Positions 1 to 56,621 of a stretch of DNA of 56,621 nt are shown here, piece by piece. Below the pieces are notes generated by a model that saw nothing but the letters and a program-made list of their open reading frames with translations, was not told the origin of the DNA and ran no database searches. Position numbers and translations under genes: made by a program. This stretch comes from a virus (taxonomy: Duplodnaviria; Caudoviricetes). The stretch is taken from the IMG/VR virus record IMGVR_UViG_3300030451_004511, positions 1-56,621 of that record. One strand, given 5' to 3'. How positions within the stretch are numbered: position 1 is the stretch's first letter; each line of letters begins with the position of its first letter.

Positions 1-791
1 CCTACAGCAGCTACTTCTGTTAATCCTGCAACAAAAGATGCAGGTATGGTATTTACATCAGTTTGAGTAAAGGTCATCACCTCCACTTTCGCACCATTGG
101 CAGGATTGGCATCTAGCGTAAGCGTTGTGCCTGAAACTGAATAGCTATCTTTTTGCTGATATACACCATCTATGAATACCTGTGTGTTGTTTTCATGGAT
201 AGGTGAAATACTTAAAGTAAACGCTGCGGTACTCCCGTTTGCAGTAAATTGATCGTGGTTGAGGTTATTGCCTGCAACTGCTCCGCTTACATGATAAGCA
301 ACAATTTTACGCCCTGCTACCGGAGCACTATCTAGCGTAAGAGTGGTTCCTGATAAAGTAAAATCTCCGGGATTTTGATAAACACCTTCAATAAATACAA
401 TTAAATTATCTTCGCTTGAGGGGGCTTGACTTAGTGTAAACGCAGTTGTTGAGTCATCGCCTGTAAATGTATCGACATTTAATGTAGATGTAACTTCGGT
501 CTTTACATCTTCTAGTAAAGCCGCAACTACTCTTAGCTCTGCCTTATCTCCAGAACTGAACGCCCTTGCAGTTGTATCATCTTGCCCTCTAACAACAGTA
601 AGTGTGTTTCCACTTCTTGCTGTGACCTTAACAATCTCTGTGTTAGTAGTATCGTCAAAGGTACAGTAAAAATGTTCCCCTGAACTTAATGACGGAAAAA
701 CAGATCCGTCAGTAACTGAGATGCTAGTAGCACTACTGTTTATTCCTGCGGCAAGAGTTGTTGCTGCGTTGTTGGTGAACTTAACAGCCAT
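1..791 (-). CDS. Tail fibre/structural protein, 5' part of a second allele of 54825..56615, truncated by the window edge
   Basis: ATG at 791, MAVKFTNN start; collinear without indels with 55825..56615; open to base 1. Confidence 0.8.
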   Translation of the reverse strand, partial: MAVKFTNNAATTLAAGINSSATSISVTDGSVFPSLSSGEHFYCTFDDTTNTEIVKVTARSGNTLTVVRGQDDTTARAFSSGDKAELRVVAALLEDVKTEVTSTLNVDTFTGDDSTTAFTLSQAPSSEDNLIVFIEGVYQNPGDFTLSGTTLTLDSAPVAGRKIVAYHVSGAVAGNNLNHDQFTANGSTAAFTLSISPIHENNTQVFIDGVYQQKDSYSVSGTTLTLDANPANGAKVEVMTFTQTDVNTIPASFVAGLTEVAAV

Positions 792-797
792 TAGCTA
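1..797. repeat. Imperfect terminal direct repeat, left copy
   Basis: Aligns ungapped to 55825..56621; about 87 mismatches by hand count; 721..797 identical. Confidence 0.95.
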
Positions 798-809
798 ACT
801 CCTTAAAAA

Positions 810-1235
810 TTAACTAACTGTTACAGTCCAAGTAATTGTCATTGAGTCAGATGCACCCTTATTTACTACTGAAAAAACAGTTCTACAAAGCAAGTCACCA
901 GAAGAAGAGGCATTTAAAATACCTGCTTCAGTAACAGCACCTGTACCTGTACCCGCACCAAATGTAGCTGTGTAAGTAACAACAGCGCCTGATACAGCAG
1001 TACTTGTTAACGCAACCCGGCCTAGCTCAGTCCCTAAAGAGGAATCACCAGCTGCAGCTGCAGTAGAACCACTACCAATAGCCATGTGTGACATAGCAGT
1101 TGCGGTAGCATCTTTCATTCTAGAGGCAACATATTCCTTACCATCAGTAACCACAAGGTTATCAACTTCTTGAACAGTTTCTCCATTAAGAGCAATTTTT
1201 AACTTACCTGTAAGTTTTAAACCGTCGTTTATCAT
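810..1235 (-). CDS. Tail-associated structural protein (tail-collar/fibre N-terminal-like)
   Basis: 141 aa; NLVVTDG...MAIGSG...TEAGI...TITWT pattern common in phage tail proteins; GGAG SD. Confidence 0.6.
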   Translation of the reverse strand: MINDGLKLTGKLKIALNGETVQEVDNLVVTDGKEYVASRMKDATATAMSHMAIGSGSTAAAAGDSSLGTELGRVALTSTAVSGAVVTYTATFGAGTGTGAVTEAGILNASSSGDLLCRTVFSVVNKGASDSMTITWTVTVS

Positions 1236-1248
1236 AAAATTTCTCCAA

Positions 1249-2709
1249 TTAATTTAATACACTAGTGTTAAACGCTGAAGTGTTAAGAACACTGCTTGAC
1301 CCGGAAGTCAACACCACGCTTATCGATTCTGTTATTGTAGCACTATCTGATAAAGATTTACCAAAACTATGTGCTAAAGTTTCTGAAATAGAAGTAGTGT
1401 CTGTATAGATACTACCTGCTCCCGAAGTCAACACTTCACTCAACGTTACCGAATCTGCAAATGAAGTTGTGAATGAGTATGCAAGACTCTCTGTAACTGT
1501 AGGCGTGTCTGAAAAACTTGTAGAAACACTAAATACCGGTGCACTATCTCCTAAACTTACAATATTGCCTTTGTTGATGTTTACATCAGTTCTTAGTTCA
1601 TCCGAAGGACTTGCAGTATCATCAAGTGTGTAACTATCTGAGAAAGATCTTGAGAAGGTTGCAACACGACTAAACACTTCAGATATAGCTACTGTTTCTG
1701 CATTTTGTACGGTAATCGCACCTCCCATACCGCTGTGGTTTGTACAGTAGTAATGTAACGATGCTGGAGTAGAGCCAGTTACCTGTATCTCTACATACGC
1801 ACCTGAGGATCCTGCAGTACCGTTTACAGTTACATTTGTACTGTATACAGAACCACCGCCGTGGCTGCCGTTTGCTGTTTCTGAGAATCTAAGTGGGTGC
1901 CCACTCACGCTTGAATCAGATATATCAAATCTGTATGTTTTACCTACATCTAAGGTAAGTGCAGGACTTACAACACCATCAATATAATATTTATTACCTG
2001 ACCCATAAGAGTTTGTACCTGATGCTACAGTGACTGTATAGGTAACAGTACCCCCCTGAGGAATAGCTTTACCTACACTTAATACATTTGACTCTGCAAT
2101 GGTTGCAGTATCGGACTGTGGTAAGTCAACACTAAATGCAGGACTATCAGAAACTGACAGAGTGTCACTTTTACTAGGGTCAATACTAAGAACTTCTGAA
2201 TCAGAAAATGACAAGGTGTCACTTTTTGCTGGTTCTATACCTAATGCAGGAGCATCAGAAAGTGTACTACTATCATCAAACGACGTGCTAAGTGCAAGCG
2301 CTGGTGCATCACTGAGGGTTGGGGTATCACTAAATGCTCTAACAAAATCAACAACTTTACTTAAAGATTCAGAAATACCTACTGTATCAGACTGGCTACT
2401 AGCAAAAGCAAGCGCCGTTTCTTCTGATATAGTAAGGGTTTCTGTCTTGGTTGTTACAAAAGTTACGGCCGGTACGTCTGTAAGTGAGATGGTAAGGGCA
2501 TTTGGGTTGTTACCAACAAAGTAAAGGTTTTTACTGTCAGGATCTAAGAATACATTTACAGCTGATAAATTTACGTACTGTAATGAACTTTGCAGCTCTG
2601 TATGTGTAATGACTGCTTGAAGGTTCTGAAAGGCGGATACGGGCTCAAGCGAGTCCGTATCAATTATGACTCTTAAACGAGTATAATCAACTGTAAACTT
2701 GAAGGCCAT
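1249..2709 (-). CDS. Ser/Thr/Asp-rich repetitive virion protein with an inserted cupredoxin-like domain
   Basis: Repeats of about 18 aa (SDTxTxSDxP) flank a YYIDG...HPLRFS...YYCTNHSGM domain. Confidence 0.65.
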   Translation of the reverse strand: MAFKFTVDYTRLRVIIDTDSLEPVSAFQNLQAVITHTELQSSLQYVNLSAVNVFLDPDSKNLYFVGNNPNALTISLTDVPAVTFVTTKTETLTISEETALAFASSQSDTVGISESLSKVVDFVRAFSDTPTLSDAPALALSTSFDDSSTLSDAPALGIEPAKSDTLSFSDSEVLSIDPSKSDTLSVSDSPAFSVDLPQSDTATIAESNVLSVGKAIPQGGTVTYTVTVASGTNSYGSGNKYYIDGVVSPALTLDVGKTYRFDISDSSVSGHPLRFSETANGSHGGGSVYSTNVTVNGTAGSSGAYVEIQVTGSTPASLHYYCTNHSGMGGAITVQNAETVAISEVFSRVATFSRSFSDSYTLDDTASPSDELRTDVNINKGNIVSLGDSAPVFSVSTSFSDTPTVTESLAYSFTTSFADSVTLSEVLTSGAGSIYTDTTSISETLAHSFGKSLSDSATITESISVVLTSGSSSVLNTSAFNTSVLN

Positions 2710-3083
2710 TAATCGAAGTCATCGCGCACTTTAAACTTAATAAAGTCTTGCACAGTTTGAATCCCAGACCCTGAAGTCGTGTGTTCAATCTCGCCTTCGA
2801 ATGTGCCAGCAGTCGTCCATGTTCCTGATGGGAATGTTAGCGTACAAACTCCGTTTGTAGCGTCAGTGATTGTACAAGTGATTGTACTTAATACAGTAGT
2901 CTTACCTACTTCACGAATTCTTAATTTTACTGTTGCTCCACTTAAATCAATCGGAGCCCAAGTAGTATTGTCTTCTTCATCAAGAGTTTTACCTGAAGCA
3001 GCAGTATTGCTGTCTTTTAATGTAAAACTAAGTTCAGGAAGTGTATCTCCTACGACTAATTTTATTGTATCTGAATATGCCAT
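2709..3083 (-). CDS. BppU-like N-terminal-domain tail protein
   Basis: Start reassigned to MAYSDT (GAGG SD); GDTLP...PIDLSGATV...AGTFEGEIE pattern. Confidence 0.6.
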   Translation of the reverse strand: MAYSDTIKLVVGDTLPELSFTLKDSNTAASGKTLDEEDNTTWAPIDLSGATVKLRIREVGKTTVLSTITCTITDATNGVCTLTFPSGTWTTAGTFEGEIEHTTSGSGIQTVQDFIKFKVRDDFD

Positions 3084-3093
3084 ACTTACCTCA

Positions 3094-6000
3094 TTATAAC
3101 TGATTATATAAAGGGAGAATACTGTCGAAATCAAAATCTCCAGTTGCTGCGTCCCAAGCCCTTTCAACTGTGGGTCCTAGTGGTCCGACCCAGAAAGGAT
3201 CACCAAAGCGTTTATTTTCCATAAACAATGGCATAGCTAAACCAAACGGACCTAAAACTCCACTTCTATCTATTATTTCAAAACTATATTCACCCCAATC
3301 CATATCGACTGAACGTCTATAGTTTTTATCCTCTGGACTTATTCCTGGTAAAACCCAAGCTAAGCCCACCTTAAATCTTTCGCGTAAATCTAATCCTAAC
3401 ATGGTCAATGGTAAAAGTGTCATAGCACCTAGAAGAAACGGTACAGAGGCAGCAGGAAACCCTTCTTCGTTATATCTGTTTTTACTTTCCCTCCAAAGAC
3501 CTCCAATAATGTTTTTACCATAAGCGTAGAAGAATGATTTTAACTGCCACACTAATGCCCATCTAGGGTCTGAAGCCCATACAGGTCTTTCTGCTGAATT
3601 AGGTCTTACAATAGATTCATCTACAAATTGAAATATTCCTAATCTAATTTTTTCTCCTACTGCGCCTTCAAATGTTTGATTATTAGCAACCCATTGATCT
3701 ACCTCTTGCCAAGTAATATTACCTAACTCTCTTAAATATCGCTGTGAAGTCTCATTGCCTTCTTTAGCTAATTTACCGTGATGTAATACAAACCTACGAC
3801 CCATACCAGAAGCAACAATACGAGTAAATCTTGTAAACCAATCAAGACCTATAACTTTAAAAAACCCTTCACTTACTTTCTTAGATTTGGGGTCTAAAAA
3901 ATCTAACTCACCCGCATTAACATACATAGTGCTTATTGCATCCGATACGGTTGCGCCTACTTCTTTAGCAAAATCTGCAGCCTCTTGTGGGTTTTTAAAA
4001 TAGTTTGCTATCTCTTTTCCAAAATTAGCAAAATTAGATTTTGAGAATTCTTTTGATCTAAGTATTGGACCAGCTAAGTCAGGAGCAGAAGCGAACACAG
4101 CGAAAGATAACAATGTTAAAACATTGAGAGTAACACCTACGTTGTTAACACCTTTTAGTAAAGACCCCATTTCTGGATTAACTTTTCCTAACATCGCAAG
4201 TACAGCGTCTTCTGCATGCTTTTGTTTATTTTTAGGTAACTCTTTGATTAATTCATTTAATTTAAGTGCTCCACCCCTTTTGTTTAATTCGCTTTTCTTA
4301 ATTGTGTTTTGGATATATTTTCTTACTGCAACCTCAGGATCATTTAACAAAGAATCACCCTGTTCATTTAAAATCCCACGCATGACTGAAGTTGGAACAT
4401 TTGCAAAAGCTTCTTGTCTAGATCTTGCAATACCAATAGAAAATTTTTGCAGTGGGTTTTGCGCAGCTATATCAACTTCTGTTTTACCTGGGTCTGCAAT
4501 AATCTCATCTATGAGTTGAGTTGCTTCTTTTTCATCATAAGTAAACTCAACCTCAACAGCTTTCCCTTTTCTAATTACTGTTTTCTTAAACGTTTTACCT
4601 TCGTTATATTCAACAATTGCTTTTATAAGTGCTGCTCTAATGTCTGGGCTGTTTTCTAAAGCAGGTAGATTTATTGATCTAGGAAAGAAGTTTGGAATTT
4701 TTTGTATACTTAATCTGTCTCCAAAACTTTCATTATCAAACATTTCAGAAAAAACTTGTCTAACCGCTCTAGCTTCTGGTGAGATTTCATCATCTGTTAA
4801 AAGGTTATTCTCTGCCTCAAGAAATATTTTTTTAGACTCTGGTGTGATCCTACCATCTACCACAGCTTTAACAATCCCTTTTTCTCGTGCTCTAGCTATA
4901 AGACCTTGGTCTTTTATGTTTGCAGCTTTTTCTACTTCAGATACATAACGGTTAACCTTTGATATCTTCTCTGCTAGGAAGCCAATTTCCCCTTCTGCTT
5001 GAGATTGTTTTAAGAAGAAGTTTGCAAGGGCCACTCCTGGAGGCCCAAAAGACCTTAACAGATTGTCAGCAGGAGCTAAAATTTTTGTGGTATAAGTTGA
5101 GAACTTATCTGTATCCCCTTCTAAAATAGTCTCTGCTTCATTTGCAATATCAAAGAATACTTTTTTCTTACCTACTGTTTCTGCTGCTTTTGGTATGTCG
5201 TCTTCGACCATACTTTTTATGATTGCTTCTCCTTGATTGGATATATTTCGTTTTCTAGTATTTAGAACTTTGTTTTTATATCCACCTACAGTTTCTTGTA
5301 CATAGTCACTAAATGAAGGGTTAACTGTAAACCTTTGTGCTAGCTGTTTGAATTTATTAAATACAAGGCGAAGTTTATTAGCAATTTGTTTAAAGATACT
5401 TTCAGTACCATTGGTTGCTTTTCTTGTTGCATCTAATAAATACACTGCTGTTTGGTCTGCAAACCACTCTTCAAAAGCTGCATGATAATTATCATCTTGA
5501 TATTGAGAAACATCGGTATTAGCTCTAATACCATCAAAAGCAGCTTTTAGTTTTGCATAATTGTTACTACGAGGATTGATGCTTCTTGCTAACTCTTGTT
5601 CAAATACAGAGTGACCTAACTCATGAGCTAGAGCTACCATAGCTAGCCCTTTTTGTTCTTCTGTTGGATTTTGAGGTAAGTTTAAAATAATAAAGTCTTT
5701 GTCATAGTATTTTAAAATACGACCCCCAAGAGGGCGGGTTTGACCATTAGCATCAGGTTCTCTTCCTAATACAACTTGTTGTTGTTTTATAACGTCGTTA
5801 ACAATTTTAGTGCTTCTAATCCTTGAAAGATCAAAACCCTCGTCTGCTGTTATGATTTGTATATCTCGATCAAGTTTAAAATCTTTTTTAATGGTAGATA
5901 AGATGTTGTTTAGGAATGCTTTGTTTCCTATACGTTGTTCTATAACTTTAGAAAAACTTTGTTTAAAAGGTTGGAACTTTTCATCTCTAGGATTAAATAA

Positions 6001-9000
6001 TGGATTAAAGGTGTCAGAAAACTTTTTACCTTTACCTACGCCCCTTTCTATATCAGCTCTAATTCCTGGTAAGTCAGTTGAATCAAGAAGAACAGTTTGA
6101 GTTTGTTGATTTATGTTTCTTTGTACTCTATCTAAGGTTTCAAAATCTTGTTGGATTTTTTGAGAAAGTTCTTTAATTTGAGGTGAAAGATTCTCAGCTT
6201 GATTAACAGCATCTGCAGCTGTTTCCCCCCTTTCTTTCGCATCTCGAACATACTCTCTCATTTGAATTCCGGCAAGACTTTCTAACCTAGCCTGGTTTGC
6301 AGTTATTCTTCTTCGTAAATTAAGAGCTATTTCCCTTTGTCTAACTTGTTCTGGACTTAAATCAAACGGTACTTCTACTTGTGCCCCCGTTTCTCCCCCA
6401 CCACCTTGTTCTTGGGTGCCCGCTGTTTGTGGACCGAAGTCATCAGTATCAAATCCGGGGTCACGTCCGAGGCCCCCCAGTTGTGTAGGAGACATCTCTC
6501 TTTGTCTAGCCTGTTCTGCAAAAGCTTCTCTACCGCTCTGCCCTTCTGTCGCAAGCAGAAAATTAACTCGGTTTCTATCTTTTTGTGCTTCTTGCAATTC
6601 TTGATCAAGTTCTTGTCGAGCCGTTGAATCAGTTTCTTCCTCAAGAGCCGCTTCTAATCTGGGTATTCGCTCTTCTAATTCTATTTGAGCTGCCCTCAAC
6701 CCCTGTAGGGTTTGTTCTCTTTGTTCAAGAGTACGGGGCCTAGACTCAGTTTGAACAGTTTGTGGTGTACCCTCAAACTCTCTAATACCTGCAAGATCCG
6801 CTGCAGTATATGATACACCTCCAGAAGTATATACAATCGCTTGTTGTTCATCTTGTGAGGTAAGTTCTGTTATAGGTTTACCATTCCAAAACAACTGATA
6901 CCCCTCCATAAGTAAACTACTTACAGCTGTACTGTAACCAAGCAAAGCAGTTTCTTCACCCCCCTGTGCCATAGTGCCTTGGGCTTGCGTTCTGTTGTTC
7001 CATTCACGACCAAAGTTAGTTAGTCGTGGCATATTGATACGTTCGGCATCTGTTTGTGGTTTGTTTAAGTCTACTTGTTCTGGAGTAAGAACAGTCCAAT
7101 CAATTTGCTTTCTATTAAATTTTTCTTGGGTCTTATCTGCTTTGATTGAGGCTTCAACCCAACGTGCAACTTCATTTGCAGGAGCTTCGACCATCCCCAC
7201 ACTAGGTAGTCTATATTTTAAAATACCATATTGTGGGGTGCCATCCGCAGCAGTGCCTATTTGTTTAGGTCCAAAAACAGATAAAGAATCTTCTTCTTGA
7301 AGCTCATTAAATTTTTTTAAAAAAGAAGTGGTAAACGCGTCTTGTTCAATCAAGCGTTCCATCTCTTTATGAGGTGCAAAAGCCGTTAAGTTATTCAACG
7401 CTTTTTCTTTCTGTTCTTGATACGCTTTTTGCTCTTTTTCTTTTGTTATAACACTAAGAGAACGCAGCCCTTTCCAAGGATTACCACTCTGACTTAATAT
7501 AGGAGCAGCCTCACTACCAAGTTGATCCCCTGTTACAATTTGTGGTTCTAATTCAGAAAAACTTTCTGCTTGAGAAGAACGTCCAATATCTTCAGTAAAC
7601 TCTCCGTCATCATCAAGTGTTGCTTGAGCATTACCTTCTAACCCAAACTGCTGTGCAATTTCATCTGCAATCTCAATATTTGCAGTTCTTGGGCCAAGTA
7701 TTTCGCTTCTCTCTCTAAGGTGTTGACCTATTTCCTTATGAGATACTTCATAGTTTGCAGAGCCAAAAAGTTCTGACGTACCAAAGAGGCTGTTTGCTTT
7801 TGTAACAACAGCATCTAAATCATTCTCATTTGTTTGTTGATACCAAACTACATTGTTTTGTTTATCTCTAACTTCTACTACAAGATTATCTCCAGGTTTA
7901 CGCTTGTGTACGTAACCTAGATTTCTTGCTAAAAAAGAATCTAGTTTGGTAGTGTTATAAGAATCGCTTTCAACTAAACGTCTGAAGGAAGCTGCTTTGT
8001 TTGGATCTGAAGTAATAAAGATACCTAGTCCCTCTACATCTACAATATTTCGTGGGTCTCCTTTTGCTACTTCATTTATCTTAGTATTAATAGGTGAAGC
8101 TTCTTGTAGATCAACTTGATTTCTACTGTTTTCATCAATCCAAACACTATCTTTTTTATTAGTTGGATCAATAGTTGCATCTAGTTGACCTTCTAGCCAA
8201 GATACAGGTTCAGGGAAAACAGTTTCTATATCGCGTTCCCCATCAATAAAAGCTTGTTGTAGTTCTATATCAGATTCAATATCTTGTTCGTATTGATTTT
8301 TTAAAAACTCCCGTGCTTTACCAAACACTCCTTCAGTTGGATTAGCAATTCTGTTAACACCAGAAGCTACGGTTGAACCAATACCACCAATACCAACACC
8401 ACCGAAAAAACCAGAGAACAATGCTTGTGCTCTATCTAACTTTGCTTGTGATTGTTTGTACTCATCATCAATTGCAAATCGTTGTTGAATACTAATTTCT
8501 TCTTGTAAACTTTCAGTTACCCCTTCAACAGCACCTGTTTTTAACGCACCGCTTACAAGGATGTCCCTTGCTAAACTTCTATTTGCAGCGCCCCCTTTTC
8601 TTGTAGCCATACCATACAAACCTCTTGCAACGATAGCCTCACTACCAACACCAATAGCTGTAAACGGTACACCAATTCCTAAAGATTGGAATGCTTGTAA
8701 TGGGTCTGTCATACCTTGCTCAGCAAAAATACCAAAAGCAGTACCCGCACCTTGTGGGAACTCTTGAGCTGCTGCACCAGAGATAGCACCTAGTTTACTT
8801 AAACTAGCAACTTTCTTCTTTCGATACTCTCTTTGTAAAATGCCAAAAGCACCATTAATTACGTTAGTCTCATCGGTAGTCAAAGCATATGGTAGATTTT
8901 TCTTACCTTGTTTTTTTGCAACTTCGTTTGCCATAAATTTATTTACAGCATCTTTTACTAATTTTTTCTTTGCAACACTTGCAGTTAAACCACCTGCAAT

Positions 9001-9906
9001 AGCAGCACCGGTTATAGGAGCTGTAGCACCTGCTATTGCACCAACACCTGCACCCACCATAGCTGCAGTAATACTTGCGAAAGCAGAAGGAGCGAACTGT
9101 CCTGTAGCACTGAATACTTGATTAACAAACCCACCAAAAGTAGGTTCATCTAAAAACTGTTCAAAGTCTTCAACTGAAGATAATATTTGAGAAGATGCAA
9201 TCTGTGATTGATTACCTTCAAGTATCGCGTCTTCTTTTGCTCGTTCGTCCCCTACAATACTTGCAGCAATACCGCGAAAATAATTTACGTTTGCTCCTAA
9301 GTTTTGTGCACCTGCTGCCATACCCAACTTAAAAACTTCAATTGGATCTTCAGTAGCATAGTTAAAAAAACTACCACGCTCTTGAGCCTCTTGGATCTTA
9401 TCACCTAAAGGTTTTGCCGCTGGCTTCTTTTGATTATTTACAAATAAAGAAATAGCTGCATCAGGGTCTGTAGTTCTAGGGTCTGATGTTTTACCTGATA
9501 TAGTTCTGGCTTGTTCTAATAAATTAGAGTTATATTCTTTTGCTGCATCTGGGGTTTCAAAACGCACCATAGCAGAAATAAGTTGTTCTCTAATTCCTGG
9601 GTCTCCTAAATCTATCTCAGCATCTGAAGAGATACCCACATTACGAGCCACAAAATTAATATAATTGTCTGTAGGATTATTATCGCTAGGAGGTGCGAAT
9701 CGAGTTATAGCACCACGAATTGTATTAATATTATGACGCACGCCATAGTTTTCTAGAACTTTATCAGCGGCTCTTAAGCCATATAAAGGGTTTTCAAATT
9801 GAGCATAACCACCATCATCAGCGCCGGTTTGTCCTACCCAATTATTGTTTGCGTTAAATCGAACGTTTAACCAGTTGTTATTTTTGTATCCAGTTTGTTG
9901 CGACAC
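3094..9906 (-). CDS. Large internal virion (ejection) protein: N-terminal lysozyme-like domain, zincin-like HELGH motif, ejection-protein-like C-terminus
   Basis: 2270 aa; NNWLNVR..F.NP.YG.RA..RFAPP.DNN.T.NYI; AHELGH...EEWFAD; WQLKSFF near C-terminus; position after the adaptor genes. Confidence 0.7.
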   Translation of the reverse strand: MSQQTGYKNNNWLNVRFNANNNWVGQTGADDGGYAQFENPLYGLRAADKVLENYGVRHNINTIRGAITRFAPPSDNNPTDNYINFVARNVGISSDAEIDLGDPGIREQLISAMVRFETPDAAKEYNSNLLEQARTISGKTSDPRTTDPDAAISLFVNNQKKPAAKPLGDKIQEAQERGSFFNYATEDPIEVFKLGMAAGAQNLGANVNYFRGIAASIVGDERAKEDAILEGNQSQIASSQILSSVEDFEQFLDEPTFGGFVNQVFSATGQFAPSAFASITAAMVGAGVGAIAGATAPITGAAIAGGLTASVAKKKLVKDAVNKFMANEVAKKQGKKNLPYALTTDETNVINGAFGILQREYRKKKVASLSKLGAISGAAAQEFPQGAGTAFGIFAEQGMTDPLQAFQSLGIGVPFTAIGVGSEAIVARGLYGMATRKGGAANRSLARDILVSGALKTGAVEGVTESLQEEISIQQRFAIDDEYKQSQAKLDRAQALFSGFFGGVGIGGIGSTVASGVNRIANPTEGVFGKAREFLKNQYEQDIESDIELQQAFIDGERDIETVFPEPVSWLEGQLDATIDPTNKKDSVWIDENSRNQVDLQEASPINTKINEVAKGDPRNIVDVEGLGIFITSDPNKAASFRRLVESDSYNTTKLDSFLARNLGYVHKRKPGDNLVVEVRDKQNNVVWYQQTNENDLDAVVTKANSLFGTSELFGSANYEVSHKEIGQHLRERSEILGPRTANIEIADEIAQQFGLEGNAQATLDDDGEFTEDIGRSSQAESFSELEPQIVTGDQLGSEAAPILSQSGNPWKGLRSLSVITKEKEQKAYQEQKEKALNNLTAFAPHKEMERLIEQDAFTTSFLKKFNELQEEDSLSVFGPKQIGTAADGTPQYGILKYRLPSVGMVEAPANEVARWVEASIKADKTQEKFNRKQIDWTVLTPEQVDLNKPQTDAERINMPRLTNFGREWNNRTQAQGTMAQGGEETALLGYSTAVSSLLMEGYQLFWNGKPITELTSQDEQQAIVYTSGGVSYTAADLAGIREFEGTPQTVQTESRPRTLEQREQTLQGLRAAQIELEERIPRLEAALEEETDSTARQELDQELQEAQKDRNRVNFLLATEGQSGREAFAEQARQREMSPTQLGGLGRDPGFDTDDFGPQTAGTQEQGGGGETGAQVEVPFDLSPEQVRQREIALNLRRRITANQARLESLAGIQMREYVRDAKERGETAADAVNQAENLSPQIKELSQKIQQDFETLDRVQRNINQQTQTVLLDSTDLPGIRADIERGVGKGKKFSDTFNPLFNPRDEKFQPFKQSFSKVIEQRIGNKAFLNNILSTIKKDFKLDRDIQIITADEGFDLSRIRSTKIVNDVIKQQQVVLGREPDANGQTRPLGGRILKYYDKDFIILNLPQNPTEEQKGLAMVALAHELGHSVFEQELARSINPRSNNYAKLKAAFDGIRANTDVSQYQDDNYHAAFEEWFADQTAVYLLDATRKATNGTESIFKQIANKLRLVFNKFKQLAQRFTVNPSFSDYVQETVGGYKNKVLNTRKRNISNQGEAIIKSMVEDDIPKAAETVGKKKVFFDIANEAETILEGDTDKFSTYTTKILAPADNLLRSFGPPGVALANFFLKQSQAEGEIGFLAEKISKVNRYVSEVEKAANIKDQGLIARAREKGIVKAVVDGRITPESKKIFLEAENNLLTDDEISPEARAVRQVFSEMFDNESFGDRLSIQKIPNFFPRSINLPALENSPDIRAALIKAIVEYNEGKTFKKTVIRKGKAVEVEFTYDEKEATQLIDEIIADPGKTEVDIAAQNPLQKFSIGIARSRQEAFANVPTSVMRGILNEQGDSLLNDPEVAVRKYIQNTIKKSELNKRGGALKLNELIKELPKNKQKHAEDAVLAMLGKVNPEMGSLLKGVNNVGVTLNVLTLLSFAVFASAPDLAGPILRSKEFSKSNFANFGKEIANYFKNPQEAADFAKEVGATVSDAISTMYVNAGELDFLDPKSKKVSEGFFKVIGLDWFTRFTRIVASGMGRRFVLHHGKLAKEGNETSQRYLRELGNITWQEVDQWVANNQTFEGAVGEKIRLGIFQFVDESIVRPNSAERPVWASDPRWALVWQLKSFFYAYGKNIIGGLWRESKNRYNEEGFPAASVPFLLGAMTLLPLTMLGLDLRERFKVGLAWVLPGISPEDKNYRRSVDMDWGEYSFEIIDRSGVLGPFGLAMPLFMENKRFGDPFWVGPLGPTVERAWDAATGDFDFDSILPLYNQL

Positions 9907-9907
9907 A

Positions 9908-11911
9908 TTAACCTTTCTTCTTCTCTTCAGCTTGAGGGTTTAGATCAGGGATTTTTAAAGCTCCATTCTCTTGTTCTAATAATCTAGTTATCACACCAAA
10001 TTGATTTATTAGTTCAGCAGGGAATACACTATATTCGGTTTCTTCACCTGGATTTACACTATTTACAAACACAACCTCAACTTTTTGACCCTCAGCGTTT
10101 CTTCTTACACGCAGATTGTCAAAAATACCAACAGAAGGATCTATAGTATTTCTAGCTATTATGTCACCAAACCAATCTTTTAGATTGCCAGAGTCTTGCC
10201 CTAAAATAAATAAAGATTGACCTATAATTTGTTTAGCTTCAGCTATAGCTCTAGGTCTATCTTCGGGTAGTAATCTTTTAGTGTTTGTAAGAAAAAGACT
10301 AAAAAACTTTCGCAGTTCTATTTTTGTTTTTGGATTAAGTTTTTTAATGTAGTTCCCTGACTTGTCATCTACAAAAGACTTTCTTAGGTCATCCGCAGCC
10401 GCTCTAACTGGTTCAAAAAATTCAGTTTGTAAAGCAGTACCCATGGTTGCGTAAGAACTTTGAATAGCCGCTTGATCTCTTTGTATGCCAGAAACACCAC
10501 TCGCTGTTAGTTGAGGGTCACCACGTAGGAATGTATTTGTTAAAGAATTATATACATTTAATTTATCAGTAATAGAACCGCTAGGGCCATTAACTGCAAA
10601 AGCAATTACAGCTGCAGCTTTCAATCCGTCTACTTGTGATATCTTTCCTTGTTCTACAGCTTGTCCTAAGTCGTTTGCTGAATTTATATTTTGATCTTTT
10701 AAAAGATTTTGTATTTTTGTGTAATCCTCTTCAGGTAGTTTTTCTAAGACGGATTGATTGTCAGTGAACCACTGTCTTGCGTCTTCAATATTATCTGGCA
10801 ACGCAGGAATAGTTTCTATTTGTGATGGTGGTTCTGTTGTTTCACCTTGTGTTCCTCCTGTAACCGGTTGTTGTGGGGAAGCTAGTTTTGCAAAGTCGGT
10901 TAAGAAAGCACGACGCGCATTAGTTTTTCCCAATGGAGAAGTTTTAAATTTAGGGTCTAAATAACCTAAAGCAACTAACTGATCATCAGTAACAAGTTCT
11001 TTTGATGTTCTATATGCATCACCTATAGCTCCCGTTATGTTACCTCCTTTGTCGGTTATGTTTTTAAGTTTTTCCACTTCCTCGGGAGACATACCCAACT
11101 GGTTAAGGTCTGTAGGAGCTTGGAAATCACTCGCTGAATACATGTTCCTTTTACCTTTTTCAGTTTTTGGTTGATCTTCTTTAAAAAATTGTCCCTCTTT
11201 AGCCATTTGTCTTTGTTCAACTGCACTTGGGCTAAAATCTGGGTCTCTACCCGAAGGCTCAGAATCAATTGCTGCTTTTTCTTCTGGAGGACGGTTTTTA
11301 TTTAAAATTTCATTTATCTCCCCTAATCCATCTGTTGCATTTTCAGGAGCTAGATTTGTGTCGCTCAGCATATTAGTAAGAGTCTGTTCTGTTGCAGACC
11401 CAATCGCTGCCCCAACTAACCCACCTTTTTGGATAAGGTTTCTAGCCTGTGCTTCATAAAAGTTTTTTAAATCTTCTTTAGAAAACTGTAAAGGTTTATC
11501 ATCTGGAGATTCGCTTCTTCTTTCTGTCATTGGGGCTAGTTTTCCATCCCTTTTCCTAACATTAAAAACAAAATTATCTGTACCAGCAACGCCCGAAGGC
11601 CCAAGAATAATTCCTTTTTCTACATCACCAAATTTATTCCTAAAATTATTTGCAACAGTAGAGGTATTCATAAAGTCAACATATTGCCCCCCAATATTGG
11701 CATCATGTAATTTTTCCATACCCCCCGGAAGTAAATTACCTCTTGCGTCAAAGATTCCTTGGTTAATTAAACTAGAAATAGTATCGGCCATCTCGGCTTC
11801 ATTATTACTTCTTCTTAGCGTACGAGTCTGTTCTCGTTGGTAAGCCGCTGAATCAGCAGCCCCAATTTGGTTTGTATAGTAATTTAAAAATTGTCCGAAT
11901 TTACTTGCCAT
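9908..11911 (-). CDS. Putative internal virion/ejection protein
   Basis: 667-aa ORF in the ejection-protein block, directly upstream of the 2270-aa gene. Confidence 0.55.
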   Translation of the reverse strand: MASKFGQFLNYYTNQIGAADSAAYQREQTRTLRRSNNEAEMADTISSLINQGIFDARGNLLPGGMEKLHDANIGGQYVDFMNTSTVANNFRNKFGDVEKGIILGPSGVAGTDNFVFNVRKRDGKLAPMTERRSESPDDKPLQFSKEDLKNFYEAQARNLIQKGGLVGAAIGSATEQTLTNMLSDTNLAPENATDGLGEINEILNKNRPPEEKAAIDSEPSGRDPDFSPSAVEQRQMAKEGQFFKEDQPKTEKGKRNMYSASDFQAPTDLNQLGMSPEEVEKLKNITDKGGNITGAIGDAYRTSKELVTDDQLVALGYLDPKFKTSPLGKTNARRAFLTDFAKLASPQQPVTGGTQGETTEPPSQIETIPALPDNIEDARQWFTDNQSVLEKLPEEDYTKIQNLLKDQNINSANDLGQAVEQGKISQVDGLKAAAVIAFAVNGPSGSITDKLNVYNSLTNTFLRGDPQLTASGVSGIQRDQAAIQSSYATMGTALQTEFFEPVRAAADDLRKSFVDDKSGNYIKKLNPKTKIELRKFFSLFLTNTKRLLPEDRPRAIAEAKQIIGQSLFILGQDSGNLKDWFGDIIARNTIDPSVGIFDNLRVRRNAEGQKVEVVFVNSVNPGEETEYSVFPAELINQFGVITRLLEQENGALKIPDLNPQAEEKKKG

Positions 11912-11913
11912 AA

Positions 11914-12483
11914 TTATAATGCGAAAGCCATGATTGCTGCACTAGCTAGTCCGCTTCCTAATCCTATCATATTTGATTTATGCTGTGCTTTTGCATTTTT
12001 ATAAGCAGCAGCTCTATTTGCTGCCATAGAAGAAGCCTCTCCCAAACCTTGCAACGCACTTCTGTTAACACCTTGTCCGATATTAATTAAATCAGCAAGA
12101 GTTCTTTGGTTGATTTCTCTTTGTTGAATAAGAGCATTATTAGACACACCAGCAAGGTTAAGTTGTCCACCCCTTTGTAAAGCTCGTAATTGTTCTTGTC
12201 TTTGAGCTTCACTTAAACCCGCACCACCATATCTCTCAATATTTCTTTGTTGTACTTCGCTAGCAATTTGATTTTGTTTAAGGGCATCTTCTCTTGCTTG
12301 TTCTGTTAAAGAAGTATCATCTTTAGCAGAGATAAGCCTTTCTTCAAAGTCACGAAAATCTGCTAAGTAGTTTTCGTAGTCTTGCCGACTAATATCAGCA
12401 TAGACTTTTTCAGGATCTTTTACTTCAGGAAGACTACTGACACTTCTTGTTTGTGGCATTTGCCCTATTCTTGGTTCAGCCAT
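11914..12483 (-). CDS. Putative internal virion protein
   Basis: Gln/Ala-rich helical protein with a hydrophobic C-terminus; synteny. Confidence 0.55.
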   Translation of the reverse strand: MAEPRIGQMPQTRSVSSLPEVKDPEKVYADISRQDYENYLADFRDFEERLISAKDDTSLTEQAREDALKQNQIASEVQQRNIERYGGAGLSEAQRQEQLRALQRGGQLNLAGVSNNALIQQREINQRTLADLINIGQGVNRSALQGLGEASSMAANRAAAYKNAKAQHKSNMIGLGSGLASAAIMAFAL

Positions 12484-13118
12484 TATGCAAAGCTCCCTTT
12501 ATTTGAATTATCATCTGGTGATTGGCCCCCGGGAGTATAAGGCCTAAAGAATCTACTAAAGAACCCAGCATCATTAGCATCAGATTGTGCGTTGTCTGTA
12601 TCGTAAGTAGCCATATTCTTTCGACCCTGTGCAAGTAAAGCGCCCCCTATTTGTTCAGCAGCATTAAATTTAGCTTGCCTTACCATTTGTTTAGCACGGG
12701 CTGCTTCTAGTTGTTTTGTACTTTGGATCTTTGCAGCTTTAGCTAAACCAGATTGAGCATCAGCAGCTTGACCTCTTGCAGTTCCTAGAACCCCAATTTG
12801 TCTTTCTCTTTGTGCAGCTAATGCTTGTCCTGATCCCTGCAACTGTTGTGATGCAGCAGCAGAAGCTAAATCAGCAGCTTGATCTATAGAACGTGTTCCT
12901 GCTAAAGTTGGAGTAGAGCTTAAAGCCTGCATAGTATCTGCTTGAGCTGTACCACGTCCTAAACTACCAAGGTCTTCCTTTTCAGAAAGATCTCGCATTT
13001 CTCGTAATAACGGACCATAAGTCTGATCAAAGTATTGTTTTTCAGCCTGACTTACAGCAGCAGAAGTTTTTTCTTGTTCAGAAGCTTGATACTCTTGTTT
13101 TTTTGGTTTTGAACTCAT
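12483..13118 (-). CDS. Putative internal virion protein
   Basis: Ala/Gln-rich; coupled start/stop overlaps; synteny. Confidence 0.55.
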   Translation of the reverse strand: MSSKPKKQEYQASEQEKTSAAVSQAEKQYFDQTYGPLLREMRDLSEKEDLGSLGRGTAQADTMQALSSTPTLAGTRSIDQAADLASAAASQQLQGSGQALAAQRERQIGVLGTARGQAADAQSGLAKAAKIQSTKQLEAARAKQMVRQAKFNAAEQIGGALLAQGRKNMATYDTDNAQSDANDAGFFSRFFRPYTPGGQSPDDNSNKGSFA

Positions 13119-13558
13119 AATTCTCTTTTATAAACATAACTTGTTAATTCAAATCCGTGCTTCCGTGCAATTCTTTCCCATCCTGGGCGACTTGTGTGAA
13201 ACTCTAAGGTCTTCACATTTTTTTCTAGGGCTATTTTATCTAAGAAAGTAAACCCTACGTCTCTATAATTATACTCTGGTTTTTGATAACTTGCCCAGAT
13301 AAATAGCGTAGGTTCGCCGCCTGGGTCTGAGATTAACGAGCAGATAATAAAACCAACATACTTATCAGCTTCATAAAACATGTACAAAGTTGCATGTTTA
13401 TTGCGTAATGCTAAGTATATATCTGCTGGTATCCAGTCAGAGTAACTCTTCTTTCTTATAACATGTAAATCAGATTCGATTCTTTCATAAGCATATCGAA
13501 TCTCATCTACAGGTATTTCTTCAATTGAGATCCCATTAATAGTCGATCTCTGAACCAT
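13115..13558 (-). CDS. GNAT-like tail-region protein
   Basis: C-terminal TLEFHTSRPGWERIARKHGF resembles GNAT-like proteins in podovirus tail operons; true start may be slightly downstream. Confidence 0.5.
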   Translation of the reverse strand: MVQRSTINGISIEEIPVDEIRYAYERIESDLHVIRKKSYSDWIPADIYLALRNKHATLYMFYEADKYVGFIICSLISDPGGEPTLFIWASYQKPEYNYRDVGFTFLDKIALEKNVKTLEFHTSRPGWERIARKHGFELTSYVYKREL

Positions 13559-14219
13559 ATCTCTTATACCTCTTACGCGGAGACAATCCTGTTCCTCGGT
13601 ATTTAACTAATCTACGTACACCTAAATCTCCGGCACGTGCTCTTTGTTCTGCTTGTGTTACTTCTTGATTAAATAAACTTAAGTAATCTCCAGCAGCTTG
13701 TGGATCAGACCAGTCCCTTCTTGGGATTCTAAGTAGTCTGTACAAAGCGCCATAAATGATCCCATCTCTGTAATCATTTGAAAAATCAGTACTGATATTA
13801 TTTGAAGTTCTACTTGGTTTTAACGCAACACTAAGCTGTAAACCATTGGTTATGGTTGATCCAGGAACCGGCACAACCCAAAAGGTATCCGGACTTTTTT
13901 GTAAGTAAACCTGTGGTAATGCAGTTTTGTTTCTCCAATCGGGATAATTTAATTCTAGACTTCTTGGACTTGTTGGATCTAAATCATCACCATCATAAGT
14001 CATCCAAAGTATTTGATGTACATCCGTTCCTGTTGGTTGATCAAACTCATACTCATAAACACCACTTATAGTAGTAATAGGGTCTAAGTCATAAACGTAT
14101 GCTTTTGATCTTTCACAAAGTTCAATGGTTGCTGATCTTAAATTAGATTCAATTAAAGTATCAGGACAGTTAGGTACGTAAGGTAGAACCTCTTTTACTA
14201 ATGAACTAAAACTTGCCAT
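13536..14219 (-). CDS. Head-tail adaptor/connector protein
   Basis: 227 aa; PYVPNCPD..IE..LR.A.IE.C motif and helical C-terminus; follows the capsid gene. Confidence 0.55.
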   Translation of the reverse strand: MASFSSLVKEVLPYVPNCPDTLIESNLRSATIELCERSKAYVYDLDPITTISGVYEYEFDQPTGTDVHQILWMTYDGDDLDPTSPRSLELNYPDWRNKTALPQVYLQKSPDTFWVVPVPGSTITNGLQLSVALKPSRTSNNISTDFSNDYRDGIIYGALYRLLRIPRRDWSDPQAAGDYLSLFNQEVTQAEQRARAGDLGVRRLVKYRGTGLSPRKRYKRYGSEIDY

Positions 14220-14220
14220 A

Positions 14221-14937
14221 TTACGCTCCTACCTGTGGGGCTACTGTAGGCCCTGCATTTCTATCTGCATTTGGATCTAAGAAGGCTTCTGCGGATCCAC
14301 CAGCACCTAAGCTATTTAAAAACAGTTGATAATGTGATCCTGCTCTTTGTTGATTACCTGCATACTCTGCATCTTTTAAATAAGACCGATACAAAACAAA
14401 ATTTAAAATAGCATTCCCGTAAGTATCTTCAATATCTATAGTGCTTGATACAGCAGATAAATTAGTTGGTAATTTAGAATATATTAATTCTACGTATGCA
14501 CTAGAACCAGATTTAACTCCAGGATATACATAAAACTTTTTAGGGTCATCCCCATCAAATATATAGTTTTTAATTACAGAGCCATGGGCTGATGCGCCTG
14601 TAACTGTAGGGTCATGCCAATCCGGTTCAATAGAATTTAATAAATCTTCTTCTACAATCCGTATTGATTTACTCCCTGTAGCATCAGCTGCAGAGCCTGA
14701 CATATTACGAGTTATTTTAATAAGACGAAGTCCGCCGGAAGGCAACGTTTGTTCCGTTCCAGCTGCTAACAAAACATTTGCATGAGTTGCTGTAGCTTCA
14801 GGTTTTATGTTGACTATTTCTCTTTGACTATCGTTTATATAATCTAAAAGTTCTGCGTCAGTCCAACGAACACCGGAGCTATCTTGTAATACATATCTAG
14901 CCCTATCAATTATGTTGGTGCCCGTAAGTGTTCCCAT
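14221..14937 (-). CDS. Head-tail adaptor protein
   Basis: LQDxxxxRWTxxELLxYIND N-terminus; YRSYLKDAEY C-terminus. Confidence 0.6.
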   Translation of the reverse strand: MGTLTGTNIIDRARYVLQDSSGVRWTDAELLDYINDSQREIVNIKPEATATHANVLLAAGTEQTLPSGGLRLIKITRNMSGSAADATGSKSIRIVEEDLLNSIEPDWHDPTVTGASAHGSVIKNYIFDGDDPKKFYVYPGVKSGSSAYVELIYSKLPTNLSAVSSTIDIEDTYGNAILNFVLYRSYLKDAEYAGNQQRAGSHYQLFLNSLGAGGSAEAFLDPNADRNAGPTVAPQVGA

Positions 14938-15197
14938 TATTTACTTTTCTTAGTTGTTGTCTTTTTCTTGACTACTTTTTTAGTTGTAGGTTTTACTTCT
15001 TCCTTGACTTCAACCTCTATTTTATTAATAGGTTCGCTTGGTCTTTTTTCTTTGATGGTTTCTACACGTCTACAACCTTCTTGTAAACAAACCAAACCAA
15101 GGTCTTCACCTACTTCTTTTGGTACACCGGCTTGTAGTCTGATACCAGCGCCCCAAGTTGTTGAGATATATTTATCCTCATCTGAAACTATAAACAT
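14937..15197 (-). CDS. Small hypothetical virion-operon protein with a Lys-rich tail
   Basis: 86 aa; GGAG SD; lies after the capsid terminator. Confidence 0.6.
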   Translation of the reverse strand: MFIVSDEDKYISTTWGAGIRLQAGVPKEVGEDLGLVCLQEGCRRVETIKEKRPSEPINKIEVEVKEEVKPTTKKVVKKKTTTKKSK

Positions 15198-15210
15198 TTT
15201 TTACTCCTAT

Positions 15211-15246
15211 AAAAAAAGTTGGGTGGTTCGATATTGAACCACCCAA
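15211..15246 (-). terminator. Intrinsic terminator after the major capsid gene
   Basis: 11-bp stem TTGGGTGGTTC/GAACCACCCAA followed by T7 on the minus strand. Confidence 0.85.
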
Positions 15247-15256
15247 GGATACATAC

Positions 15257-16402
15257 TTAGTATGCAACATCCAATCTAATGACACCAAAGTCTTCAACGC
15301 TACCGTTGTAGTCGCTGTTGTACTTAGGTTTCTTAAGACCGAAGATCTTACCAATAGAGATACCATTTTGGTTCCCGTAGTCGAAGGTGTCTTCAACAAT
15401 TTCAGGAAGTCCGATATCAGCCATAGCAAGGGCTTGTGCTCCACAGAATAAACAAGCAGAACCGTTGACATCAGCGTCAGCGCCCCACTTATATCCAGCA
15501 GAACCGGCATTTGCAGATGTTCCAGTAGTTGCATTAGCAGTGTTAAACACGTGTCTGAACTCATGGACCATTACTCCATCAACCATTAAGCTTGAAGAAC
15601 CTGAGAACAATGATGAATTTGGTCCTCTGATTCCAGCCTGCCTTACGTTAGCAAGGAAGTCTGAGTCAAGTTTAAGGTCAGCCATTACTTGAGGTGATAC
15701 AAACAAGTGGTATACCTCTTCTCCGCCTGCTCCTCTAACGCCTCTGATGTAGTTATCTTTAGCGTAAGCTTTTAGAGCAACGATACATTCGTAAGTAATT
15801 GTATCTGCAGCTGCAACAGCAGTTATATCTCCAGCTACAAGTTTACTAGTTGCATCCCATCTTCTATGTCTGTTAGAAGTTGGTGCGGTTACATCACTAC
15901 CAAAAGTGAGGTCACCAAGGTTCTGTCCTGAATTTAGAACAGATCTTAATGCACCACTATTTTTTAGTGTGTAGTTAATACCAGAAAGCGTTAAAAACGC
16001 TAATTGGTCGATACGATCAGCCATTGCATACGCAAGAGCGTCTCTTGAGTGCTCACGGAAATTTACAACTGATTTTTGATCAGCTAATCTACCAGCTAGT
16101 CTATTAGCAAATCTCAATTGATCAAGTTGTACAACGATGTCGTAGGCTCTTAAAGTCTCTTCATTACCTTCGAGAGTGTTGTCCCCAACAATACCGTCAC
16201 CAGTCATGTCGGCAAGAAGTGTTAAAACAGCTCTTGCTCCCTTTTCTGATTGGGTAAGCTCAGATATTCTCTGAACCATAGCGTTAGGTCCGCTACCCGC
16301 GAATTGGTTAATGAAGGACATGTTCCTAGCAACACGCCAAAAATCACGCGACCAGATAGTAAGCTGTTCACTGGTCAGTGATGAAAAGTTTGTGTTAGCC
16401 AT
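15257..16402 (-). CDS. Major capsid protein, N4-gp56/DUF4043-like
   Basis: Start MANTNF with GGAGG SD; GDGIVGDNTLEGNEE..., GAQAL, DYGNQNG, DFGVI motifs. Confidence 0.85.
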   Translation of the reverse strand: MANTNFSSLTSEQLTIWSRDFWRVARNMSFINQFAGSGPNAMVQRISELTQSEKGARAVLTLLADMTGDGIVGDNTLEGNEETLRAYDIVVQLDQLRFANRLAGRLADQKSVVNFREHSRDALAYAMADRIDQLAFLTLSGINYTLKNSGALRSVLNSGQNLGDLTFGSDVTAPTSNRHRRWDATSKLVAGDITAVAAADTITYECIVALKAYAKDNYIRGVRGAGGEEVYHLFVSPQVMADLKLDSDFLANVRQAGIRGPNSSLFSGSSSLMVDGVMVHEFRHVFNTANATTGTSANAGSAGYKWGADADVNGSACLFCGAQALAMADIGLPEIVEDTFDYGNQNGISIGKIFGLKKPKYNSDYNGSVEDFGVIRLDVAY

Positions 16403-16439
16403 TGTGGCGTCCTCCAAAAAGTTAAAAGTTAAACTAACC

Positions 16440-16590
16440 AGTCGCTTTTCTGGGCCGACTATTTACCCGTATACCCTTTATCGTTGGGAAACGTTTTCGT
16501 GTTTAGGGCACGACCCCAGTCAGATTTACGCCATGACAGGCGAAAACGTTGTTTTAGCAGAACGACCTGCGCCAAATATCGTATTGGCGG
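16440..16590 (-). ncRNA. Structured 5' leader of the capsid mRNA (candidate cis-regulatory RNA)
   Basis: 10-bp stem 16490-16499/16541-16550 enclosing two hairpins, plus four flanking hairpins with recurring loops. Confidence 0.5.
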
Positions 16591-16604
16591 ACGAACTCTT
16601 ATAT

Positions 16605-16613
16605 GTTATACCA
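16605..16613 (-). promoter_or_regulatory. Extended -10-like element upstream of the capsid leader
   Basis: TGGTATAAC on the minus strand. Confidence 0.4.
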
Positions 16614-16614
16614 A

Positions 16615-17685
16615 CTATGTACCAAAGTCACCACGCATTCTTCGCAAAGTTTCCTCTGGTAATGCGCTAAATTCGTCGTCGGATAACGTATTTAAATCTA
16701 TTTTCTTGTCACCTTTAGCAGACTCACCCTTCATAGCAGGTGGTTGAGAGTCAGCAGCTTCTAACTTTTTATTAATGTTTGCTACTTTCTTTTTCTCAAC
16801 TACTTTATCGTCTACTTTTTGTGTTGGTTGTTCAATTTTAACTGTAGGGTTTAACAATTCAGGTTTTTTGGCTGCTAAAGTGTAATTAGTAGCTTTTTCT
16901 AGAGCATCTGAACCAGAAAAACCCTGCACCATAAACGCATCACGCAAATCTAAAACTTCTTGAGTCAAATCTGCGTCAAAATTAGCGCTATTTTCATCTA
17001 AAATAGGATATTGCGCTTGAATTTCGTTTGCTTTTGCTTGTAAGGCAGTCATTTCTTGGCTTTGTTGCACTGTTTGACCCATTTTTTGTTGTACTTCGAA
17101 CATGAACTGGTCTTTTTCAGCGTTTCTTATCTCATTTCTAAGCTCTACAGCCTTTTCTGCCTCTCCATTAAGTACTAACTCTTGGTATTCTGCTTCTTTT
17201 TCAGCAAAATTGTACTGTGGAGCATCTTTTGCAGCTTCTTCTTTAGCTTGTTTAGCCTCATCTAGTTGTTTTTGTAATGCTTTTTGTTTTGCAAGCACTT
17301 CATCAAGCCTAGACTTAGGTACCATAGGAGCTTTTGGCTCTTCTACTTCTTCGGTAACGACTTGATCGCTGTTTTCAGTTGGCTGAAGATCTGGTTGTGC
17401 ATCTCCTTCGCTGTTTTCATCCACGCCTTCTTCACTAGAAGCTTCTGGCTCTGGAGTTGTTTCTGTTTCCTCTTCTGTGTCAGTTTCTTCTTCAACAACC
17501 TCTTCTGTTGTAGGGGTGTCATTCTCTTCCGTGACTTCTTCATTTTGAGATTCCTCCTCTGTTTCTTCTTCCTCTACAGTTTCAAAGTTAAGGTCTACTT
17601 CAAACTTAGTATCCTCTTCCTTAAGTGGTTCACCGCCTGGCATTGCCTCCATCACGATGTCATTAGTTTCTTCTTTCTTCGCCAT
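16615..17685 (-). CDS. Capsid scaffolding protein
   Basis: Acidic N-terminus, MVPKSRLDEV motif, coiled coil; lies between portal and capsid genes. Confidence 0.75.
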   Translation of the reverse strand: MAKKEETNDIVMEAMPGGEPLKEEDTKFEVDLNFETVEEEETEEESQNEEVTEENDTPTTEEVVEEETDTEEETETTPEPEASSEEGVDENSEGDAQPDLQPTENSDQVVTEEVEEPKAPMVPKSRLDEVLAKQKALQKQLDEAKQAKEEAAKDAPQYNFAEKEAEYQELVLNGEAEKAVELRNEIRNAEKDQFMFEVQQKMGQTVQQSQEMTALQAKANEIQAQYPILDENSANFDADLTQEVLDLRDAFMVQGFSGSDALEKATNYTLAAKKPELLNPTVKIEQPTQKVDDKVVEKKKVANINKKLEAADSQPPAMKGESAKGDKKIDLNTLSDDEFSALPEETLRRMRGDFGT

Positions 17686-17686
17686 A

Positions 17687-19795
17687 TTAATTACCTCCTT
17701 GGTTTGGTTTCATGGCAGCTGAAGCTAATTTAGCAGCAGCTTGAGTTTCTGTTTGACCTTTCCTCATGTCATTTGTCATAGAAGAAAGCCTTTCACGTAA
17801 ATCTAGTTCTTCACGCTTCATTTGAAGTTTGCTTTGTAGTTCAGCTACTTTCATTTGTGGTTCAGTAGCTTCACCTTGTGCTTTAGCCATACTTAATTGT
17901 GTAGAAGCTTGTAAGTTTTGTACTTCAGCTTCTAGTTTTGCAATCTCAAGTTGAGTTTGACGTATTGCAGCTTCAGCCTGGAACTGTTGTAGTTGTACTT
18001 GTTCTGGGGTTGGAGGTGCTGTACCTTCAATTTGTCTAATTCTATCTGCCACCATAGCTTTCTTAGCTAAGTGTGAGTATTCAACAATTAAATCATTTGG
18101 GATAGGTACACCTACTTTCCTTAACTCTATTGCTTCTGCAAACTGTACTTCGTCGAAGTTATCTCTTGCAGGTGCATCATTAATAACCACATCATACTCA
18201 CCGAGAGTTAGATCATTTACAATCCTACCCTCTGGAGTCATTTGATTTACAACCATTGGAACTCTTTGTTTGTACGGATCAGTCTCATCCGTAATTTGTA
18301 TGATACGTTCTTCTGTGTAATAACTTTGTACTAAATTTAAAATTTTCTCTGCTAAATAATGCCTTGTCTTTTTCAAGTTATCTAAAGGCACTTGAATCAT
18401 TAACACCCCGCGATTCTGTTTTGCTTGAATGGCAATACCAGAAACTTCAGGGCTATCTGTCCCCAACATAGCATCAGAGATACCACTAATCGTTTTTATA
18501 TTTAATGCCGCTTTTTGGCTAATACGATCTAGGCCGGTGGGAATCTGGTTCGGAGGAATCTTACTAGGGGGAGTAGATCCTCTATTAAACTCGAGTACTA
18601 GCCCAGTTTCCGCACCGTGTTCTTCTAAGTCATCTGCTGTCATACCACTGAGTGATCCTGACTCAACTACCCAACCACTGTTTGCAGTTGTATTTACAAT
18701 GTGTAGTTCTTGAGATGAAATTTTGTTTAGTTGTTCTTGAGGTGAAAGTAAGTTTCTTACCATACCAAACGGTTTACCTCTTCTCCAATATGGGAAGTAA
18801 GGAACCAAAGTAAAAGAATCATAAGGGGACCAATCATCAAACAACACTACAGTATCTGCAGTTACAGTCCACCTAACTTTCTTAACTGTTTTTGTAACTA
18901 TATATAAACCAAAGTCATCCGCAAACTTTTCACGTTTACGTTTACCCCACTCATAAGGAACCTCTCTTTGGTCACCGGTAACTGGATCAGTGTAGAACAT
19001 ACACTCTTTTAATTTATAGTGTTGTCTTTCTACAACTCTGATTGATCTTACCGCCCGAGCTTCCTCTGGGTTGTTTGGATAATCACTTGCATACTCACCG
19101 CTGTAAGTATCGCCGTATCTTTCTTCTTCGTACTCGATTGAATCAGAACCTAAAGTAGATCCTACTTCAGCAATGACTCTTAATCTATCTGCTTTATCTT
19201 GCCCGTAGACTTCTTCGATGTCATCGATACTCATCCATTTGGTTTCGAATATTTCGTTCCAACTTTTCGGATCATATTCTTTTGCGTCTGGATCAATAAT
19301 AATGTCCAACGGATCTTTTTGTGTTACACGAATCTCTCCGTGAATATGATCTGAAAAATCTATACGTACATCAAACCAACCTCGATCTTGAATAAGTCCA
19401 TCAGAAAAAACTTGAGACTCAATCCAGTCAAGTTTGTTGTTGTCAGAAATTTGCATGTACAAACGTGTTAGTACGTCCGCAACTTCTTGCATACCTGCTC
19501 CACGTGGTTTGAATTGTACATCCGCACGTCGAGTACTTTGTTCACCAATTACAGTATTGATGGTTGGTAAGATTGTATTAATAGTTAGCGCGGGACGACC
19601 CTGATCATCCAATGTGGCTATATCAGCTTCGTCCCACTGCTCACCCCGGTAAAAGGCATCGCATTGTTTTGCGATCTCGATGTAATCTGTATGACCGTGG
19701 TCCCTCGCCCGTGTGTAAGATTCCCACTGTCGACGGGCGATGTTCATCTCCTCGGCTGCGTCTAGTTTCTTTTTCGGTTTGTTATACTTTGCCAT
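17687..19795 (-). CDS. Portal protein (P22-like)
   Basis: 702 aa; FYRGEQW...GRPALTIN; SGIAIQAKQ; C-terminal coiled-coil barrel. Confidence 0.88.
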   Translation of the reverse strand: MAKYNKPKKKLDAAEEMNIARRQWESYTRARDHGHTDYIEIAKQCDAFYRGEQWDEADIATLDDQGRPALTINTILPTINTVIGEQSTRRADVQFKPRGAGMQEVADVLTRLYMQISDNNKLDWIESQVFSDGLIQDRGWFDVRIDFSDHIHGEIRVTQKDPLDIIIDPDAKEYDPKSWNEIFETKWMSIDDIEEVYGQDKADRLRVIAEVGSTLGSDSIEYEEERYGDTYSGEYASDYPNNPEEARAVRSIRVVERQHYKLKECMFYTDPVTGDQREVPYEWGKRKREKFADDFGLYIVTKTVKKVRWTVTADTVVLFDDWSPYDSFTLVPYFPYWRRGKPFGMVRNLLSPQEQLNKISSQELHIVNTTANSGWVVESGSLSGMTADDLEEHGAETGLVLEFNRGSTPPSKIPPNQIPTGLDRISQKAALNIKTISGISDAMLGTDSPEVSGIAIQAKQNRGVLMIQVPLDNLKKTRHYLAEKILNLVQSYYTEERIIQITDETDPYKQRVPMVVNQMTPEGRIVNDLTLGEYDVVINDAPARDNFDEVQFAEAIELRKVGVPIPNDLIVEYSHLAKKAMVADRIRQIEGTAPPTPEQVQLQQFQAEAAIRQTQLEIAKLEAEVQNLQASTQLSMAKAQGEATEPQMKVAELQSKLQMKREELDLRERLSSMTNDMRKGQTETQAAAKLASAAMKPNQGGN

Positions 19796-21441
19796 TAAGC
19801 ACTCATCGATGATTTATGTTTAGCACCTTTAGTTAAATATTTTAACTTATCTCTCCAAGATGGAACATGCTCCGGTCGTTCATAGAACGTTGCAAATTCT
19901 GTCATCATTAAACCAATCCACGCCAAGGCATCGACTTGGTCATCATGGGCTCCATTTGGAAAACGTAAAAGTTCTGCAACCATGGTTCCAGTCCAAACAG
20001 CGTCCTTTGGAAAGTATACCATACCTTGTTGCATTCTACCCTGAATTGCACGCGCTCTCGCTTCTTTATCTCTTCGACCTACTTTTAGGTCTTTGAAGTA
20101 TGCTTCGCTTAATCCTCGTTCCCTAGTACGTTTCTGCAAGAAGGGGCCCAAGGCCATTTCAATGTGACCTCTCTCTATGCCTACTATACCCGGGCGCCAA
20201 GTTTCATACAAGTCTAAAATTTGTTCAACTAACTCGAAGCCATCGTATTTACCGCGAACGACATCAACAACATATAAATTGTCATATTCATCAACACCGA
20301 CAACAATACCAACTGAATAATCGTTCCGGTCACGCTGTCCGATCGCAAGGTCCCATGCACAATAGTAATTAAGTTCTGCAGTATCAATTTCATCATATTC
20401 GTAATAACGGATCATGTCTCGGCTAAAGTAATCGCCTTCGTCGGATACTGGATTCTGTTGATACAGAGCAGACCAATCGCGTGGACCGATGGCTTTCCTT
20501 ATCTGCTCGAGCGCATCTACATTATATCTTTCGGGGTGTAAACTTTCACCCTGTTTCCTAAAATTTTCATCGATTTCTGCAATCGCTGGGTACCGAATCA
20601 CTTCCCATTGGTCAGCACCATCTTCGGCTTGCTTTAATAACCTACCCGCCAAATCATCATCGTGCCATCTTGTAAGAATTACAAGTATGCCACCCCCAGG
20701 TGATAGACGTGTATACGCGGTTGATGTATACCAATCCCAGGTCGCTTCGCGGTTGTTATCCGACTCTGCATCTTCACGGTTTTTTACCGGATCGTCGATT
20801 ACCAAAACGTTTGCACCTTTACCCGTAATACCACCACCCACACCAGCGGCTACATAACCACCGCCTTGGGTCGTTTGCCATGATTCTACTGACTGAGAAT
20901 CCTTATCGAGTCTAGATTTTTCGAACACATTTTTATATACTGGTTCTCTAAGTAGTTGACGCACTTTTCTTGAGAAACTCATCGCAAGAGAACCTGAATA
21001 CGAACAACTGATAAACTCGTGATCGGGGTGTCGACCCAAATGCCAGGCAGGGAATGCCACACTGGCCAATGTAGATTTACCATGTCGAGGCGGCATAAAG
21101 AGCATCAATCTAGGTGATTCTTTATTAGCTACTTGTTCGCTAAACTTTTCGAGCCGCTGACAAATGTCTTTGTGTACCCAGCCTGCTAAATAATCAGGAT
21201 TAAAACGTTCAACAAATGGGAGTAACCTTTTACGTGATAAGATTCTTTTTGCTAGTTCTTGTTCCGCTTTTACTTGTGCGGATAAGTCTACTCGTTTCTT
21301 TTGATCCTGTTCAGACTTCGACTGGGGCTCGGGCACTTTTTCAACCTCGTCTGCCCTACAATAGACACATATATCATCGACCAAAATAAGCGTTTCGGGA
21401 TAGAGGCCTTTACAGCGTTTACACTCAGTCTTGTTCGTCAT
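19795..21441 (-). CDS. terL: Terminase large subunit
   Basis: Walker A MPPRHGKS, Walker B VIDDPVK, nuclease AWDLA...HDDQVDA. Confidence 0.93.
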   Translation of the reverse strand: MTNKTECKRCKGLYPETLILVDDICVYCRADEVEKVPEPQSKSEQDQKKRVDLSAQVKAEQELAKRILSRKRLLPFVERFNPDYLAGWVHKDICQRLEKFSEQVANKESPRLMLFMPPRHGKSTLASVAFPAWHLGRHPDHEFISCSYSGSLAMSFSRKVRQLLREPVYKNVFEKSRLDKDSQSVESWQTTQGGGYVAAGVGGGITGKGANVLVIDDPVKNREDAESDNNREATWDWYTSTAYTRLSPGGGILVILTRWHDDDLAGRLLKQAEDGADQWEVIRYPAIAEIDENFRKQGESLHPERYNVDALEQIRKAIGPRDWSALYQQNPVSDEGDYFSRDMIRYYEYDEIDTAELNYYCAWDLAIGQRDRNDYSVGIVVGVDEYDNLYVVDVVRGKYDGFELVEQILDLYETWRPGIVGIERGHIEMALGPFLQKRTRERGLSEAYFKDLKVGRRDKEARARAIQGRMQQGMVYFPKDAVWTGTMVAELLRFPNGAHDDQVDALAWIGLMMTEFATFYERPEHVPSWRDKLKYLTKGAKHKSSMSA

Positions 21442-21946
21442 TGGCGGGCTCTAAATATTTGGTATCTGCTCCTGCAAGTTTTAATAGTTCCGCATCTGAT
21501 AGTCTTTCTAATTGTTGTACCTTATCTACATTGATATTTATTTGAGTTGCGTTTTCAGGCATAAATAGACCGTGGAGCTTGCATAACGAATCGACAACAT
21601 TCTTTTCTTCGGTCGCGGTCGCGGATTTGCGGTGCGCTTCTAAATACATACTGGTAGCTGTGTTCTTATCGAACTTAACTTCTTCGCGCATTTCATTACG
21701 CAAATACTGTAGTGCCTTTTGTACTTTGTCAGTTTTGAAGAGCGAATAAACACGGTCAACATCTCTGTACCCCGCAGCACGGCCCGCGGCCGCTTTGGTC
21801 ATTCCCCGTAAGTGAAATAAAATCAATCTTTCTTCTTGAACCGAAAGCTCGTTCAGATGTAAACCTGCATAGGGTAGGTGAGATTGAAACTCAGCTCTAT
21901 CCTGCTCGGTAACTTCTGTAGGTCTGTCCTCGTCTAATAAACGCAT
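21425..21946 (-). CDS. Putative terminase small subunit
   Basis: HTH-like GMTKAAAGRAAGY; directly upstream of and overlapping terL. Confidence 0.6.
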   Translation of the reverse strand: MRLLDEDRPTEVTEQDRAEFQSHLPYAGLHLNELSVQEERLILFHLRGMTKAAAGRAAGYRDVDRVYSLFKTDKVQKALQYLRNEMREEVKFDKNTATSMYLEAHRKSATATEEKNVVDSLCKLHGLFMPENATQININVDKVQQLERLSDAELLKLAGADTKYLEPANDEQD

Positions 21947-22152
21947 GTAATTTGAATTATATTAGAAAGATCCTACATTTGTCACTCGAAATTTTTTTGT
22001 GAAAATTTTTTTTGAAAAACACTTCACATATCACTGATCCATTCTCTCCCCCCTCGTCTCTAGCACACCCCCCTCTCCCTTTTTACATTTTGGAACCTTG
22101 TTTCTATTTTTCTAGCCTGGAACCTTGTATCGATTTCCGTGTAGATTGTTTC

Positions 22153-22186
22153 GTCTCGCTCCCACCGTCGCTCGACAGTTGTCTAT
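22153..22186 (+). promoter_or_regulatory. Hairpin-box element H1
   Basis: GTC-TC-GC-TC-CCACCG-TC-GC-TC-GAC then AGTTGTCTAT, upstream of the SD/ATG at 22214. Confidence 0.6.
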
Positions 22187-22213
22187 CATGTTTAAATAAT
22201 ATAGGAGATATAT

Positions 22214-22477
22214 ATGACTAATACAACATACTTAACAGTTACTAAAGGACTCTATGGATTCATGGTTGTTCAAGTCTGGACAGAACTAAATAGTGAGGAT
22301 GAAAATGACATCTTCGCTGAAAGAGAAATAGTACATACAGAACGCCTAGGCGGAGACATGCACTATCAGTTCGATACCGAAGAAGAAGCAATACTTAACT
22401 TCGAGAACTGGGCAGGAGATAACTGGGAAGACACTCCAAGGGCTTGGCTAGAAGGAAAAGACTACCCAATGTCCTAA
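22214..22477 (+). CDS. Early hypothetical protein (acidic)
   Basis: 87 aa; AGGAG SD. Confidence 0.7.
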   Translation: MTNTTYLTVTKGLYGFMVVQVWTELNSEDENDIFAEREIVHTERLGGDMHYQFDTEEEAILNFENWAGDNWEDTPRAWLEGKDYPMS

Positions 22478-22481
22478 GAAA

Positions 22482-22514
22482 GTTTCGCTCCCCTGTCGCT
22501 CAACGGCTGTACAT
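22482..22514 (+). promoter_or_regulatory. Hairpin-box element H2
   Basis: GTT-TC-GC-TC-CCCTG-TC-GC-TC-AAC then GGCTGTACAT. Confidence 0.6.
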
Positions 22515-22583
22515 GGGGAGTAAATTAACTATCTACTATCATCTGATATTAGATAATAACCGGCGAAAGCCAAGGAAATCGAT

Positions 22584-22862
22584 ATGAAAATCGTAAATAA
22601 CACTGTTAAATTATGTGGTAAAGCTACCCGCATAGTTGTAGATAACAGCCTTAAAGTAGCTAAATATGTAGCAGTTAAGTCTGTCCCTGTAACCCAGAGA
22701 CTAGCAACTAACTTCGCAGAAGGATATAACAACAATCAAGTTGTTCTACCTAAACATCCTAAATCTACTTCCTCAGAAGAACCTGGGGAGGTAGGTATCT
22801 GTAACATCTGTGAAGGACCATACGTTGATGGCCACTGCACTACATACAAGTGTTGGAGGTAA
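22584..22862 (+). CDS. Early hypothetical protein with a C-terminal Cys4 motif
   Basis: CNIC...HCTTYKC; AAGGA SD. Confidence 0.65.
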   Translation: MKIVNNTVKLCGKATRIVVDNSLKVAKYVAVKSVPVTQRLATNFAEGYNNNQVVLPKHPKSTSSEEPGEVGICNICEGPYVDGHCTTYKCWR

Positions 22863-22864
22863 TT

Positions 22865-23008
22865 ATGAGTAGAGATGCATTAATCATATTCGCAGTCATC
22901 TTCATCGGCTTTGTTATGCCAGCCTGGCTATACACGATGTATCAAATCCATCCTGAATATGGATTCTTTATTACAGATGACTTAATCCGTCGAGCATTCG
23001 GAGGATAA
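22865..23008 (+). CDS. Small membrane protein (47 aa, not in the ORF track)
   Basis: MSRDALIIFAVIFIGFVMPAWLYTMY...; GGAGG SD. Confidence 0.6.
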   Translation: MSRDALIIFAVIFIGFVMPAWLYTMYQIHPEYGFFITDDLIRRAFGG

Positions 23009-23010
23009 TC

Positions 23011-23196
23011 ATGAGAGATAATCTATTAACTCTTACTTACAAAGCTAAGCACCCCATCAAGGGGCGCTTAGTCTTTTTTATAACAGACGTCTGTTTTTAC
23101 ACGGCAATCATAGTAGGATTCATACTATCATTGCCAATTACGTTACCCATACTATTCTTTCTATGGATAACCAAAGACTTTAGGTCTGATTTATAA
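23011..23196 (+). CDS. Small membrane protein
   Basis: Hydrophobic C-terminal half; GGAGG SD. Confidence 0.6.
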   Translation: MRDNLLTLTYKAKHPIKGRLVFFITDVCFYTAIIVGFILSLPITLPILFFLWITKDFRSDL

Positions 23197-23206
23197 GGAG
23201 ATAATT

Positions 23207-23407
23207 ATGAAGTGGTATTTTTACCTCATCCTCGCTCCTCGCATGTTACTTCTTCGTCCATTCGAATCCTTCAAAGATTTAAGGAACGTTTGGAGAAGAG
23301 GGCTTCAAGCTGAATTCACACGCGAGTATCGAGCTATCCGCAAGGATGACATTATGCCTTTCTGGTACTGTGTCTACACAGCACTAGGCAAATGGGATTT
23401 ATTATAG
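23207..23407 (+). CDS. Early hypothetical protein
   Basis: 66 aa; AAGGAG SD. Confidence 0.6.
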   Translation: MKWYFYLILAPRMLLLRPFESFKDLRNVWRRGLQAEFTREYRAIRKDDIMPFWYCVYTALGKWDLL

Positions 23408-23419
23408 GAGTTTCATATC

Positions 23420-23450
23420 GGGGGGCTATCACAGTCCCCCCTCCTTCTTT
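23420..23450 (+). terminator. Possible intrinsic terminator
   Basis: GGGGGCT-ATCAC-AGTCCCC hairpin followed by a pyrimidine tract. Confidence 0.4.
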
Positions 23451-23548
23451 CACTCGGACAGGGTGTGCTTACTACTATCATCACGAGCGGAGCGAGTGTG
23501 CGACAGTGTGCGACGGACCCTGGACAGCGGTCCACGTGTGCTGTCATG

Positions 23549-23848
23549 AAAATGTTCCATCGGTTCCACGTAAAAACCCCCTTGTGGAACCAACTAATGG
23601 AACCACGTTTTCATCAGTAACCGTGCGGGCTGGCAAGGCGTGCGGAGTACTCTGGTTCCACGGTTCCATCAAAAACAGGTTATGTTATAAAACAGAAGTC
23701 GACCGTCGACCGTGAACCATGAATTTTTGTTAACCAAAAAGTACTGGAACCAATGGAACCAAACTCGCAAACGCAGTAACCACGCGGAATATTCTGGTTC
23801 CACGAGCCATTTTTTACGTGGAACCAAGCGGAACCAGTGGAACATTTT
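23549..23848. repeat. Palindromic array of 12 GGAAC(C)/(G)GTTCC iterons; candidate replication origin
   Basis: 7 forward and 5 reverse copies, mostly in pairs; outer arms are imperfect reverse complements. Confidence 0.65.
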
Positions 23849-23849
23849 T

Positions 23850-23884
23850 GGTCACCTACGTCCCTCCGGTGACCGGCTATTCAT
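23850..23884 (+). promoter_or_regulatory. Hairpin-box element H3
   Basis: GGTCACC-N11-GGTGACC then GGCTATTCAT, upstream of the SD/ATG at 23912. Confidence 0.5.
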
Positions 23885-23911
23885 AAGAATTAAATAATTT
23901 AGGAGATAAAT

Positions 23912-24100
23912 ATGAAGAAAGAAGAAATAACTTACGCTTATTGCGAGGCATCAAACTGCCCAAACGCTCTTCACGACGAAAAGCACGGCAAAGCCCTCAA
24001 CCCAAGCTACTGCCTCGATGTAAATTCTACCACCGAGGAGCAGCACGAACCAAGATACTTCTGCCTACCTTGCGCTTACAGAAGCGGGGCAGTAGTTTAA
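23912..24100 (+). CDS. Small Cys-rich (zinc-finger-like) early protein
   Basis: CEASNC...CLPC; AGGAG SD. Confidence 0.65.
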   Translation: MKKEEITYAYCEASNCPNALHDEKHGKALNPSYCLDVNSTTEEQHEPRYFCLPCAYRSGAVV

Positions 24101-24109
24101 AGCTCAGTC

Positions 24110-24145
24110 AGCCACCCTTCTCCGGCGGGGTGGCTGGGTGTTTAT
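24110..24145 (+). promoter_or_regulatory. Hairpin-box element H4
   Basis: AGCCA-CCCTTC-TCC-GGCGGG-G-TGGCT then GGGTGTTTAT. Confidence 0.65.
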
Positions 24146-24170
24146 GTTAAGTAAAAATATAGGAGATATT

Positions 24171-24332
24171 ATGAAAATTAGTGAATGTGATGCATGTGGT
24201 GAAGTAAGAGAGTTAGAAGAGTTGGTAGTTGAAAGTGAGATGTATGGAAGTTGTAGGGAATATAATTTAGGTTTTGTGTGCCAAAAGTGTAGAGAAGATA
24301 AAGTTATTGTTAATGAATTATTGGAGGGGTAA
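24171..24332 (+). CDS. Small zinc-finger-like early protein
   Basis: MKISECDAC...CQKC; AGGAG SD places the start at 24171. Confidence 0.65.
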   Translation: MKISECDACGEVRELEELVVESEMYGSCREYNLGFVCQKCREDKVIVNELLEG

Positions 24333-24595
24333 TGATGTGTAGAGTTAAATTTATTAGAGAGCCTAAGGAGCCCAATGATGTATATATTGGGCGAGGCTCT
24401 AAGTGGGGCAATCCCTATCGCATCGGCGTGCATGGCTCGCGCGATGAGGTGATTGCCAAATATAGAGATTATCTCGAGAGCAATGAGCATTTAAAGTGCT
24501 CATTGCCTGAGCTAAGAGGTAAGAATTTGGTTTGTTATTGCAAGCCAAAAGCTTGCCATGGTGATGTATTAATGGAATATCTAGCCAACTCCTAA
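24332..24595 (+). CDS. DUF4326-family protein
   Basis: VYIGRGSKWGNPY...LRGKNLVCYCKPKACHGDVL. Confidence 0.85.
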   Translation: MMCRVKFIREPKEPNDVYIGRGSKWGNPYRIGVHGSRDEVIAKYRDYLESNEHLKCSLPELRGKNLVCYCKPKACHGDVLMEYLANS

Positions 24596-24617
24596 CGGAG
24601 ATTGGCTGGGTGTTTAT
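24583..24617 (+). promoter_or_regulatory. Hairpin-box element H5
   Basis: AGCCAA-CTCC-TAAC-GGAG-A-TTGGCT then GGGTGTTTAT. Confidence 0.65.
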
Positions 24618-24714
24618 GTGTGCAAAAATTAAGATAGGTAGTTGTATTTACGCTCTGCTAGCAAGAGAAGTGTTCCAAGTACAACAATACTAAAATTAAT
24701 CCAGGAACCGATTC

Positions 24715-24749
24715 AGCCACTAGCTACCGCTAGTTGGCTGGATGTTTAT
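24715..24749 (+). promoter_or_regulatory. Hairpin-box element H6
   Basis: AGCCA-CTAGC-TACC-GCTAG-T-TGGCT then GGATGTTTAT. Confidence 0.65.
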
Positions 24750-24929
24750 ATTTTAAAAGGTTGAAGTCTCACCGGCTCCTTAAGAGAAGGATAAAGCTTT
24801 GTTTAAAAGGTGGGCCGAGGGGTTACTAAATCCTAGAGTAACTCAGCGAAACTCAGCATGAGAAGGTGGAGGTTTAAATCCCTCAAGATTTCCGATCGAG
24901 CCGACGTTAAGGCCCGGGTAAATTATTCT

Positions 24930-24964
24930 AGCCACTCCCTAACGGGAGTTGGCTGGATGTTTAT
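24930..24964 (+). promoter_or_regulatory. Hairpin-box element H7
   Basis: AGCCA-CTCCC-TAAC-GGGAG-T-TGGCT then GGATGTTTAT. Confidence 0.65.
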
Positions 24965-24988
24965 ATGAACTAAAAATTGGAGATTGAT

Positions 24989-25345
24989 ATGAATCGTCGA
25001 GAGTTTTTAAAATTACTAATTGGTAAACAGGCGCAAGCCAAGGAGGACATTATGTCATTTACCACAAACTATGCCCCATCGCAGGGCTACTCGCTGGTTG
25101 TCACACCAAAAGGCAACCTTATGTTAAACGCTACCAGAATCAACCCTGGTGCTGACAAAAGTCCAGACGCAAGAGCAACCTTGCCGATGGATCAATTGTT
25201 TGAATACGCTTACGTCAAACCAAATGGCGCTGTCGTAATCAAACAAGTCGGGCAGATGGAATTTACTTTCTATCCTGCAGAGAGAAAAGCTCAAGCTGAC
25301 ATTGTTCAGCCTGAGATCTCTCTCGACTCAGCGTCTAACGCTTAA
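24989..25345 (+). CDS. Early hypothetical protein with two in-frame starts (24989 and 25052)
   Basis: GGAG before 24989 and AAGGAGG before 25052; followed by a terminator. Confidence 0.7.
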   Translation: MNRREFLKLLIGKQAQAKEDIMSFTTNYAPSQGYSLVVTPKGNLMLNATRINPGADKSPDARATLPMDQLFEYAYVKPNGAVVIKQVGQMEFTFYPAERKAQADIVQPEISLDSASNA

Positions 25346-25350
25346 CCTCT

Positions 25351-25373
25351 GGGGGCTTCGGCCCCCTTTTTTT
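25351..25373 (+). terminator. Intrinsic terminator
   Basis: GGGGGC-TTCG-GCCCCC followed by T7. Confidence 0.92.
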
Positions 25374-25454
25374 AATATCTTTTAATAAGACACACTGCGT
25401 GTGTGTTTTTTATTTTGGTCCAGAGGGGTGTGCGCAGTCTATGTGCTCAGAAAA

Positions 25455-25487
25455 GTTTCGGTGCTCCGCACCTCAACGGTTGTTTAT
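25455..25487 (+). promoter_or_regulatory. Hairpin-box element H8
   Basis: GTT-TC-GGTGC-TCC-GCACC-TC-AAC then GGTTGTTTAT; lies after a terminator and before the SD/ATG at 25514. Confidence 0.7.
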
Positions 25488-25513
25488 AAATAATAATATT
25501 CCATGGAGGTTAT

Positions 25514-25657
25514 ATGGAAGAAAAATATATTGACGAGTCAATTCGTCGAGAAGCGAGTGATTATTTGTACATACCTGAGTTGAAGAACTCAGAAGTGTTG
25601 CAAGTAATTGCAAATAGAAACCAACACTCTAAACCACAAGGAGGTAAACATGAGTAA
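25514..25657 (+). CDS. Small hypothetical protein (47 aa, not in the ORF track)
   Basis: MEEKYIDES...; GGAGG SD. Confidence 0.55.
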   Translation: MEEKYIDESIRREASDYLYIPELKNSEVLQVIANRNQHSKPQGGKHE

Positions 25658-26432
25658 AGGTGCAGATATATTCGATCCAGCAGATGTTGAGATCGAGATC
25701 GATATGGCGAACGGTGAAAACGGTGAGTTACTGCCAACGCAGGACACTCCCGAAGAAGCGTTCATTCCCGATACCATCGGTGATCCAGTAGGTTCTGACA
25801 ACAGATCCGAACAAGATGACATCGTTCTACCTGACTATTTCTACAAGAAGTATCAGCTAGATAACGAAGGTAATCCTACGTTCAATGCTGGCAGAGTCGG
25901 CGGTATTATGAAAATCTTTGACGAAAAACATGGTACGCCAATGACATTCAACAAAGACAACGAAGAACTTGCTGAGAAAGAGCAAGCATACTTCGAAGGT
26001 CAAGTTGATTCGATTGTTCTTGGTATGTCACCATTACTTGAAGTCGAGCCTCAAGCAACTGGCATCAACTTTTTACAGTTGGCTACCAGAACTTGGGCTG
26101 AGTTTGTATCTGTTGTCTTTGAATACAAAGAATCAATGGCAGAATCAGATCCAAGCAAAGAGATACCTGATTGGCTCTGCGAGCGTGAAGACAAAATGCT
26201 TCAGCTCGGTAGGAAGTCAAGATTGTTATCTTCTGCATTGGAAAAGCTCGATGATAAGTTTGGGCTCAAAGATGTCTCAATCAAAGCAGATAGAGTAAAA
26301 ACTCAAGTCGAGCTAAGATTGCAAAGACTTGCGGAGTGGAACTACAAAAATCTGGTAGACACTTCCAAGTTCAGCGCTCGTGTTATGACGCGTGATGCAA
26401 ATAGCGCGATGGACGTATCGGACGTAGCATAG
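25650..26432 (+). CDS. Acidic hypothetical protein
   Basis: Start MSKGAD after AAGGAGGT; 260 aa. Confidence 0.75.
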   Translation: MSKGADIFDPADVEIEIDMANGENGELLPTQDTPEEAFIPDTIGDPVGSDNRSEQDDIVLPDYFYKKYQLDNEGNPTFNAGRVGGIMKIFDEKHGTPMTFNKDNEELAEKEQAYFEGQVDSIVLGMSPLLEVEPQATGINFLQLATRTWAEFVSVVFEYKESMAESDPSKEIPDWLCEREDKMLQLGRKSRLLSSALEKLDDKFGLKDVSIKADRVKTQVELRLQRLAEWNYKNLVDTSKFSARVMTRDANSAMDVSDVA

Positions 26433-26450
26433 TCTAGGTTCGCATCTACC

Positions 26451-26487
26451 CACCAACCTACTTACTCGGAGTTGGTGGGGTGATGTA
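26451..26487 (+). promoter_or_regulatory. Divergent hairpin-box element H9
   Basis: CACCAAC-N13-GTTGGTG then GGGTGATGTA; weaker box match. Confidence 0.35.
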
Positions 26488-26667
26488 AAAATTGTGGGGA
26501 GTAGGGGTTGGTTACCGAACACCCAGCTGGGAGATGAAAAGGTCCCAGCACCGATATAAGGACGAGGGTTTTATTAGTTATTTTTATCCCTTCATTGACG
26601 AGCGTGGTTCACTCCAGTCCGCAAACGAACCACCTATAATTATTTTTTAACACTCGGAGGTGTGCAC

Positions 26668-27048
26668 ATGGGATTAGATATGAATGCAGGTTGGGTCAAC
26701 GACGATAAAAAAGAAGATGTCGTTGAGTTTCGTTGGAGAAAACATGCCAAGCTACAAGAGTTTATGCGTCAGCTTTGGTATCAGAAACAAGGTAAAGAGG
26801 CACCGGTAGGTGTAATGGGTTGCGATTTCAACTGCGAGACTCTTTACTTAGATGAAGTCGATATTCATGAGCTCAAGCAGAAACTAGAAACTTTTACTTT
26901 GCCACAAGCAAAGGACGGTTTCTTTTGGGGACAAGAGTATCAAGACGACAGCGCCCGTGAATCGGTGACCTATGACCTTGATTTTTGTACCAAAGCCCTT
27001 GCTTGGTTACAAGAAGGTCGTAAAGTTTGGTATAGTTGTTGGTGGTAA
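26668..27048 (+). CDS. Conserved phage hypothetical protein
   Basis: MGLDM...WRKHAKLQEFM...FNCE...GFFWG...VWYSCWW, a pattern seen in many phages. Confidence 0.75.
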   Translation: MGLDMNAGWVNDDKKEDVVEFRWRKHAKLQEFMRQLWYQKQGKEAPVGVMGCDFNCETLYLDEVDIHELKQKLETFTLPQAKDGFFWGQEYQDDSARESVTYDLDFCTKALAWLQEGRKVWYSCWW

Positions 27049-27070
27049 CACCAGGAGGTCAAAAACCATT

Positions 27071-27271
27071 ATGACACAGTATTCTGAAAAGGTTGCAAAA
27101 CGCAAAGAAGAGCTCAAACAAGAAGAGCTAGCTAAAAAAGTACACGCCATAGAGATAAGGTCAGGTCGTATCCAGACCTGGTATAAAGATGGGCGTGTTG
27201 TAACTGAGTTTCCTCGCGATAAGAGGAAAAAAACTACAGTTGAGTATAGAAATGTAGGGAGACAACTATGA
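27071..27271 (+). CDS. Hypothetical protein
   Basis: Start MTQYSEK after AGGAGG. Confidence 0.65.
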   Translation: MTQYSEKVAKRKEELKQEELAKKVHAIEIRSGRIQTWYKDGRVVTEFPRDKRKKTTVEYRNVGRQL

Positions 27272-27444
27272 GCAAACTCAAAGATCTCATGCTAGATATC
27301 GATGCCCATGCCCAGACTCTCGTCGATGAGGGTTATAACTTTTATGAGTTCATGCAAGCCATGACTAAAAAGTATGGAGACATGGGTGGTGCCTATGCCG
27401 AACAGCTATGGAAAGAGCATTGGCAAGACCAATCATCTGATTAA
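27268..27444 (+). CDS. Hypothetical protein (58 aa, not in the ORF track)
   Basis: MSKLKDLMLDID...; GGAG SD; ATGA overlap with the upstream gene. Confidence 0.65.
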   Translation: MSKLKDLMLDIDAHAQTLVDEGYNFYEFMQAMTKKYGDMGGAYAEQLWKEHWQDQSSD

Positions 27445-27451
27445 CCGAACG

Positions 27452-27525
27452 GTCTACACGAGTTAGATTAGTAGAAACCGGCTGACTTGTGTTCGTGTAG
27501 ACGCAATCCTGTGCGCAAGTCAGCC
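27452..27525 (+). ncRNA. Predicted H-type pseudoknot in an intergenic leader
   Basis: Perfect 10-bp stems 27452-61/27493-502 and 27480-89/27516-25, interleaved. Confidence 0.6.
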
Positions 27526-27532
27526 ACCTATT

Positions 27533-27548
27533 CACACAAGGAGGTGTG
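27533..27548 (+). promoter_or_regulatory. SD hairpin with GGA hexaloop (CsrA-type site)
   Basis: CACAC-AAGGAG-GTGTG; related sites at 26650, 28090 and 28295. Confidence 0.6.
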
Positions 27549-27550
27549 TT

Positions 27551-27838
27551 ATGAAAAAAGGTCATTTATTGGATAGCACTACAAAATATCTAACTGAAGA
27601 TGAAATAGAGCTAAACAAACAACATTCTTTAAAAGAGAACAGACATAGCACTGCCATTGCTCTAACTTACGCAGATAAGGAAAGACTAAAACGGGTAGCA
27701 AAAGCTTTAGGTCTTAAATCACCAGCTGAAGCTATTAGGTACTTAACTTCTATGTTTATACCTGTTATCGAGGCTTGTTATGAAAATCAAACAGCTGACA
27801 TCATAAAACAAATGCAAAATACTTTGGTGAACAAATGA
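27551..27838 (+). CDS. Putative ribbon-helix-helix-type DNA-binding protein
   Basis: TAIALTYADKERLKRVAKALGLKSPAEAIRYL strand-helix-helix pattern. Confidence 0.5.
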   Translation: MKKGHLLDSTTKYLTEDEIELNKQHSLKENRHSTAIALTYADKERLKRVAKALGLKSPAEAIRYLTSMFIPVIEACYENQTADIIKQMQNTLVNK

Positions 27839-28011
27839 AAGTATTTGTTGTAATTACTATGTGGAAAGGTTTAATTGATGAAGTTGAAGTCTTTAAAACT
27901 GAACCCACTAACCTTAAACCAGTAGACGAACATGCAGACAATGGTCAGCTATGTTACGAACTACAGATTAAAGAGAAGGAGGAACGCAAGAGGCAGAAAG
28001 CTAGACTCTAG
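27835..28011 (+). CDS. Hypothetical protein (58 aa, not in the ORF track)
   Basis: MKVFVVITMWKG...; ATGA overlap. Confidence 0.5.
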   Translation: MKVFVVITMWKGLIDEVEVFKTEPTNLKPVDEHADNGQLCYELQIKEKEERKRQKARL

Positions 28012-28107
28012 TTGTAGGTGAAATCGCAACGTAAAAAAAGGAAGGCCTGTCTAGCCTTGTGTTTCTCTTTCTCTTTAATTTAGTAAATTCACACAAGGAG
28101 GTGTGCT

Positions 28108-28293
28108 ATGGAAAACCAAGATATTAAACCAAAAAGCAATCGCAACGATTATAAACCTGTTCTTTTGCCCAAAGAGTTTCATGCAGAACTAAAAGAATAT
28201 TGTGCAAAACACAGCTTGCCGATGAACCACTTTATCGTAGCAGCATGCCGTAGGCATTTTAAATATCTAGCTGATTTACTGGATATGCAATAA
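28108..28293 (+). CDS. Putative ribbon-helix-helix (Arc-like) DNA-binding protein
   Basis: KPVLLPKEFHAELKEYCAKHSLPMNHFIVAAC. Confidence 0.55.
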   Translation: MENQDIKPKSNRNDYKPVLLPKEFHAELKEYCAKHSLPMNHFIVAACRRHFKYLADLLDMQ

Positions 28294-28313
28294 ACACACG
28301 AGGAGGTGTGCAC

Positions 28314-28655
28314 GTGAAAGATCTTTATCAACTTCACATCCAAATTTCTGTGCAAGATTACGAATGCGAACGTAAACGTGAGCTCGATGTCTTGCCTGAC
28401 TACACTACCTATTGCCTGGGTTTCACCGACAATACCGGTATAACGGATACGTTAGACAAACTTAGCGACCAAGTTAAGCATCTTTGTGAAGTCTATCGAA
28501 CTACATCCGAACTTCCCGCAGACACACCGCTGCACGTTGGCCTTTGGTTTACAACCCCTGCCAACAAAGACGACGTAACATTTGAACCATGGAACAAAGA
28601 ACCGAATCCCAACTGGACACCAACAATTATTCAAGGAGGTAAAAGTGAAAAATAA
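28314..28655 (+). CDS. Hypothetical protein
   Basis: GTG start after GAGGAGG. Confidence 0.65.
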   Translation: MKDLYQLHIQISVQDYECERKRELDVLPDYTTYCLGFTDNTGITDTLDKLSDQVKHLCEVYRTTSELPADTPLHVGLWFTTPANKDDVTFEPWNKEPNPNWTPTIIQGGKSEK

Positions 28656-28851
28656 TTGTGTTAAATGGCGTGCAACACTTGCACACAAAGATACTGAGGA
28701 TATGCAGATAACGATTGAGTTTGATGCGCCGCAATTCTCAGATAATTGGAATTACAAATTGTTAGCCAAACTTGCTTTCATTAAGCAAATCACTATGGGC
28801 GAGCAGTTAATTGTAAATAATGTAGAACCTATTGAAACTAAGGAGGAGTAA
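28645..28851 (+). CDS. Hypothetical protein
   Basis: GTG start after AAGGAGG. Confidence 0.6.
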   Translation: MKNNCVKWRATLAHKDTEDMQITIEFDAPQFSDNWNYKLLAKLAFIKQITMGEQLIVNNVEPIETKEE

Positions 28852-28853
28852 TT

Positions 28854-29876
28854 ATGCATTCAATAAAACCTACCCATTTGATATCAGAAATCAAAGAAAA
28901 CATGAGAGCTGGTATCAACACCATGATCTGGGGCGGTCCCGGTATTGGTAAATCAGAAATCCCACAACAAGTGGCTGACAGTCTCAACATGACATTGATC
29001 GACTTTCGTGCCAACTTGTTTGACCCTGTGGACGTACGTGGCGTGCCCCACATCCAAGCTGTAAAAGAAACAGGCGAACGTTTCACGCGTTGGGCTGTGC
29101 CTGATATTTTCCCAATCGAACAACGTGACGGTGAAACCGGTATCTTGTTCATTGACGAATTACCTACAGCACCACCTGCTACACAAAATGCATTCTTGCA
29201 ATTGTTGTTGACTCGACAGATCGGTGACTATGTCTTGCCAAAAGGTTGGTCAGTCATTGCTGCCGGTAATCGTCTTACCGATGCTGCGGCTGTGTATCAA
29301 ATGCCATCACCGGTAAGAAATCGTCTTGCTCACTACGAACTCGAAGCTAACCTAGATGACTGGGTATCGTGGGCGTACAACAACAATATCAACTCAGATC
29401 TTATTGGCTTCATTCAATACAGACCCGGTTTGTTGTACAACTTCAGTGCAGATGATTATGCGTTTCCTACACCCAGAAGCTGGTCGTTTGTAAGTAACAA
29501 ACTAAAATATCAACCGGAGGACGTCGACCATGATTCGTGTTTCTTTGGTGTCTCATCTCTAGTCGGCGACGGACCGGCTGGTGAATTTATTGCGTACAAG
29601 GAGATTGCGGATAAGCTGCCGGATATCGACAAACTCCTCGAAGATCCTTCCAAATACAAGAAGGACGATAACCCGGCTATCCTGTATGCATTATCCAGCG
29701 CCGTCGCAACTAGGGCTAAGCCAGAGTTGATGAAAAACATCATGAAGCTCAATGACAAATTGCCAGTTGAGTTTCAGGTTATCTTGATCAAGGGCTGTTT
29801 GGCTATTGATCCAAATCTTAAATCCGACCCATCCATGCGTAAGTGGATTGTCGACAATGCTAACGTCATTCTATAG
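28854..29876 (+). CDS. AAA+ ATPase (MoxR/dynein-related type)
   Basis: Walker A GGPGIGKS, Walker B ILFIDE, sensor AAGNR, PTPRSW. Confidence 0.9.
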   Translation: MHSIKPTHLISEIKENMRAGINTMIWGGPGIGKSEIPQQVADSLNMTLIDFRANLFDPVDVRGVPHIQAVKETGERFTRWAVPDIFPIEQRDGETGILFIDELPTAPPATQNAFLQLLLTRQIGDYVLPKGWSVIAAGNRLTDAAAVYQMPSPVRNRLAHYELEANLDDWVSWAYNNNINSDLIGFIQYRPGLLYNFSADDYAFPTPRSWSFVSNKLKYQPEDVDHDSCFFGVSSLVGDGPAGEFIAYKEIADKLPDIDKLLEDPSKYKKDDNPAILYALSSAVATRAKPELMKNIMKLNDKLPVEFQVILIKGCLAIDPNLKSDPSMRKWIVDNANVIL

Positions 29877-29885
29877 GAGGTATAT

Positions 29886-30536
29886 ATGGCTACAGTAAGA
29901 ATGTCACAACGATTGACATCAGAAATTCGTAACGCTGCAAAGAAAAAGTTTGCAACCGTACATCCAACCATCGATCATATTTACATTGATGATTGGTTCA
30001 AAGAAAACATCTACAACAAAATTGATAAATACAAAGATATGACCAATGAATTGTTTGGCTCTGATGTTTTCAACTACGACCGAATGAGTTCACTTGACAC
30101 AGTGTATATCTATTCTACGTACACCGATGAAGAAGGTGACGAACGTAAAGTTAATCAACAGTGTGAATTTGAACAAGGTCAGTTCGAAGTTCCTTATCAA
30201 CTTGCAAACGGTTATTCATCTATGAGTTTGTATTTGCCTACTGAAAATTCTGTTGTGCAAAAAATTATTAAAACTCAAAACCATAATCGTGCAGTAAACA
30301 GAAAAAAAGATGCTTATCTTGACAAGATTGATGAAGCGCTTAGTGAATTTACTACACTCAACCAAGCACTCAAAGCATGGCCTGCATTGAAAGACTTGGT
30401 AGAAGATGAGTACATTCAAAAAGTACACAAGAAAGTTCCTAGAGCTCAAAAGCAAAAGGAACAACGTGAATTGATTGAGTCTCAAGAACAAGAGCTCAAT
30501 GAAGTATTACTAACTGCAAACCTATTGGAGAACTAA
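29886..30536 (+). CDS. Nmad5-like hypothetical protein
   Basis: MATVRMSQRL...TTLNQALKAWP resembles the Nmad5 family (from recall; needs an HMM check). Confidence 0.45.
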   Translation: MATVRMSQRLTSEIRNAAKKKFATVHPTIDHIYIDDWFKENIYNKIDKYKDMTNELFGSDVFNYDRMSSLDTVYIYSTYTDEEGDERKVNQQCEFEQGQFEVPYQLANGYSSMSLYLPTENSVVQKIIKTQNHNRAVNRKKDAYLDKIDEALSEFTTLNQALKAWPALKDLVEDEYIQKVHKKVPRAQKQKEQRELIESQEQELNEVLLTANLLEN

Positions 30537-30538
30537 TT

Positions 30539-31147
30539 ATGTCAACTGATTTACTTTACAAGCCCGGCGATTTTGTCGGGTATCGTTTCTGTGGTGGTGT
30601 TGGCTATGCTTATCTCAATGCCTACAAATGGTACATCCCAAAGACTTACAAAAACCATAATGATGAAATTGTAAGTCCAGATCCAAAAATTGTGTATCTT
30701 GCAACTAAGTTCTATGGACTCAACAGTTCATACGGTATGTATCAAAGTTATGGTTTTAGAGAAAATGGTTGGAAAAACCAAGAAGAATACTATGCTACTC
30801 ATCCTGAATATCGTAGAGACCATTGGCCTGAAGGTAAACAACCTAACTATGAACAGCACACAAAATATTTTCTACCTGTTTGGCAAGACGATATTTGTTT
30901 TGTTGTAGATTTTGATAAAGATGAAAATGAGTACCCTACTCAAAGATACAATTATCAAACGCAAAAATGGGAAAATACTATTGCAAGTGTTCATAACAAA
31001 TTTAAATGGTTTGATAAAGAAAAGCTAATTAAAGCACTTGATGTTAAATATTCTACATTTACAGGTGACAAACAAATTGCTGCACAAGCTATAGAAAAGT
31101 TTGAAAAACGTAAAGCGCAAGTTTTATTACGTAAACTCACAGCTTAG
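30539..31147 (+). CDS. Hypothetical protein (Tyr-rich)
   Basis: 202 aa; GGAG SD. Confidence 0.7.
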   Translation: MSTDLLYKPGDFVGYRFCGGVGYAYLNAYKWYIPKTYKNHNDEIVSPDPKIVYLATKFYGLNSSYGMYQSYGFRENGWKNQEEYYATHPEYRRDHWPEGKQPNYEQHTKYFLPVWQDDICFVVDFDKDENEYPTQRYNYQTQKWENTIASVHNKFKWFDKEKLIKALDVKYSTFTGDKQIAAQAIEKFEKRKAQVLLRKLTA

Positions 31148-31155
31148 GAGGTACT

Positions 31156-32256
31156 ATGGCTGATCTATTTATGCGTGCTCGTTCACGTCTTATTCTTGAC
31201 AATCCATTCTTTGGCACCCTATGTTTGCGCCTCAAGCCCGTAGAGCGTAACGATATTGACACGGGTGCCACGGATGGTAAACATCTATTCTACAATCCAA
31301 AATGGTTTGGAAAGCTATCCGACCTAGAACGCATTGGTTTTCTTGCACACGAAGTTATGCATGTTGTATTCATGCATCACCTTCGTAGACAAGAACGGCA
31401 TGCTGAAAAATGGAATGTAGCTGCTGACTATGTCATCAATCTAATACTGACAGACAACAAGTTCATACTGCCATCGGGTGGTCTGTACGACGAACAATAC
31501 AGAGATATGACTACCGAACATGTCTACAGCATATTACCAGAACCTCCCAAGGGATTTGCTGCAGAACTATTGAAAGGTGGTTGTGGTATTGACGTCCGTG
31601 ACCATCCCGATGCTGGTACTGCAGAGTCAGCAGGTGCTATCGAATCACAACTTACGGTTGCAATCAATCAAGCAGCAGAAGCCGCACGTGCTCAAGGCAA
31701 ACTGCCTGGTAGCATGGAATCTATAATTGAAGACATTATCAAACCTAAAGTTGATTGGCGTGCAGTACTTGCAAGATTCTTACGTGCCAACACCAACTCT
31801 GACTTTAGTTGGATACGCCCTAACAGACGGTTTATCTGGCAAGGTATGTATATGCCTTCTATGTACAATCCTTGTCTAGAAGAAATTGCTATTGCAGTCG
31901 ATACATCTGGCTCAGTAAGCGATGAAGAATTGCAAATGTTCACAAGTGAGACGTCTGCTATCTTGCAGGATCTGACTCCAGAACGTGTGCATTTTATTCA
32001 ATGTGATACTCAAGTACATCAAGATGATGAATACACTCGTGAATCACTTCCACTCAAAGTTAAATACCAAGGTCGTGGCGGGACTTCATTTAGTCCTGTC
32101 ATCGATTACATTAACAAAAAACATCCGCGTGTAGCTGCGTTAGTGTATCTCACTGACTTAGGTTCAAGCGACTTTGGAGATCAACCCCCCTATCCAGTTC
32201 TCTGGGTAACAACTTGTAAAGGAGAGGCGCCTTATGGTGAAATCATCGAAATTTAA
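31156..32256 (+). CDS. Metallopeptidase-like plus VWA domain protein (DUF2201-like)
   Basis: ATDG..YNP, HEVMH (HExxH), WNVAAD, MIDAS DTSGS, GRGGTSF. Confidence 0.88.
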   Translation: MADLFMRARSRLILDNPFFGTLCLRLKPVERNDIDTGATDGKHLFYNPKWFGKLSDLERIGFLAHEVMHVVFMHHLRRQERHAEKWNVAADYVINLILTDNKFILPSGGLYDEQYRDMTTEHVYSILPEPPKGFAAELLKGGCGIDVRDHPDAGTAESAGAIESQLTVAINQAAEAARAQGKLPGSMESIIEDIIKPKVDWRAVLARFLRANTNSDFSWIRPNRRFIWQGMYMPSMYNPCLEEIAIAVDTSGSVSDEELQMFTSETSAILQDLTPERVHFIQCDTQVHQDDEYTRESLPLKVKYQGRGGTSFSPVIDYINKKHPRVAALVYLTDLGSSDFGDQPPYPVLWVTTCKGEAPYGEIIEI

Positions 32257-32419
32257 ACAGTATGCTAAAGAGTTTGGTGTATCTGTTTTATCTGGCGGTG
32301 CAGTGTTGCTTGGCTTACTTGCTATTGCAACATCTCTGCATCATTTTCTAATGTTGGTTAGTATCTCAGTTGGTCTGGGTGCAACCATATTTTTATTATG
32401 GAGGTTAACAGATGGCTAA
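32234..32419 (+). CDS. Small two-helix membrane protein
   Basis: Two hydrophobic segments; GGAGAGG SD. Confidence 0.6.
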   Translation: MVKSSKFKQYAKEFGVSVLSGGAVLLGLLAIATSLHHFLMLVSISVGLGATIFLLWRLTDG

Positions 32420-32564
32420 TGTAATTGCATCTGCAACAACAGCTCTATGGATTCTCATTGAGCTTATTCAATTTGCCTATATGGCATATCTTGCATGGAG
32501 GAGTAGACACAATGTTATGGATCGGCATTTTCAGCGCGCTAGGTCTGTTGCTGCTAGCGCTTAA
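32412..32564 (+). CDS. Small membrane protein (50 aa, not in the ORF track)
   Basis: MANVIASATTALWILIELIQFAYMAYLAW...; GGAGG SD. Confidence 0.5.
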   Translation: MANVIASATTALWILIELIQFAYMAYLAWRSRHNVMDRHFQRARSVAASA

Positions 32565-32835
32565 AGTTGGTGGACGTAAAACAATCGGCAACGATATTTT
32601 TGTTGACGTATTGATTACAGTTACCCTCATGGTTTGTTTTTACGGCACATTCAGCGGCATGGCTGCTGCTATGGTCGGTGGTCTTTTTGCTTCAATCATT
32701 TTGTTTGTGCTTAAGAAAACAATGCGTCATGAAGTATTGACCATTAAAAAACAACCTAAAAAAATATTTAATACAACCATTCATACACCTGCTATTCAAT
32801 GGCAAACAATTGAACCTAAGTGGGCAAAGAAATGA
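32512..32835 (+). CDS. Membrane protein (about 3 TM segments)
   Basis: Start MLWIGIF after GGAGGAG; GTFSGMAAAMVGG motif. Confidence 0.7.
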   Translation: MLWIGIFSALGLLLLALKVGGRKTIGNDIFVDVLITVTLMVCFYGTFSGMAAAMVGGLFASIILFVLKKTMRHEVLTIKKQPKKIFNTTIHTPAIQWQTIEPKWAKK

Positions 32836-33035
32836 AAGGTAGTGCTAAATATTTTATGCAACGTGTACATGATGCATGCCTACAACAAGGTGTGCATCTA
32901 ACGTCAAAACAATTTGACTTGCCTATTGCAGAAGTTAGACAAATAACTATGCAATACGAAGGTTGGGATGGAACTTGGACTAAGTTTCTTATTCAAAAAG
33001 ATTTAGAAACAACTTTCCGAAACCAATCAAAGTAA
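32832..33035 (+). CDS. Hypothetical protein
   Basis: ATGA overlap start MKGSAK. Confidence 0.55.
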   Translation: MKGSAKYFMQRVHDACLQQGVHLTSKQFDLPIAEVRQITMQYEGWDGTWTKFLIQKDLETTFRNQSK

Positions 33036-33049
33036 GGTAAGCTTAGCGT

Positions 33050-33238
33050 ATGTCTAAGCCACTTAAACATCAACAGGTTATGAAACTTTGTGTGATGACT
33101 GAAGAAGATGTCTTCGGTGATAAACAAACTCTAGCAGAGATGATGGAGATTGTTGCCGATGCTATCAAAGAAAAAAGGTTCTATTTTGAACTAATCAATC
33201 CACCAAAGGAACATGGGAAACAAGAAAACAGTAGCTAG
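33050..33238 (+). CDS. Hypothetical protein
   Basis: 62 aa, in the operon. Confidence 0.55.
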   Translation: MSKPLKHQQVMKLCVMTEEDVFGDKQTLAEMMEIVADAIKEKRFYFELINPPKEHGKQENSS

Positions 33239-33686
33239 AAACAAAGGTATATCCTCATCGCCTAAAAGGTTTTTGCAATATCTTTTATGGCAATCTAAAT
33301 CAAGACGCACTGCTCAAGGTTATGAATACACGTTAACCATTGATGAAGTTTTAGATATTTATAACAAACAACAAGGACTCTGTGCCATTTCAGGCGTAAA
33401 GATGACACATTTAAAAGGACAGGGACACCTCCATAAAAATATGTCAATCGACCGTATAGATAACAATAAAGGTTATACGCAAGATAATGTGCATATTGTA
33501 TGTTATTACATCAATATGATGCGACGCACTATGAATTTGGATGAGTTTAAAGATGTATGCAAAGAAATTACTACATTTACTTTACTCAAAAATTATTGTT
33601 CTATTGATGAACTAAAAGAAAAATCTATAAGTGAGTGGTGGAGAATCCAACCTGTCATAAACATGACGGTTGATGCAAAAAAATGA
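33213..33686 (+). CDS. HNH-like endonuclease
   Basis: GLCAISG...SIDRIDNNKGYTQDNV..VC..IN. Confidence 0.75.
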   Translation: MGNKKTVARNKGISSSPKRFLQYLLWQSKSRRTAQGYEYTLTIDEVLDIYNKQQGLCAISGVKMTHLKGQGHLHKNMSIDRIDNNKGYTQDNVHIVCYYINMMRRTMNLDEFKDVCKEITTFTLLKNYCSIDELKEKSISEWWRIQPVINMTVDAKK

Positions 33687-33707
33687 GCCCTGCAAGAGGG
33701 CCCATTT
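33677..33707 (-). terminator. Terminator for the isolated minus-strand gene
   Basis: GCCCT/AGGGC stem with outer AAATG/CATTT; A7 on the plus strand. Confidence 0.55.
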
Positions 33708-33719
33708 ACTAGACGTAAC

Positions 33720-34127
33720 TTAGGATACGTATACCCAAAGTTCAATTGTTCCAGTACCACCGCCAGCTGGGCCAGCTTGTACTGTGATATCAATTGTATC
33801 ATCAGATGAGTACTCATAAGGTGCAAAACCTGCGTCTGTTTTATCAACGCCACCAGCTTGTCCACTTGTAGAACCATCAACGATTCTATCAGGATCGCCG
33901 CCGTCGCCAATATCAAGAACTAAGGTTGTACCTGTATCAAGATCGTCAACTTTTAGTACGACGTCATGTACAGTTTCACCAGAGAATACGTCAACCATTT
34001 GAATAACATCACTTGTTGCAATAGCAGTAGTAGCTTCGAATTTTGCATATCTAACACCCATTTGCCCAGAAGGAAATGGTTTGAAAGATTGATTACCGTC
34101 TACTACGTCTGAAGTATAAGTTGCCAT
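33720..34127 (-). CDS. Putative capsid decoration/cement protein
   Basis: 135 aa, beta-rich and acidic; DDLDTG..LDIGD..DPDR..DG...DTIDITV...GTI pattern; AGGAG SD. Confidence 0.55.
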   Translation of the reverse strand: MATYTSDVVDGNQSFKPFPSGQMGVRYAKFEATTAIATSDVIQMVDVFSGETVHDVVLKVDDLDTGTTLVLDIGDGGDPDRIVDGSTSGQAGGVDKTDAGFAPYEYSSDDTIDITVQAGPAGGGTGTIELWVYVS

Positions 34128-34145
34128 AATGGTCTCCTATTTGTG

Positions 34146-34168
34146 TATTACATCGACATGATGTAATA
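34146..34168. promoter_or_regulatory. Inverted repeat (operator-like) between divergent genes
   Basis: TATTACATC-N5-GATGTAATA. Confidence 0.5.
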
Positions 34169-34222
34169 TCTAAAAACATAAAGCATTCAGGAAGAATGTC
34201 AACAATGATTAAGGATAATTAA

Positions 34223-34432
34223 ATGTCTAAAGTTTTAGTCAAACGCAACCCTATTCATCCTTACACATACAAGAATCCTGACGACTTGCCACGCATCCAA
34301 TGGAAACTAGTTTCTAAAGGAGTTGCATACAACATGGTACACAGTAAGCAAATCGGTTGGGAGCGAGCTAAGAAAGGTGAATACGAAGATTGGCAACAAC
34401 AAATGAAACAACGAGGTTTTAAAATTTTATGA
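34223..34432 (+). CDS. Hypothetical protein
   Basis: 69 aa; AAGGA SD; overlaps the polymerase start. Confidence 0.65.
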   Translation: MSKVLVKRNPIHPYTYKNPDDLPRIQWKLVSKGVAYNMVHSKQIGWERAKKGEYEDWQQQMKQRGFKIL

Positions 34433-36228
34433 ACAAAATCTATCTTGACTTTGAAACTTACTACGATACAGAAGTATCACTCTCAAAAATTACAACGCTA
34501 CAATACGTGCATCATCCAGACTTCAAAATCTGGGGTGTCGGTGTAAAGCTTAATGATGAACCTACCGAATGGTATGGTGAAGATGATTATCTTGATGCAT
34601 TACAACAGATCCCCTGGGAAGACTGTGCAGTTATTTGCCACAACACTTTGTTTGATGCATACATTTTGACACAGCATCTAGGATTATATCCTGCATACTA
34701 TTACGATACAGCTGCCATGGCCCGGGGTTTGTATCCAAACCAATCAGCTGCATTGAAAGCAGTAGCTGAACGTGTGTTTCCTAACGATGAAACCATGCGT
34801 AAAGGAGAGGAACTAGTCAATGCAAAAGGTATTCGCGACTTGCCTCCTGACATCGAAGAACAAATTGCTGGTTATTGTATACAAGACGTAGATCTAACTT
34901 ATGCAATCTTCAACAAGTTTATACAAGACTATCCAGCTGATGAGCTCGATGTAATCGATCTGACCTGCCGCATGTATGTAGAACCAAAACTGACCTTGAA
35001 CCGTGAACTTTTGCTCAAGCACCTTGAAGATACTAAAGTTAGAACAGCACAACTTATTGAAGACTCAGGAGTAACACGCGAAGTTCTTGCATCTCAAAAA
35101 AAGTTTGCTGAACATCTAGAAAGCCTGGACATTGTTGTACCAACTAAAAAGAGCCCCAATACAGGTAAACAAATACCCGCATTTAGTAAAACAGATTCGG
35201 CGTATATACAAATGCAAAATGTTTATCCTGAATACAAACATCTTTGGGATGCCAGAGAAGCTGTAAAGTCACGCTTAGAAGAAACACGCGCACAAAGGTT
35301 TCTAGAAAACATTAACCCAGACGGAACATTTCCTGTGCCGCTTAGGTATTATGCCGCACACACAGGACGATTCGGTGGTACAGAAAGTCTTAACTTACAA
35401 AACCTGCCCCGGGGATCTGTGTTACGTAAAGCACTTACAGCTCCTGAAGGCCAACGTTTGTTTGTTGCTGACTTATCAAACATCGAAGCCCGCATGCTTG
35501 CATGGCTTGCTAATCAACAAGATTTACTTGACGCCTTTGCAGCAGGACGTGATGTATACAGCGAGTTTGCATCACAAATTTACGGCAGACCTGTAACTAA
35601 AGCTGACAAACTAGAACGTTATGTTGGTAAGACAGCTATCTTAGGCCTAGGTTATGGTATGGGACATGAAAAATTTAGATACACACTCAAGACAGGTTCT
35701 CCTTCAGTCGATGTAAGTTTGATGACTGCGCTTAGTGTTGTTACTCAATATCGTGCAATGTATCCAAACATACCAAGGCTTTGGGCTGCATTTAAAGAAC
35801 ATCTTTACACTATGGCTGCAGGCGGAAACAACACAGGTTTACCTTATGGACCTCTCATTGTTCGTGGTAAAGCTATAGAACTACCCAACAAAATGCGTTT
35901 ACAGTATCCAGAACTTTCGTTCTTGTCAGGTGAATTTACTTACAACTCAGGTAAAAATACTACAAGAACCTACGGAGCTCGTATGGTAGAGAATGTAGTA
36001 CAAGCACTCGCCCGGGCCGTAATTGTAGAACAAATGCTAGCGGTAAACAAAATGCCAGAAGTATCAGTTGTATTACAGGTACATGATGAGATTATATCTA
36101 TTGGCTCAAATGTTAATGCAGACGAGACACTAGCTAAAATAATCGATATAATGAAGACACCTCCACTTTGGTGTTCAACATTACCACTTGACGCAGAGGG
36201 AGATCATAGCCAACAATATGACAAATGA
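34429..36228 (+). CDS. polA: DNA polymerase family A with 3'-5' exonuclease
   Basis: ExoI DFETY; HTGR; motif A DLSNIEAR; motif B RYVGKTAILGLGYG; motif C VHDE. Confidence 0.93.
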   Translation: MNKIYLDFETYYDTEVSLSKITTLQYVHHPDFKIWGVGVKLNDEPTEWYGEDDYLDALQQIPWEDCAVICHNTLFDAYILTQHLGLYPAYYYDTAAMARGLYPNQSAALKAVAERVFPNDETMRKGEELVNAKGIRDLPPDIEEQIAGYCIQDVDLTYAIFNKFIQDYPADELDVIDLTCRMYVEPKLTLNRELLLKHLEDTKVRTAQLIEDSGVTREVLASQKKFAEHLESLDIVVPTKKSPNTGKQIPAFSKTDSAYIQMQNVYPEYKHLWDAREAVKSRLEETRAQRFLENINPDGTFPVPLRYYAAHTGRFGGTESLNLQNLPRGSVLRKALTAPEGQRLFVADLSNIEARMLAWLANQQDLLDAFAAGRDVYSEFASQIYGRPVTKADKLERYVGKTAILGLGYGMGHEKFRYTLKTGSPSVDVSLMTALSVVTQYRAMYPNIPRLWAAFKEHLYTMAAGGNNTGLPYGPLIVRGKAIELPNKMRLQYPELSFLSGEFTYNSGKNTTRTYGARMVENVVQALARAVIVEQMLAVNKMPEVSVVLQVHDEIISIGSNVNADETLAKIIDIMKTPPLWCSTLPLDAEGDHSQQYDK

Positions 36229-36407
36229 GCAATCTAGTTTTAACACGCAGAAAGGGGGACTCAATCATAATCCAAAAAGATGATGAACAACTCTGTAAAG
36301 TAACAATTACAGCGTTAGGTCCTAAACAAGTTAAACTAGCATTTGAAGCAGATTCAAAAGTTATCATTGACAGGGAAGAAATATATAATTCAAAACAACA
36401 ACAATAG
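36225..36407 (+). CDS. csrA: CsrA/RsmA-family RNA-binding translational regulator
   Basis: LVLTRRKGDSIII...QVKLAFEA...IDREEIY aligns to the CsrA signature MLILTRRxGE...QVRIG..AP....HREEIY. Confidence 0.85.
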   Translation: MSNLVLTRRKGDSIIIQKDDEQLCKVTITALGPKQVKLAFEADSKVIIDREEIYNSKQQQ

Positions 36408-36416
36408 GAGATAAAC

Positions 36417-38882
36417 ATGGAGTTAGTTTTCCTTAAAGCAAAGCAAAAGCTTGCTAAGAAAATATCGGAACAAGGTGTAACACCTTATCCACTCATTAAG
36501 AACTTTACCTCAGTTCATAAAACAATAAAGAAAGATCCAAGTAAGTTATTAACTGAACTTACAAAAGCGGCCGCAGCTGGTATGTGTTTACATAAAGGTC
36601 CTCTCAAACGCGAACTCAACCATGAACCTCGCGCGTTGATGACAGACAGAGTTGCATCAACTGAGTTACTTGTATTAGATTTTGACAACATACAAGTACC
36701 TTTACCTAAAAAACCTGACTTAAATACTCAAGATTTAGAAAACTTAGCTGAGCAACTTATACAACAAATGCCCCAGGAGTTTCATGATGTAACATACATT
36801 GCTCAAGCTAGCGCTTCTCTTGGGTACAAAAAAGATTCTGTATCCTTACATATCTTTTTTATTTTAGAAAACTCTATACATCCAAAAGTTCTTAAAGAAA
36901 CACTTAAACTATTGAATTATGAAACTGAATTTTTAGCAGAGCGTTTAACTTTATCTGCAAATGGTCAAAGTTTATCTTACAAACTTGACCCGGGTGTAGC
37001 TGACAATTCAAAAATTATTTATATTGCACCGCCAACTTTTGTAGGTGATGTAAAAGATCCAATTACAGGTCCTAGATTTGTTAAAGTCGACCGTGGTTCG
37101 TCTACCTTAGATCTTTCAGCATTATTGTTTTCAGTTAACCCCGAACGTGTTCACAACTTAGGCGTACAAATAAAAGACAACTTAAGAAAAAAATCAAACT
37201 TACCAAAGAAAGCTACTAAAACAACAACCGTCAATATAGCAGGAGAACCCCAAGAGGTATTACAAAACCCTGATAAGATGACCATCGAAGTAAGTAGAGT
37301 AGCTGAACCTTATGTTAACTGTAATGTAAATGGGGGTGACAGTGGTGGATATTATTTTTTATTAACAGACCCACATTACATGTATAACTTTAAAGGTGAA
37401 CCTATTTGGGAAATACAAAAAGCAGATCCAGACTTTTATAAAAATATCTTTGAAATATTTGCAGATAAAATAGATCAAGATAAAAAGTTAAAACCCGTCG
37501 CACTACGTGACTTTTACACTGACACTTATTACAACGGAATCTATGATGAAACAATTGAACAATTCACAGATGAGTACCCGCTTACTCCGACAAATAAACA
37601 ATCGATTGATGATTTTATGCGGTCTCATAATCGTCCTCCCCTCGATTACATTCCTGATGCTAGGGTTGTTTTTGACCCGGCTGTTAATCAAGGTATTCAA
37701 TTAGACGAAGCTCCATATTATGTAAACATGTATAGGAAAACATCCTATATGTTAAAAGAAGACTCGTCTGCACCCGAACTAGAATATGGGACAGCTAACA
37801 AACTCCATGTAGCAACACCACTATTTGCTAAGTTACTGTCTCATGTTCTTGGTGGGGGCAAAACAGAATTTGAACATTTCATTAATTGGCTTGCATACAT
37901 TTACCAACACAAAAAGAAAACAATGACAGCATGGATCTTTACAGGAGTTCCTGGTACCGGTAAAGGTTTGTTAATTCATAAAGTACTCAAGCCACTTTTT
38001 GGTGAACAACAAGTACCTATGCGAGCATTAGAAAACATAGAAGAACAATTCAACTTATACATGCGTACCGCACTCTTTCTTGTAGTTGATGAGTTTCGTA
38101 TGGGAGATGCAGGTAGTATTGGTAAAATGGCAGACAAACTAAAACACCAAATAACAGAACCTAATCTTACTATTCGCGCAATGCGTACAAATCAAATTGA
38201 GCTACCAAGTTTCTGTAACTTCTTATTTCTTACTAACAGAGCTGACGCAGTCAAGATTGAAGAAGGAGATCGTCGTTACAACGTAGGCCCCAGGCAAGAA
38301 GTAAAACTAGAAAAAACATATCCAGAACTTTTAAATGATATGGACAAACTAGAAGCAGAACTTTATATGCTTGCAGGAGTATTAACTAAGTTTAAAGTTG
38401 ATAATCGTATGGCACATACAGCATTAGAAAACGAAGCTAAGATACAAATGAAGAATGTATCTATGTCAGTACTTGAAGAGTTTGCTGCAGCAGTACGTCA
38501 ACGCAACTTAGAATACTTTACTGAGATATTAGATATACCACTTACAAACACCTTTGATGCTGGTGGCATAAGTACAGCACAACGTTACATTAAACACTGG
38601 GTTGCTACTGTAGGTGAAGAAATAGTCATACCTATGAGTCAATTTAAATTACTTTACGATGTGTTAACTGACAGCCGTAACAAACTGTCAACTCGTGACT
38701 TTACTAAAGCTATGTCGCGACTAAACATTAAGACAGCTCGTAAGCGTGTAACAAAAGACAGAGATGCATCTATACCACGAGGGGTTGTATTAACGTGGAA
38801 ATTAGATAATAATGTTCAGAACTCGTTAATTAAAGAACACTTTGATGAACGAGATAAGCAACTAGTAAAAGGAGTTAGCTAA
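36417..38882 (+). CDS. Primase-helicase (SF3/D5-like helicase C-terminus)
   Basis: LVLDFD and SLHIFF primase-like motifs; GVPGTGKG, LVVDE, LTN, DRRY. Confidence 0.8.
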   Translation: MELVFLKAKQKLAKKISEQGVTPYPLIKNFTSVHKTIKKDPSKLLTELTKAAAAGMCLHKGPLKRELNHEPRALMTDRVASTELLVLDFDNIQVPLPKKPDLNTQDLENLAEQLIQQMPQEFHDVTYIAQASASLGYKKDSVSLHIFFILENSIHPKVLKETLKLLNYETEFLAERLTLSANGQSLSYKLDPGVADNSKIIYIAPPTFVGDVKDPITGPRFVKVDRGSSTLDLSALLFSVNPERVHNLGVQIKDNLRKKSNLPKKATKTTTVNIAGEPQEVLQNPDKMTIEVSRVAEPYVNCNVNGGDSGGYYFLLTDPHYMYNFKGEPIWEIQKADPDFYKNIFEIFADKIDQDKKLKPVALRDFYTDTYYNGIYDETIEQFTDEYPLTPTNKQSIDDFMRSHNRPPLDYIPDARVVFDPAVNQGIQLDEAPYYVNMYRKTSYMLKEDSSAPELEYGTANKLHVATPLFAKLLSHVLGGGKTEFEHFINWLAYIYQHKKKTMTAWIFTGVPGTGKGLLIHKVLKPLFGEQQVPMRALENIEEQFNLYMRTALFLVVDEFRMGDAGSIGKMADKLKHQITEPNLTIRAMRTNQIELPSFCNFLFLTNRADAVKIEEGDRRYNVGPRQEVKLEKTYPELLNDMDKLEAELYMLAGVLTKFKVDNRMAHTALENEAKIQMKNVSMSVLEEFAAAVRQRNLEYFTEILDIPLTNTFDAGGISTAQRYIKHWVATVGEEIVIPMSQFKLLYDVLTDSRNKLSTRDFTKAMSRLNIKTARKRVTKDRDASIPRGVVLTWKLDNNVQNSLIKEHFDERDKQLVKGVS

Positions 38883-38896
38883 GGCTATCTAAACTA

Positions 38897-39652
38897 ATGA
38901 CCGAGCTTGTACAAAACAAGCGTCCAGATCTAATCAATATAACAGAACTGGACAAACCCACGGAAATGGGACTTATCCCCGCATGGTCGCACTCCGCTTT
39001 AAAAACCTACGAAGCCTGTTCTTATCGTTCTTACATAGCTAAAGTTAAAAAGGTACAAGAAGACTTTGGACCTGCAGCTGCACGTGGTACAGAAATACAC
39101 CAACAAGCTGAAGACTATGTAAAAGGAGAACTTGCTGAATTTCCAGACACTCTTAAAAAATTTGAATCACAATTTGAAGAACTCAAAACCCTTTTTGCAG
39201 ATGCGAAAGTAGAACTTGAAGGGGAATGGGGGTTCACTATTGACTGGAAAGCGTGTGGTTGGATGGCTCCTGATGTTTGGGGGCGTGTTAAGTTAGATGC
39301 GATTGTACATGAAACAGAAACATCAGCGCGAGTTATTGACTATAAAACAGGCAAACAATTTGGTAATGAGATAAGCCATTCACAGCAAGCTTTAACTTAC
39401 GCAATAGGAAGTTTTATGAGATACCCTGAGTTAGAAAGTGCTAATACAGAAATCTGGTATCTAGATCATGGAACAACTATGGAACAAACTTACACAAGAG
39501 ATGAAGCTATGGTATTTATGCCAACCCTTCATGAACGCGCAATAGCAATGACTACTGCTACTAAGTTTCCACCCAATCCGTCGAAACAAAACTGTCGATG
39601 GTGTTCATTCAAAAACGGAGAACATCCGATTTGCGAATGGGGTATGAAATAA
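38897..39652 (+). CDS. PD-(D/E)XK Cas4/RecB-like exonuclease
   Basis: WSHS..C, RGTEIH, KLD...IDYKTG, Q..Y, C-terminal CRWC...C. Confidence 0.85.
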   Translation: MTELVQNKRPDLINITELDKPTEMGLIPAWSHSALKTYEACSYRSYIAKVKKVQEDFGPAAARGTEIHQQAEDYVKGELAEFPDTLKKFESQFEELKTLFADAKVELEGEWGFTIDWKACGWMAPDVWGRVKLDAIVHETETSARVIDYKTGKQFGNEISHSQQALTYAIGSFMRYPELESANTEIWYLDHGTTMEQTYTRDEAMVFMPTLHERAIAMTTATKFPPNPSKQNCRWCSFKNGEHPICEWGMK

Positions 39653-39699
39653 GTATAATAACCGTTTAACAACGAACGAATAACAATGAGGAACGAAAC

Positions 39700-41064
39700 A
39701 TGGAACACATCCCTGCTTACGAGCATCAAACAGAAACTACTAACTTTATTCTTTCACACCCCCGTTGTCTTATTACATCAGATCCCGGCACTGGCAAGAC
39801 TAGAGCAGTCCTCGACGCTGTTACAAATCTTCCAGGACGAGTACTTGTACTTGCGCCGTTATCTATACTTGAGGCAGCTTGGGTTGAGGACATAAAGAAA
39901 TTTCAACCTAATATTAACTATGGAGTAGCTTATGCTAAGAATCGTAAAAAAATATTTGCCGACCCTTCGTACGAAATGGTTATCACTAACTTCGAAGCTG
40001 TCAATTTTCTACATAGAAATACAAACTACCTTGCAGGATTCGATATTATCGTTATTGATGAATTCACGGCATTTAAAAATAGAGAAGCCAAACGCTCTAA
40101 GAATCTCAAATCTTTTATCTCACACTTTACTTATAGGATTGCCATGTCTGGTACTCCTAATAGTAATTCTATTCTAGATCTTTGGCATCCTGTATTACTT
40201 GTTGATGACGGTGAGCACTTGGGCCAGCGCTTTTTTGCTTATCGTAATCAAGTATGTACACCAAAATTCAACGGCTTTGCCAATGAATGGATAGACAAAC
40301 CAGGCATTGAAGAGGCCGTTGCAGAAAAACTCAGCGACATTACTATTCGCTACAAACTAGAAGATTGCGTAGATTTACCACCTAATATCGTCCGTACTGT
40401 ACGTACACATCTTTCTCCTGAGATCCAGCAGATGTACAAAACCTTTGCTGAAGAGAGTGTTCTATACACTAAAGCAGGTACGATTAATGCTGTACACGCA
40501 GGGGCCCGGGTTAAAAAGTTACTACAACTTATCTCAGGTGGAGTTTACGATGATGAAGGACAAACACAATACTTTCATCAAGAACGCTACAATCTAGTTA
40601 TTGATCTTATCAAAGAACGCAAGCATTGCATTGTTGCATTCAATTGGAAACACGAAAGAGATGCACTTATAGAGCAAGCTGAAAAAGAAAAGCTTTCATA
40701 TGAAGTTATTGATGGTAGTGTTCCAGCAGAAAAACGTAAAGATATTGTTGCACGATTCCAGGCCGGTCAGATACGTGTGTTGTTTTGTCATCCACAATCT
40801 GCAGGCCATGGACTTACACTTACAAAAGCTACCACAGCCATCTGGTGTTCACCAACATACAATGCTGAGCACTTTCAACAGTTTAACAGACGTATACACA
40901 GAGCCAGCCAAACAGAAAAAACAGAAACCATATTGATTGCAGCACATAAAACCTGGGAGGAAGATGTGTATGCAAAATTAAATGGTAAACTAGGAAAGAT
41001 GGAGAATTTACTCCACATTCTAACAGGACTACAAAATGCCAATGAAAACACTCGAACAACTTGA
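39700..41064 (+). CDS. SNF2-type SF2 helicase
   Basis: PGTGKT, IVIDE, MSGTP, SAGHGLTL, QFNRRIHR. Confidence 0.9.
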   Translation: MEHIPAYEHQTETTNFILSHPRCLITSDPGTGKTRAVLDAVTNLPGRVLVLAPLSILEAAWVEDIKKFQPNINYGVAYAKNRKKIFADPSYEMVITNFEAVNFLHRNTNYLAGFDIIVIDEFTAFKNREAKRSKNLKSFISHFTYRIAMSGTPNSNSILDLWHPVLLVDDGEHLGQRFFAYRNQVCTPKFNGFANEWIDKPGIEEAVAEKLSDITIRYKLEDCVDLPPNIVRTVRTHLSPEIQQMYKTFAEESVLYTKAGTINAVHAGARVKKLLQLISGGVYDDEGQTQYFHQERYNLVIDLIKERKHCIVAFNWKHERDALIEQAEKEKLSYEVIDGSVPAEKRKDIVARFQAGQIRVLFCHPQSAGHGLTLTKATTAIWCSPTYNAEHFQQFNRRIHRASQTEKTETILIAAHKTWEEDVYAKLNGKLGKMENLLHILTGLQNANENTRTT

Positions 41065-41281
41065 TCTTGATATAACAGAAACAGTGGAGCAACTTAAGAA
41101 ACGACCACTTGATTCTATTGCAGCTGCTTTGGTATTTGCAATGTCAGAACTAATCGTAGCTCGTGAAGATAAAGAACCAACCGAGTTACAAGAACTAATT
41201 TTACAAGCCGGCAAGGAAGCGGTGATGTTAACAGACGGGGTGTACCTTGCACAACCTCGCGGTACGGAGACGATACATTGA
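41036..41281 (+). CDS. Hypothetical protein
   Basis: 81 aa, overlapping its neighbours in the operon. Confidence 0.6.
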   Translation: MPMKTLEQLDLDITETVEQLKKRPLDSIAAALVFAMSELIVAREDKEPTELQELILQAGKEAVMLTDGVYLAQPRGTETIH

Positions 41282-41658
41282 ACGACGAAATACGAAACAT
41301 GGATGACATGTTGAATGATCTCGCGGAAACGCGAAAAGAATTAGCTAGTTTATTAGAAAAAGAAAAGATTCTTAAATCTAAAAAACTAGAATTAGAAACA
41401 CAAATCGCAACTACACTAAAAGATCAAGGGATTGATCGAGTAGGAAATGATGCGTGTACTCTTTCTATTAAGGAAGAGATTGTTCCTACGGTGGAAGACT
41501 GGGATAAAGTTTACCAGCATATACTCGATACAAAACAGTTCGAGCTGCTGCAAAAACGTATGTCAGCTACTGCTTATAGAGAACTGTTACAACTTGGCAT
41601 GGATTTGCCGGGTGTAACATCAACGGAATTGACCCGAGTTAACTTCAGGTCAAAGTAA
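41278..41658 (+). CDS. Conserved replication-module protein (coiled coil)
   Basis: VEDWD..Y.HI...FELLQKR...PGV motif. Confidence 0.7.
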   Translation: MNDEIRNMDDMLNDLAETRKELASLLEKEKILKSKKLELETQIATTLKDQGIDRVGNDACTLSIKEEIVPTVEDWDKVYQHILDTKQFELLQKRMSATAYRELLQLGMDLPGVTSTELTRVNFRSK

Positions 41659-41692
41659 TTAACCAATATCAACGAAAAAAGGAGTACGTACT

Positions 41693-42355
41693 ATGAGTGA
41701 TATTGCACTAGTAAGTGATAAAGTCCCTGCACACGTAGAGGCTGGTGGTGGTTTAGGTAACGAAAACGTTACTGCAGACCATCTTCAAACCCCTAGGGTT
41801 AAACAACTTCAACAACTCAGCAATGAGGTGGATGAAAACCACAGTGAGTATATTGAAGGTAGTAAACCAGGTGATTTTATCAACACCATTACAAGAGAAA
41901 ACTACGGAAGAGAGATCTACGTTATGAACGTAAAGTTCACTGAAGAGTTTGTCGCTTGGAAAAAACGCGAGAAAGGTGGAGGCTTAGCAGGTACATACGC
42001 TACTGAAAAAGACGCCATCGACAGTCTCGTAGCCCAAAAAGAGAACCCTGAGGATTATGATATTACTCAGACTCAATCACATCTTTTAATTAAGAAAGAT
42101 GCGAAAACGGGTGTACTTGATACGCCATTTATCTTTGACTGTGCTTCATCGAAGCTAAGAGTGTCAAGAGAATGGAATACTCAAATTGCTCGCCTAGGTG
42201 GAGATCGTTTTTCATCTCTTTGGAAGATGTCTTCTTCACAAACCCAAAACAGAGCTGGCCAAAAGTTCTACAACATTGCTGTAGAGAACGTTGGCTGGGT
42301 TACTGACGTTGACTACGAAAGCGCTAAGAAAGTTTTCGAAAGCGTTTCTAAGTAG
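41693..42355 (+). CDS. Putative ssDNA-binding/annealing protein
   Basis: GLGNENV..DHL..PRV..LQ.LS.EV; position in the replication module; function inferred. Confidence 0.45.
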   Translation: MSDIALVSDKVPAHVEAGGGLGNENVTADHLQTPRVKQLQQLSNEVDENHSEYIEGSKPGDFINTITRENYGREIYVMNVKFTEEFVAWKKREKGGGLAGTYATEKDAIDSLVAQKENPEDYDITQTQSHLLIKKDAKTGVLDTPFIFDCASSKLRVSREWNTQIARLGGDRFSSLWKMSSSQTQNRAGQKFYNIAVENVGWVTDVDYESAKKVFESVSK

Positions 42356-42365
42356 TTAATTTACT

Positions 42366-42398
42366 TACATGGTGCGACTTATACTGTCGCATCATGTA
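42366..42398 (+). other. 13-bp intergenic hairpin without a U-tract
   Basis: TACATGGTGCGAC/GTCGCATCATGTA with one G-U pair. Confidence 0.5.
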
Positions 42399-42409
42399 TA
42401 CTCATCATT

Positions 42410-42583
42410 ATGTATATGTACACGGAATGTCCAGGTTGTAAAGAACCACAAATAAATTGTACGTGTCCCAAAGGTCAATACTGGGATCATACAACTCAAG
42501 AGTTCTACACTTGGCCAGAGTTAAAAGTATTACATAATGAGAGAAAAGGAATTCATCAACAAAATCCACAAGAAGTTACCTAA
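42410..42583 (+). CDS. Possible small Cys-rich protein
   Basis: CPGC...CTC; no clear SD; overlaps the next gene. Confidence 0.35.
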   Translation: MYMYTECPGCKEPQINCTCPKGQYWDHTTQEFYTWPELKVLHNERKGIHQQNPQEVT

Positions 42584-42926
42584 AGAAATCTACAAGTGGA
42601 AAATCAACGATCCGTATCACGGAGGTGTGCCTGACACTTTCTACTCAGGTCCAAAAGGATTTGCTTTCTTTGAATACAAATACATACAAAAGCTCCCTAA
42701 ACGAGGAACGTCTAAAATTAAAGTTGACCTTTCTGCACAACAGCGTGCCTGGCTGCAACGTCAGTATGACTACAACATACCTGTGTATTACATTTTAGGG
42801 TCCCCGGAAGGTTGTATTGTAAGTCAAGAGTTTCAAAGAGAGTTTTTTACTTTAGATGAGTTTACTCAGTGTGCCTGCACAACTGATCAATTTATAGACA
42901 AAATAATCAACATATGTTTACAATAA
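42537..42926 (+). CDS. VRR-NUC/resolvase-like PD-(D/E)XK nuclease
   Basis: MREKEF...GVPD...FFEYK...LSAQQRAWL. Confidence 0.75.
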   Translation: MREKEFINKIHKKLPKEIYKWKINDPYHGGVPDTFYSGPKGFAFFEYKYIQKLPKRGTSKIKVDLSAQQRAWLQRQYDYNIPVYYILGSPEGCIVSQEFQREFFTLDEFTQCACTTDQFIDKIINICLQ

Positions 42927-42936
42927 AGGAGGAAAT

Positions 42937-43161
42937 ATGGAATTTGACCCTGTAAATAAGCCAATACATTATAACCAAGGTGGTATTGAGTGTATTGATG
43001 CTATTGAGGCGAGTATGACGAATGAAGGTTTTTGCAACTACTGTAAAGGAAATATTATGAAATACCTTTGGCGGTGGGAAAACAAAAACAAGAAACAAGA
43101 CTTACTCAAAGCGCAATGGTATTTAAATAGGCTTATTAATTCAATAAAAGAAGATGAGTGA
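42937..43161 (+). CDS. DUF3310 (SaV/T7 gp1.7-like) protein
   Basis: DPVNKPIHY...IECIDAI...GNIMKYLWR...DLLKAQWYL. Confidence 0.88.
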   Translation: MEFDPVNKPIHYNQGGIECIDAIEASMTNEGFCNYCKGNIMKYLWRWENKNKKQDLLKAQWYLNRLINSIKEDE

Positions 43162-43438
43162 CGACGTATTACATTTTACACACCTTTCTAAAACTCTAGG
43201 GAAGTGCACAAGTATGGCCGACAGTCCATGCATTGGTGTTTGTACGGTTACACAATGGGGTGACGATCGTTGTAAAGGGTGCGGGAGGACTGCACTTGAG
43301 ATTAGACAATGGGGAAAATACTCTGATATAGAGAAAAAACTCATAAATCTAAGAAATGCCAACGAAAAGTACGCTATTAGACAGCTAAAAACTGGAAATC
43401 GCACACAACGCACGGAGAAGCCCTCTACTGCAATATAG
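43154..43438 (+). CDS. DUF1289-family Cys-rich protein
   Basis: SPCIGVC...CKGCGRT..EI..W. Confidence 0.8.
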   Translation: MSDDVLHFTHLSKTLGKCTSMADSPCIGVCTVTQWGDDRCKGCGRTALEIRQWGKYSDIEKKLINLRNANEKYAIRQLKTGNRTQRTEKPSTAI

Positions 43439-43525
43439 GGGTTTTGATACCTAGAACATTAGGTGGTATGAGAAACGTTCACCAGCGCGATTAGGTGAAG
43501 CCGTTTTTTCAAAAAGTGCCAAAAA

Positions 43526-43813
43526 TTAGCACTTCCAGCGTCTTCGCGCTTGTCTTAACCTTGAATTTGGATTTTTCGCTGCTTTTGGAAACTTTTTCAT
43601 TTGACCAGCAGATCTTGCACAAAAAGACTTCCTTCTTTTCGCTGCTTTACTACCTTTTTTTACCTTACCGGTAACAGCTGTTTTAAGTTTTGAACCAGGA
43701 TTGAGTCGACGATATGCCTTTACTCCTGCTTTTGTCATACCCGCACCAGACTTCGTAGAACGAAAGTTCTTTTTGTTTCTTGCTGGCATTTTACTTTTTC
43801 TTCTTGCGGGCAT
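43526..43813 (-). CDS. Highly basic small protein (DUF6321-like)
   Basis: GMTKAGVKAYRR..PGSKLK...RRKSFCARS...RRRWKC. Confidence 0.75.
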   Translation of the reverse strand: MPARRKSKMPARNKKNFRSTKSGAGMTKAGVKAYRRLNPGSKLKTAVTGKVKKGSKAAKRRKSFCARSAGQMKKFPKAAKNPNSRLRQARRRWKC

Positions 43814-44096
43814 TTGTTCTCCTTTTTCTTACAATAGTTTTTACATTTCTTGGTTTACCACCTGGGTTACCAGCTGCACGCTTACGTTTTACCGCGCTGC
43901 GCTTTTGTGCTGCAGTCATTGTACGAGCTTTTGACCGTGGCACACACTTTGGATATTTACGTTTGCTTTTACCTTTAGCAGACTTCCTACCACAAGCTTG
44001 ATACTTACCCTTTTTCTTTGGTGCACCGATATCAACCCAGTCACCTTTAGGGCCTTTACCAAACCATGCAGTCAAACCGCCTGTAGGTTTAGCCAT
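43791..44096 (-). CDS. Highly basic small protein
   Basis: GGLTAWF...WVDI...CGR...YPKCVP. Confidence 0.75.
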   Translation of the reverse strand: MAKPTGGLTAWFGKGPKGDWVDIGAPKKKGKYQACGRKSAKGKSKRKYPKCVPRSKARTMTAAQKRSAVKRKRAAGNPGGKPRNVKTIVRKRRTNARKKKK

Positions 44097-44275
44097 TACC
44101 TATATCCACCACCACGTTTTTTATAAGTACGAACTAACCAACCGTTGGCATATGCTGAAGGATATACCTTAAACTTACGTTTAGCTTCAGCCTTTACCCT
44201 TGCATATAAGCTTGGGTTAGTTGGAGTTGCACCTTTTCTTTTAGTGGTTTTCTTTTTTGTTGCTTTCCTTGGCAT
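44096..44275 (-). CDS. Highly basic small protein (59 aa, not in the ORF track)
   Basis: MPRKATKKK...PTNPSLYARVKAEAKRKFKVYPSAYANGWLVRTYKKRGGGYR; TAATG overlaps at both ends. Confidence 0.75.
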   Translation of the reverse strand: MPRKATKKKTTKRKGATPTNPSLYARVKAEAKRKFKVYPSAYANGWLVRTYKKRGGGYR

Positions 44276-44460
44276 TATTTCTTCTTCCTTGGACGTCCCC
44301 TTTTCTTAGGAGGTTCCGGTTTATATCTTTGTTGACCCCATTTAATGAGGCTTGAATAGCTTTCTTTTACTTTAGTAAGAAACTTATACATATATTCCAT
44401 ATAAAAAACTCCAGCCATAATTAATGCGGCTCCTATAATAGTACACGAAATTACGGTCAT
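44275..44460 (-). CDS. Small membrane-anchored protein with a basic, AT-hook-like tail
   Basis: N-terminal TM segment; C-terminal KKRGRPRKKK. Confidence 0.6.
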   Translation of the reverse strand: MTVISCTIIGAALIMAGVFYMEYMYKFLTKVKESYSSLIKWGQQRYKPEPPKKRGRPRKKK

Positions 44461-44708
44461 TTTCTCCTTCTTCGCGCAGTTTTTGTACGTTTAAAGGACC
44501 TATTCGATTTCTTTGATTCCATGCGAATATTCTTTACTTTCGCATTTAGAGGGTTGTTATCTTTGTGTGCTACGTCTTTACCATCACCTTTCTTTGCTTT
44601 GCCCAAACGCACCATAATACGTCTAGACTTATTACGTCCAGCTCTACGTTTCTTTTGTTTAGGTTTAGAGTGATAATTATCGTATTCTTTACGATAGTTA
44701 CGAGGCAT
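44457..44708 (-). CDS. Basic HNH-like small protein
   Basis: RNYRKEY...GDGKDVAHKD...N.R...NRS. Confidence 0.7.
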   Translation of the reverse strand: MPRNYRKEYDNYHSKPKQKKRRAGRNKSRRIMVRLGKAKKGDGKDVAHKDNNPLNAKVKNIRMESKKSNRSFKRTKTARRRRK

Positions 44709-44710
44709 CT

Positions 44711-44902
44711 CTACTTACCGACTTTTTCCTGCGCTTTTTTGTGCGCAGCTCTAAAAGTATCTCCCATAAGCATACGTCTTTTCATAAAAGCCATATGTTT
44801 TGTAGTGTGATGTTTTGAATGCCGTTTCATAGCATTCTCCTGCCTTTTGGTAAGGGCTTTCTTTTTGACCTTCATTGCAGGTCTTTTTTTAGTTCTTGGC
44901 AT
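44711..44902 (-). CDS. Highly basic His-rich small protein
   Basis: LTKRQ..MKRHSKHHTTKHM...AHKKA. Confidence 0.7.
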   Translation of the reverse strand: MPRTKKRPAMKVKKKALTKRQENAMKRHSKHHTTKHMAFMKRRMLMGDTFRAAHKKAQEKVGK

Positions 44903-45045
44903 TATTTACGTTTAACTCCACGTCCCATAAGAACATCAGCATAAGTTACTTTCCCATCTTTATTTAAGTCAGGAAATTTCATTTTGCTTTTCTTTCTTTT
45001 GTTTTTGCGAGCCTTTGCAGCTTGCATGTATTTTTCGTTAGCCAT
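44902..45045 (-). CDS. Basic microprotein with an EF-hand-like loop (47 aa, not in the ORF track)
   Basis: FPDLNKDGKVTYADVL; GGAG SD. Confidence 0.65.
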   Translation of the reverse strand: MANEKYMQAAKARKNKRKKSKMKFPDLNKDGKVTYADVLMGRGVKRK

Positions 45046-45262
45046 CTGGTTTCTCCGATGTTGATATTAAAAAATCAATGATTTTTATTTTATCGTTTAC
45101 TTCTGCTAGTTGTCCAACTAATTTATCTAACTCAACACTGTATTCTATGTGTTCAGGTATGCTAGTTGGATTGTTCAACAGCACTTCTAAATCTAGACTT
45201 ATTTTAGCACGTTCTCCGTGCAACACTTCCTTTTGTGCGCAAAGCACTCCTAGCTTATTCAT
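45038..45262 (-). CDS. Small coiled-coil protein
   Basis: 74 aa; LNNPTSIPEH motif. Confidence 0.65.
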   Translation of the reverse strand: MNKLGVLCAQKEVLHGERAKISLDLEVLLNNPTSIPEHIEYSVELDKLVGQLAEVNDKIKIIDFLISTSEKPDG

Positions 45263-45268
45263 AGTTAC

Positions 45269-45367
45269 CTACTTCTTTTTCTTTTTAGTCTTTTTCTTGC
45301 CGTAAGACATTTTCATAGGTTTAGCTTTTTTAGTCATAGACTTCTTTTTACCGTATCCGTATGCCAT
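45269..45367 (-). CDS. Lys-rich micropeptide (32 aa, not in the ORF track)
   Basis: MAYGYGKKKSMTKKAKPMKMSYGKKKTKKKKK; GGAGG SD. Confidence 0.6.
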   Translation of the reverse strand: MAYGYGKKKSMTKKAKPMKMSYGKKKTKKKKK

Positions 45368-45402
45368 GTTTATTCCTCCGCAATGCATATGTTTATATTA
45401 CC

Positions 45403-45774
45403 TTATTGTGGTTTAGTTGGCCACACTACACTATCAATATCTGTTACTGATGAATTAGTAGCAGGCACGTCCCGTAGAGCTTGTCTGTATGTAGCCCATT
45501 CTGTCTTTTTTTCTGTTGTTAAGGGGCTATCAGGACTTTGAGTCCAATCTGAGTCTTCTAATAGTCCATTTCTTATAGTTCTAACAACTGGGTTTATATC
45601 AGGTGTATATTCTGTTGGTACACCATTAATAATTTTATATTGTAATCGATCATGGTACCCCTCTATAATTCCATCTCCAGAATTAAGAAGAATATCATTT
45701 AAGTCTGTAAGCCCTTGAGAGCTACCATGACTATGTATTAAACCCGTTTCAATATCGTATACTGTGTATTCCAT
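45403..45774 (-). CDS. Tail fibre assembly chaperone
   Basis: RNGLL..SDWTQ.PDSPL...W..YRQALRD.P...WP.KP. Confidence 0.8.
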   Translation of the reverse strand: MEYTVYDIETGLIHSHGSSQGLTDLNDILLNSGDGIIEGYHDRLQYKIINGVPTEYTPDINPVVRTIRNGLLEDSDWTQSPDSPLTTEKKTEWATYRQALRDVPATNSSVTDIDSVVWPTKPQ

Positions 45775-45779
45775 AATCT

Positions 45780-47381
45780 TTAAGTTGTATTATCAATATC
45801 TATGTATATAGACTGGTATGTCGTATTAAGTTGAGATCCTGAGTTATTCCAATTTACTCTCCAATAAACTGTTTCTTGTGAGCTGGACATACCTGTGAGT
45901 GTGCCTTGAAACACGAACACATAAGTTCTATAGTTGTTTCCAGCATCAGTATTTATTGAGGTAGAACTATTACCCACACCCCCTAAACTTACCCAAGTAC
46001 TTCCGTTATAACTATATTCAATAGTGCCTACTCTTGTACTACCTAAAACTGCTGAATAAATAACTTGAAATGTTGCATTATTTCTTATGTTTGCCGTAGT
46101 AGTATTCATATACACAGCTTCTACACTGTTGATTGTTGAACCAACAAAAGAACCTGTCCAATGTTGGTTTTTTGCTTGTACTCTTAAAGGTACTGTACCC
46201 CCAGTCTGGTTAATAATATCAACACTAACATCTGCAAAATGTTTTACATTTAAAGTATCAACGTCAATTCTTGCAGAGTTAATTGTGCCAGCATTTATTT
46301 TAGTCGCATTTAGATCATTAATTTTAGCATTTGTAATTTGAGCGTCCCCAATTTTAGCCGTTGTGATATTTCCGTCCGCTATCTTAGCCGTTGTGATAGC
46401 TGCGTTCGCTATCTTAGAACTTTGGATAGTTGCGTTAGCAATACGTGCATTTGTTATAGCTCCGTCTTGGATACGTGCACTATCTATAAATACTGTACCT
46501 CCACTTACAATAAAAGGTGCAACATTTGTAGATCCACTCCAAATCGCAAACTTATCAGCCTGAAACTGCACGTATGATTGTAAGTTAGAACCACTGTTTG
46601 CATTTGCACCAATCAGCATACCTGCAGCTGATACACTACCATTACTTTCTACACTTGCTTTGATCACATACATGGCATTTAGGTTGCCATTTATAGTAGA
46701 AGTTGTATTACTAACAGTTGTTATGTTTGCTGCATTTGTACTGTCTGCACTGGTTAATACAGAGTACCCAGGCATGTTAGCTAGGGTTTCACTCAAGTCC
46801 GTCATGACTGCCGATACATTAGAAAGCGTTGTAGCTTCTACACCGTTGGTATTATTAAAAGGCCCTTGTACATCATTGGTGCTTACATACCTAACCCAAT
46901 AGTAATAAGTTTCGTCATAACCAACTTCGTCGGTATATATGAATGCGTTTGTTGTTGCCCGTAGAGTCGCACCCGCTAAGTTGTTATCTCTTGATCTCCA
47001 AATTTCAGTATAAGCATGATTACCGTACGGTGCACTAGCACTCGTACCATTCCAATCTAATATAATTGCAGTAAAAGCTGCGCTTGCTGTAAGTGATATA
47101 GGAGCTGGAGGAATACTTAAATCACCAACAACCTCATCTATTGGACCAAAATCACTTGGACCCGTCCCTGCATTTGGGTCAAAAGGGTTATCGTTTTTTT
47201 CTTTAACTACACCACTATCAATTAGTTCTCTAACTGTTACCGCTCTATCAAGTGGATGTCCTCTTTGCCCTGTGTGCACACCTAAAATTTCATGCATGGC
47301 TTTTAGTGAGCCAGCTAGTTCTTTATCTACAGTGCCTGGGATTGGTTTTAAACCGGGGAGTTTAGTTTTATCAGTAGCCAC
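45780..47381 (-). CDS. Tail tip/host-specificity protein (J-like, DUF1983-type segment)
   Basis: FN3-like YYYWVRYV; ADKFAI..PFIV.GGTVFI; ITxAKIxD repeats. Confidence 0.7.
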   Translation of the reverse strand: MATDKTKLPGLKPIPGTVDKELAGSLKAMHEILGVHTGQRGHPLDRAVTVRELIDSGVVKEKNDNPFDPNAGTGPSDFGPIDEVVGDLSIPPAPISLTASAAFTAIILDWNGTSASAPYGNHAYTEIWRSRDNNLAGATLRATTNAFIYTDEVGYDETYYYWVRYVSTNDVQGPFNNTNGVEATTLSNVSAVMTDLSETLANMPGYSVLTSADSTNAANITTVSNTTSTINGNLNAMYVIKASVESNGSVSAAGMLIGANANSGSNLQSYVQFQADKFAIWSGSTNVAPFIVSGGTVFIDSARIQDGAITNARIANATIQSSKIANAAITTAKIADGNITTAKIGDAQITNAKINDLNATKINAGTINSARIDVDTLNVKHFADVSVDIINQTGGTVPLRVQAKNQHWTGSFVGSTINSVEAVYMNTTTANIRNNATFQVIYSAVLGSTRVGTIEYSYNGSTWVSLGGVGNSSTSINTDAGNNYRTYVFVFQGTLTGMSSSQETVYWRVNWNNSGSQLNTTYQSIYIDIDNTT

Positions 47382-49360
47382 TAAACACCTCTTAGTTCAT
47401 CAATAGACTCACCTATACATACTTCGTTAACAGTTTTTGCTGAAGATACCTCAATAGCAAAAGTTCTATGCATACTTGCAGGTAAACGTACTATAGGTTC
47501 ATAAATTGTTGTTGCACTAAAGCTCGGTGTTGTACCGGTTACAGAATACACACTACCTGCTGTGCTAATGGTAGCGTTATAAATAACAGAGCCATCACCA
47601 TAAACTTTCAATGTTACAGGAAAAGCCTCTGCATCTACTTTTGCAAAACCCATACTTGTTGGCTTTGCAGTTACAAACTCTTTTGATTTCCAAGTACAAG
47701 TTTGATCGGTTGTGCCTCCTTGAAACTTCTTAATATCATTATCAATGATAATATACAATTCATTATCATCAGGATCTGTAAACCCACCTCGTATTTCTTC
47801 TGAAGCAGTAAGTGTTGTAAAGGTTGATTCACCACCCCGTGGATCAAAAATAAACCCACCGAAGCCAGAACCTGTATTGTAGTAACCTACATAACGACCT
47901 TTCCATAAAAACCCATCAATTGTGGTTGGGTAATAACTTGATTGCCATTGATCAGGACTAATTAGCCCTTCGGTTAAGATTCTAACTTGTGCACCTTGTA
48001 TAGCAACTAACCCATCGGGGCCAGCATACATAACGTATTCACCCATATCTACCATCGAGCCTTTACTTAAACACGCTTGAGCTGCTTCAATACGTACAGC
48101 ACTCATCGATTGTGGGTCTGTACCTGCAATTAAATATGGTGTGCCTTTTGTACCTACAACTAAACCATTACTTGTTACTGCAATCGCTACAACCTCTTCT
48201 TCAAGAGTTATACGATAAGCTGCAGGCCAAGCATGAGGTAAGAAGGGTTCAGAGAAACAAACTCTTTTACCCGTAAACCCAGCAAATACACCGTAAGGCA
48301 TTGCAACAAGACCTTTCATTGGCCCATCTGCATAGAGACTTGTATCCTCATTTGGCGGACCAATCCAATATGTAGATGGGATAAGTTCTGCTAAATCATC
48401 ATTATCAGAAGTATCTGTGTAAGAAGTTGTAGCTAAAGTAACTTCAGCTACAAATTGAAAAGCAGTTGTATTTGAACCTGTGTTTGATCTGTAAATACGT
48501 TTCTTACTTAAGTTAGTGTTTGTTCGACCGGTGCCCGAGGTACTTGTTTCAAGACCTGACACCACGACTTTTCTATTATCATCCGTGGTTACAACGGTAG
48601 AAGCTGCTGAAGGGGGTCCTTCTTCCCCGTACGCACTTACAAAGGTGTACACATAAGAGGTACTGTAATCAATTAATGCGCTCGATGCGTCATTAAATGT
48701 CGCACCGTTTGTAATGGAGCTTGAAGTCCCTGAAGAAGTAGCTGCACTATTTACTTCGACTGTTAATGTTGTTGTACTTGGTACCGTTACAATCTTATGA
48801 TCTACATTAATGTCTGCAGCAGGTACGCCATTAACAGCGCCAAAGTCAGCTAACTTAACGTATTGACCTACAGAAGCACCATGAGCACTAGCTGTAGTTA
48901 CGGTTAACACCGATGAACCGTTGGTCGTGGTTATTGTAGCGTTGATCCCGGTTGGCGTTTCAAGGGCGACGGTCGGTGCTGCTGTAGGTGCTGGTATACC
49001 CAACCTGTAAAAATTACTAGGAAAAGGTGCAGATCCAACAATCACATCACTTCTACCCATACGTGGGTAAGACTGTCCTGACCAATACACCGTGTTGTTA
49101 GTATCACCAGCAATCGGTCCTGGTACAACATCTACATCTTCGTCAAACTGTAACCACCGCTCAGGAGAATCTGTATATTTAAATATACTTGTACGACTTG
49201 TATTACTTAGAACTAACGTCTGTGAGTTATCCGTAATAGGTACAATCCTACCACTATCTAGGTTTACATCTTGTGCAGTTTGAGCGAGATTGTCTTTTAG
49301 TAGTCTAGGTGAGACTTGAGGAGCCAGTCCGCCAAACGTGATGAGCTTAAAGTACGCCAT
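47381..49360 (-). CDS. Tail tubular/stabilisation (nozzle-like) protein
   Basis: FGGLAP.VSPRLL; LGIPAP; CFSEPFLPHAWP; WKSKEF. Confidence 0.65.
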   Translation of the reverse strand: MAYFKLITFGGLAPQVSPRLLKDNLAQTAQDVNLDSGRIVPITDNSQTLVLSNTSRTSIFKYTDSPERWLQFDEDVDVVPGPIAGDTNNTVYWSGQSYPRMGRSDVIVGSAPFPSNFYRLGIPAPTAAPTVALETPTGINATITTTNGSSVLTVTTASAHGASVGQYVKLADFGAVNGVPAADINVDHKIVTVPSTTTLTVEVNSAATSSGTSSSITNGATFNDASSALIDYSTSYVYTFVSAYGEEGPPSAASTVVTTDDNRKVVVSGLETSTSGTGRTNTNLSKKRIYRSNTGSNTTAFQFVAEVTLATTSYTDTSDNDDLAELIPSTYWIGPPNEDTSLYADGPMKGLVAMPYGVFAGFTGKRVCFSEPFLPHAWPAAYRITLEEEVVAIAVTSNGLVVGTKGTPYLIAGTDPQSMSAVRIEAAQACLSKGSMVDMGEYVMYAGPDGLVAIQGAQVRILTEGLISPDQWQSSYYPTTIDGFLWKGRYVGYYNTGSGFGGFIFDPRGGESTFTTLTASEEIRGGFTDPDDNELYIIIDNDIKKFQGGTTDQTCTWKSKEFVTAKPTSMGFAKVDAEAFPVTLKVYGDGSVIYNATISTAGSVYSVTGTTPSFSATTIYEPIVRLPASMHRTFAIEVSSAKTVNEVCIGESIDELRGV

Positions 49361-49376
49361 ATGTTAATAAATTTAT

Positions 49377-49652
49377 TCATCTTAAATTATACACGATTAT
49401 GCTGACAATACCGGATAAGATAATCCAGAAGGCTCTTTCAAAGGTGCTAATCCCTTTAGAGTTTACAATAGCTTTTTGTTCGACAATTTCTACCCTATCT
49501 TCGAGTCTATCCATTCTTGCGATGAATCTATCGTTTTGTTTCAATACAGTAGTTACTCTCTCTTCAATCCTTGCAATTGCAATGACAGCATCCGAAAGTT
49601 TGTCTATTTTAGTTTCTAATTTTTCTAGTCTGTTTGATACTTCGCTACTCAC
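49377..49652 (-). CDS. Coiled-coil protein with a C-terminal TM segment (lysis-associated, holin-like)
   Basis: Adjacent to the endolysin; FWIILSGIVSIIVY. Confidence 0.5.
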   Translation of the reverse strand: MSSEVSNRLEKLETKIDKLSDAVIAIARIEERVTTVLKQNDRFIARMDRLEDRVEIVEQKAIVNSKGISTFERAFWIILSGIVSIIVYNLR

Positions 49653-50039
49653 TTAATAACTCCAAATGTGAGGGCGTGGACTGTAGTTCTCTATCTCTGC
49701 GATATCTAAATGTATAAAGCGCCCGCCTCCCTTTTGGTTAACACCGATACCGGTAAAACCATGCGCTATGCCTTTGTATAACACCTGTAACGCTTTTTCA
49801 TGGCTAACAGCGATATCAACTGCTAACCCAAGCGCATGTGTACCTGGCTTGCTTTTCTTAGCTTCTATAGGATGTTCAGGACATCTATAGCCAGATGATA
49901 TAACTAGGGGAAATCCTAGGTCATCACGCAATACTTGTAGTTTATCAACTAATTTTGGATTAATCTCGTTTTTGCCGCAATGTTTGCACTTAAATTCGTC
50001 GAGTTTAAAGTTTTTCCAGCTATTCTTCTTTTTGAACAC
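49653..50039 (-). CDS. Endolysin, peptidase M15 family
   Basis: F..DEFKC; ISSGYRC; H..G.AVDI; FIHLD. Confidence 0.88.
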   Translation of the reverse strand: MFKKKNSWKNFKLDEFKCKHCGKNEINPKLVDKLQVLRDDLGFPLVISSGYRCPEHPIEAKKSKPGTHALGLAVDIAVSHEKALQVLYKGIAHGFTGIGVNQKGGGRFIHLDIAEIENYSPRPHIWSY

Positions 50040-50250
50040 TTTTAATTTTATCCTCTTGTATAGCCTCTTTCAGCTCTTTAGAGGAATGGACTTGTGCAGC
50101 CTGACATTTCTTAAGTTGGTAAGAAATATCTGCAATCTCTTGCTGAAGTTTCGCTAGCATGTTGAATCCATCTATAACTCTGGGGGTAAGATCCTCAATT
50201 AAATAAGTCTCTCCATCAAAGTTAATCTCCTTGATTTTGTCATCTGACAT
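50020..50250 (-). CDS. Small hypothetical protein
   Basis: INFDGETY.IEDL plus coiled coil; AAGGAG SD. Confidence 0.65.
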   Translation of the reverse strand: MSDDKIKEINFDGETYLIEDLTPRVIDGFNMLAKLQQEIADISYQLKKCQAAQVHSSKELKEAIQEDKIKSVQKEE

Positions 50251-50265
50251 AATTTACTCCTTATT

Positions 50266-50730
50266 TTACTTTTTATTAGACGAGCCGAAGTAAAAAGATA
50301 TTACGGCTGTCGCTATCCCGGTGATACTACCGATAACTAACATAACGATATCATCACTTGAATCTGGTTGTGGGTACAAAGTAACCATACCAATATACCC
50401 AAAGAAACCTACTAAACAAAGAACACCTAAAAACTTTGGTGTCCAATCTGAACTAAACTTATCTCTAGCATCTTGTACATCTTCTGTTTCTAATCTAAAG
50501 ATATCTACATCTAGTTCTTTCATTTGTAATTCAAATTCTTTTTCAGCTTTTTTAAGCTGCATCATTTGTTCTGATGTAAGGTTGTTCATCGCAGCTTCAA
50601 TAGACTTTGGATTATTAGGTACCCCTAATACACCACTTAAAATTTGACCTGCTTGTCCACCAAGAGGGCCGCCAATTGCAGCTCCAAGAGTTGGTGCTAA
50701 TGCGCCTAAGACTGATTTAAGTTTCTTCAT
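50266..50730 (-). CDS. Putative holin
   Basis: APTLGAAIGGPLGG; DVQDAR; two C-terminal TM segments; FYFGSS. Confidence 0.7.
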   Translation of the reverse strand: MKKLKSVLGALAPTLGAAIGGPLGGQAGQILSGVLGVPNNPKSIEAAMNNLTSEQMMQLKKAEKEFELQMKELDVDIFRLETEDVQDARDKFSSDWTPKFLGVLCLVGFFGYIGMVTLYPQPDSSDDIVMLVIGSITGIATAVISFYFGSSNKK

Positions 50731-50744
50731 AAATTAATTATATA

Positions 50745-51029
50745 CTAATTTGCTGCAATGTATGCTTTACCAGTTGCAATAGCATCAGTGTATGATGATT
50801 TATCATCAGAACTTCCCGCTACGTCAGGTGTATCATCATCTTCATCTATAGGTGCATAAGCTAGGATAATTTCTAAATGGTCAACATTTCTTTGCACTTT
50901 AGTATTTATTTCATTTTGCGTTTCACCTTCCATAACATATTCTGAATCTGAGCCGTTTGTATTGATATCATTTATAAGCGTTACAGAATCATTTGCTGCT
51001 GATAAAACTTCTGCTACAGTTTGTGACAT
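50745..51029 (-). CDS. Small acidic fibre-associated protein
   Basis: Follows the fibre gene; AAGGAG SD. Confidence 0.65.
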   Translation of the reverse strand: MSQTVAEVLSAANDSVTLINDINTNGSDSEYVMEGETQNEINTKVQRNVDHLEIILAYAPIDEDDDTPDVAGSSDDKSSYTDAIATGKAYIAAN

Positions 51030-51031
51030 AT

Positions 51032-53053
51032 TTATTCTCCTTTGAGTATGTTAATTTCGTTTTGTAAGCTATCGCATTTTGCTGATAGCTCTTGAACTGC
51101 TTTAATTAATGGATGCACAAACATCTCTTGTGATATACCTTGTATGCCTGAATCTTCTTCAATATCCCACCCACCAAAATCTGTAATGTTATGATCATCC
51201 ATTGCTTGTTTAACTTCTTGGGCAATAAGACCGTACATTTTGTTTTCATAAGTCCTTTCAGTTGCTTCTGCATCATAATCAGGTAAGTTAGTATCTATTT
51301 CTGATTTAGGTTTCCATTTGAATGTGACTGGTCTTAAATCATTTATAAAATCTAAACCACAATCAGTATTATCAACAATCTCTTCTTTATAGCGTTCATC
51401 AGAAACCCTAGACCAAGAAGCATTTGAATCAAAATGATTATAAACTCTGTCTGAACCAGTTGATGAGCCAAAAGTTAATGAGTTGTAATCTCTTTGTGCT
51501 TTTACAGCATAACCAAGAACAATATTATAGTTTGAGTTAGTTCCGAAGTTTTGTGTATTAACACCAATAAAGGTATTAGCAGTACCAGTAGTATTGTTAT
51601 AACAAGCTGAACCACCTACAAATGTATTTGAATTACCTGTAGTAGTAGCATTTCCTGCTTCTCTACCAACAAAAGTAGATTTATCTGCTGTAGTTACTGC
51701 ATAACCTGCACCTGAACCTATAGCTGTACAATTATTAGAGGTTGTTTGTGCTACTAAAGCATTTAGACCTACAGCAACATTATGACCACCTGATGTCATA
51801 GCACCCAAAGCATCTTTACCAAAAGCAGTATTGTTATTGCCTGTACAAGCATCTAAGGCTTGGTGTCCAACAGCAGTATTTGATACACCTGTTGCACAAT
51901 ATCTAAGTGCATTTTGACCAATACCAACATTATTGCCACCTGTAGTGTTGAATTGCATTGAATTATCACCATAAGCGACATTTTCACTTGCTGTAGTCGT
52001 ATTATTTAAACTCGCTTGACCAAAAGCACAATTATAATTTCCTGTTGTTAAATTCTGTAAAGAACCTGCTCCAAAAGCATTATTTTGAGTCCCAGTAGTA
52101 CAATATAATAAAGCGTATTTTCCAAAAGCACTGTTGTTAGATGCTGAAGTTATTGAATACAAAGAAGCATATCCAACAGCAGTATTATATTGACCTGTTG
52201 CTGCTGCAGTATTAGAGGCAAATGCTTGATGTCCTATACCAACATTAAATGTTCCAGTTGTAGTTAGTTCTCCTGCTTCAAAGCCGACAAATACATTTTG
52301 TGAGCCTGTAGTAACATTTTTAGCAGAATCTTTTCCTACAGCAACATTAGTTGTCCCTGTTGTGTTTGATAATAAAGCATTTACACCAACAGCTACATTA
52401 TCATTAGCTGTCGTATTAGCTGATAAACTTGCGTTACCCACAGCAACGTTTCTTGTCCCTGTGGTATTAGCATCTAGCGAATATTGACCTATAGCAGTAT
52501 TGTCGTGTGCGGTGGTGTTAGCACCTAAAGCTGCATAACCAATACCTATATTTGCAATACCAGTTGTATTTGCATCTAAGGCTTTGTATCCAATAGCAAC
52601 ACCTGAATGTCCTGTTGTATTTAATAATAGGGCTTCGTGTCCTATTGCTACGTTATTACTAGCAGTTGTATTTCCTCCTAAAGCTGATTCTCCAATAGCA
52701 ACATTATTATTTCCTGTAGTATTAGCATCTAACGCTTGATAACCAAGAACATTATTTCCAGCACCCTCAGTTAAAGATGCAAAAACATCTATACCAACCC
52801 CAGTATTACGATCTGCTCCATTTATTGTGCCTGTGGCGTTATCACCAATCATTATTGATGAAGTACCAAAGGTCTTAGCATCAGATAGACCATTGATGTC
52901 ACTTGCACCACCAGACATATCAGTCCAAGTCAAAAGAGCAGTAGCACTATAAGATAATATCTGACCATTACTAGGGTCATTGCTTATATTTAATTGAGCT
53001 AGTCCAACTGCATCGTCAGCTAAAACTCTTGATGTGACTTTAGTGTTTGCCAT
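51032..53053 (-). CDS. Tail fibre/spike with 14-aa beta-helical repeats and a C-terminal S74 intramolecular chaperone
   Basis: Many NTTGxxNxAxGxxAL repeats; SDERYK...LRPVTFKWK...GLIAQEV. Confidence 0.88.
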   Translation of the reverse strand: MANTKVTSRVLADDAVGLAQLNISNDPSNGQILSYSATALLTWTDMSGGASDINGLSDAKTFGTSSIMIGDNATGTINGADRNTGVGIDVFASLTEGAGNNVLGYQALDANTTGNNNVAIGESALGGNTTASNNVAIGHEALLLNTTGHSGVAIGYKALDANTTGIANIGIGYAALGANTTAHDNTAIGQYSLDANTTGTRNVAVGNASLSANTTANDNVAVGVNALLSNTTGTTNVAVGKDSAKNVTTGSQNVFVGFEAGELTTTGTFNVGIGHQAFASNTAAATGQYNTAVGYASLYSITSASNNSAFGKYALLYCTTGTQNNAFGAGSLQNLTTGNYNCAFGQASLNNTTTASENVAYGDNSMQFNTTGGNNVGIGQNALRYCATGVSNTAVGHQALDACTGNNNTAFGKDALGAMTSGGHNVAVGLNALVAQTTSNNCTAIGSGAGYAVTTADKSTFVGREAGNATTTGNSNTFVGGSACYNNTTGTANTFIGVNTQNFGTNSNYNIVLGYAVKAQRDYNSLTFGSSTGSDRVYNHFDSNASWSRVSDERYKEEIVDNTDCGLDFINDLRPVTFKWKPKSEIDTNLPDYDAEATERTYENKMYGLIAQEVKQAMDDHNITDFGGWDIEEDSGIQGISQEMFVHPLIKAVQELSAKCDSLQNEINILKGE

Positions 53054-53320
53054 TTATTCTTCTGCTAATGCTTCCTCGTTTCTCTGTGCTGCTGTTTGTA
53101 TTACACCCAAATCATAAGCTTGATCTATCTGTGCTGACTCACCCACTGCCATTGCTATTTCGTTTGCATTGCAATGTTCTTGTAGTCTTTGCAAGATATC
53201 TGCTTTAGCACGTTGTATTCTTGCTTGGACAGCATTTTCTACCCAATCTTGTGGTGTATTAGCTACATATTCAAATGCTTTATGATCTGAATCTGAAACA
53301 TCTACGCTATAAGTTGCCAT
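53054..53320 (-). CDS. Small fibre-associated protein
   Basis: PQDWVENAV..R..RA motif; AAGGAG SD. Confidence 0.65.
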   Translation of the reverse strand: MATYSVDVSDSDHKAFEYVANTPQDWVENAVQARIQRAKADILQRLQEHCNANEIAMAVGESAQIDQAYDLGVIQTAAQRNEEALAEE

Positions 53321-53330
53321 ATTTTTCTCC

Positions 53331-54524
53331 TTATCCTATTAAAGTCATTGATGCGGTTCTCCAAACGGTATAACTTGTAGAAGTATTATCATACCAATTT
53401 TCATTTCCAAAAGTTACATAGTCATTAGCACTTAAGTCTAAAACTTGTGCCATTTGTCTATAGTGATATCCATTGGATACATCATTAAGAGATTGTGAAA
53501 TAGTTGAACCATTAACAAGAATTGTTGCATCTCTTCTTGATGTATCTACACTCATAATGGTATTAAATAAAATTAAATACAATCCAGCTACAGGTGCGGT
53601 AAATCTTGCTTGGTTACTTACCACACTTACTGTTAATGTACCTCTGCTGTATGTTCCTGCTGCAAAAGTATTAGCTTGTGCGTTTGTATTGCTACTATTG
53701 GTAACAGATCCTTGCACATGAGGTTGTTTTGGGAATGTTACCCTACCACTTGTGTCTGTAATCATAGTTTCATAATTGGAAGTCGTATTGTAAGTTCTTA
53801 AACTTCCATCATTCGTAATATAATCTGCTAACCATCTTTGATGCGATGATTGCAATACTAGAACAGGATATGCTGTATTTTCAGCACCAATTACAACTGC
53901 ATTATTTGAACCCCCTGTTCCATCAAGTGTTGTAGAAGCAACTGATGTTGTTCCTACTAATAAATGACCGCTCGCATTGAGTCGCATTTGCTCGGTTTCG
54001 TTATTACCCCAAATTAAATCTCTACCACTTGAATTTTGATACATATGCACACCTGTACCATTCATAGCAATAGCAAAAGAGTAACCGTTTCCTTCAACTC
54101 TAAATTGACCTGCACCACCTGCACTCATATCAATGTCTGTAGCTTTTGAAACAAGCAATTGATTTGAGTCTGATGTTGAACCAATAGAAACATTACCAGA
54201 TGCTTCAAACCTGACTCGTTCTGAACCACCTGTAAAGATAGAAGCATAGCCACTTGCTTCATTTAGGTATAAAAGTTCACCACCTTGTGATGCTTCATTC
54301 CCTAGACTTACGCCACTTGAATCTACTGCAATAAAACCATGCCTAGTTCCATTGCCAATCTTTGCTTTGTCCCCTGAACCTGTTGTACTGACATGCAATA
54401 AAGTATCAGGCGAAACACCCACCCCAACCTGTTCAGACGAATTAATTGTTATCGCTGTAGCATCCCCACTATCTGAAATACTAGGGGTACTTGATAACTC
54501 GCTTGGTATTTTAGTGTTTGCCAT
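53331..54524 (-). CDS. Tail fibre with a C1q-like C-terminal domain
   Basis: VGVG..PDTLLHV and ERVRF/EQMRL repeats; RFTAPVAGLY...LSANDYV. Confidence 0.75.
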   Translation of the reverse strand: MANTKIPSELSSTPSISDSGDATAITINSSEQVGVGVSPDTLLHVSTTGSGDKAKIGNGTRHGFIAVDSSGVSLGNEASQGGELLYLNEASGYASIFTGGSERVRFEASGNVSIGSTSDSNQLLVSKATDIDMSAGGAGQFRVEGNGYSFAIAMNGTGVHMYQNSSGRDLIWGNNETEQMRLNASGHLLVGTTSVASTTLDGTGGSNNAVVIGAENTAYPVLVLQSSHQRWLADYITNDGSLRTYNTTSNYETMITDTSGRVTFPKQPHVQGSVTNSSNTNAQANTFAAGTYSRGTLTVSVVSNQARFTAPVAGLYLILFNTIMSVDTSRRDATILVNGSTISQSLNDVSNGYHYRQMAQVLDLSANDYVTFGNENWYDNTSTSYTVWRTASMTLIG

Positions 54525-54526
54525 AA

Positions 54527-54823
54527 TTAAATATCCTGTATCCTATCTCTTGCTTCTTGTCTTGCGGTGGTAATGTCCTCAGGTATCGCTTCACCTGTTT
54601 CTGTTTTTCTAACAACATACCAATCGGTATCAGCTAAATATCTTCTAGCATCTTTGTTGCTTCTAAATACAGCACTCTCGTCATCAAGCTCTTGAATCTG
54701 TGAATCGTTTGGTGTGGTCGTGCCATATTTGACCATGTTTTCAGCTTCTTCTGCAGTGTAAGTACCTTCCTCATGGTATTCATAAGCTGTTGGCACTCCA
54801 TCTACTTCGATTAACCTATACAT
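54527..54823 (-). CDS. Tail fibre assembly chaperone-like protein
   Basis: ARRYLADTDWYVVRK.ETG..IP..I..AR..AR. Confidence 0.75.
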   Translation of the reverse strand: MYRLIEVDGVPTAYEYHEEGTYTAEEAENMVKYGTTTPNDSQIQELDDESAVFRSNKDARRYLADTDWYVVRKTETGEAIPEDITTARQEARDRIQDI

Positions 54824-54824
54824 A

Positions 54825-56615
54825 TTAGTTATCCATTATATATCCGTAGTAATAAACCCTACGAAAGTCATTTGAGTTTGTTGCTACGATAGTCCCATGA
54901 GTTACATTAAAATCTCTATCTGCTGCATTATCTATTTTATACATAGACATTGCTCCGTCATTGTAATACCAATCATCAACATGGAGCAAAAGTCTTGGAC
55001 CATGAGCTTGCCCTTGTTGAAGATACATATATTGATCACCGCCTGAATTTCCTGAAGTTATCCAAATCCCCATAATAACTCTTGAACCAAGTGGTGCTTG
55101 TGCTGCTGTAAGAGTAAAACTATAAGTACTATTATTTGGGTATGAAGTTGTGTTTGGAAAACTTACTATTTGAGTTTCTAATCCTGCTGCACCTGCATAA
55201 ACATTGGTAGCAGTAAAGTCACCGTCTGCATCAATCTTAGCTCTTTGAGTACCATCTAATGCAAAAGTAATTTCACTTGATGCTGCTTCACCATTATCGT
55301 CTGCAAAGAATTTTATATTGCCATCTGTTCCCTGAATATAAGCATCAGCATTGTTGTCTGTATCTGTAAGTTGTATTGATGGTGTTGCAGTCTGTAAGGT
55401 TAAACTTGTATCATTAATAAGTTTAAGGTCAGTAGAAGTCAGTCGCATCCCAATGTTATTGCTACCTGCTTTTTTCAATGTAAATTCAAGCAAGCCATCT
55501 TCTGTAGTATCAGAAGCATCAGAAATCTTACCTGTTACTTTTGCATAGATAACTTCTTGATCTGCATCATTCTCACCTTTAAATTTAAGTTGCCCTAAGT
55601 AATCACCATCAGCAGGTGAGCTAGAGTTTCTTTTTAAAGTGATAACAGGTGCTGCTGTACTTGAATCTTCTGTTGTTGTGATTAGCAGTGAATCACCTGT
55701 TGTAGTGTTTGTAATGTTAGCAGTCGAGAAAGTTGGTGTAGCACCTACGGTTTCAATAAGATCTGAAGCTAATGCTTTTTTCAGTGCACCGTCGGTAGCA
55801 TCATAGACTAATAAATGGTCTGCACCTACTGCGGACACTTCTGTTAATCCTGCAACAAAAGATGCAGGTATGGTATTTACATCAGTTTGTGTAAAGGTCA
55901 TAACCTCCACTTTCGCACCATTGTCAGGATTTGCATCTAGCGTAAGCGTTGTGCCTGAAACTGAATAACTATCTTTTTGTTGGTATACACCATCTATAAA
56001 TACCTGTGTATTGTTTTCATGGATAGGTGAAATACTAAGAGTAAATGCTGCGGTACTGCCGTTTGCAGTAAATTGATCGTGATTAAGGTTATTACCTGCA
56101 ACTGCTCCACTTACATGATATGCAACTACCTTGCGTGTATTAGCAGGTGCAACATCAAAAGTAAGCGTGGTTCCTGATAAAGTAAAGTCTCCAGGATTCT
56201 GATAAACACCTTCTATAAATACAATTAAATTATCTTCGCTTGAGGGGGCTTGGCTTAGTGTAAATGCCGCATTACTTCCATCGCCTGTGAATGTATCAAC
56301 GCTTAGTGTAGATGTAACTTCAGTCTTTACATCTTCTAGTAAAGCCGCAACGACCCTTAGTTCTGCTTTATCTCCAGAACTAAACGCCCGTGCAGTTGTA
56401 TTATCTTGCCCTCTAACAACAGTAAGTGTGTTGCTACTTCTTGCTGTAACCTTAACAATTTCTGTGTTAGTAGTATCGTCAAAGGTTACATAGAAATGTT
56501 CTCCCGAACTTAATGATGGGAAAACAGACCCGTCAGTGACAGAAATGCTAGTAGCACTACTGTTTATTCCTGCGGCAAGAGTTGTTGCTGCGTTGTTGGT
56601 GAACTTAACAGCCAT
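54825..56615 (-). CDS. Tail fibre/structural protein
   Basis: FTNNA.TTL...EIVKVTARS...TVVRGQ N-terminus; FTGDG..FTL..VFI.GVYQ repeats. Confidence 0.8.
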   Translation of the reverse strand: MAVKFTNNAATTLAAGINSSATSISVTDGSVFPSLSSGEHFYVTFDDTTNTEIVKVTARSSNTLTVVRGQDNTTARAFSSGDKAELRVVAALLEDVKTEVTSTLSVDTFTGDGSNAAFTLSQAPSSEDNLIVFIEGVYQNPGDFTLSGTTLTFDVAPANTRKVVAYHVSGAVAGNNLNHDQFTANGSTAAFTLSISPIHENNTQVFIDGVYQQKDSYSVSGTTLTLDANPDNGAKVEVMTFTQTDVNTIPASFVAGLTEVSAVGADHLLVYDATDGALKKALASDLIETVGATPTFSTANITNTTTGDSLLITTTEDSSTAAPVITLKRNSSSPADGDYLGQLKFKGENDADQEVIYAKVTGKISDASDTTEDGLLEFTLKKAGSNNIGMRLTSTDLKLINDTSLTLQTATPSIQLTDTDNNADAYIQGTDGNIKFFADDNGEAASSEITFALDGTQRAKIDADGDFTATNVYAGAAGLETQIVSFPNTTSYPNNSTYSFTLTAAQAPLGSRVIMGIWITSGNSGGDQYMYLQQGQAHGPRLLLHVDDWYYNDGAMSMYKIDNAADRDFNVTHGTIVATNSNDFRRVYYYGYIMDN

Positions 56616-56621
56616 TAGCTA
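55825..56621. repeat. Imperfect terminal direct repeat, right copy
   Basis: Ungapped match to 1..797. Confidence 0.95.

Follow-up and report, generated by a model that had tools for sequence, protein, structure and literature searches.

A covarying family of hairpin-plus-box elements in the early region of a marine podovirus: candidate early promoter cassettes

The window, meaning the whole stretch of 56,621 nucleotides analysed here, is the near-complete 56.6-kb genome of a marine podovirus. Its early region holds eight hairpin-plus-box elements (e1 to e8), all on the plus strand and spanning 22153-25487. Such an element, in which a conserved box of ten bases adjoins a small DNA hairpin, precedes nearly every early gene. 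The only hint of a host comes from a gammaproteobacterial MAG, which holds a prophage-like relative whose large terminase is 50% identical.

The first element, e1 (22153-22186), sits in a divergent region upstream of the first early gene, which it heads (ATG at 22214). It is a weak inverted repeat with GTC/GAC ends and tandem TC/TC mismatches, followed by the box AGTTGTCTAT; its counterpart in the relative L015 has nearly identical letters rather than covarying ones, and the box GGTTGTTTAT. e2 (22482-22514) begins 4 nt past the stop codon of the gene at 22214-22477 and has a marginal hairpin and the box GGCTGTACAT. e3 (23850-23884) consists of a 7-bp stem enclosing an 11-nt loop and then GGCTATTCAT, with an ATG at 23912; in phage KPP25, a hairpin with an identical GTCAC/GTGAC stem occupies the corresponding position. 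The box GGGTGTTTAT is found in both e4 (24110-24145), which has an 8- to 9-bp stem and an ATG at 24171, and e5 (24583-24617), whose loop contains the stop codon of a DUF4326-like gene (24332-24595). e6 (24715-24749, a member of repeat family D13) and e7 (24930-24964, ATG at 24989) each have a 5+5-bp stem with a bulged T and the box GGATGTTTAT, their loops being TACC and TAAC, respectively; counterparts of e7 in L014, L015 and L025 have compensated stems. e8 (25455-25487, ATG at 25514) reads GTT-TC-GGTGC-TCC-GCACC-TC-AAC and then GGTTGTTTAT. A further plus-strand hairpin at the end of the early region (26451-26490) has a stem of 9 bp, after which comes a different box, GGTGATGTAAA. The expectation that a Shine-Dalgarno site and ATG usually follow held for six of the eight copies, with 27, 69, 27, 25, 24 and 26 nt from box end to ATG (the 69 nt belonging to e2, and 24 to 27 nt in five of the six gene-heading copies); e5 and e6 are instead followed by 97 and 180 nt, respectively, without a convincing ORF.

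Several other features are interleaved with the elements. Within a conserved AT-rich block between the small terminase gene and e1 lies a plus-strand sigma-70-like site (21979-22006: TTGTCA, 16 nt, TG-n-GAAAAT; 9/12 match, with TG). Its TTTTTTTGTGAAAATTTTTT core is retained in 14 listed relatives, whereas the -35 hexamer is not, and the site could be a host-type early promoter. The first early unit is closed by a plus-strand terminator-like hairpin (23420-23450) with an 8-bp stem and 6 T among the next 12 bases. An array of at least 10 GGAACC/GGTTCC-type sites (23540-23845) lies directly upstream of e3, and two further array-type sites (TGGAACCTTGT) are found at 22091 and 22118, upstream of e1. 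Repeat arrays at the matching place are lineage specific: GTGGAACA in L101, TGTTACA in L082 and a repeat region in KPP25. On the plus strand at 25351-25415, a tandem pair of canonical intrinsic terminators (a GC stem with T7, then a second stem with T6) lies about 40 nt upstream of e8. The plus-strand interval 24618-24929 holds two non-coding modules (24618-24714 and 24750-24929) flanked by e5, e6 and e7; their presence varies among strains, their RNA folding z scores are -2.7 and -2.2, and neither contains a tRNA or has an Rfam match. The window also carries an endonuclease VII/HNH-like gene at 33213-33686.

The box motif RGNTRTHYAT occurs 27 times in the window compared to 13.2 ± 3.8 in 100 shuffles, none of which reached 27. 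The eight same-orientation copies of the original prediction were all confirmed on the plus strand, with boxes at 22177, 22505, 23875, 24136, 24608, 24740, 24955 and 25478. A perfect stem of at least 5 bp stands directly before a box in six cases, namely e3 to e7 and a chance-like minus-strand site at 36292; 100 dinucleotide shuffles gave a mean of 0.35 such cases and a maximum of 2. We assessed hairpin strength by DNA folding of either strand, expressed as z, and by RNA energies. The hairpins at 24110 (z -4.2 and -4.4), 24583, 24715 and 24930 are strong (z -4.2 to -5.5, RNA energy -13 to -17 kcal/mol), and those at 23850, 25455 and 26451 are moderate. By nearest-neighbour energy there is essentially no hairpin at e1 (z +0.6 and +1.5) or e2 (z about -0.8), where pairing requires accepting tandem TC/TC mismatches, GA/GA on the bottom strand.

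Template-strand loops read G...A in 8/8 window copies. The bottom-strand loops C-GGA-G (25455), C-GTTA-G (24583 and 24930) and C-GGTA-G (24715) are as originally described and match the stable d(C-GNA-G) and d(C-GNNA-G) types that N4 uses. On the 3' side, GG directly adjoins the stem in the window elements, and only 3 to 6 of the next 12 bases are T, compared to 9 and 10 after the two tandem terminators. Because of this GG and the poor T content, we conclude that the elements are not ordinary terminators.

A covariance model was seeded with three window copies and five copies from relatives. In the window it recovered the non-seed copies at 24110 (E 8e-6), 25455 (1e-4) and 23850 (0.45) but not 22153, 22482 or 26451; its only other matches there were three weak ones (E 2.7-9.3), on the minus strand and outside the early region. 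Among 21 distinct copies from the window and its relatives, in an alignment that was fitted to the covariance model and so leans towards structure, 95.4% of pairing cells pair, compared to 59.3% in shuffles (0/500 reached 95.4%) and 20-44% in a slid-partner control. Both sides change at 10/10 stem pairs. Stems thus vary while pairing is kept, as had been proposed, and the suggested search of related phages did find compensated copies. The element at 26451, by contrast, had been put forward as a weak family copy. Because its L025 counterpart retains the other box (AGATGTAAAT), we conclude that it is a separate element type.

The hairpin-to-box distance is 0 nt in the window and 2-3 or 5 nt in close relatives, and the box ends 17-34 nt before the ATG in 11 relative copies. 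Lineage variants read hairpin-GG, hairpin-TA-GG, and hairpin-TCTTA or TTTTA-GG, with GG the sole feature common to all. In the interval separating GT-rich terminator remnants from the same gene, nothing apart from the element is conserved in three other lineages. KPP25 differs in that two of its three early hairpins have their GGA loop on the coding strand. We conclude that the hairpin-plus-box family is real, structure defined and confined to the early region.

The prediction that the phage has no recognisable RNA polymerase was upheld within the reach of the searches used. PHROG or Pfam scans of 45 window ORFs revealed no T7/N4-type or two-barrel RNA polymerase, and six-frame searches of the window with PF00940 and phrog_414 were empty; as a positive control, phrog_414 finds N4 gp15, gp16 and vRNAP. 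A DxDxD-type motif is present in four frames only: those of an ATPase, a 202-aa protein without a PHROG match, a tail-fibre protein and the ejection protein. The last is a 2270-aa virion protein (3094-9906, minus strand), a "polyvalent" ejection protein (lysozyme plus metallopeptidase). Its N-terminal part is a lytic transglycosylase or lysozyme, its C-terminus is membrane-like, and its metallopeptidase motif, HExxH...E, is invariant. A PDB search with the profile of its family found no polymerase. Among large proteins it alone is a candidate for an injected factor, and it carries no polymerase signature.

What, then, might read these elements? Since the phage encodes no recognisable RNA polymerase, the host enzyme would be the default reader, and we tentatively regard the elements as composite early promoter cassettes that it would use. 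Each cassette comprises a GC-rich hairpin, its structure kept while its sequence drifts by compensating changes, and the box GG-N-TGTT-YAT, with an AT-rich leader, a Shine-Dalgarno site and the start codon downstream. For every early gene or early transcription unit, the core promoter is most likely the box region. YAT with the next three bases (TATAGT, TATTAT, TATATT and alike) would form a -10-like hexamer, and transcription would start about 7 nt beyond it. The hairpin would insulate against or attenuate upstream transcription and may assist promoter opening. Placement at transcription-unit starts, right after canonical terminators, fits a promoter role: e8 follows the tandem terminators, and e3 lies downstream of the terminator-like hairpin and the repeat array of about 400 nt.

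The promoter consensus in the -10 reading is an assumed sigma-70 one. The original interpretation holds up in part. Positions 2 and 6 of the hexamer are A and T, respectively, in 15/15 window-type copies (among 18 listed), with A kept in 8/8 and T in 4/8 of the window hexamers; however, the box TG, at -16/-15, misses the extended -10 register by one base. The elements lack a -35 hexamer, and the original proposals that the hairpin forms as ssDNA on the template strand and takes the place of the -35 region are hypothetical. The invariant GG would fall at -19/-18, where no sigma-70 requirement is known. In L005 and L006 the box is only 17 nt from the ATG, so that a start 7 nt after the hexamer falls inside the Shine-Dalgarno site, and L082-type variants (hairpin, TCTTA, GGT...) have no -10-like hexamer between hairpin and Shine-Dalgarno site. 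A plain sigma-70 promoter leaves the compensated hairpin and the template-strand G...A loops unexplained. The idea of structure-defined early promoters is favoured by the existence of the family and its placement; the variable hairpin-box distance, the two barely folding copies and the KPP25 loops speak against a rigid structural promoter.

Perhaps a non-host enzyme or an injected factor reads the template-strand hairpin, as at N4- and LUZ7-type promoters? On this account, which we consider unlikely, the inverted repeat would extrude in supercoiled DNA, the inner 5-bp stem and G...A loop would be recognised, and transcription would start at the invariant GG, so that the box would form the first ten bases of the transcript. 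An unrecognised virion-protein domain, for example in the 2270-aa protein, would be the reader, or else an injected redirector of the host polymerase. N4-type enzymes measure from the hairpin loop. The coding strand of natural N4 promoters runs stem-T(T/C)C-stem, followed by TTAT, TTTT or TTT and next by GG. e8 has the same 5-bp stem, TCC loop and template heptamer GCGGAGC (that of N4 P2 and P3), then 5 nt and GG. An N4 P2 oligonucleotide has a GTP start (PMC13492108). N4 promoters are conserved from -17 to +1; their loop contains a sheared G:A pair, -8G, -9C, -10G and -11G are contacted, duplex gives way to single strand at -5/-4, and the base of longer stems melts (PMC4496689). Nine early starts in LUZ7 fall on a G that lies 13-14 nt beyond the centre of the hairpin, and the middle promoters of this phage have hairpins of at least 6 bp with 3-4-nt loops about 15 nt upstream of G (PMC9163698). 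In e4 to e8, 12-13.5 nt separate the loop centre from the first G of the box. A start at GG fits the N4 and LUZ7 geometry better than the -10 reading does; GG is shared by every lineage variant and, unlike the -10 reading, leaves the Shine-Dalgarno site within the mRNA in L005 and L006. Pyrimidine-pyrimidine mismatches occur on the coding strand only, giving G.A on the template (7 cells plus e1, e2 and e8), and the template-strand loops match the GCGNAGC and GCGNNAGC mini-hairpins (PMC13037366). According to Iyer et al., polyvalent proteins include the N4 virion polymerase domain among their modules, and some of their unassigned LPD domains look enzymatic (PMC5512222). However, no search found a T7-like polymerase, though the same search found the divergent N4 vRNAP; between 503 and 1428 the 2270-aa family lacks any invariant residue, and it lacks an invariant Asp pair. 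The distance from loop centre to GG also varies, being 17-18 nt in the close relatives L002, L005, L082 and L101; e1 and e2 hardly fold; loops are mostly at least 4 nt rather than 3; two of the three KPP25 hairpins have GGA on the coding strand; and the conserved TGTTTAT would be unexplained as transcribed sequence.

A role at the RNA level (attenuation, processing) is a serious rival to the promoter reading, possible though on balance rather doubtful. The elements would then lie within polycistronic early transcripts from one or a few host-type promoters, for which the conserved sigma-70-like extended -10 site at 21979-22006 is a candidate. The hairpin would act as a weak terminator, attenuator or 3' stabiliser, and the box would be an endonuclease (RNase E-like) target or translational enhancer. 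RNase III sites between T7 early genes offer an analogue, but RNase III requires about 20 bp and the stems here are too short. The elements do lie on the sense strand, 4-18 nt past the upstream stop where there is one (in e5, around it), and downstream of the box they have a leader similar to AU-rich translational enhancers. A simple terminator scan accepts two copies, and the relatives' variants with a perfect 9-10-bp stem, then TTTTA or TCTTA, resemble ordinary terminators, whereas the GG right after the stem and the poor U-tract argue against termination. G.U-type pairs outnumber A.C by 5 to 1 on the sense strand, the separate 21-copy alignment has six G.U or U.G cells, and the e7 loop, as UAAC, is a UNAC tetraloop; yet four G.U cells fall in one bulge-junction column, from related copies, and C.U and U.C mismatches would weaken an RNA helix. 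Finally, e3 and e8 lie downstream of terminators, two strong canonical ones in the case of e8, and a promoter is needed there because read-through transcript is not expected past them. The elements may also be PeSL-like terminator-plus-promoter cassettes, a reading absent from the original prediction. Far less probable is a non-transcription role as DNA sites (for a replication or nicking protein, or as endonuclease VII-like cruciform targets) or as a selfish, small mobile repeat. The copies mark recombination breakpoints, iteron-like arrays adjoin e1 and e3, and the endonuclease VII/HNH-like gene would suit such a role. However, all copies share the single orientation of the genes, their spacing to the Shine-Dalgarno site and ATG is constrained, they occur in the early region only, and diverged relatives have counterparts at matching positions, all of which point to a role in gene expression.

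The early region is shuffled at these elements. One strain (contig, run X2) lacks exactly the 215 nt between e6 and e7, skipping from 24731 to 24947 at 20 shared letters. In L101, e5 is fused to e7, and the window's first early gene is placed behind the repeat array. In L082, with a large terminase 98% identical, the early region is 1.8 kb compared to 3.7 kb in the window. Module shuffling at PeSL cassettes of T4-type phages has been shown (PMC2839356), and the cassettes here behave in the same way. The repeated elements, which we infer to be early promoter cassettes probably read by the host polymerase, also serve as recombination points for the gain and loss of small early modules.

The original prediction described a family of hairpin-plus-box elements heading the early genes, and this family proved to be real: the box is enriched, its combination with a stem occurs in excess of shuffled sequence, and pairing is kept across copies. 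The box motif RGNTRTHYAT (core GG-N-TGTT-YAT) occurs 27 times in the window against 13.2 +/- 3.8 times in shuffled versions, none of 100 of which reached 27. The boxes of the eight clear elements, called e1 to e8 here (22153, 22482, 23850, 24110, 24583, 24715, 24930 and 25455), all fall within 22177-25487 on the + strand. A box directly 3' of a perfect stem of at least 5 bp was found at six sites, namely e3 to e7 and a lone - strand site at 36292, while shuffles averaged 0.35 such sites with a maximum of 2. Folding either strand as DNA gave strong hairpins at 24110, 24583, 24715 and 24930 (z -4.2 to -5.5) and moderate ones at 23850, 25455 and 26451. The hairpins claimed for all eight clear copies thus stood, as strong or moderate, for six; 22153 and 22482 are essentially unfolded (DNA folding, RNA energies). 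These two, e1 and e2, pair solely when their tandem TC/TC mismatches are tolerated. The counterpart of the e1/e2 stretch in a related phage record, L015, has almost identical letters and shows no covariation, and e1 and e2 contain the direct repeat TCGCTC, about ten bases apart. Given the near-unchanged letters and the repeat, e1 and e2 may be recognised by sequence.

A covariance model built on a seed of eight copies, three from the window and five from relatives, recovered the unseeded window copies at 24110, 25455 and, weakly, 23850; it gave no convincing further match in the rest of the window genome. Window-type copies are present in three related lineages (records L014-L019 and L025; weaker in L010, L034, L041 and L044). 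Across 21 distinct copies, 95.4% of cells were paired, compared with 59% after shuffling and 20-44% with slid partners, and all ten pairs had changed on both sides; this alignment was fitted to the covariance model and is therefore biased towards structure, but the margin is nevertheless large. The weak copy at 26451 did not survive as a ninth member. Its box differs (GGTGATGTAAA), and the same box is retained by the L025 counterpart; the copy is an element of another type, located where the early region ends. Rfam returned no match for the whole window at E up to 1, and neither a tRNA nor a tmRNA was found in it.

In e5 to e7, a 5-bp outer stem encloses a 5-bp inner stem with a loop of TAAC or TACC, and a bulged T separates the inner from the outer stem on the 3' side. 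GG-N-TGTTTAT follows immediately, then about 14 AT-rich bases, a TAGGAGAT-like Shine-Dalgarno sequence (SD) and ATG. Element e8 reads GTT-TC-GGTGC-TCC-GCACC-TC-AAC, and the loops of e3 and e4 are 10-11 nt long. Each of the eight window copies has a coding-strand loop with T as its first and C as its last base, and the template strand therefore reads G...A; in four of the eight loops the template strand has C-GGA-G, C-GTTA-G or C-GGTA-G. We considered imperfect pairs as a test of which strand folds. On the sense strand, G.T pairs outnumber A.C pairs by 5 to 1, which would suit an RNA. Pyrimidine-pyrimidine mismatches are confined to the sense strand (seven, against none on the template); the template would therefore carry G.A, which would suit a template DNA hairpin. 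Neither count is decisive, because the copies are related by descent and the two counts contradict each other, and we rejected the wobble asymmetry as a strand test.

A gene follows six of the eight copies, with 27, 69, 27, 25, 24 and 26 nt between the end of the box and the ATG. No convincing ORF is found in the 97 nt after e5 or in the 180 nt after e6. These ORF-less stretches (24618-24714 and 24750-24929) have an element at the head and the next element at the close, vary in presence among strains, and give RNA folding z values of -2.2 and -2.7 with no Rfam or tRNA match; they may be small phage RNAs. Element e8 lies about 40 nt downstream of two tandem canonical terminators (25351 and about 25387-25390, where T makes up 9-10 of the 12 bases beyond the stem). 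Element e3 lies downstream of a terminator-like hairpin in the early region (23420) and a 400-nt array of GGAACC-type sites, and e1 occupies the divergent region upstream of the first early gene and has two TGGAACCTTGT sites, also kept in L015, on its 5' side. Hence, these elements sit exactly where transcription units must begin. Elements are also found between genes inside transcription units.

The array just 5' of e3 holds at least ten GGAACC/GGTTCC-type sites at 23540-23845, and the TGGAACCTTGT sites 5' of e1 are at 22091 and 22118. Other repeats occupy the corresponding place in relatives: GTGGAACA in records L101 and L034, TGTTACA in record L082, and units of about 60 nt with GTTACGAAATTTTTT in KPP25. 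Such arrays look like lineage-specific regulator sites, or like an origin with iterons. The small terminase gene and the early region flank an AT-rich block at 21990-22040 (core TTTTTTTGTGAAAATTTTTT) that 14 relatives of several lineages retain. This block could be an extended -10 promoter, an upstream element serving the divergent promoters, or a site used in packaging or replication. An inverted repeat, GTGGTTC...GAACCAC (26604-26640), stops one base before a perfect TATAAT, itself about 28 nt before the first middle gene (ATG 26668), and could be an operator on a host-type promoter at the early-to-middle switch. In four middle genes the SD is held within a small hairpin, (C)ACAC-nnGGAGG-TGTG, directly 5' of the start codon (26650-26667, 27533-27550, 28090-28107 and 28296-28313), and these hairpins may control translation.

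The genome around the elements is estimated at 96% completeness (whole IMG/VR virus record, 56,621 bases) and has a G+C content of 39%. Structural genes occupy the - strand at 1-21946 and 45780-56615 and include those for the small terminase (21425-21946), large terminase, portal, major head protein and tail fibres. Between 22214 and about 43400 the + strand carries the early and replication genes, which encode an ATPase, a family A DNA polymerase, a DUF5906 primase, an exonuclease and a helicase. Among named phages, Pseudomonas phage KPP25 and its kin have the closest portal protein (about 38% identity); MW202615 and Acidovorax AP1, also portal matches, were set aside as comparison phages because their layout differs. 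A large terminase search found 449 related IMG/VR contigs at 79-98% identity, as well as a prophage-like relative (50% identity) in a gammaproteobacterial MAG that offers the sole, weak hint of a host. The early region had no blastn match in the named-phage collection. The record ends, 1-754 and 55825-56578, repeat each other at 90-93% identity inside tail-fibre-like genes, and would be either two paralogous fibre genes or an assembly circle closed over strain variation.

Promoter-early stem-loop (PeSL) cassettes of T4-type phages (PMC2839356; PMC4122927) are what the elements most resemble in action. Both are intergenic cassettes before small early ORFans that pair a stem-loop with an early promoter (a putative one here), followed by SD and ATG, and in the window the stem-loop indeed comes after a stop codon and before the SD and ATG. 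In both, modules are lost, gained and exchanged when copies recombine with each other. A contig from sequencing run X2 lacks exactly 24732-24946 (24731 joins 24947), with 20 letters common to both sides; this deletion is an e6 x e7 crossover. L101 has one element, e5-like in its left part and e7-like in its right, directly before the gene that follows e7 in the window, and its homologue of the window's first early gene has moved behind the repeat array. The early region spans 1.8 kb in L082, whose large terminase is 98% identical, versus 3.7 kb in the window. Modular shuffling by inter-copy recombination, as known for PeSL cassettes, is thus found here too. There are also differences. PeSL promoters have a sigma-70 consensus (-35, -10 and an AT-rich upstream region), whereas the elements have no -35 and just YATNNT, the hexamer beginning at the box YAT; PeSL stem-loops were shown to terminate, whereas the window stems run into GG and a U-poor tract. 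Finally, PeSL hosts are T4-type myoviruses, whereas the window belongs to a KPP25-like podovirus.

Who might read such elements? The original prediction had noted no recognisable phage RNA polymerase, and this was upheld: none of the 45 scanned window ORFs matched an RNA polymerase family (PHROG/Pfam), while the same PHROG library matched N4 gp15 and gp16 strongly. The whole record, searched in six frames with PF00940 and with phrog_414, gave no match. Only the phrog_414 search is informative, because the PF00940 controls also gave no match; phrog_414 found gp15, gp16 and the divergent vRNAP in the N4 control, and it found nothing in KPP25. A DxDxD-type motif occurs in just four frames, those of an ATPase, a tail-fibre protein, a 202-aa protein that matches nothing in PHROG, and the ejection protein. 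The last of these, a 2270-aa virion protein (3094-9906, within the - strand structural genes), was rejected as a hidden T7-like polymerase: its N-terminus is a lysozyme or transglycosylase, its C-terminus is hydrophobic and it carries an invariant HExxH...E, and a profile of 26 family members searched against PDB sequences gave no polymerase, just coiled-coil noise, although domains without assignment remain. Its family has no invariant residue between 503 and 1428, and its nearest Atlas clusters are LPD39, LPD22, LPD38 and MuF_C or are named internal core protein. The protein fits the "polyvalent" injected protein class of Iyer et al. (PMC5512222), who give the N4 polymerase domain as one possible module and describe some LPD domains as enzymatic in appearance. 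Two further virion proteins were rejected as polymerases, one of 667 aa that looks largely disordered and has no structure match, and one of 659 aa that matches a virion-associated protein (PDB 8jov).

Two early proteins deserve mention. A 260-aa protein (25650-26432) without a family match is present in all lineages seen, at 48-84% identity. Its AlphaFold model is a helical bundle (mean pLDDT 73) that matched no PDB fold at E up to 0.001, and we rejected it as a gp15-like polymerase, as it bears no likeness to N4 gp15. The 263-aa gene for KPP25 gp29 occupies the corresponding place. We regard the 260-aa protein as a candidate next-stage transcription regulator. An 87-aa protein (24332-24595) matches phrog_464 and contains, by eye, a WGNP motif typical of DUF4326; N4 gp12 carries a DUF4326 annotation.

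Might the elements act purely as RNA? We consider this rather doubtful. Like intrinsic terminators, they place a GC-rich stem-loop on the sense strand just after a stop codon, and TTTTA follows the stem in some relatives. Unlike terminators, their flank is sequence-conserved rather than simply U-rich, and e1 has nothing upstream that needs termination. A U-rich tract directly after a GC-rich stem is lacking: the stems are followed by GG and then just 3-6 T per 12 bases, unlike the early-region terminators, and the two of eight copies that passed a simple terminator scan did so solely by stretching the stem into the box. RNase III processes hairpins between T7 early genes. The elements are likewise conserved hairpins between consecutive early genes, with one before the first gene, but stems of about 10 bp are too short for RNase III, and a conserved single-stranded box follows them. 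Metatranscriptome runs X19 and X20 gave three and one low-depth contigs on the stretch, which are contigs rather than reads and possibly DNA carry-over; one spans e8 and one the hairpin at 26451, and neither shows a start or an end. If the elements are promoters, the host polymerase could use YATNNT as a -10-like element, which we find plausible while leaning slightly against it. The hexamers read TATAGT, TATTAT, CATTAT or similar; among 18 listed copies, the 15 of window type all have A at position 2 and T at position 6, and in the window A is kept in eight of eight and T in four of eight. Transcription would then start about 7 nt beyond the hexamer, giving a short leader that still holds the SD. 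However, no -35 lies at 16-18 nt from YATNNT, the TG of the box is one base off the extended -10 register, and the invariant GG goes without explanation. The -10-derived start falls within the SD in records L005 and L006, L082-type variants have no -10-like hexamer at all, and sigma-70-like sites scanned onto e1 and e3 would also start inside the SD. The elements thus do not show a strong sigma-70-consensus promoter with -35, -10 and AT-rich upstream region. Sigma-54, sigma-E and Bacteroidota-type readings of the box, made by eye against consensus sequences, were rejected, as key positions are not kept across copies.

Alternatively, GG could itself be the start site of an N4-like hairpin promoter. 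Promoters of this type need supercoiling and SSB to extrude the hairpin, and their activity resists rifampicin. In natural N4 promoters the coding strand has stem-T(T/C)C-stem, followed by TTAT, TTTT or TTT and then GG; the P2 template oligonucleotide and its start with GTP are described in PMC13492108 and the rules of hairpin recognition in PMC4496689. LUZ7 has nine early starts, each a G at 13-14 nt from the hairpin centre, and its middle promoters have hairpins of at least 6 bp with 3-4-nt loops (PMC9163698). We looked for a 5-7-bp stem, a 3-nt loop with a sheared G:A pair and C-G closing, and a start G at 11 nt (N4) or 13-14 nt (LUZ7) from the loop centre. Element e8 fits the hairpin exactly (template GGTGC-GGA-GCACC) and shares its 5-bp stem, TCC loop and template heptamer GCGGAGC, with its C-GNA-G type of loop, with N4 P2 and P3; e5 to e7 have C-GNNA-G tetraloops on a 5-bp inner stem within a 10-bp bipartite stem. 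As in N4 and LUZ7, the inverted repeat is GC-rich and variable in sequence with pairing kept, several copies share one orientation in the early region (three in N4, nine in LUZ7, eight in the window), and GG lies about 12-14 nt from the loop centre, ahead of an AT-rich leader and SD. The first G of the box is 12-13.5 nt from the loop centre in e4 to e8. Moreover, GG is the sole feature common to all lineage variants, whether directly after the hairpin, after TA, or after TCTTA/TTTTA. Against this, the virion T7-like RNA polymerase encoded by N4 was not detected in the window, nor was any other of that type that could do the reading. Unlike in N4, the stems have two parts, with either 5+5 bp and a bulge or a 2x2 internal loop, most loops have at least 4 nt, and a conserved TGTTYAT follows GG. 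Spacing from hairpin to GG varies among close relatives, loop to GG being 17-18 nt in variants from records L002, L005, L082 and L101, and in KPP25 two of three early hairpins have GGA on the coding strand. We judge a start at GG to be unlikely.

The KPP25 hairpins, GC-rich with a GGA or TCC loop, stand before gp26, gp27 and gp31 (24021-24041, 24322-24342 and about 26850 in its record), with TTCAT at 7-17 nt and ATG at 20-29 nt downstream. That of gp31 has a GTCAC/GTGAC stem in common with e3 and likewise follows a repeat array. To our knowledge, only N4-like phages have promoters defined by shape rather than sequence, and there they are read by a giant injected polymerase. The literature we searched used the phrase "hairpin promoter" only in N4 papers and gave no description of such elements in KPP25-like or marine podoviruses.

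We conclude that the family is real, structure-conserved, and tied to early gene expression and early-region plasticity. A composite early promoter cassette is its best-supported function, and promoter function of some kind is reasonably probable. The elements are nearest to PeSL in what they do and to N4/LUZ7 hairpin promoters in look, and miss a defining feature of each, the sigma-70 consensus of the one and the virion polymerase of the other.

An N4-like architecture thus heads the early genes of an abundant marine lineage without such a polymerase. That these widespread KPP25-related marine podoviruses have N4-like, structure-defined promoters starting at GG, with no T7-like RNA polymerase, strikes us as improbable. 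If true, early transcription would be done or directed by an unrecognised injected activity, either a domain of the 2270-aa protein or a factor letting the host polymerase start at an extruded hairpin, and hairpin-dependent transcription would then have a second solution, independent of the first. Use of hairpin-linked promoters by the host polymerase or a new injected factor would be new initiation biology; otherwise, the elements would be the podoviruses' own version of the T4-type promoter-plus-stem-loop cassette, also driving early-gene shuffling. They form a compact, testable set of 35-nt sequences, and with either outcome they show where early transcription units and recombination joints lie in this uncultured group of phages.

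Follow-up and report, generated by a model that had tools for sequence, protein, structure and literature searches.

Four early-gene starts of a marine phage (26668, 27551, 28108 and 28314) are preceded by a ribosome-binding site that also forms a small hairpin, CAC(AC)-loop with GGAG-GTG(TG). This observation is real, and several things about it are established: the cassette recurs and is conserved, its two arms are coupled, it fits the CsrA binding site as published, and the CsrA gene is intact. We prefer to read the hairpin as an operator of the CsrA family, to which we give a probability of about 40% on the basis of sequence comparisons; a portable start-site cassette independent of CsrA is nearly as likely. 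The interpretation as a CsrA regulon, offered in a preliminary description of this DNA, is partly supported. In the following, the window denotes the whole stretch of DNA that was analysed (56,621 nucleotides), and its relevant features are collected in Table 1.

Hairpin ribosome sites in the window and in related phages

Table 1. Cassette copies, neighbouring elements and genes in the window.
Feature	Position	Strand	Description
Degenerate cassette copy	25632..25652	+	CCACAAGGAGGTAAAC then ATG 25650; 5' CAC retained, 3' arm gone
Upstream conserved hairpin	26526..26549	+	GCTGGGA-GATGAAAAGG-TCCCAGC; loop core AUGAAAAG invariant
Cassette copy 1	26641..26670	+	T-run, ACAC (26650-53), loop TCGGAG, GTGT (26660-63), GCAC, ATG 26668
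126-aa gene behind copy 1	26668..27048	+	no family found; orthologues in relatives
Cassette copy 2	27530..27553	+	CACAC (27533-37), loop AAGGAG, GTGTG (27544-48), TT, ATG 27551; left copy of 29-nt direct repeat
95-aa gene behind copy 2	27551..27838	+	no RHH match
Gene cassette (95-aa and 58-aa genes) between copies 2 and 3	27557..28086	+	absent from 94-95% identical relative and from part of natural population
Cassette copy 3	28087..28110	+	CACAC (28090-94), loop AAGGAG, GTGTG (28101-05), CT, ATG 28108; right copy of direct repeat
61-aa gene behind copy 3	28108..28293	+	weak RHH/Arc-like candidate
Cassette copy 4	28292..28316	+	CACAC (28295-99), loop GAGGAG, GTGTG (28306-10), CAC, GTG 28314; directly after TAA stop 28291-93
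113-aa gene behind copy 4	28314..28655	+	no family found
Phage csrA, 60 aa	36225..36407	+	ATG overlaps DNA polymerase stop codon (ATGA); ends 9 nt 5' of primase-like gene

The four Shine-Dalgarno sites that the preliminary description had placed in GGA-loop stems were all recovered where it had seen them, far above chance. On both strands of the 56,621 bases CACNNGGAGGTG is matched 4 times against 0.03 expected, a number reached by 0 of 100 shuffles, and GGAGGTGTG is matched 5 times against 0.24 expected in the window, namely at the four cassette sites and at 42621. The motif ACAAGGAGGT, likewise reported before 25650, is present upstream of that ATG; the orthologous gene is preceded by CCACAAGGAGGTGCC in relatives. 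The loop of copy 1 carries a population variant, C>A at 26655.

Ribosome sites of the window also show a general surplus of AT-rich palindromes (for example ATATAggagaTATAT at 22204): stems of 4 bp or longer number 16 compared with 7.2 under flank-swap and shuffle nulls, and those of 5 bp or longer 9 compared with 2.4. As these counts do not rise above a mirror-repeat control (14 and 4), we rejected the surplus as low-complexity sequence; among the ribosome-site palindromes only the GC-containing CAC/GTG class stands out. A scan against Rfam at gathering thresholds gave no match and no tRNAs were found. Further upstream lies a second conserved hairpin whose stems covary among relatives and which bears GGGAUGA at its stem-loop junction; in several relatives it sits 10-25 nt 5' of a cassette copy. 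Contigs from RNA libraries, which may be of DNA origin and cannot show transcript ends, span parts of the region, one of them over copy 2 (27479-27629, run X17).

Among contigs of related marine phages the cassette is found in 24 distinct copies upstream of non-orthologous genes, all retaining both arms around a loop of 5-8 nt, although the invariance of the 3' arm in this set is a consequence of how the copies were selected. When 395 distinct GGAG ribosome sites in the clade are tabulated without this bias, 27 have both arms, 2 have GTG only, 28 have CAC only and 338 have neither. The association of CAC with GTG is strong (Fisher p = 2.8e-24, for sites that are not phylogenetically independent). 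Most relatives have the pentaloop AGGAG. The stem, which had been named as the discriminating evidence, is conserved above chance and beyond an extended Shine-Dalgarno.

The minimum-free-energy fold of 51-nt stretches includes the hairpin at four of four window sites, and these stretches are not more stable than their shuffles (z = 0.49, -0.04, -0.23 and -0.87). The stems of the copies show no case of a double change that restores pairing. By themselves the hairpins are only weakly stable (-3.8 to -6.7 kcal/mol); the predicted duplex between Shine-Dalgarno and anti-Shine-Dalgarno is much stronger, at -10.8 to -13.1 kcal/mol. Alone, the hairpins should therefore not block ribosomes, and a protein that clamps them would make sense of their presence.

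The phage CsrA and the fit to the published CsrA site

Which protein could act as such a clamp? The gene at 36225..36407, claimed to encode a phage CsrA, holds up to scrutiny: its product matches the Pfam family CsrA (PF02599) with E = 6e-12 and 45.8 bits against a cut-off of 27, over profile positions 2-52 of 53, as well as PHROG 9500 (CsrA-like regulator) with E = 4.8e-12. The protein is diverged, with E about 1e-4 to solved CsrA chains, and a tblastn search of cultured phages with it gave no match at E <= 1e-3; nor did a nucleotide search of cultured phages with 3.6 kb of the window. Its stretches LVLTRR and DREEIY align with LILTRR and HREEIY of the solved chains, and L4, L6, R8, R50 and E52 are invariant across 20 phage homologues. 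In CsrA the residues that bind RNA lie in strand 1 (L-x-L-T-R-R) and strand 5 (R-E-E-I, with R44 in E. coli numbering). As far as profiles and alignments tell, the phage CsrA is genuine and retains the known RNA-binding residues. Since its gene overlaps the stop codon of the polymerase and ends just short of the primase gene, it is probably made together with the replication genes.

In the SELEX study of CsrA (PMC7652899), ACA and GGA were reported as 100% conserved and GU as nearly so; of 55 ligands, 51 had the GGA in the loop of a hairpin, mostly with no more than four contiguous base pairs, and 44 ligands had a hexaloop closed by AC/GU. Copies 2 and 3 of the window read AC-AAGGAG-GU and fit this definition fully, with GGA in the loop, ACA on its 5' side and GU on its 3' side. 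In copies 1 and 4 hairpin and GGA are both present, but UC or GA precedes the latter, and the pattern WCANGGANGW is matched exactly by two of the four stems. Across the clade an A stands one or two bases 5' of GGA in 22 of 24 copies, compared with an expected share of roughly 0.58 that we estimate from composition.

Further points count against a CsrA operator. GGAG is common to every strong Shine-Dalgarno, which leaves only the ACA and the pairing as extras. Moreover, the second GGA that dual-site binding by CsrA involves (10-63 nt away, usual but not obligatory) is not consistently present: copies 1 and 3, like several relatives, have it at or after the start codon, as AUGGAA or AUGGGA, and it is absent at copies 2 and 4.

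As a CsrA operator the site would work as follows. Each of the four sites is a copy of one portable cassette for translation initiation, about 25 nt long, in the order U-rich tract, CAC(AC) arm, A-rich loop with GGAG core, GUG(UG) arm, 2-5 nt and start codon. In vivo the mRNA would fold here into a weak stem of 4-5 bp, with GGA exposed in a loop of 5-8 nt. The first candidate for binding it is the phage's own CsrA, the second that of the host. CsrA would clamp loop and stem, compete with the 30S subunit and presumably lower translation of the cassette-bearing genes, an action that would resemble that of T4 RegA. A gene gained at a cassette junction would arrive with the same start signal.

Gene gain and loss and the distribution of the cassette

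Gene content also varies at these junctions. Copies 2 and 3 form a 29-nt direct repeat with 93% identity that flanks a gene cassette of 557 bp. This segment is missing from the 94-95% identical genome G001, in which the alignment jumps from window position 27556 to 28087 across a 27-nt overlap, and from part of the natural population, as indicated by a drop in depth at 27544-28079 and a loose end, GTCAGCCACCT, before 28087 (run X2). Near-identical copies in direct repeat suggest that the cassette copies also act as recombination junctions. Despite the close similarity of the two genomes, the window holds four copies compared with one in G001, whose orthologue of the 126-aa gene starts plainly with tataggagtaattatt-ATG and whose orthologue of the 113-aa gene is ATGA-coupled to an extra 79-aa gene. 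The single copy together with ordinary or coupled starts at two orthologues implies that the control is not tied to particular genes.

Two of the products behind the cassette had been described as ribbon-helix-helix-like regulators. For the 61-aa protein this idea retains weak matches, namely to HicB (E = 0.0074, its 16.6 bits falling short of the cut-off of 21), to an Arc-like PHROG (E = 5.1e-4) and to PDB 2kel (E = 0.089). Its model has an extended N-terminus and two helices (pLDDT 73), for which Foldseek returned nothing at E <= 0.001 and VIA-align a Z of at most 4.2. The 95-aa protein gave no RHH match, and its single-sequence AlphaFold model is all-helical with five helices (pLDDT 65). 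A T7-type RNA polymerase was matched neither in the window nor in any of 14 control genomes, so that this negative carries no weight, and the 2270-aa virion protein, considered as an N4-like RNA polymerase, was set aside since it matches only a lysozyme-like domain and virion proteins.

Does the cassette travel with csrA? Clade A has 24 sites with coupled arms (3.9 expected), lineage C has 2, and the prophage carried by genome G054 has 8 (2.7 expected, p = 8.5e-4); a tree was built with MAFFT and FastTree. Two groups that lack csrA have 0 of 105 each, counted over loci that span at most the polymerase +/- 10 kb, and the csrA-lacking Aeromonas phage phiA008 has none at 81 annotated starts. The co-occurrence of stem and csrA that had been put up for testing fits in one direction, as the cassette was found only in csrA-bearing lineages, and fails in the other: csrA-bearing lineage B, with a polymerase 52-56% identical, has coupled sites at 0 of 31 and the csrA-bearing record G048 at 0 of 33. 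Counted by lineage, 2-3 of 5 with csrA carry the cassette compared with 0 of 3 without it, which is not significant. Searching the viral collection for exact matches to the 22-nt consensus of the clade yielded 13 stretches, 5 of them on new contigs, all of the same clade (TerL 88-90% identical). The Pfam CsrA profile has no match on these five contigs, which end at or before the polymerase gene and thus short of the csrA locus. Relatives with the stem and without csrA, which the preliminary description had named as evidence against its proposal, were not found, every new contig with the motif ending before that locus.

The distant prophage of G054 bears csrA and the same cassette, and its host carries a canonical csrA. 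Half of the pattern matches of the G054 genome (7 of 14) fall within 13.4 kb of the prophage, and this concentration marks the cassette as a trait of the phage and not a style of the host. The arms here flank AAGGAGA, so that GTG is out of register with the anti-Shine-Dalgarno. Among the prophage genes that start behind the cassette are a scaffold-like gene and the one for the major head protein (phrog_334, E = 1.9e-66). The switching-off of early genes that had been claimed can therefore not be its general role, and the placement fits a high-output start site better than an early shut-off.

Competing readings and known counterparts

The strongest competitor of the CsrA operator is the portable start-site cassette that needs no CsrA. 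Here, the hairpin would present a strong Shine-Dalgarno in its loop, out of reach of sequestration by upstream sequence, for example the CACCU at the end of the hairpin before it, or would stabilise the mRNA; new genes would be translated highly whatever their context, and the unit would spread by recombination like PeSL. The varied genes behind it, the repeat-bounded 557-bp insertion, the change in copy number between close relatives, its place before head and scaffold-like genes in G054 and the strong predicted pairing with the ribosome all agree with this, as do a CACCT 10-20 nt upstream at several copies and the published shuffling mediated by PeSL (as described in PMC2839356). It leaves unexplained why the arms are constantly CAC and GTG, where any complementary pair would do, and why the cassette is restricted to csrA-bearing lineages; in addition, late and highly expressed genes of the window do without it. 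An account in which a long Shine-Dalgarno and shared ancestry of duplicated starts suffice and the stem is incidental appears improbable. It draws on AAGGAGGTG, which complements the 3' end of 16S over 9 nt of anti-Shine-Dalgarno and so accounts for the GTG of the 3' arm, and on the lack of compensatory changes and of surplus fold stability noted above. But GGAGGTG is followed by TG in 24 of 24 copies, where complementarity to 16S would need A, and this TG pairs with the CA of the 5' arm. CAC is present at 27 of 29 GGAG sites with GTG compared with 28 of 366 without it, the gap between CAC and GGAG shifts by 0-4 nt without loss of complementarity, and the arms of G054 lie out of register. Since the arms deviate from 16S complementarity, an extended Shine-Dalgarno alone is no explanation.

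Two further readings replace CsrA by another factor. That CACAC...GTGTG is a DNA operator for a dimeric protein, for example the RHH-like product of 28108-28293 regulating its own gene and neighbours, is quite improbable, even though the sequence is an inverted repeat in DNA and one downstream gene has the weak RHH-like matches. Depending on the copy, the half-sites are 5 to 8 bp apart, a variation that a dimeric operator would not accommodate; every copy is on the coding strand and keeps a fixed distance to the start codon; and no convincing sigma-70 promoter overlaps any of the four. The palindrome CACAC-TGC-GTGTGTG at 25391, which occurs without a Shine-Dalgarno, might speak for such an operator, but with the T-run after it it looks like a terminator. 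Least probable of all, in our view, is that an endoribonuclease or other processing factor acts on the looped GGAG and so inactivates or matures these mRNAs. The precedent is T4 RegB, reported to cut GGAG in early translation-initiation regions (PMC3014915). However, neither RegB nor RegA has a match in the window at E <= 1, and a Pfam search of 20 small plus-strand proteins revealed no other RNA-binding or nuclease family.

The CsrA operator can be taken one step further, to a picture that strikes us as rather unlikely. Marine podophages and their prophage kin might carry a self-contained post-transcriptional circuit, in which the gene for the phage CsrA stands next to that of the primase and the ribosome site has a portable hairpin operator built in, so that genes recombined in would fall under the phage CsrA; such a circuit would be a counterpart of RegA and a vehicle for gene shuffling in one. 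Whatever binds, the case illustrates that a short start-site repeat can standardise expression and at the same time let small genes enter and leave the genomes of an abundant marine phage group.

Several known systems share part of these features. The PeSL cassettes of T4-type phages are likewise short conserved regulatory repeats between small non-essential genes, and recombination between copies is described as adding and deleting gene cassettes (PMC2839356). Here too, close relatives differ by insertions and deletions that have copies of the repeat at their borders. Unlike PeSL, which joins promoter and terminator in one unit, the cassette places a ribosome site in a hairpin and lacks a recognisable promoter, and it belongs to a different phage group. 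T4 RegA is also a small phage protein from a replication cluster that competes with ribosomes at several phage starts, as is proposed here for CsrA; its gene is reported to lie immediately distal to gene 62 and its product to repress about 30 mRNAs (PMC3014915). It differs in its unrelated fold and in acting as a monomer on unstructured AU-rich sites at the AUG.

Phage genomes with a CsrA gene have been described in the survey of CsrA/RsmA homologues by Campa et al. (PMC8450108), in which the proposed role is the manipulation of host genes such as those of CRISPR-Cas. A role in infection was, according to PMC11879866, first tested by knock-down, which reduced plaque size. CsrA operators on a phage's own mRNAs are not described in the part of the literature that was searched. 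Phage-encoded CsrA homologues are widespread, and the hairpin suggests a different idea for them, that a phage uses CsrA on itself. A further likeness is to the hairpins bound by CsrA and RsmE (the SELEX consensus RUACARGGAUGU, glgC, hcnA and the CsrB/RsmZ loops). These are likewise short, weak hairpins, here of 4-5 bp, whose loop exposes GGA with ACA 5' and GU 3' of it and, in copies 2 and 3, with a hexaloop closed by AC/GU. They also overlap the Shine-Dalgarno, so that binding would compete with the ribosome (PMC7652899). The cassette is unlike them in that the Shine-Dalgarno core itself forms the loop and is followed by G instead of U, in that there is usually a single site per leader, and in that it sits on phage mRNAs with a diverged phage CsrA as the candidate binder.

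Genome setting and the four hairpin ribosome sites

The virus record, taken whole, comprises 56,621 bases with a G+C content of 39% and an estimated completeness of 96% (CheckV). Structural genes (terminase, portal, major head protein phrog_334, tail fibres and internal virion proteins) occupy the minus strand, and a plus-strand block at about 22,000–43,600 begins with numerous small early genes and continues with replication genes, exonuclease and helicase among them. Among cultured phages, Aeromonas phage phiA008 has the closest large terminase (51% identity). Metagenome runs from marine, seawater, estuary, sponge and other sources contain about half or more of the words sampled from a 4-kb stretch. 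No T7-type RNA polymerase was matched in the window, and control genomes were equally without a match, which makes this search uninformative.

Coordinates of features in the window
Feature	Position	Strand	Remark
Start codon behind copy 1	26668		ATG; 126-aa protein
Start codon behind copy 2	27551		ATG; 95-aa protein
Start codon behind copy 3	28108		ATG; 61-aa protein, 28108-28293
Start codon behind copy 4	28314		GTG; 113-aa protein
DNA polymerase	34429-36228	+	replication part of plus-strand block
csrA	36225-36407		60-aa product
Primase-like gene	36417-38882	+	replication part of plus-strand block
GGAACC/GGTTCC repeats	22090-22125, 23520-23860		more than 10 repeats
Stem-loops with TGTTTAT(G/A)T	24111-24147, 24583-24619, 24715-24751, 24930-24966		four copies
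Small early gene	24332-24595		DUF4326, E = 1.4e-27
Palindrome ACACAC-TGC-GTGTGT, then T-run	25387-25409		directly after terminator-like hairpin 25351
Hairpin with covarying stem	26526-26549		downstream of 260-aa gene
Small late-block gene	43154-43438		DUF1289, E = 2.3e-13

All four hairpin ribosome sites of the preliminary description were confirmed as described, each lying 2–5 nt before its start codon. The pattern CACNNGGAGGTG occurs four times in the window versus 0.03 expected, and GGAGGTGTG five times versus 0.24, the fifth at 42621. The hairpin is present in the minimum-free-energy fold at 4/4 sites, and the 51-nt stretches around them show no extra stability over shuffles. In isolation the hairpins of copies 1–4 are weak (predicted −3.8, −5.3, −5.1 and −6.7 kcal/mol), and for these stretches paired with a generic anti-Shine-Dalgarno sequence the prediction is −10.8 to −13.1 kcal/mol; since the hairpin is the weaker of the two, it would be unlikely to exclude ribosomes on its own.

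Two of the downstream products had been proposed to be ribbon-helix-helix (RHH) regulators. This stands tentatively for the 61-aa protein, with three weak, sub-threshold RHH-type matches, but not for the 95-aa protein, which has none. Among the weak matches is PDB entry 2kel, named ‘Uncharacterized protein 56B’ in the database, which we take to be an RHH regulator. Single-sequence prediction gives the 61-aa protein two helices after an extended N-terminus; a fold search with this model returned no match. The 126-aa and 113-aa proteins matched no family.

Conservation and mobility of the cassette

Relatives were gathered via the 126-aa gene, the CsrA gene (55 loci) and the polymerase (52 loci). 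Of the 60 loci collected by then, 48 were searched for GGAGGTGTG, which was found in 11 of these related records, clustered and on a single strand in each; the backwards-read control pattern gave zero matches. All sequence fetched to that stage yielded 24 distinct cassette copies with the consensus order T-run, (A)CAC.., GGAGGTGTGC, 2–4 nt and start codon, standing before differing, non-orthologous genes. The 5′ arm plus loop varies (ACACACA, CACACAA, ACACATA, ACACAT, ACACTT, ACACTC, ACACTATA, GCACA and GCACAG, among others), and because the gap from CAC to GGAGG is variable, loops span 5–8 nt, with arm complementarity retained in two registers.

Could the cassette be just a long Shine-Dalgarno sequence? 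The 16S 3′ end is complementary to AAGGAGGTG, which explains the GTG of the 3′ arm. It is nonetheless followed by TG in 24/24 copies, where 16S complementarity would require A, and this TG pairs with CA of the 5′ arm; on sequence grounds the cassette appears to be more than that. As the 24 copies were selected by their 3′ arm, a separate unbiased table was made that takes in every distinct GGAG site of the clade at a start codon, 395 altogether. Both GTG after GGAG(G) and CAC at most 8 nt upstream are present at 27 sites, GTG alone at 2, CAC alone at 28 and neither at 338 (Fisher p = 2.8e-24, which overstates independence given shared ancestry). No compensatory double change was seen in the cassette stems. 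We conclude that this phage group carries a real and conserved hairpin cassette that is specific to it. A broader excess of AT-rich palindromes at ribosome sites failed a mirror-repeat control and was dropped.

The cassette is also a place of gene turnover. The relative G001, despite 94–95% nucleotide identity to the window, has a single copy: its 126-aa orthologue has a plain start site, and its 113-aa orthologue is ATGA-coupled to an extra 79-aa gene. This cysteine-rich gene (CxxC ... CxxC; locus L087, 1654–1893), without counterpart in the window, occupies the exact place of copy 4. Copies 2 and 3 form a 29-nt direct repeat, 93% identical (family D8), and the 557 bp with two genes between them are missing from G001 and from part of a natural population: in run X2 depth falls over 27544–28079, and one contig passes straight from the sequence that precedes copy 2 into copy 3.

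Other repeated elements lie nearby. In the hairpin downstream of the 260-aa gene the loop core, AUGAAAAG, is invariant across relatives, and the stems covary (GCAGGG/CCCTGC, GTAGGA/TCTTAC, GTAGGG/CCCTAC, GCTGGG/CCCAGC, GTGGGG/CCCCAC, GCAGGA/TCCTGC). Hairpins of this type are preceded by TAACGACCA or TAACAGCCA and often followed by a T-run and then a CACAC cassette copy; possible roles are a terminator whose loop binds a protein and an additional site for CsrA. The stem-loops with TGTTTAT(G/A)T, sited between small early genes and with compensatory changes within the stem, constitute a second type of regulatory cassette present in several copies. The GGAACC/GGTTCC repeats, in apparently non-coding early-region DNA, could be regulator binding sites or an origin-like array, and the palindrome with a TGC centre has the CACAC/GTGTG arms of the cassette without a Shine-Dalgarno sequence.

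Phage CsrA and its co-occurrence with the cassette

The proposed phage CsrA gene was borne out: its product matches Pfam CsrA at 6e-12, above the cut-off, and solved CsrA chains at E about 1e-4, and the family is common among phage-sized contigs of marine origin. Stretches with the putative RNA-binding residues, presumed from mutational literature, are conserved across 20 phage homologues. Since the start codon of csrA overlaps the polymerase stop codon and its end lies 9 nt before the primase-like gene, CsrA is likely made together with the replication proteins.

As far as the consulted parts of a review state (PMC7652899), the CsrA SELEX consensus is RUACARGGAUGU with ACA and GGA invariant, GGA lies within a hairpin loop in 51/55 ligands, stems mostly have no more than four contiguous base pairs, and AC/GU closes a hexaloop in 44. 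Set against this site, the sequence of copies 2 and 3 is AC-AAGGAG-GU, carried by a stem of 5 bp, and that of most relatives' cassettes is AC-AGGAG-GU. The RsmE-type pattern WCANGGANGW has 12 matches in the window versus 5.2 expected, among them copies 2 and 3 along with the ribosome sites at 25636 and 28631; copies 1 and 4 are unmatched.

All 12 cassette-bearing records spanning both the early region and the polymerase–primase junction carry csrA, but they form one clade and amount to one observation. Scanning the viral collection for exact matches brought in further records of the same clade only, each ending at or before the polymerase gene. Sampling was widened, with some gain, by a genome-collection scan with terminase, which revealed a prophage-like region (about 613,000–672,000 on the 2.45-Mb contig C1, loci L160–L166) in the Gammaproteobacteria MAG G054, with identities to the window of 50% (terminase), 43% (portal) and 37% (polymerase). 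G054 has a canonical csrA and, inside the prophage region, two more, of which one lies some 1.7 kb upstream of the primase-like gene. Both prophage copies are nearer bacterial CsrA than the window's CsrA is; QVKL is common to all three, and the host protein has QVRI. The cassette form (G/T)CAC-AAGGAGA-GTG(C/A) precedes several G054 genes, its arms flanking GGAGA out of anti-Shine-Dalgarno register, and 7 of 14 genome matches to CACAWGGAG(N0-2)GTG fall within 644,262–657,684, all on the plus strand. As these genes include a polynucleotide-kinase-like, a scaffold-like and the major head gene (phrog_334, E = 1.9e-66), switching off early genes cannot be what the stems do in general.

Arm-coupled sites number 24/309 in clade A (3.9 expected), 8/125 in the G054 prophage (2.7 expected, p = 8.5e-4) and 2/34, near-identical, in lineage C; lineage B (0/31) and record G048 (0/33) have none. 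The csrA-lacking groups D and E have 0/105 each, in loci of at most the polymerase ± 10 kb, which further weakens the lineage tally. The csrA status was checked by a profile built from phage homologues, by which locus L109 is csrA-bearing. In phiA008, without a CsrA match at E ≤ 1, GGA stands in the ribosome-site region at 52/81 annotated starts; a stem of 4 bp or more flanks it at just one of the 52, and the cassette is absent from all of them. On a polymerase tree rooted with phiA008, the ingroup root has csrA-bearing lineages on either side, and csrA-lacking ones nest next to lineage C. Overall, the cassette appears in 2–3 of 5 csrA-bearing and 0 of 3 csrA-lacking lineages, a tally that points in the predicted direction but is not significant.

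Possible functions of the cassette

The most likely function, at a probability of about 0.4, would be to serve a CsrA-family protein as its operator, placed at the ribosome site. Nearly as likely, though itself somewhat doubtful, is a recombination-prone start-site cassette that works independently of CsrA, and the two readings are partly compatible. Speaking against the CsrA reading are the genes behind the cassette in G054, the single copy in G001 and the loss of the segment between copies 2 and 3. A DNA operator is unlikely, because the half-sites are spaced variably (5–8 bp) and their distance from the start codon is fixed. None of the four copies is overlapped by a promoter-like site. That a RegB-like nuclease targets the looped GGAG is a formal possibility: RegB favours GGA that is unpaired and has a constrained G in fourth position, according to the consulted part of PMC3014915, but neither RegB nor RegA has a match in the window.

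Operators for phage CsrA on the phage's own mRNAs are not described in the passages of the literature that were consulted. For the way in which a CsrA operator would work, T4 RegA offers an analogy, and the gene loss between copies 2 and 3 is the same behaviour as that described, in the part of PMC2839356 consulted, for the PeSL cassettes of T4-type phages.
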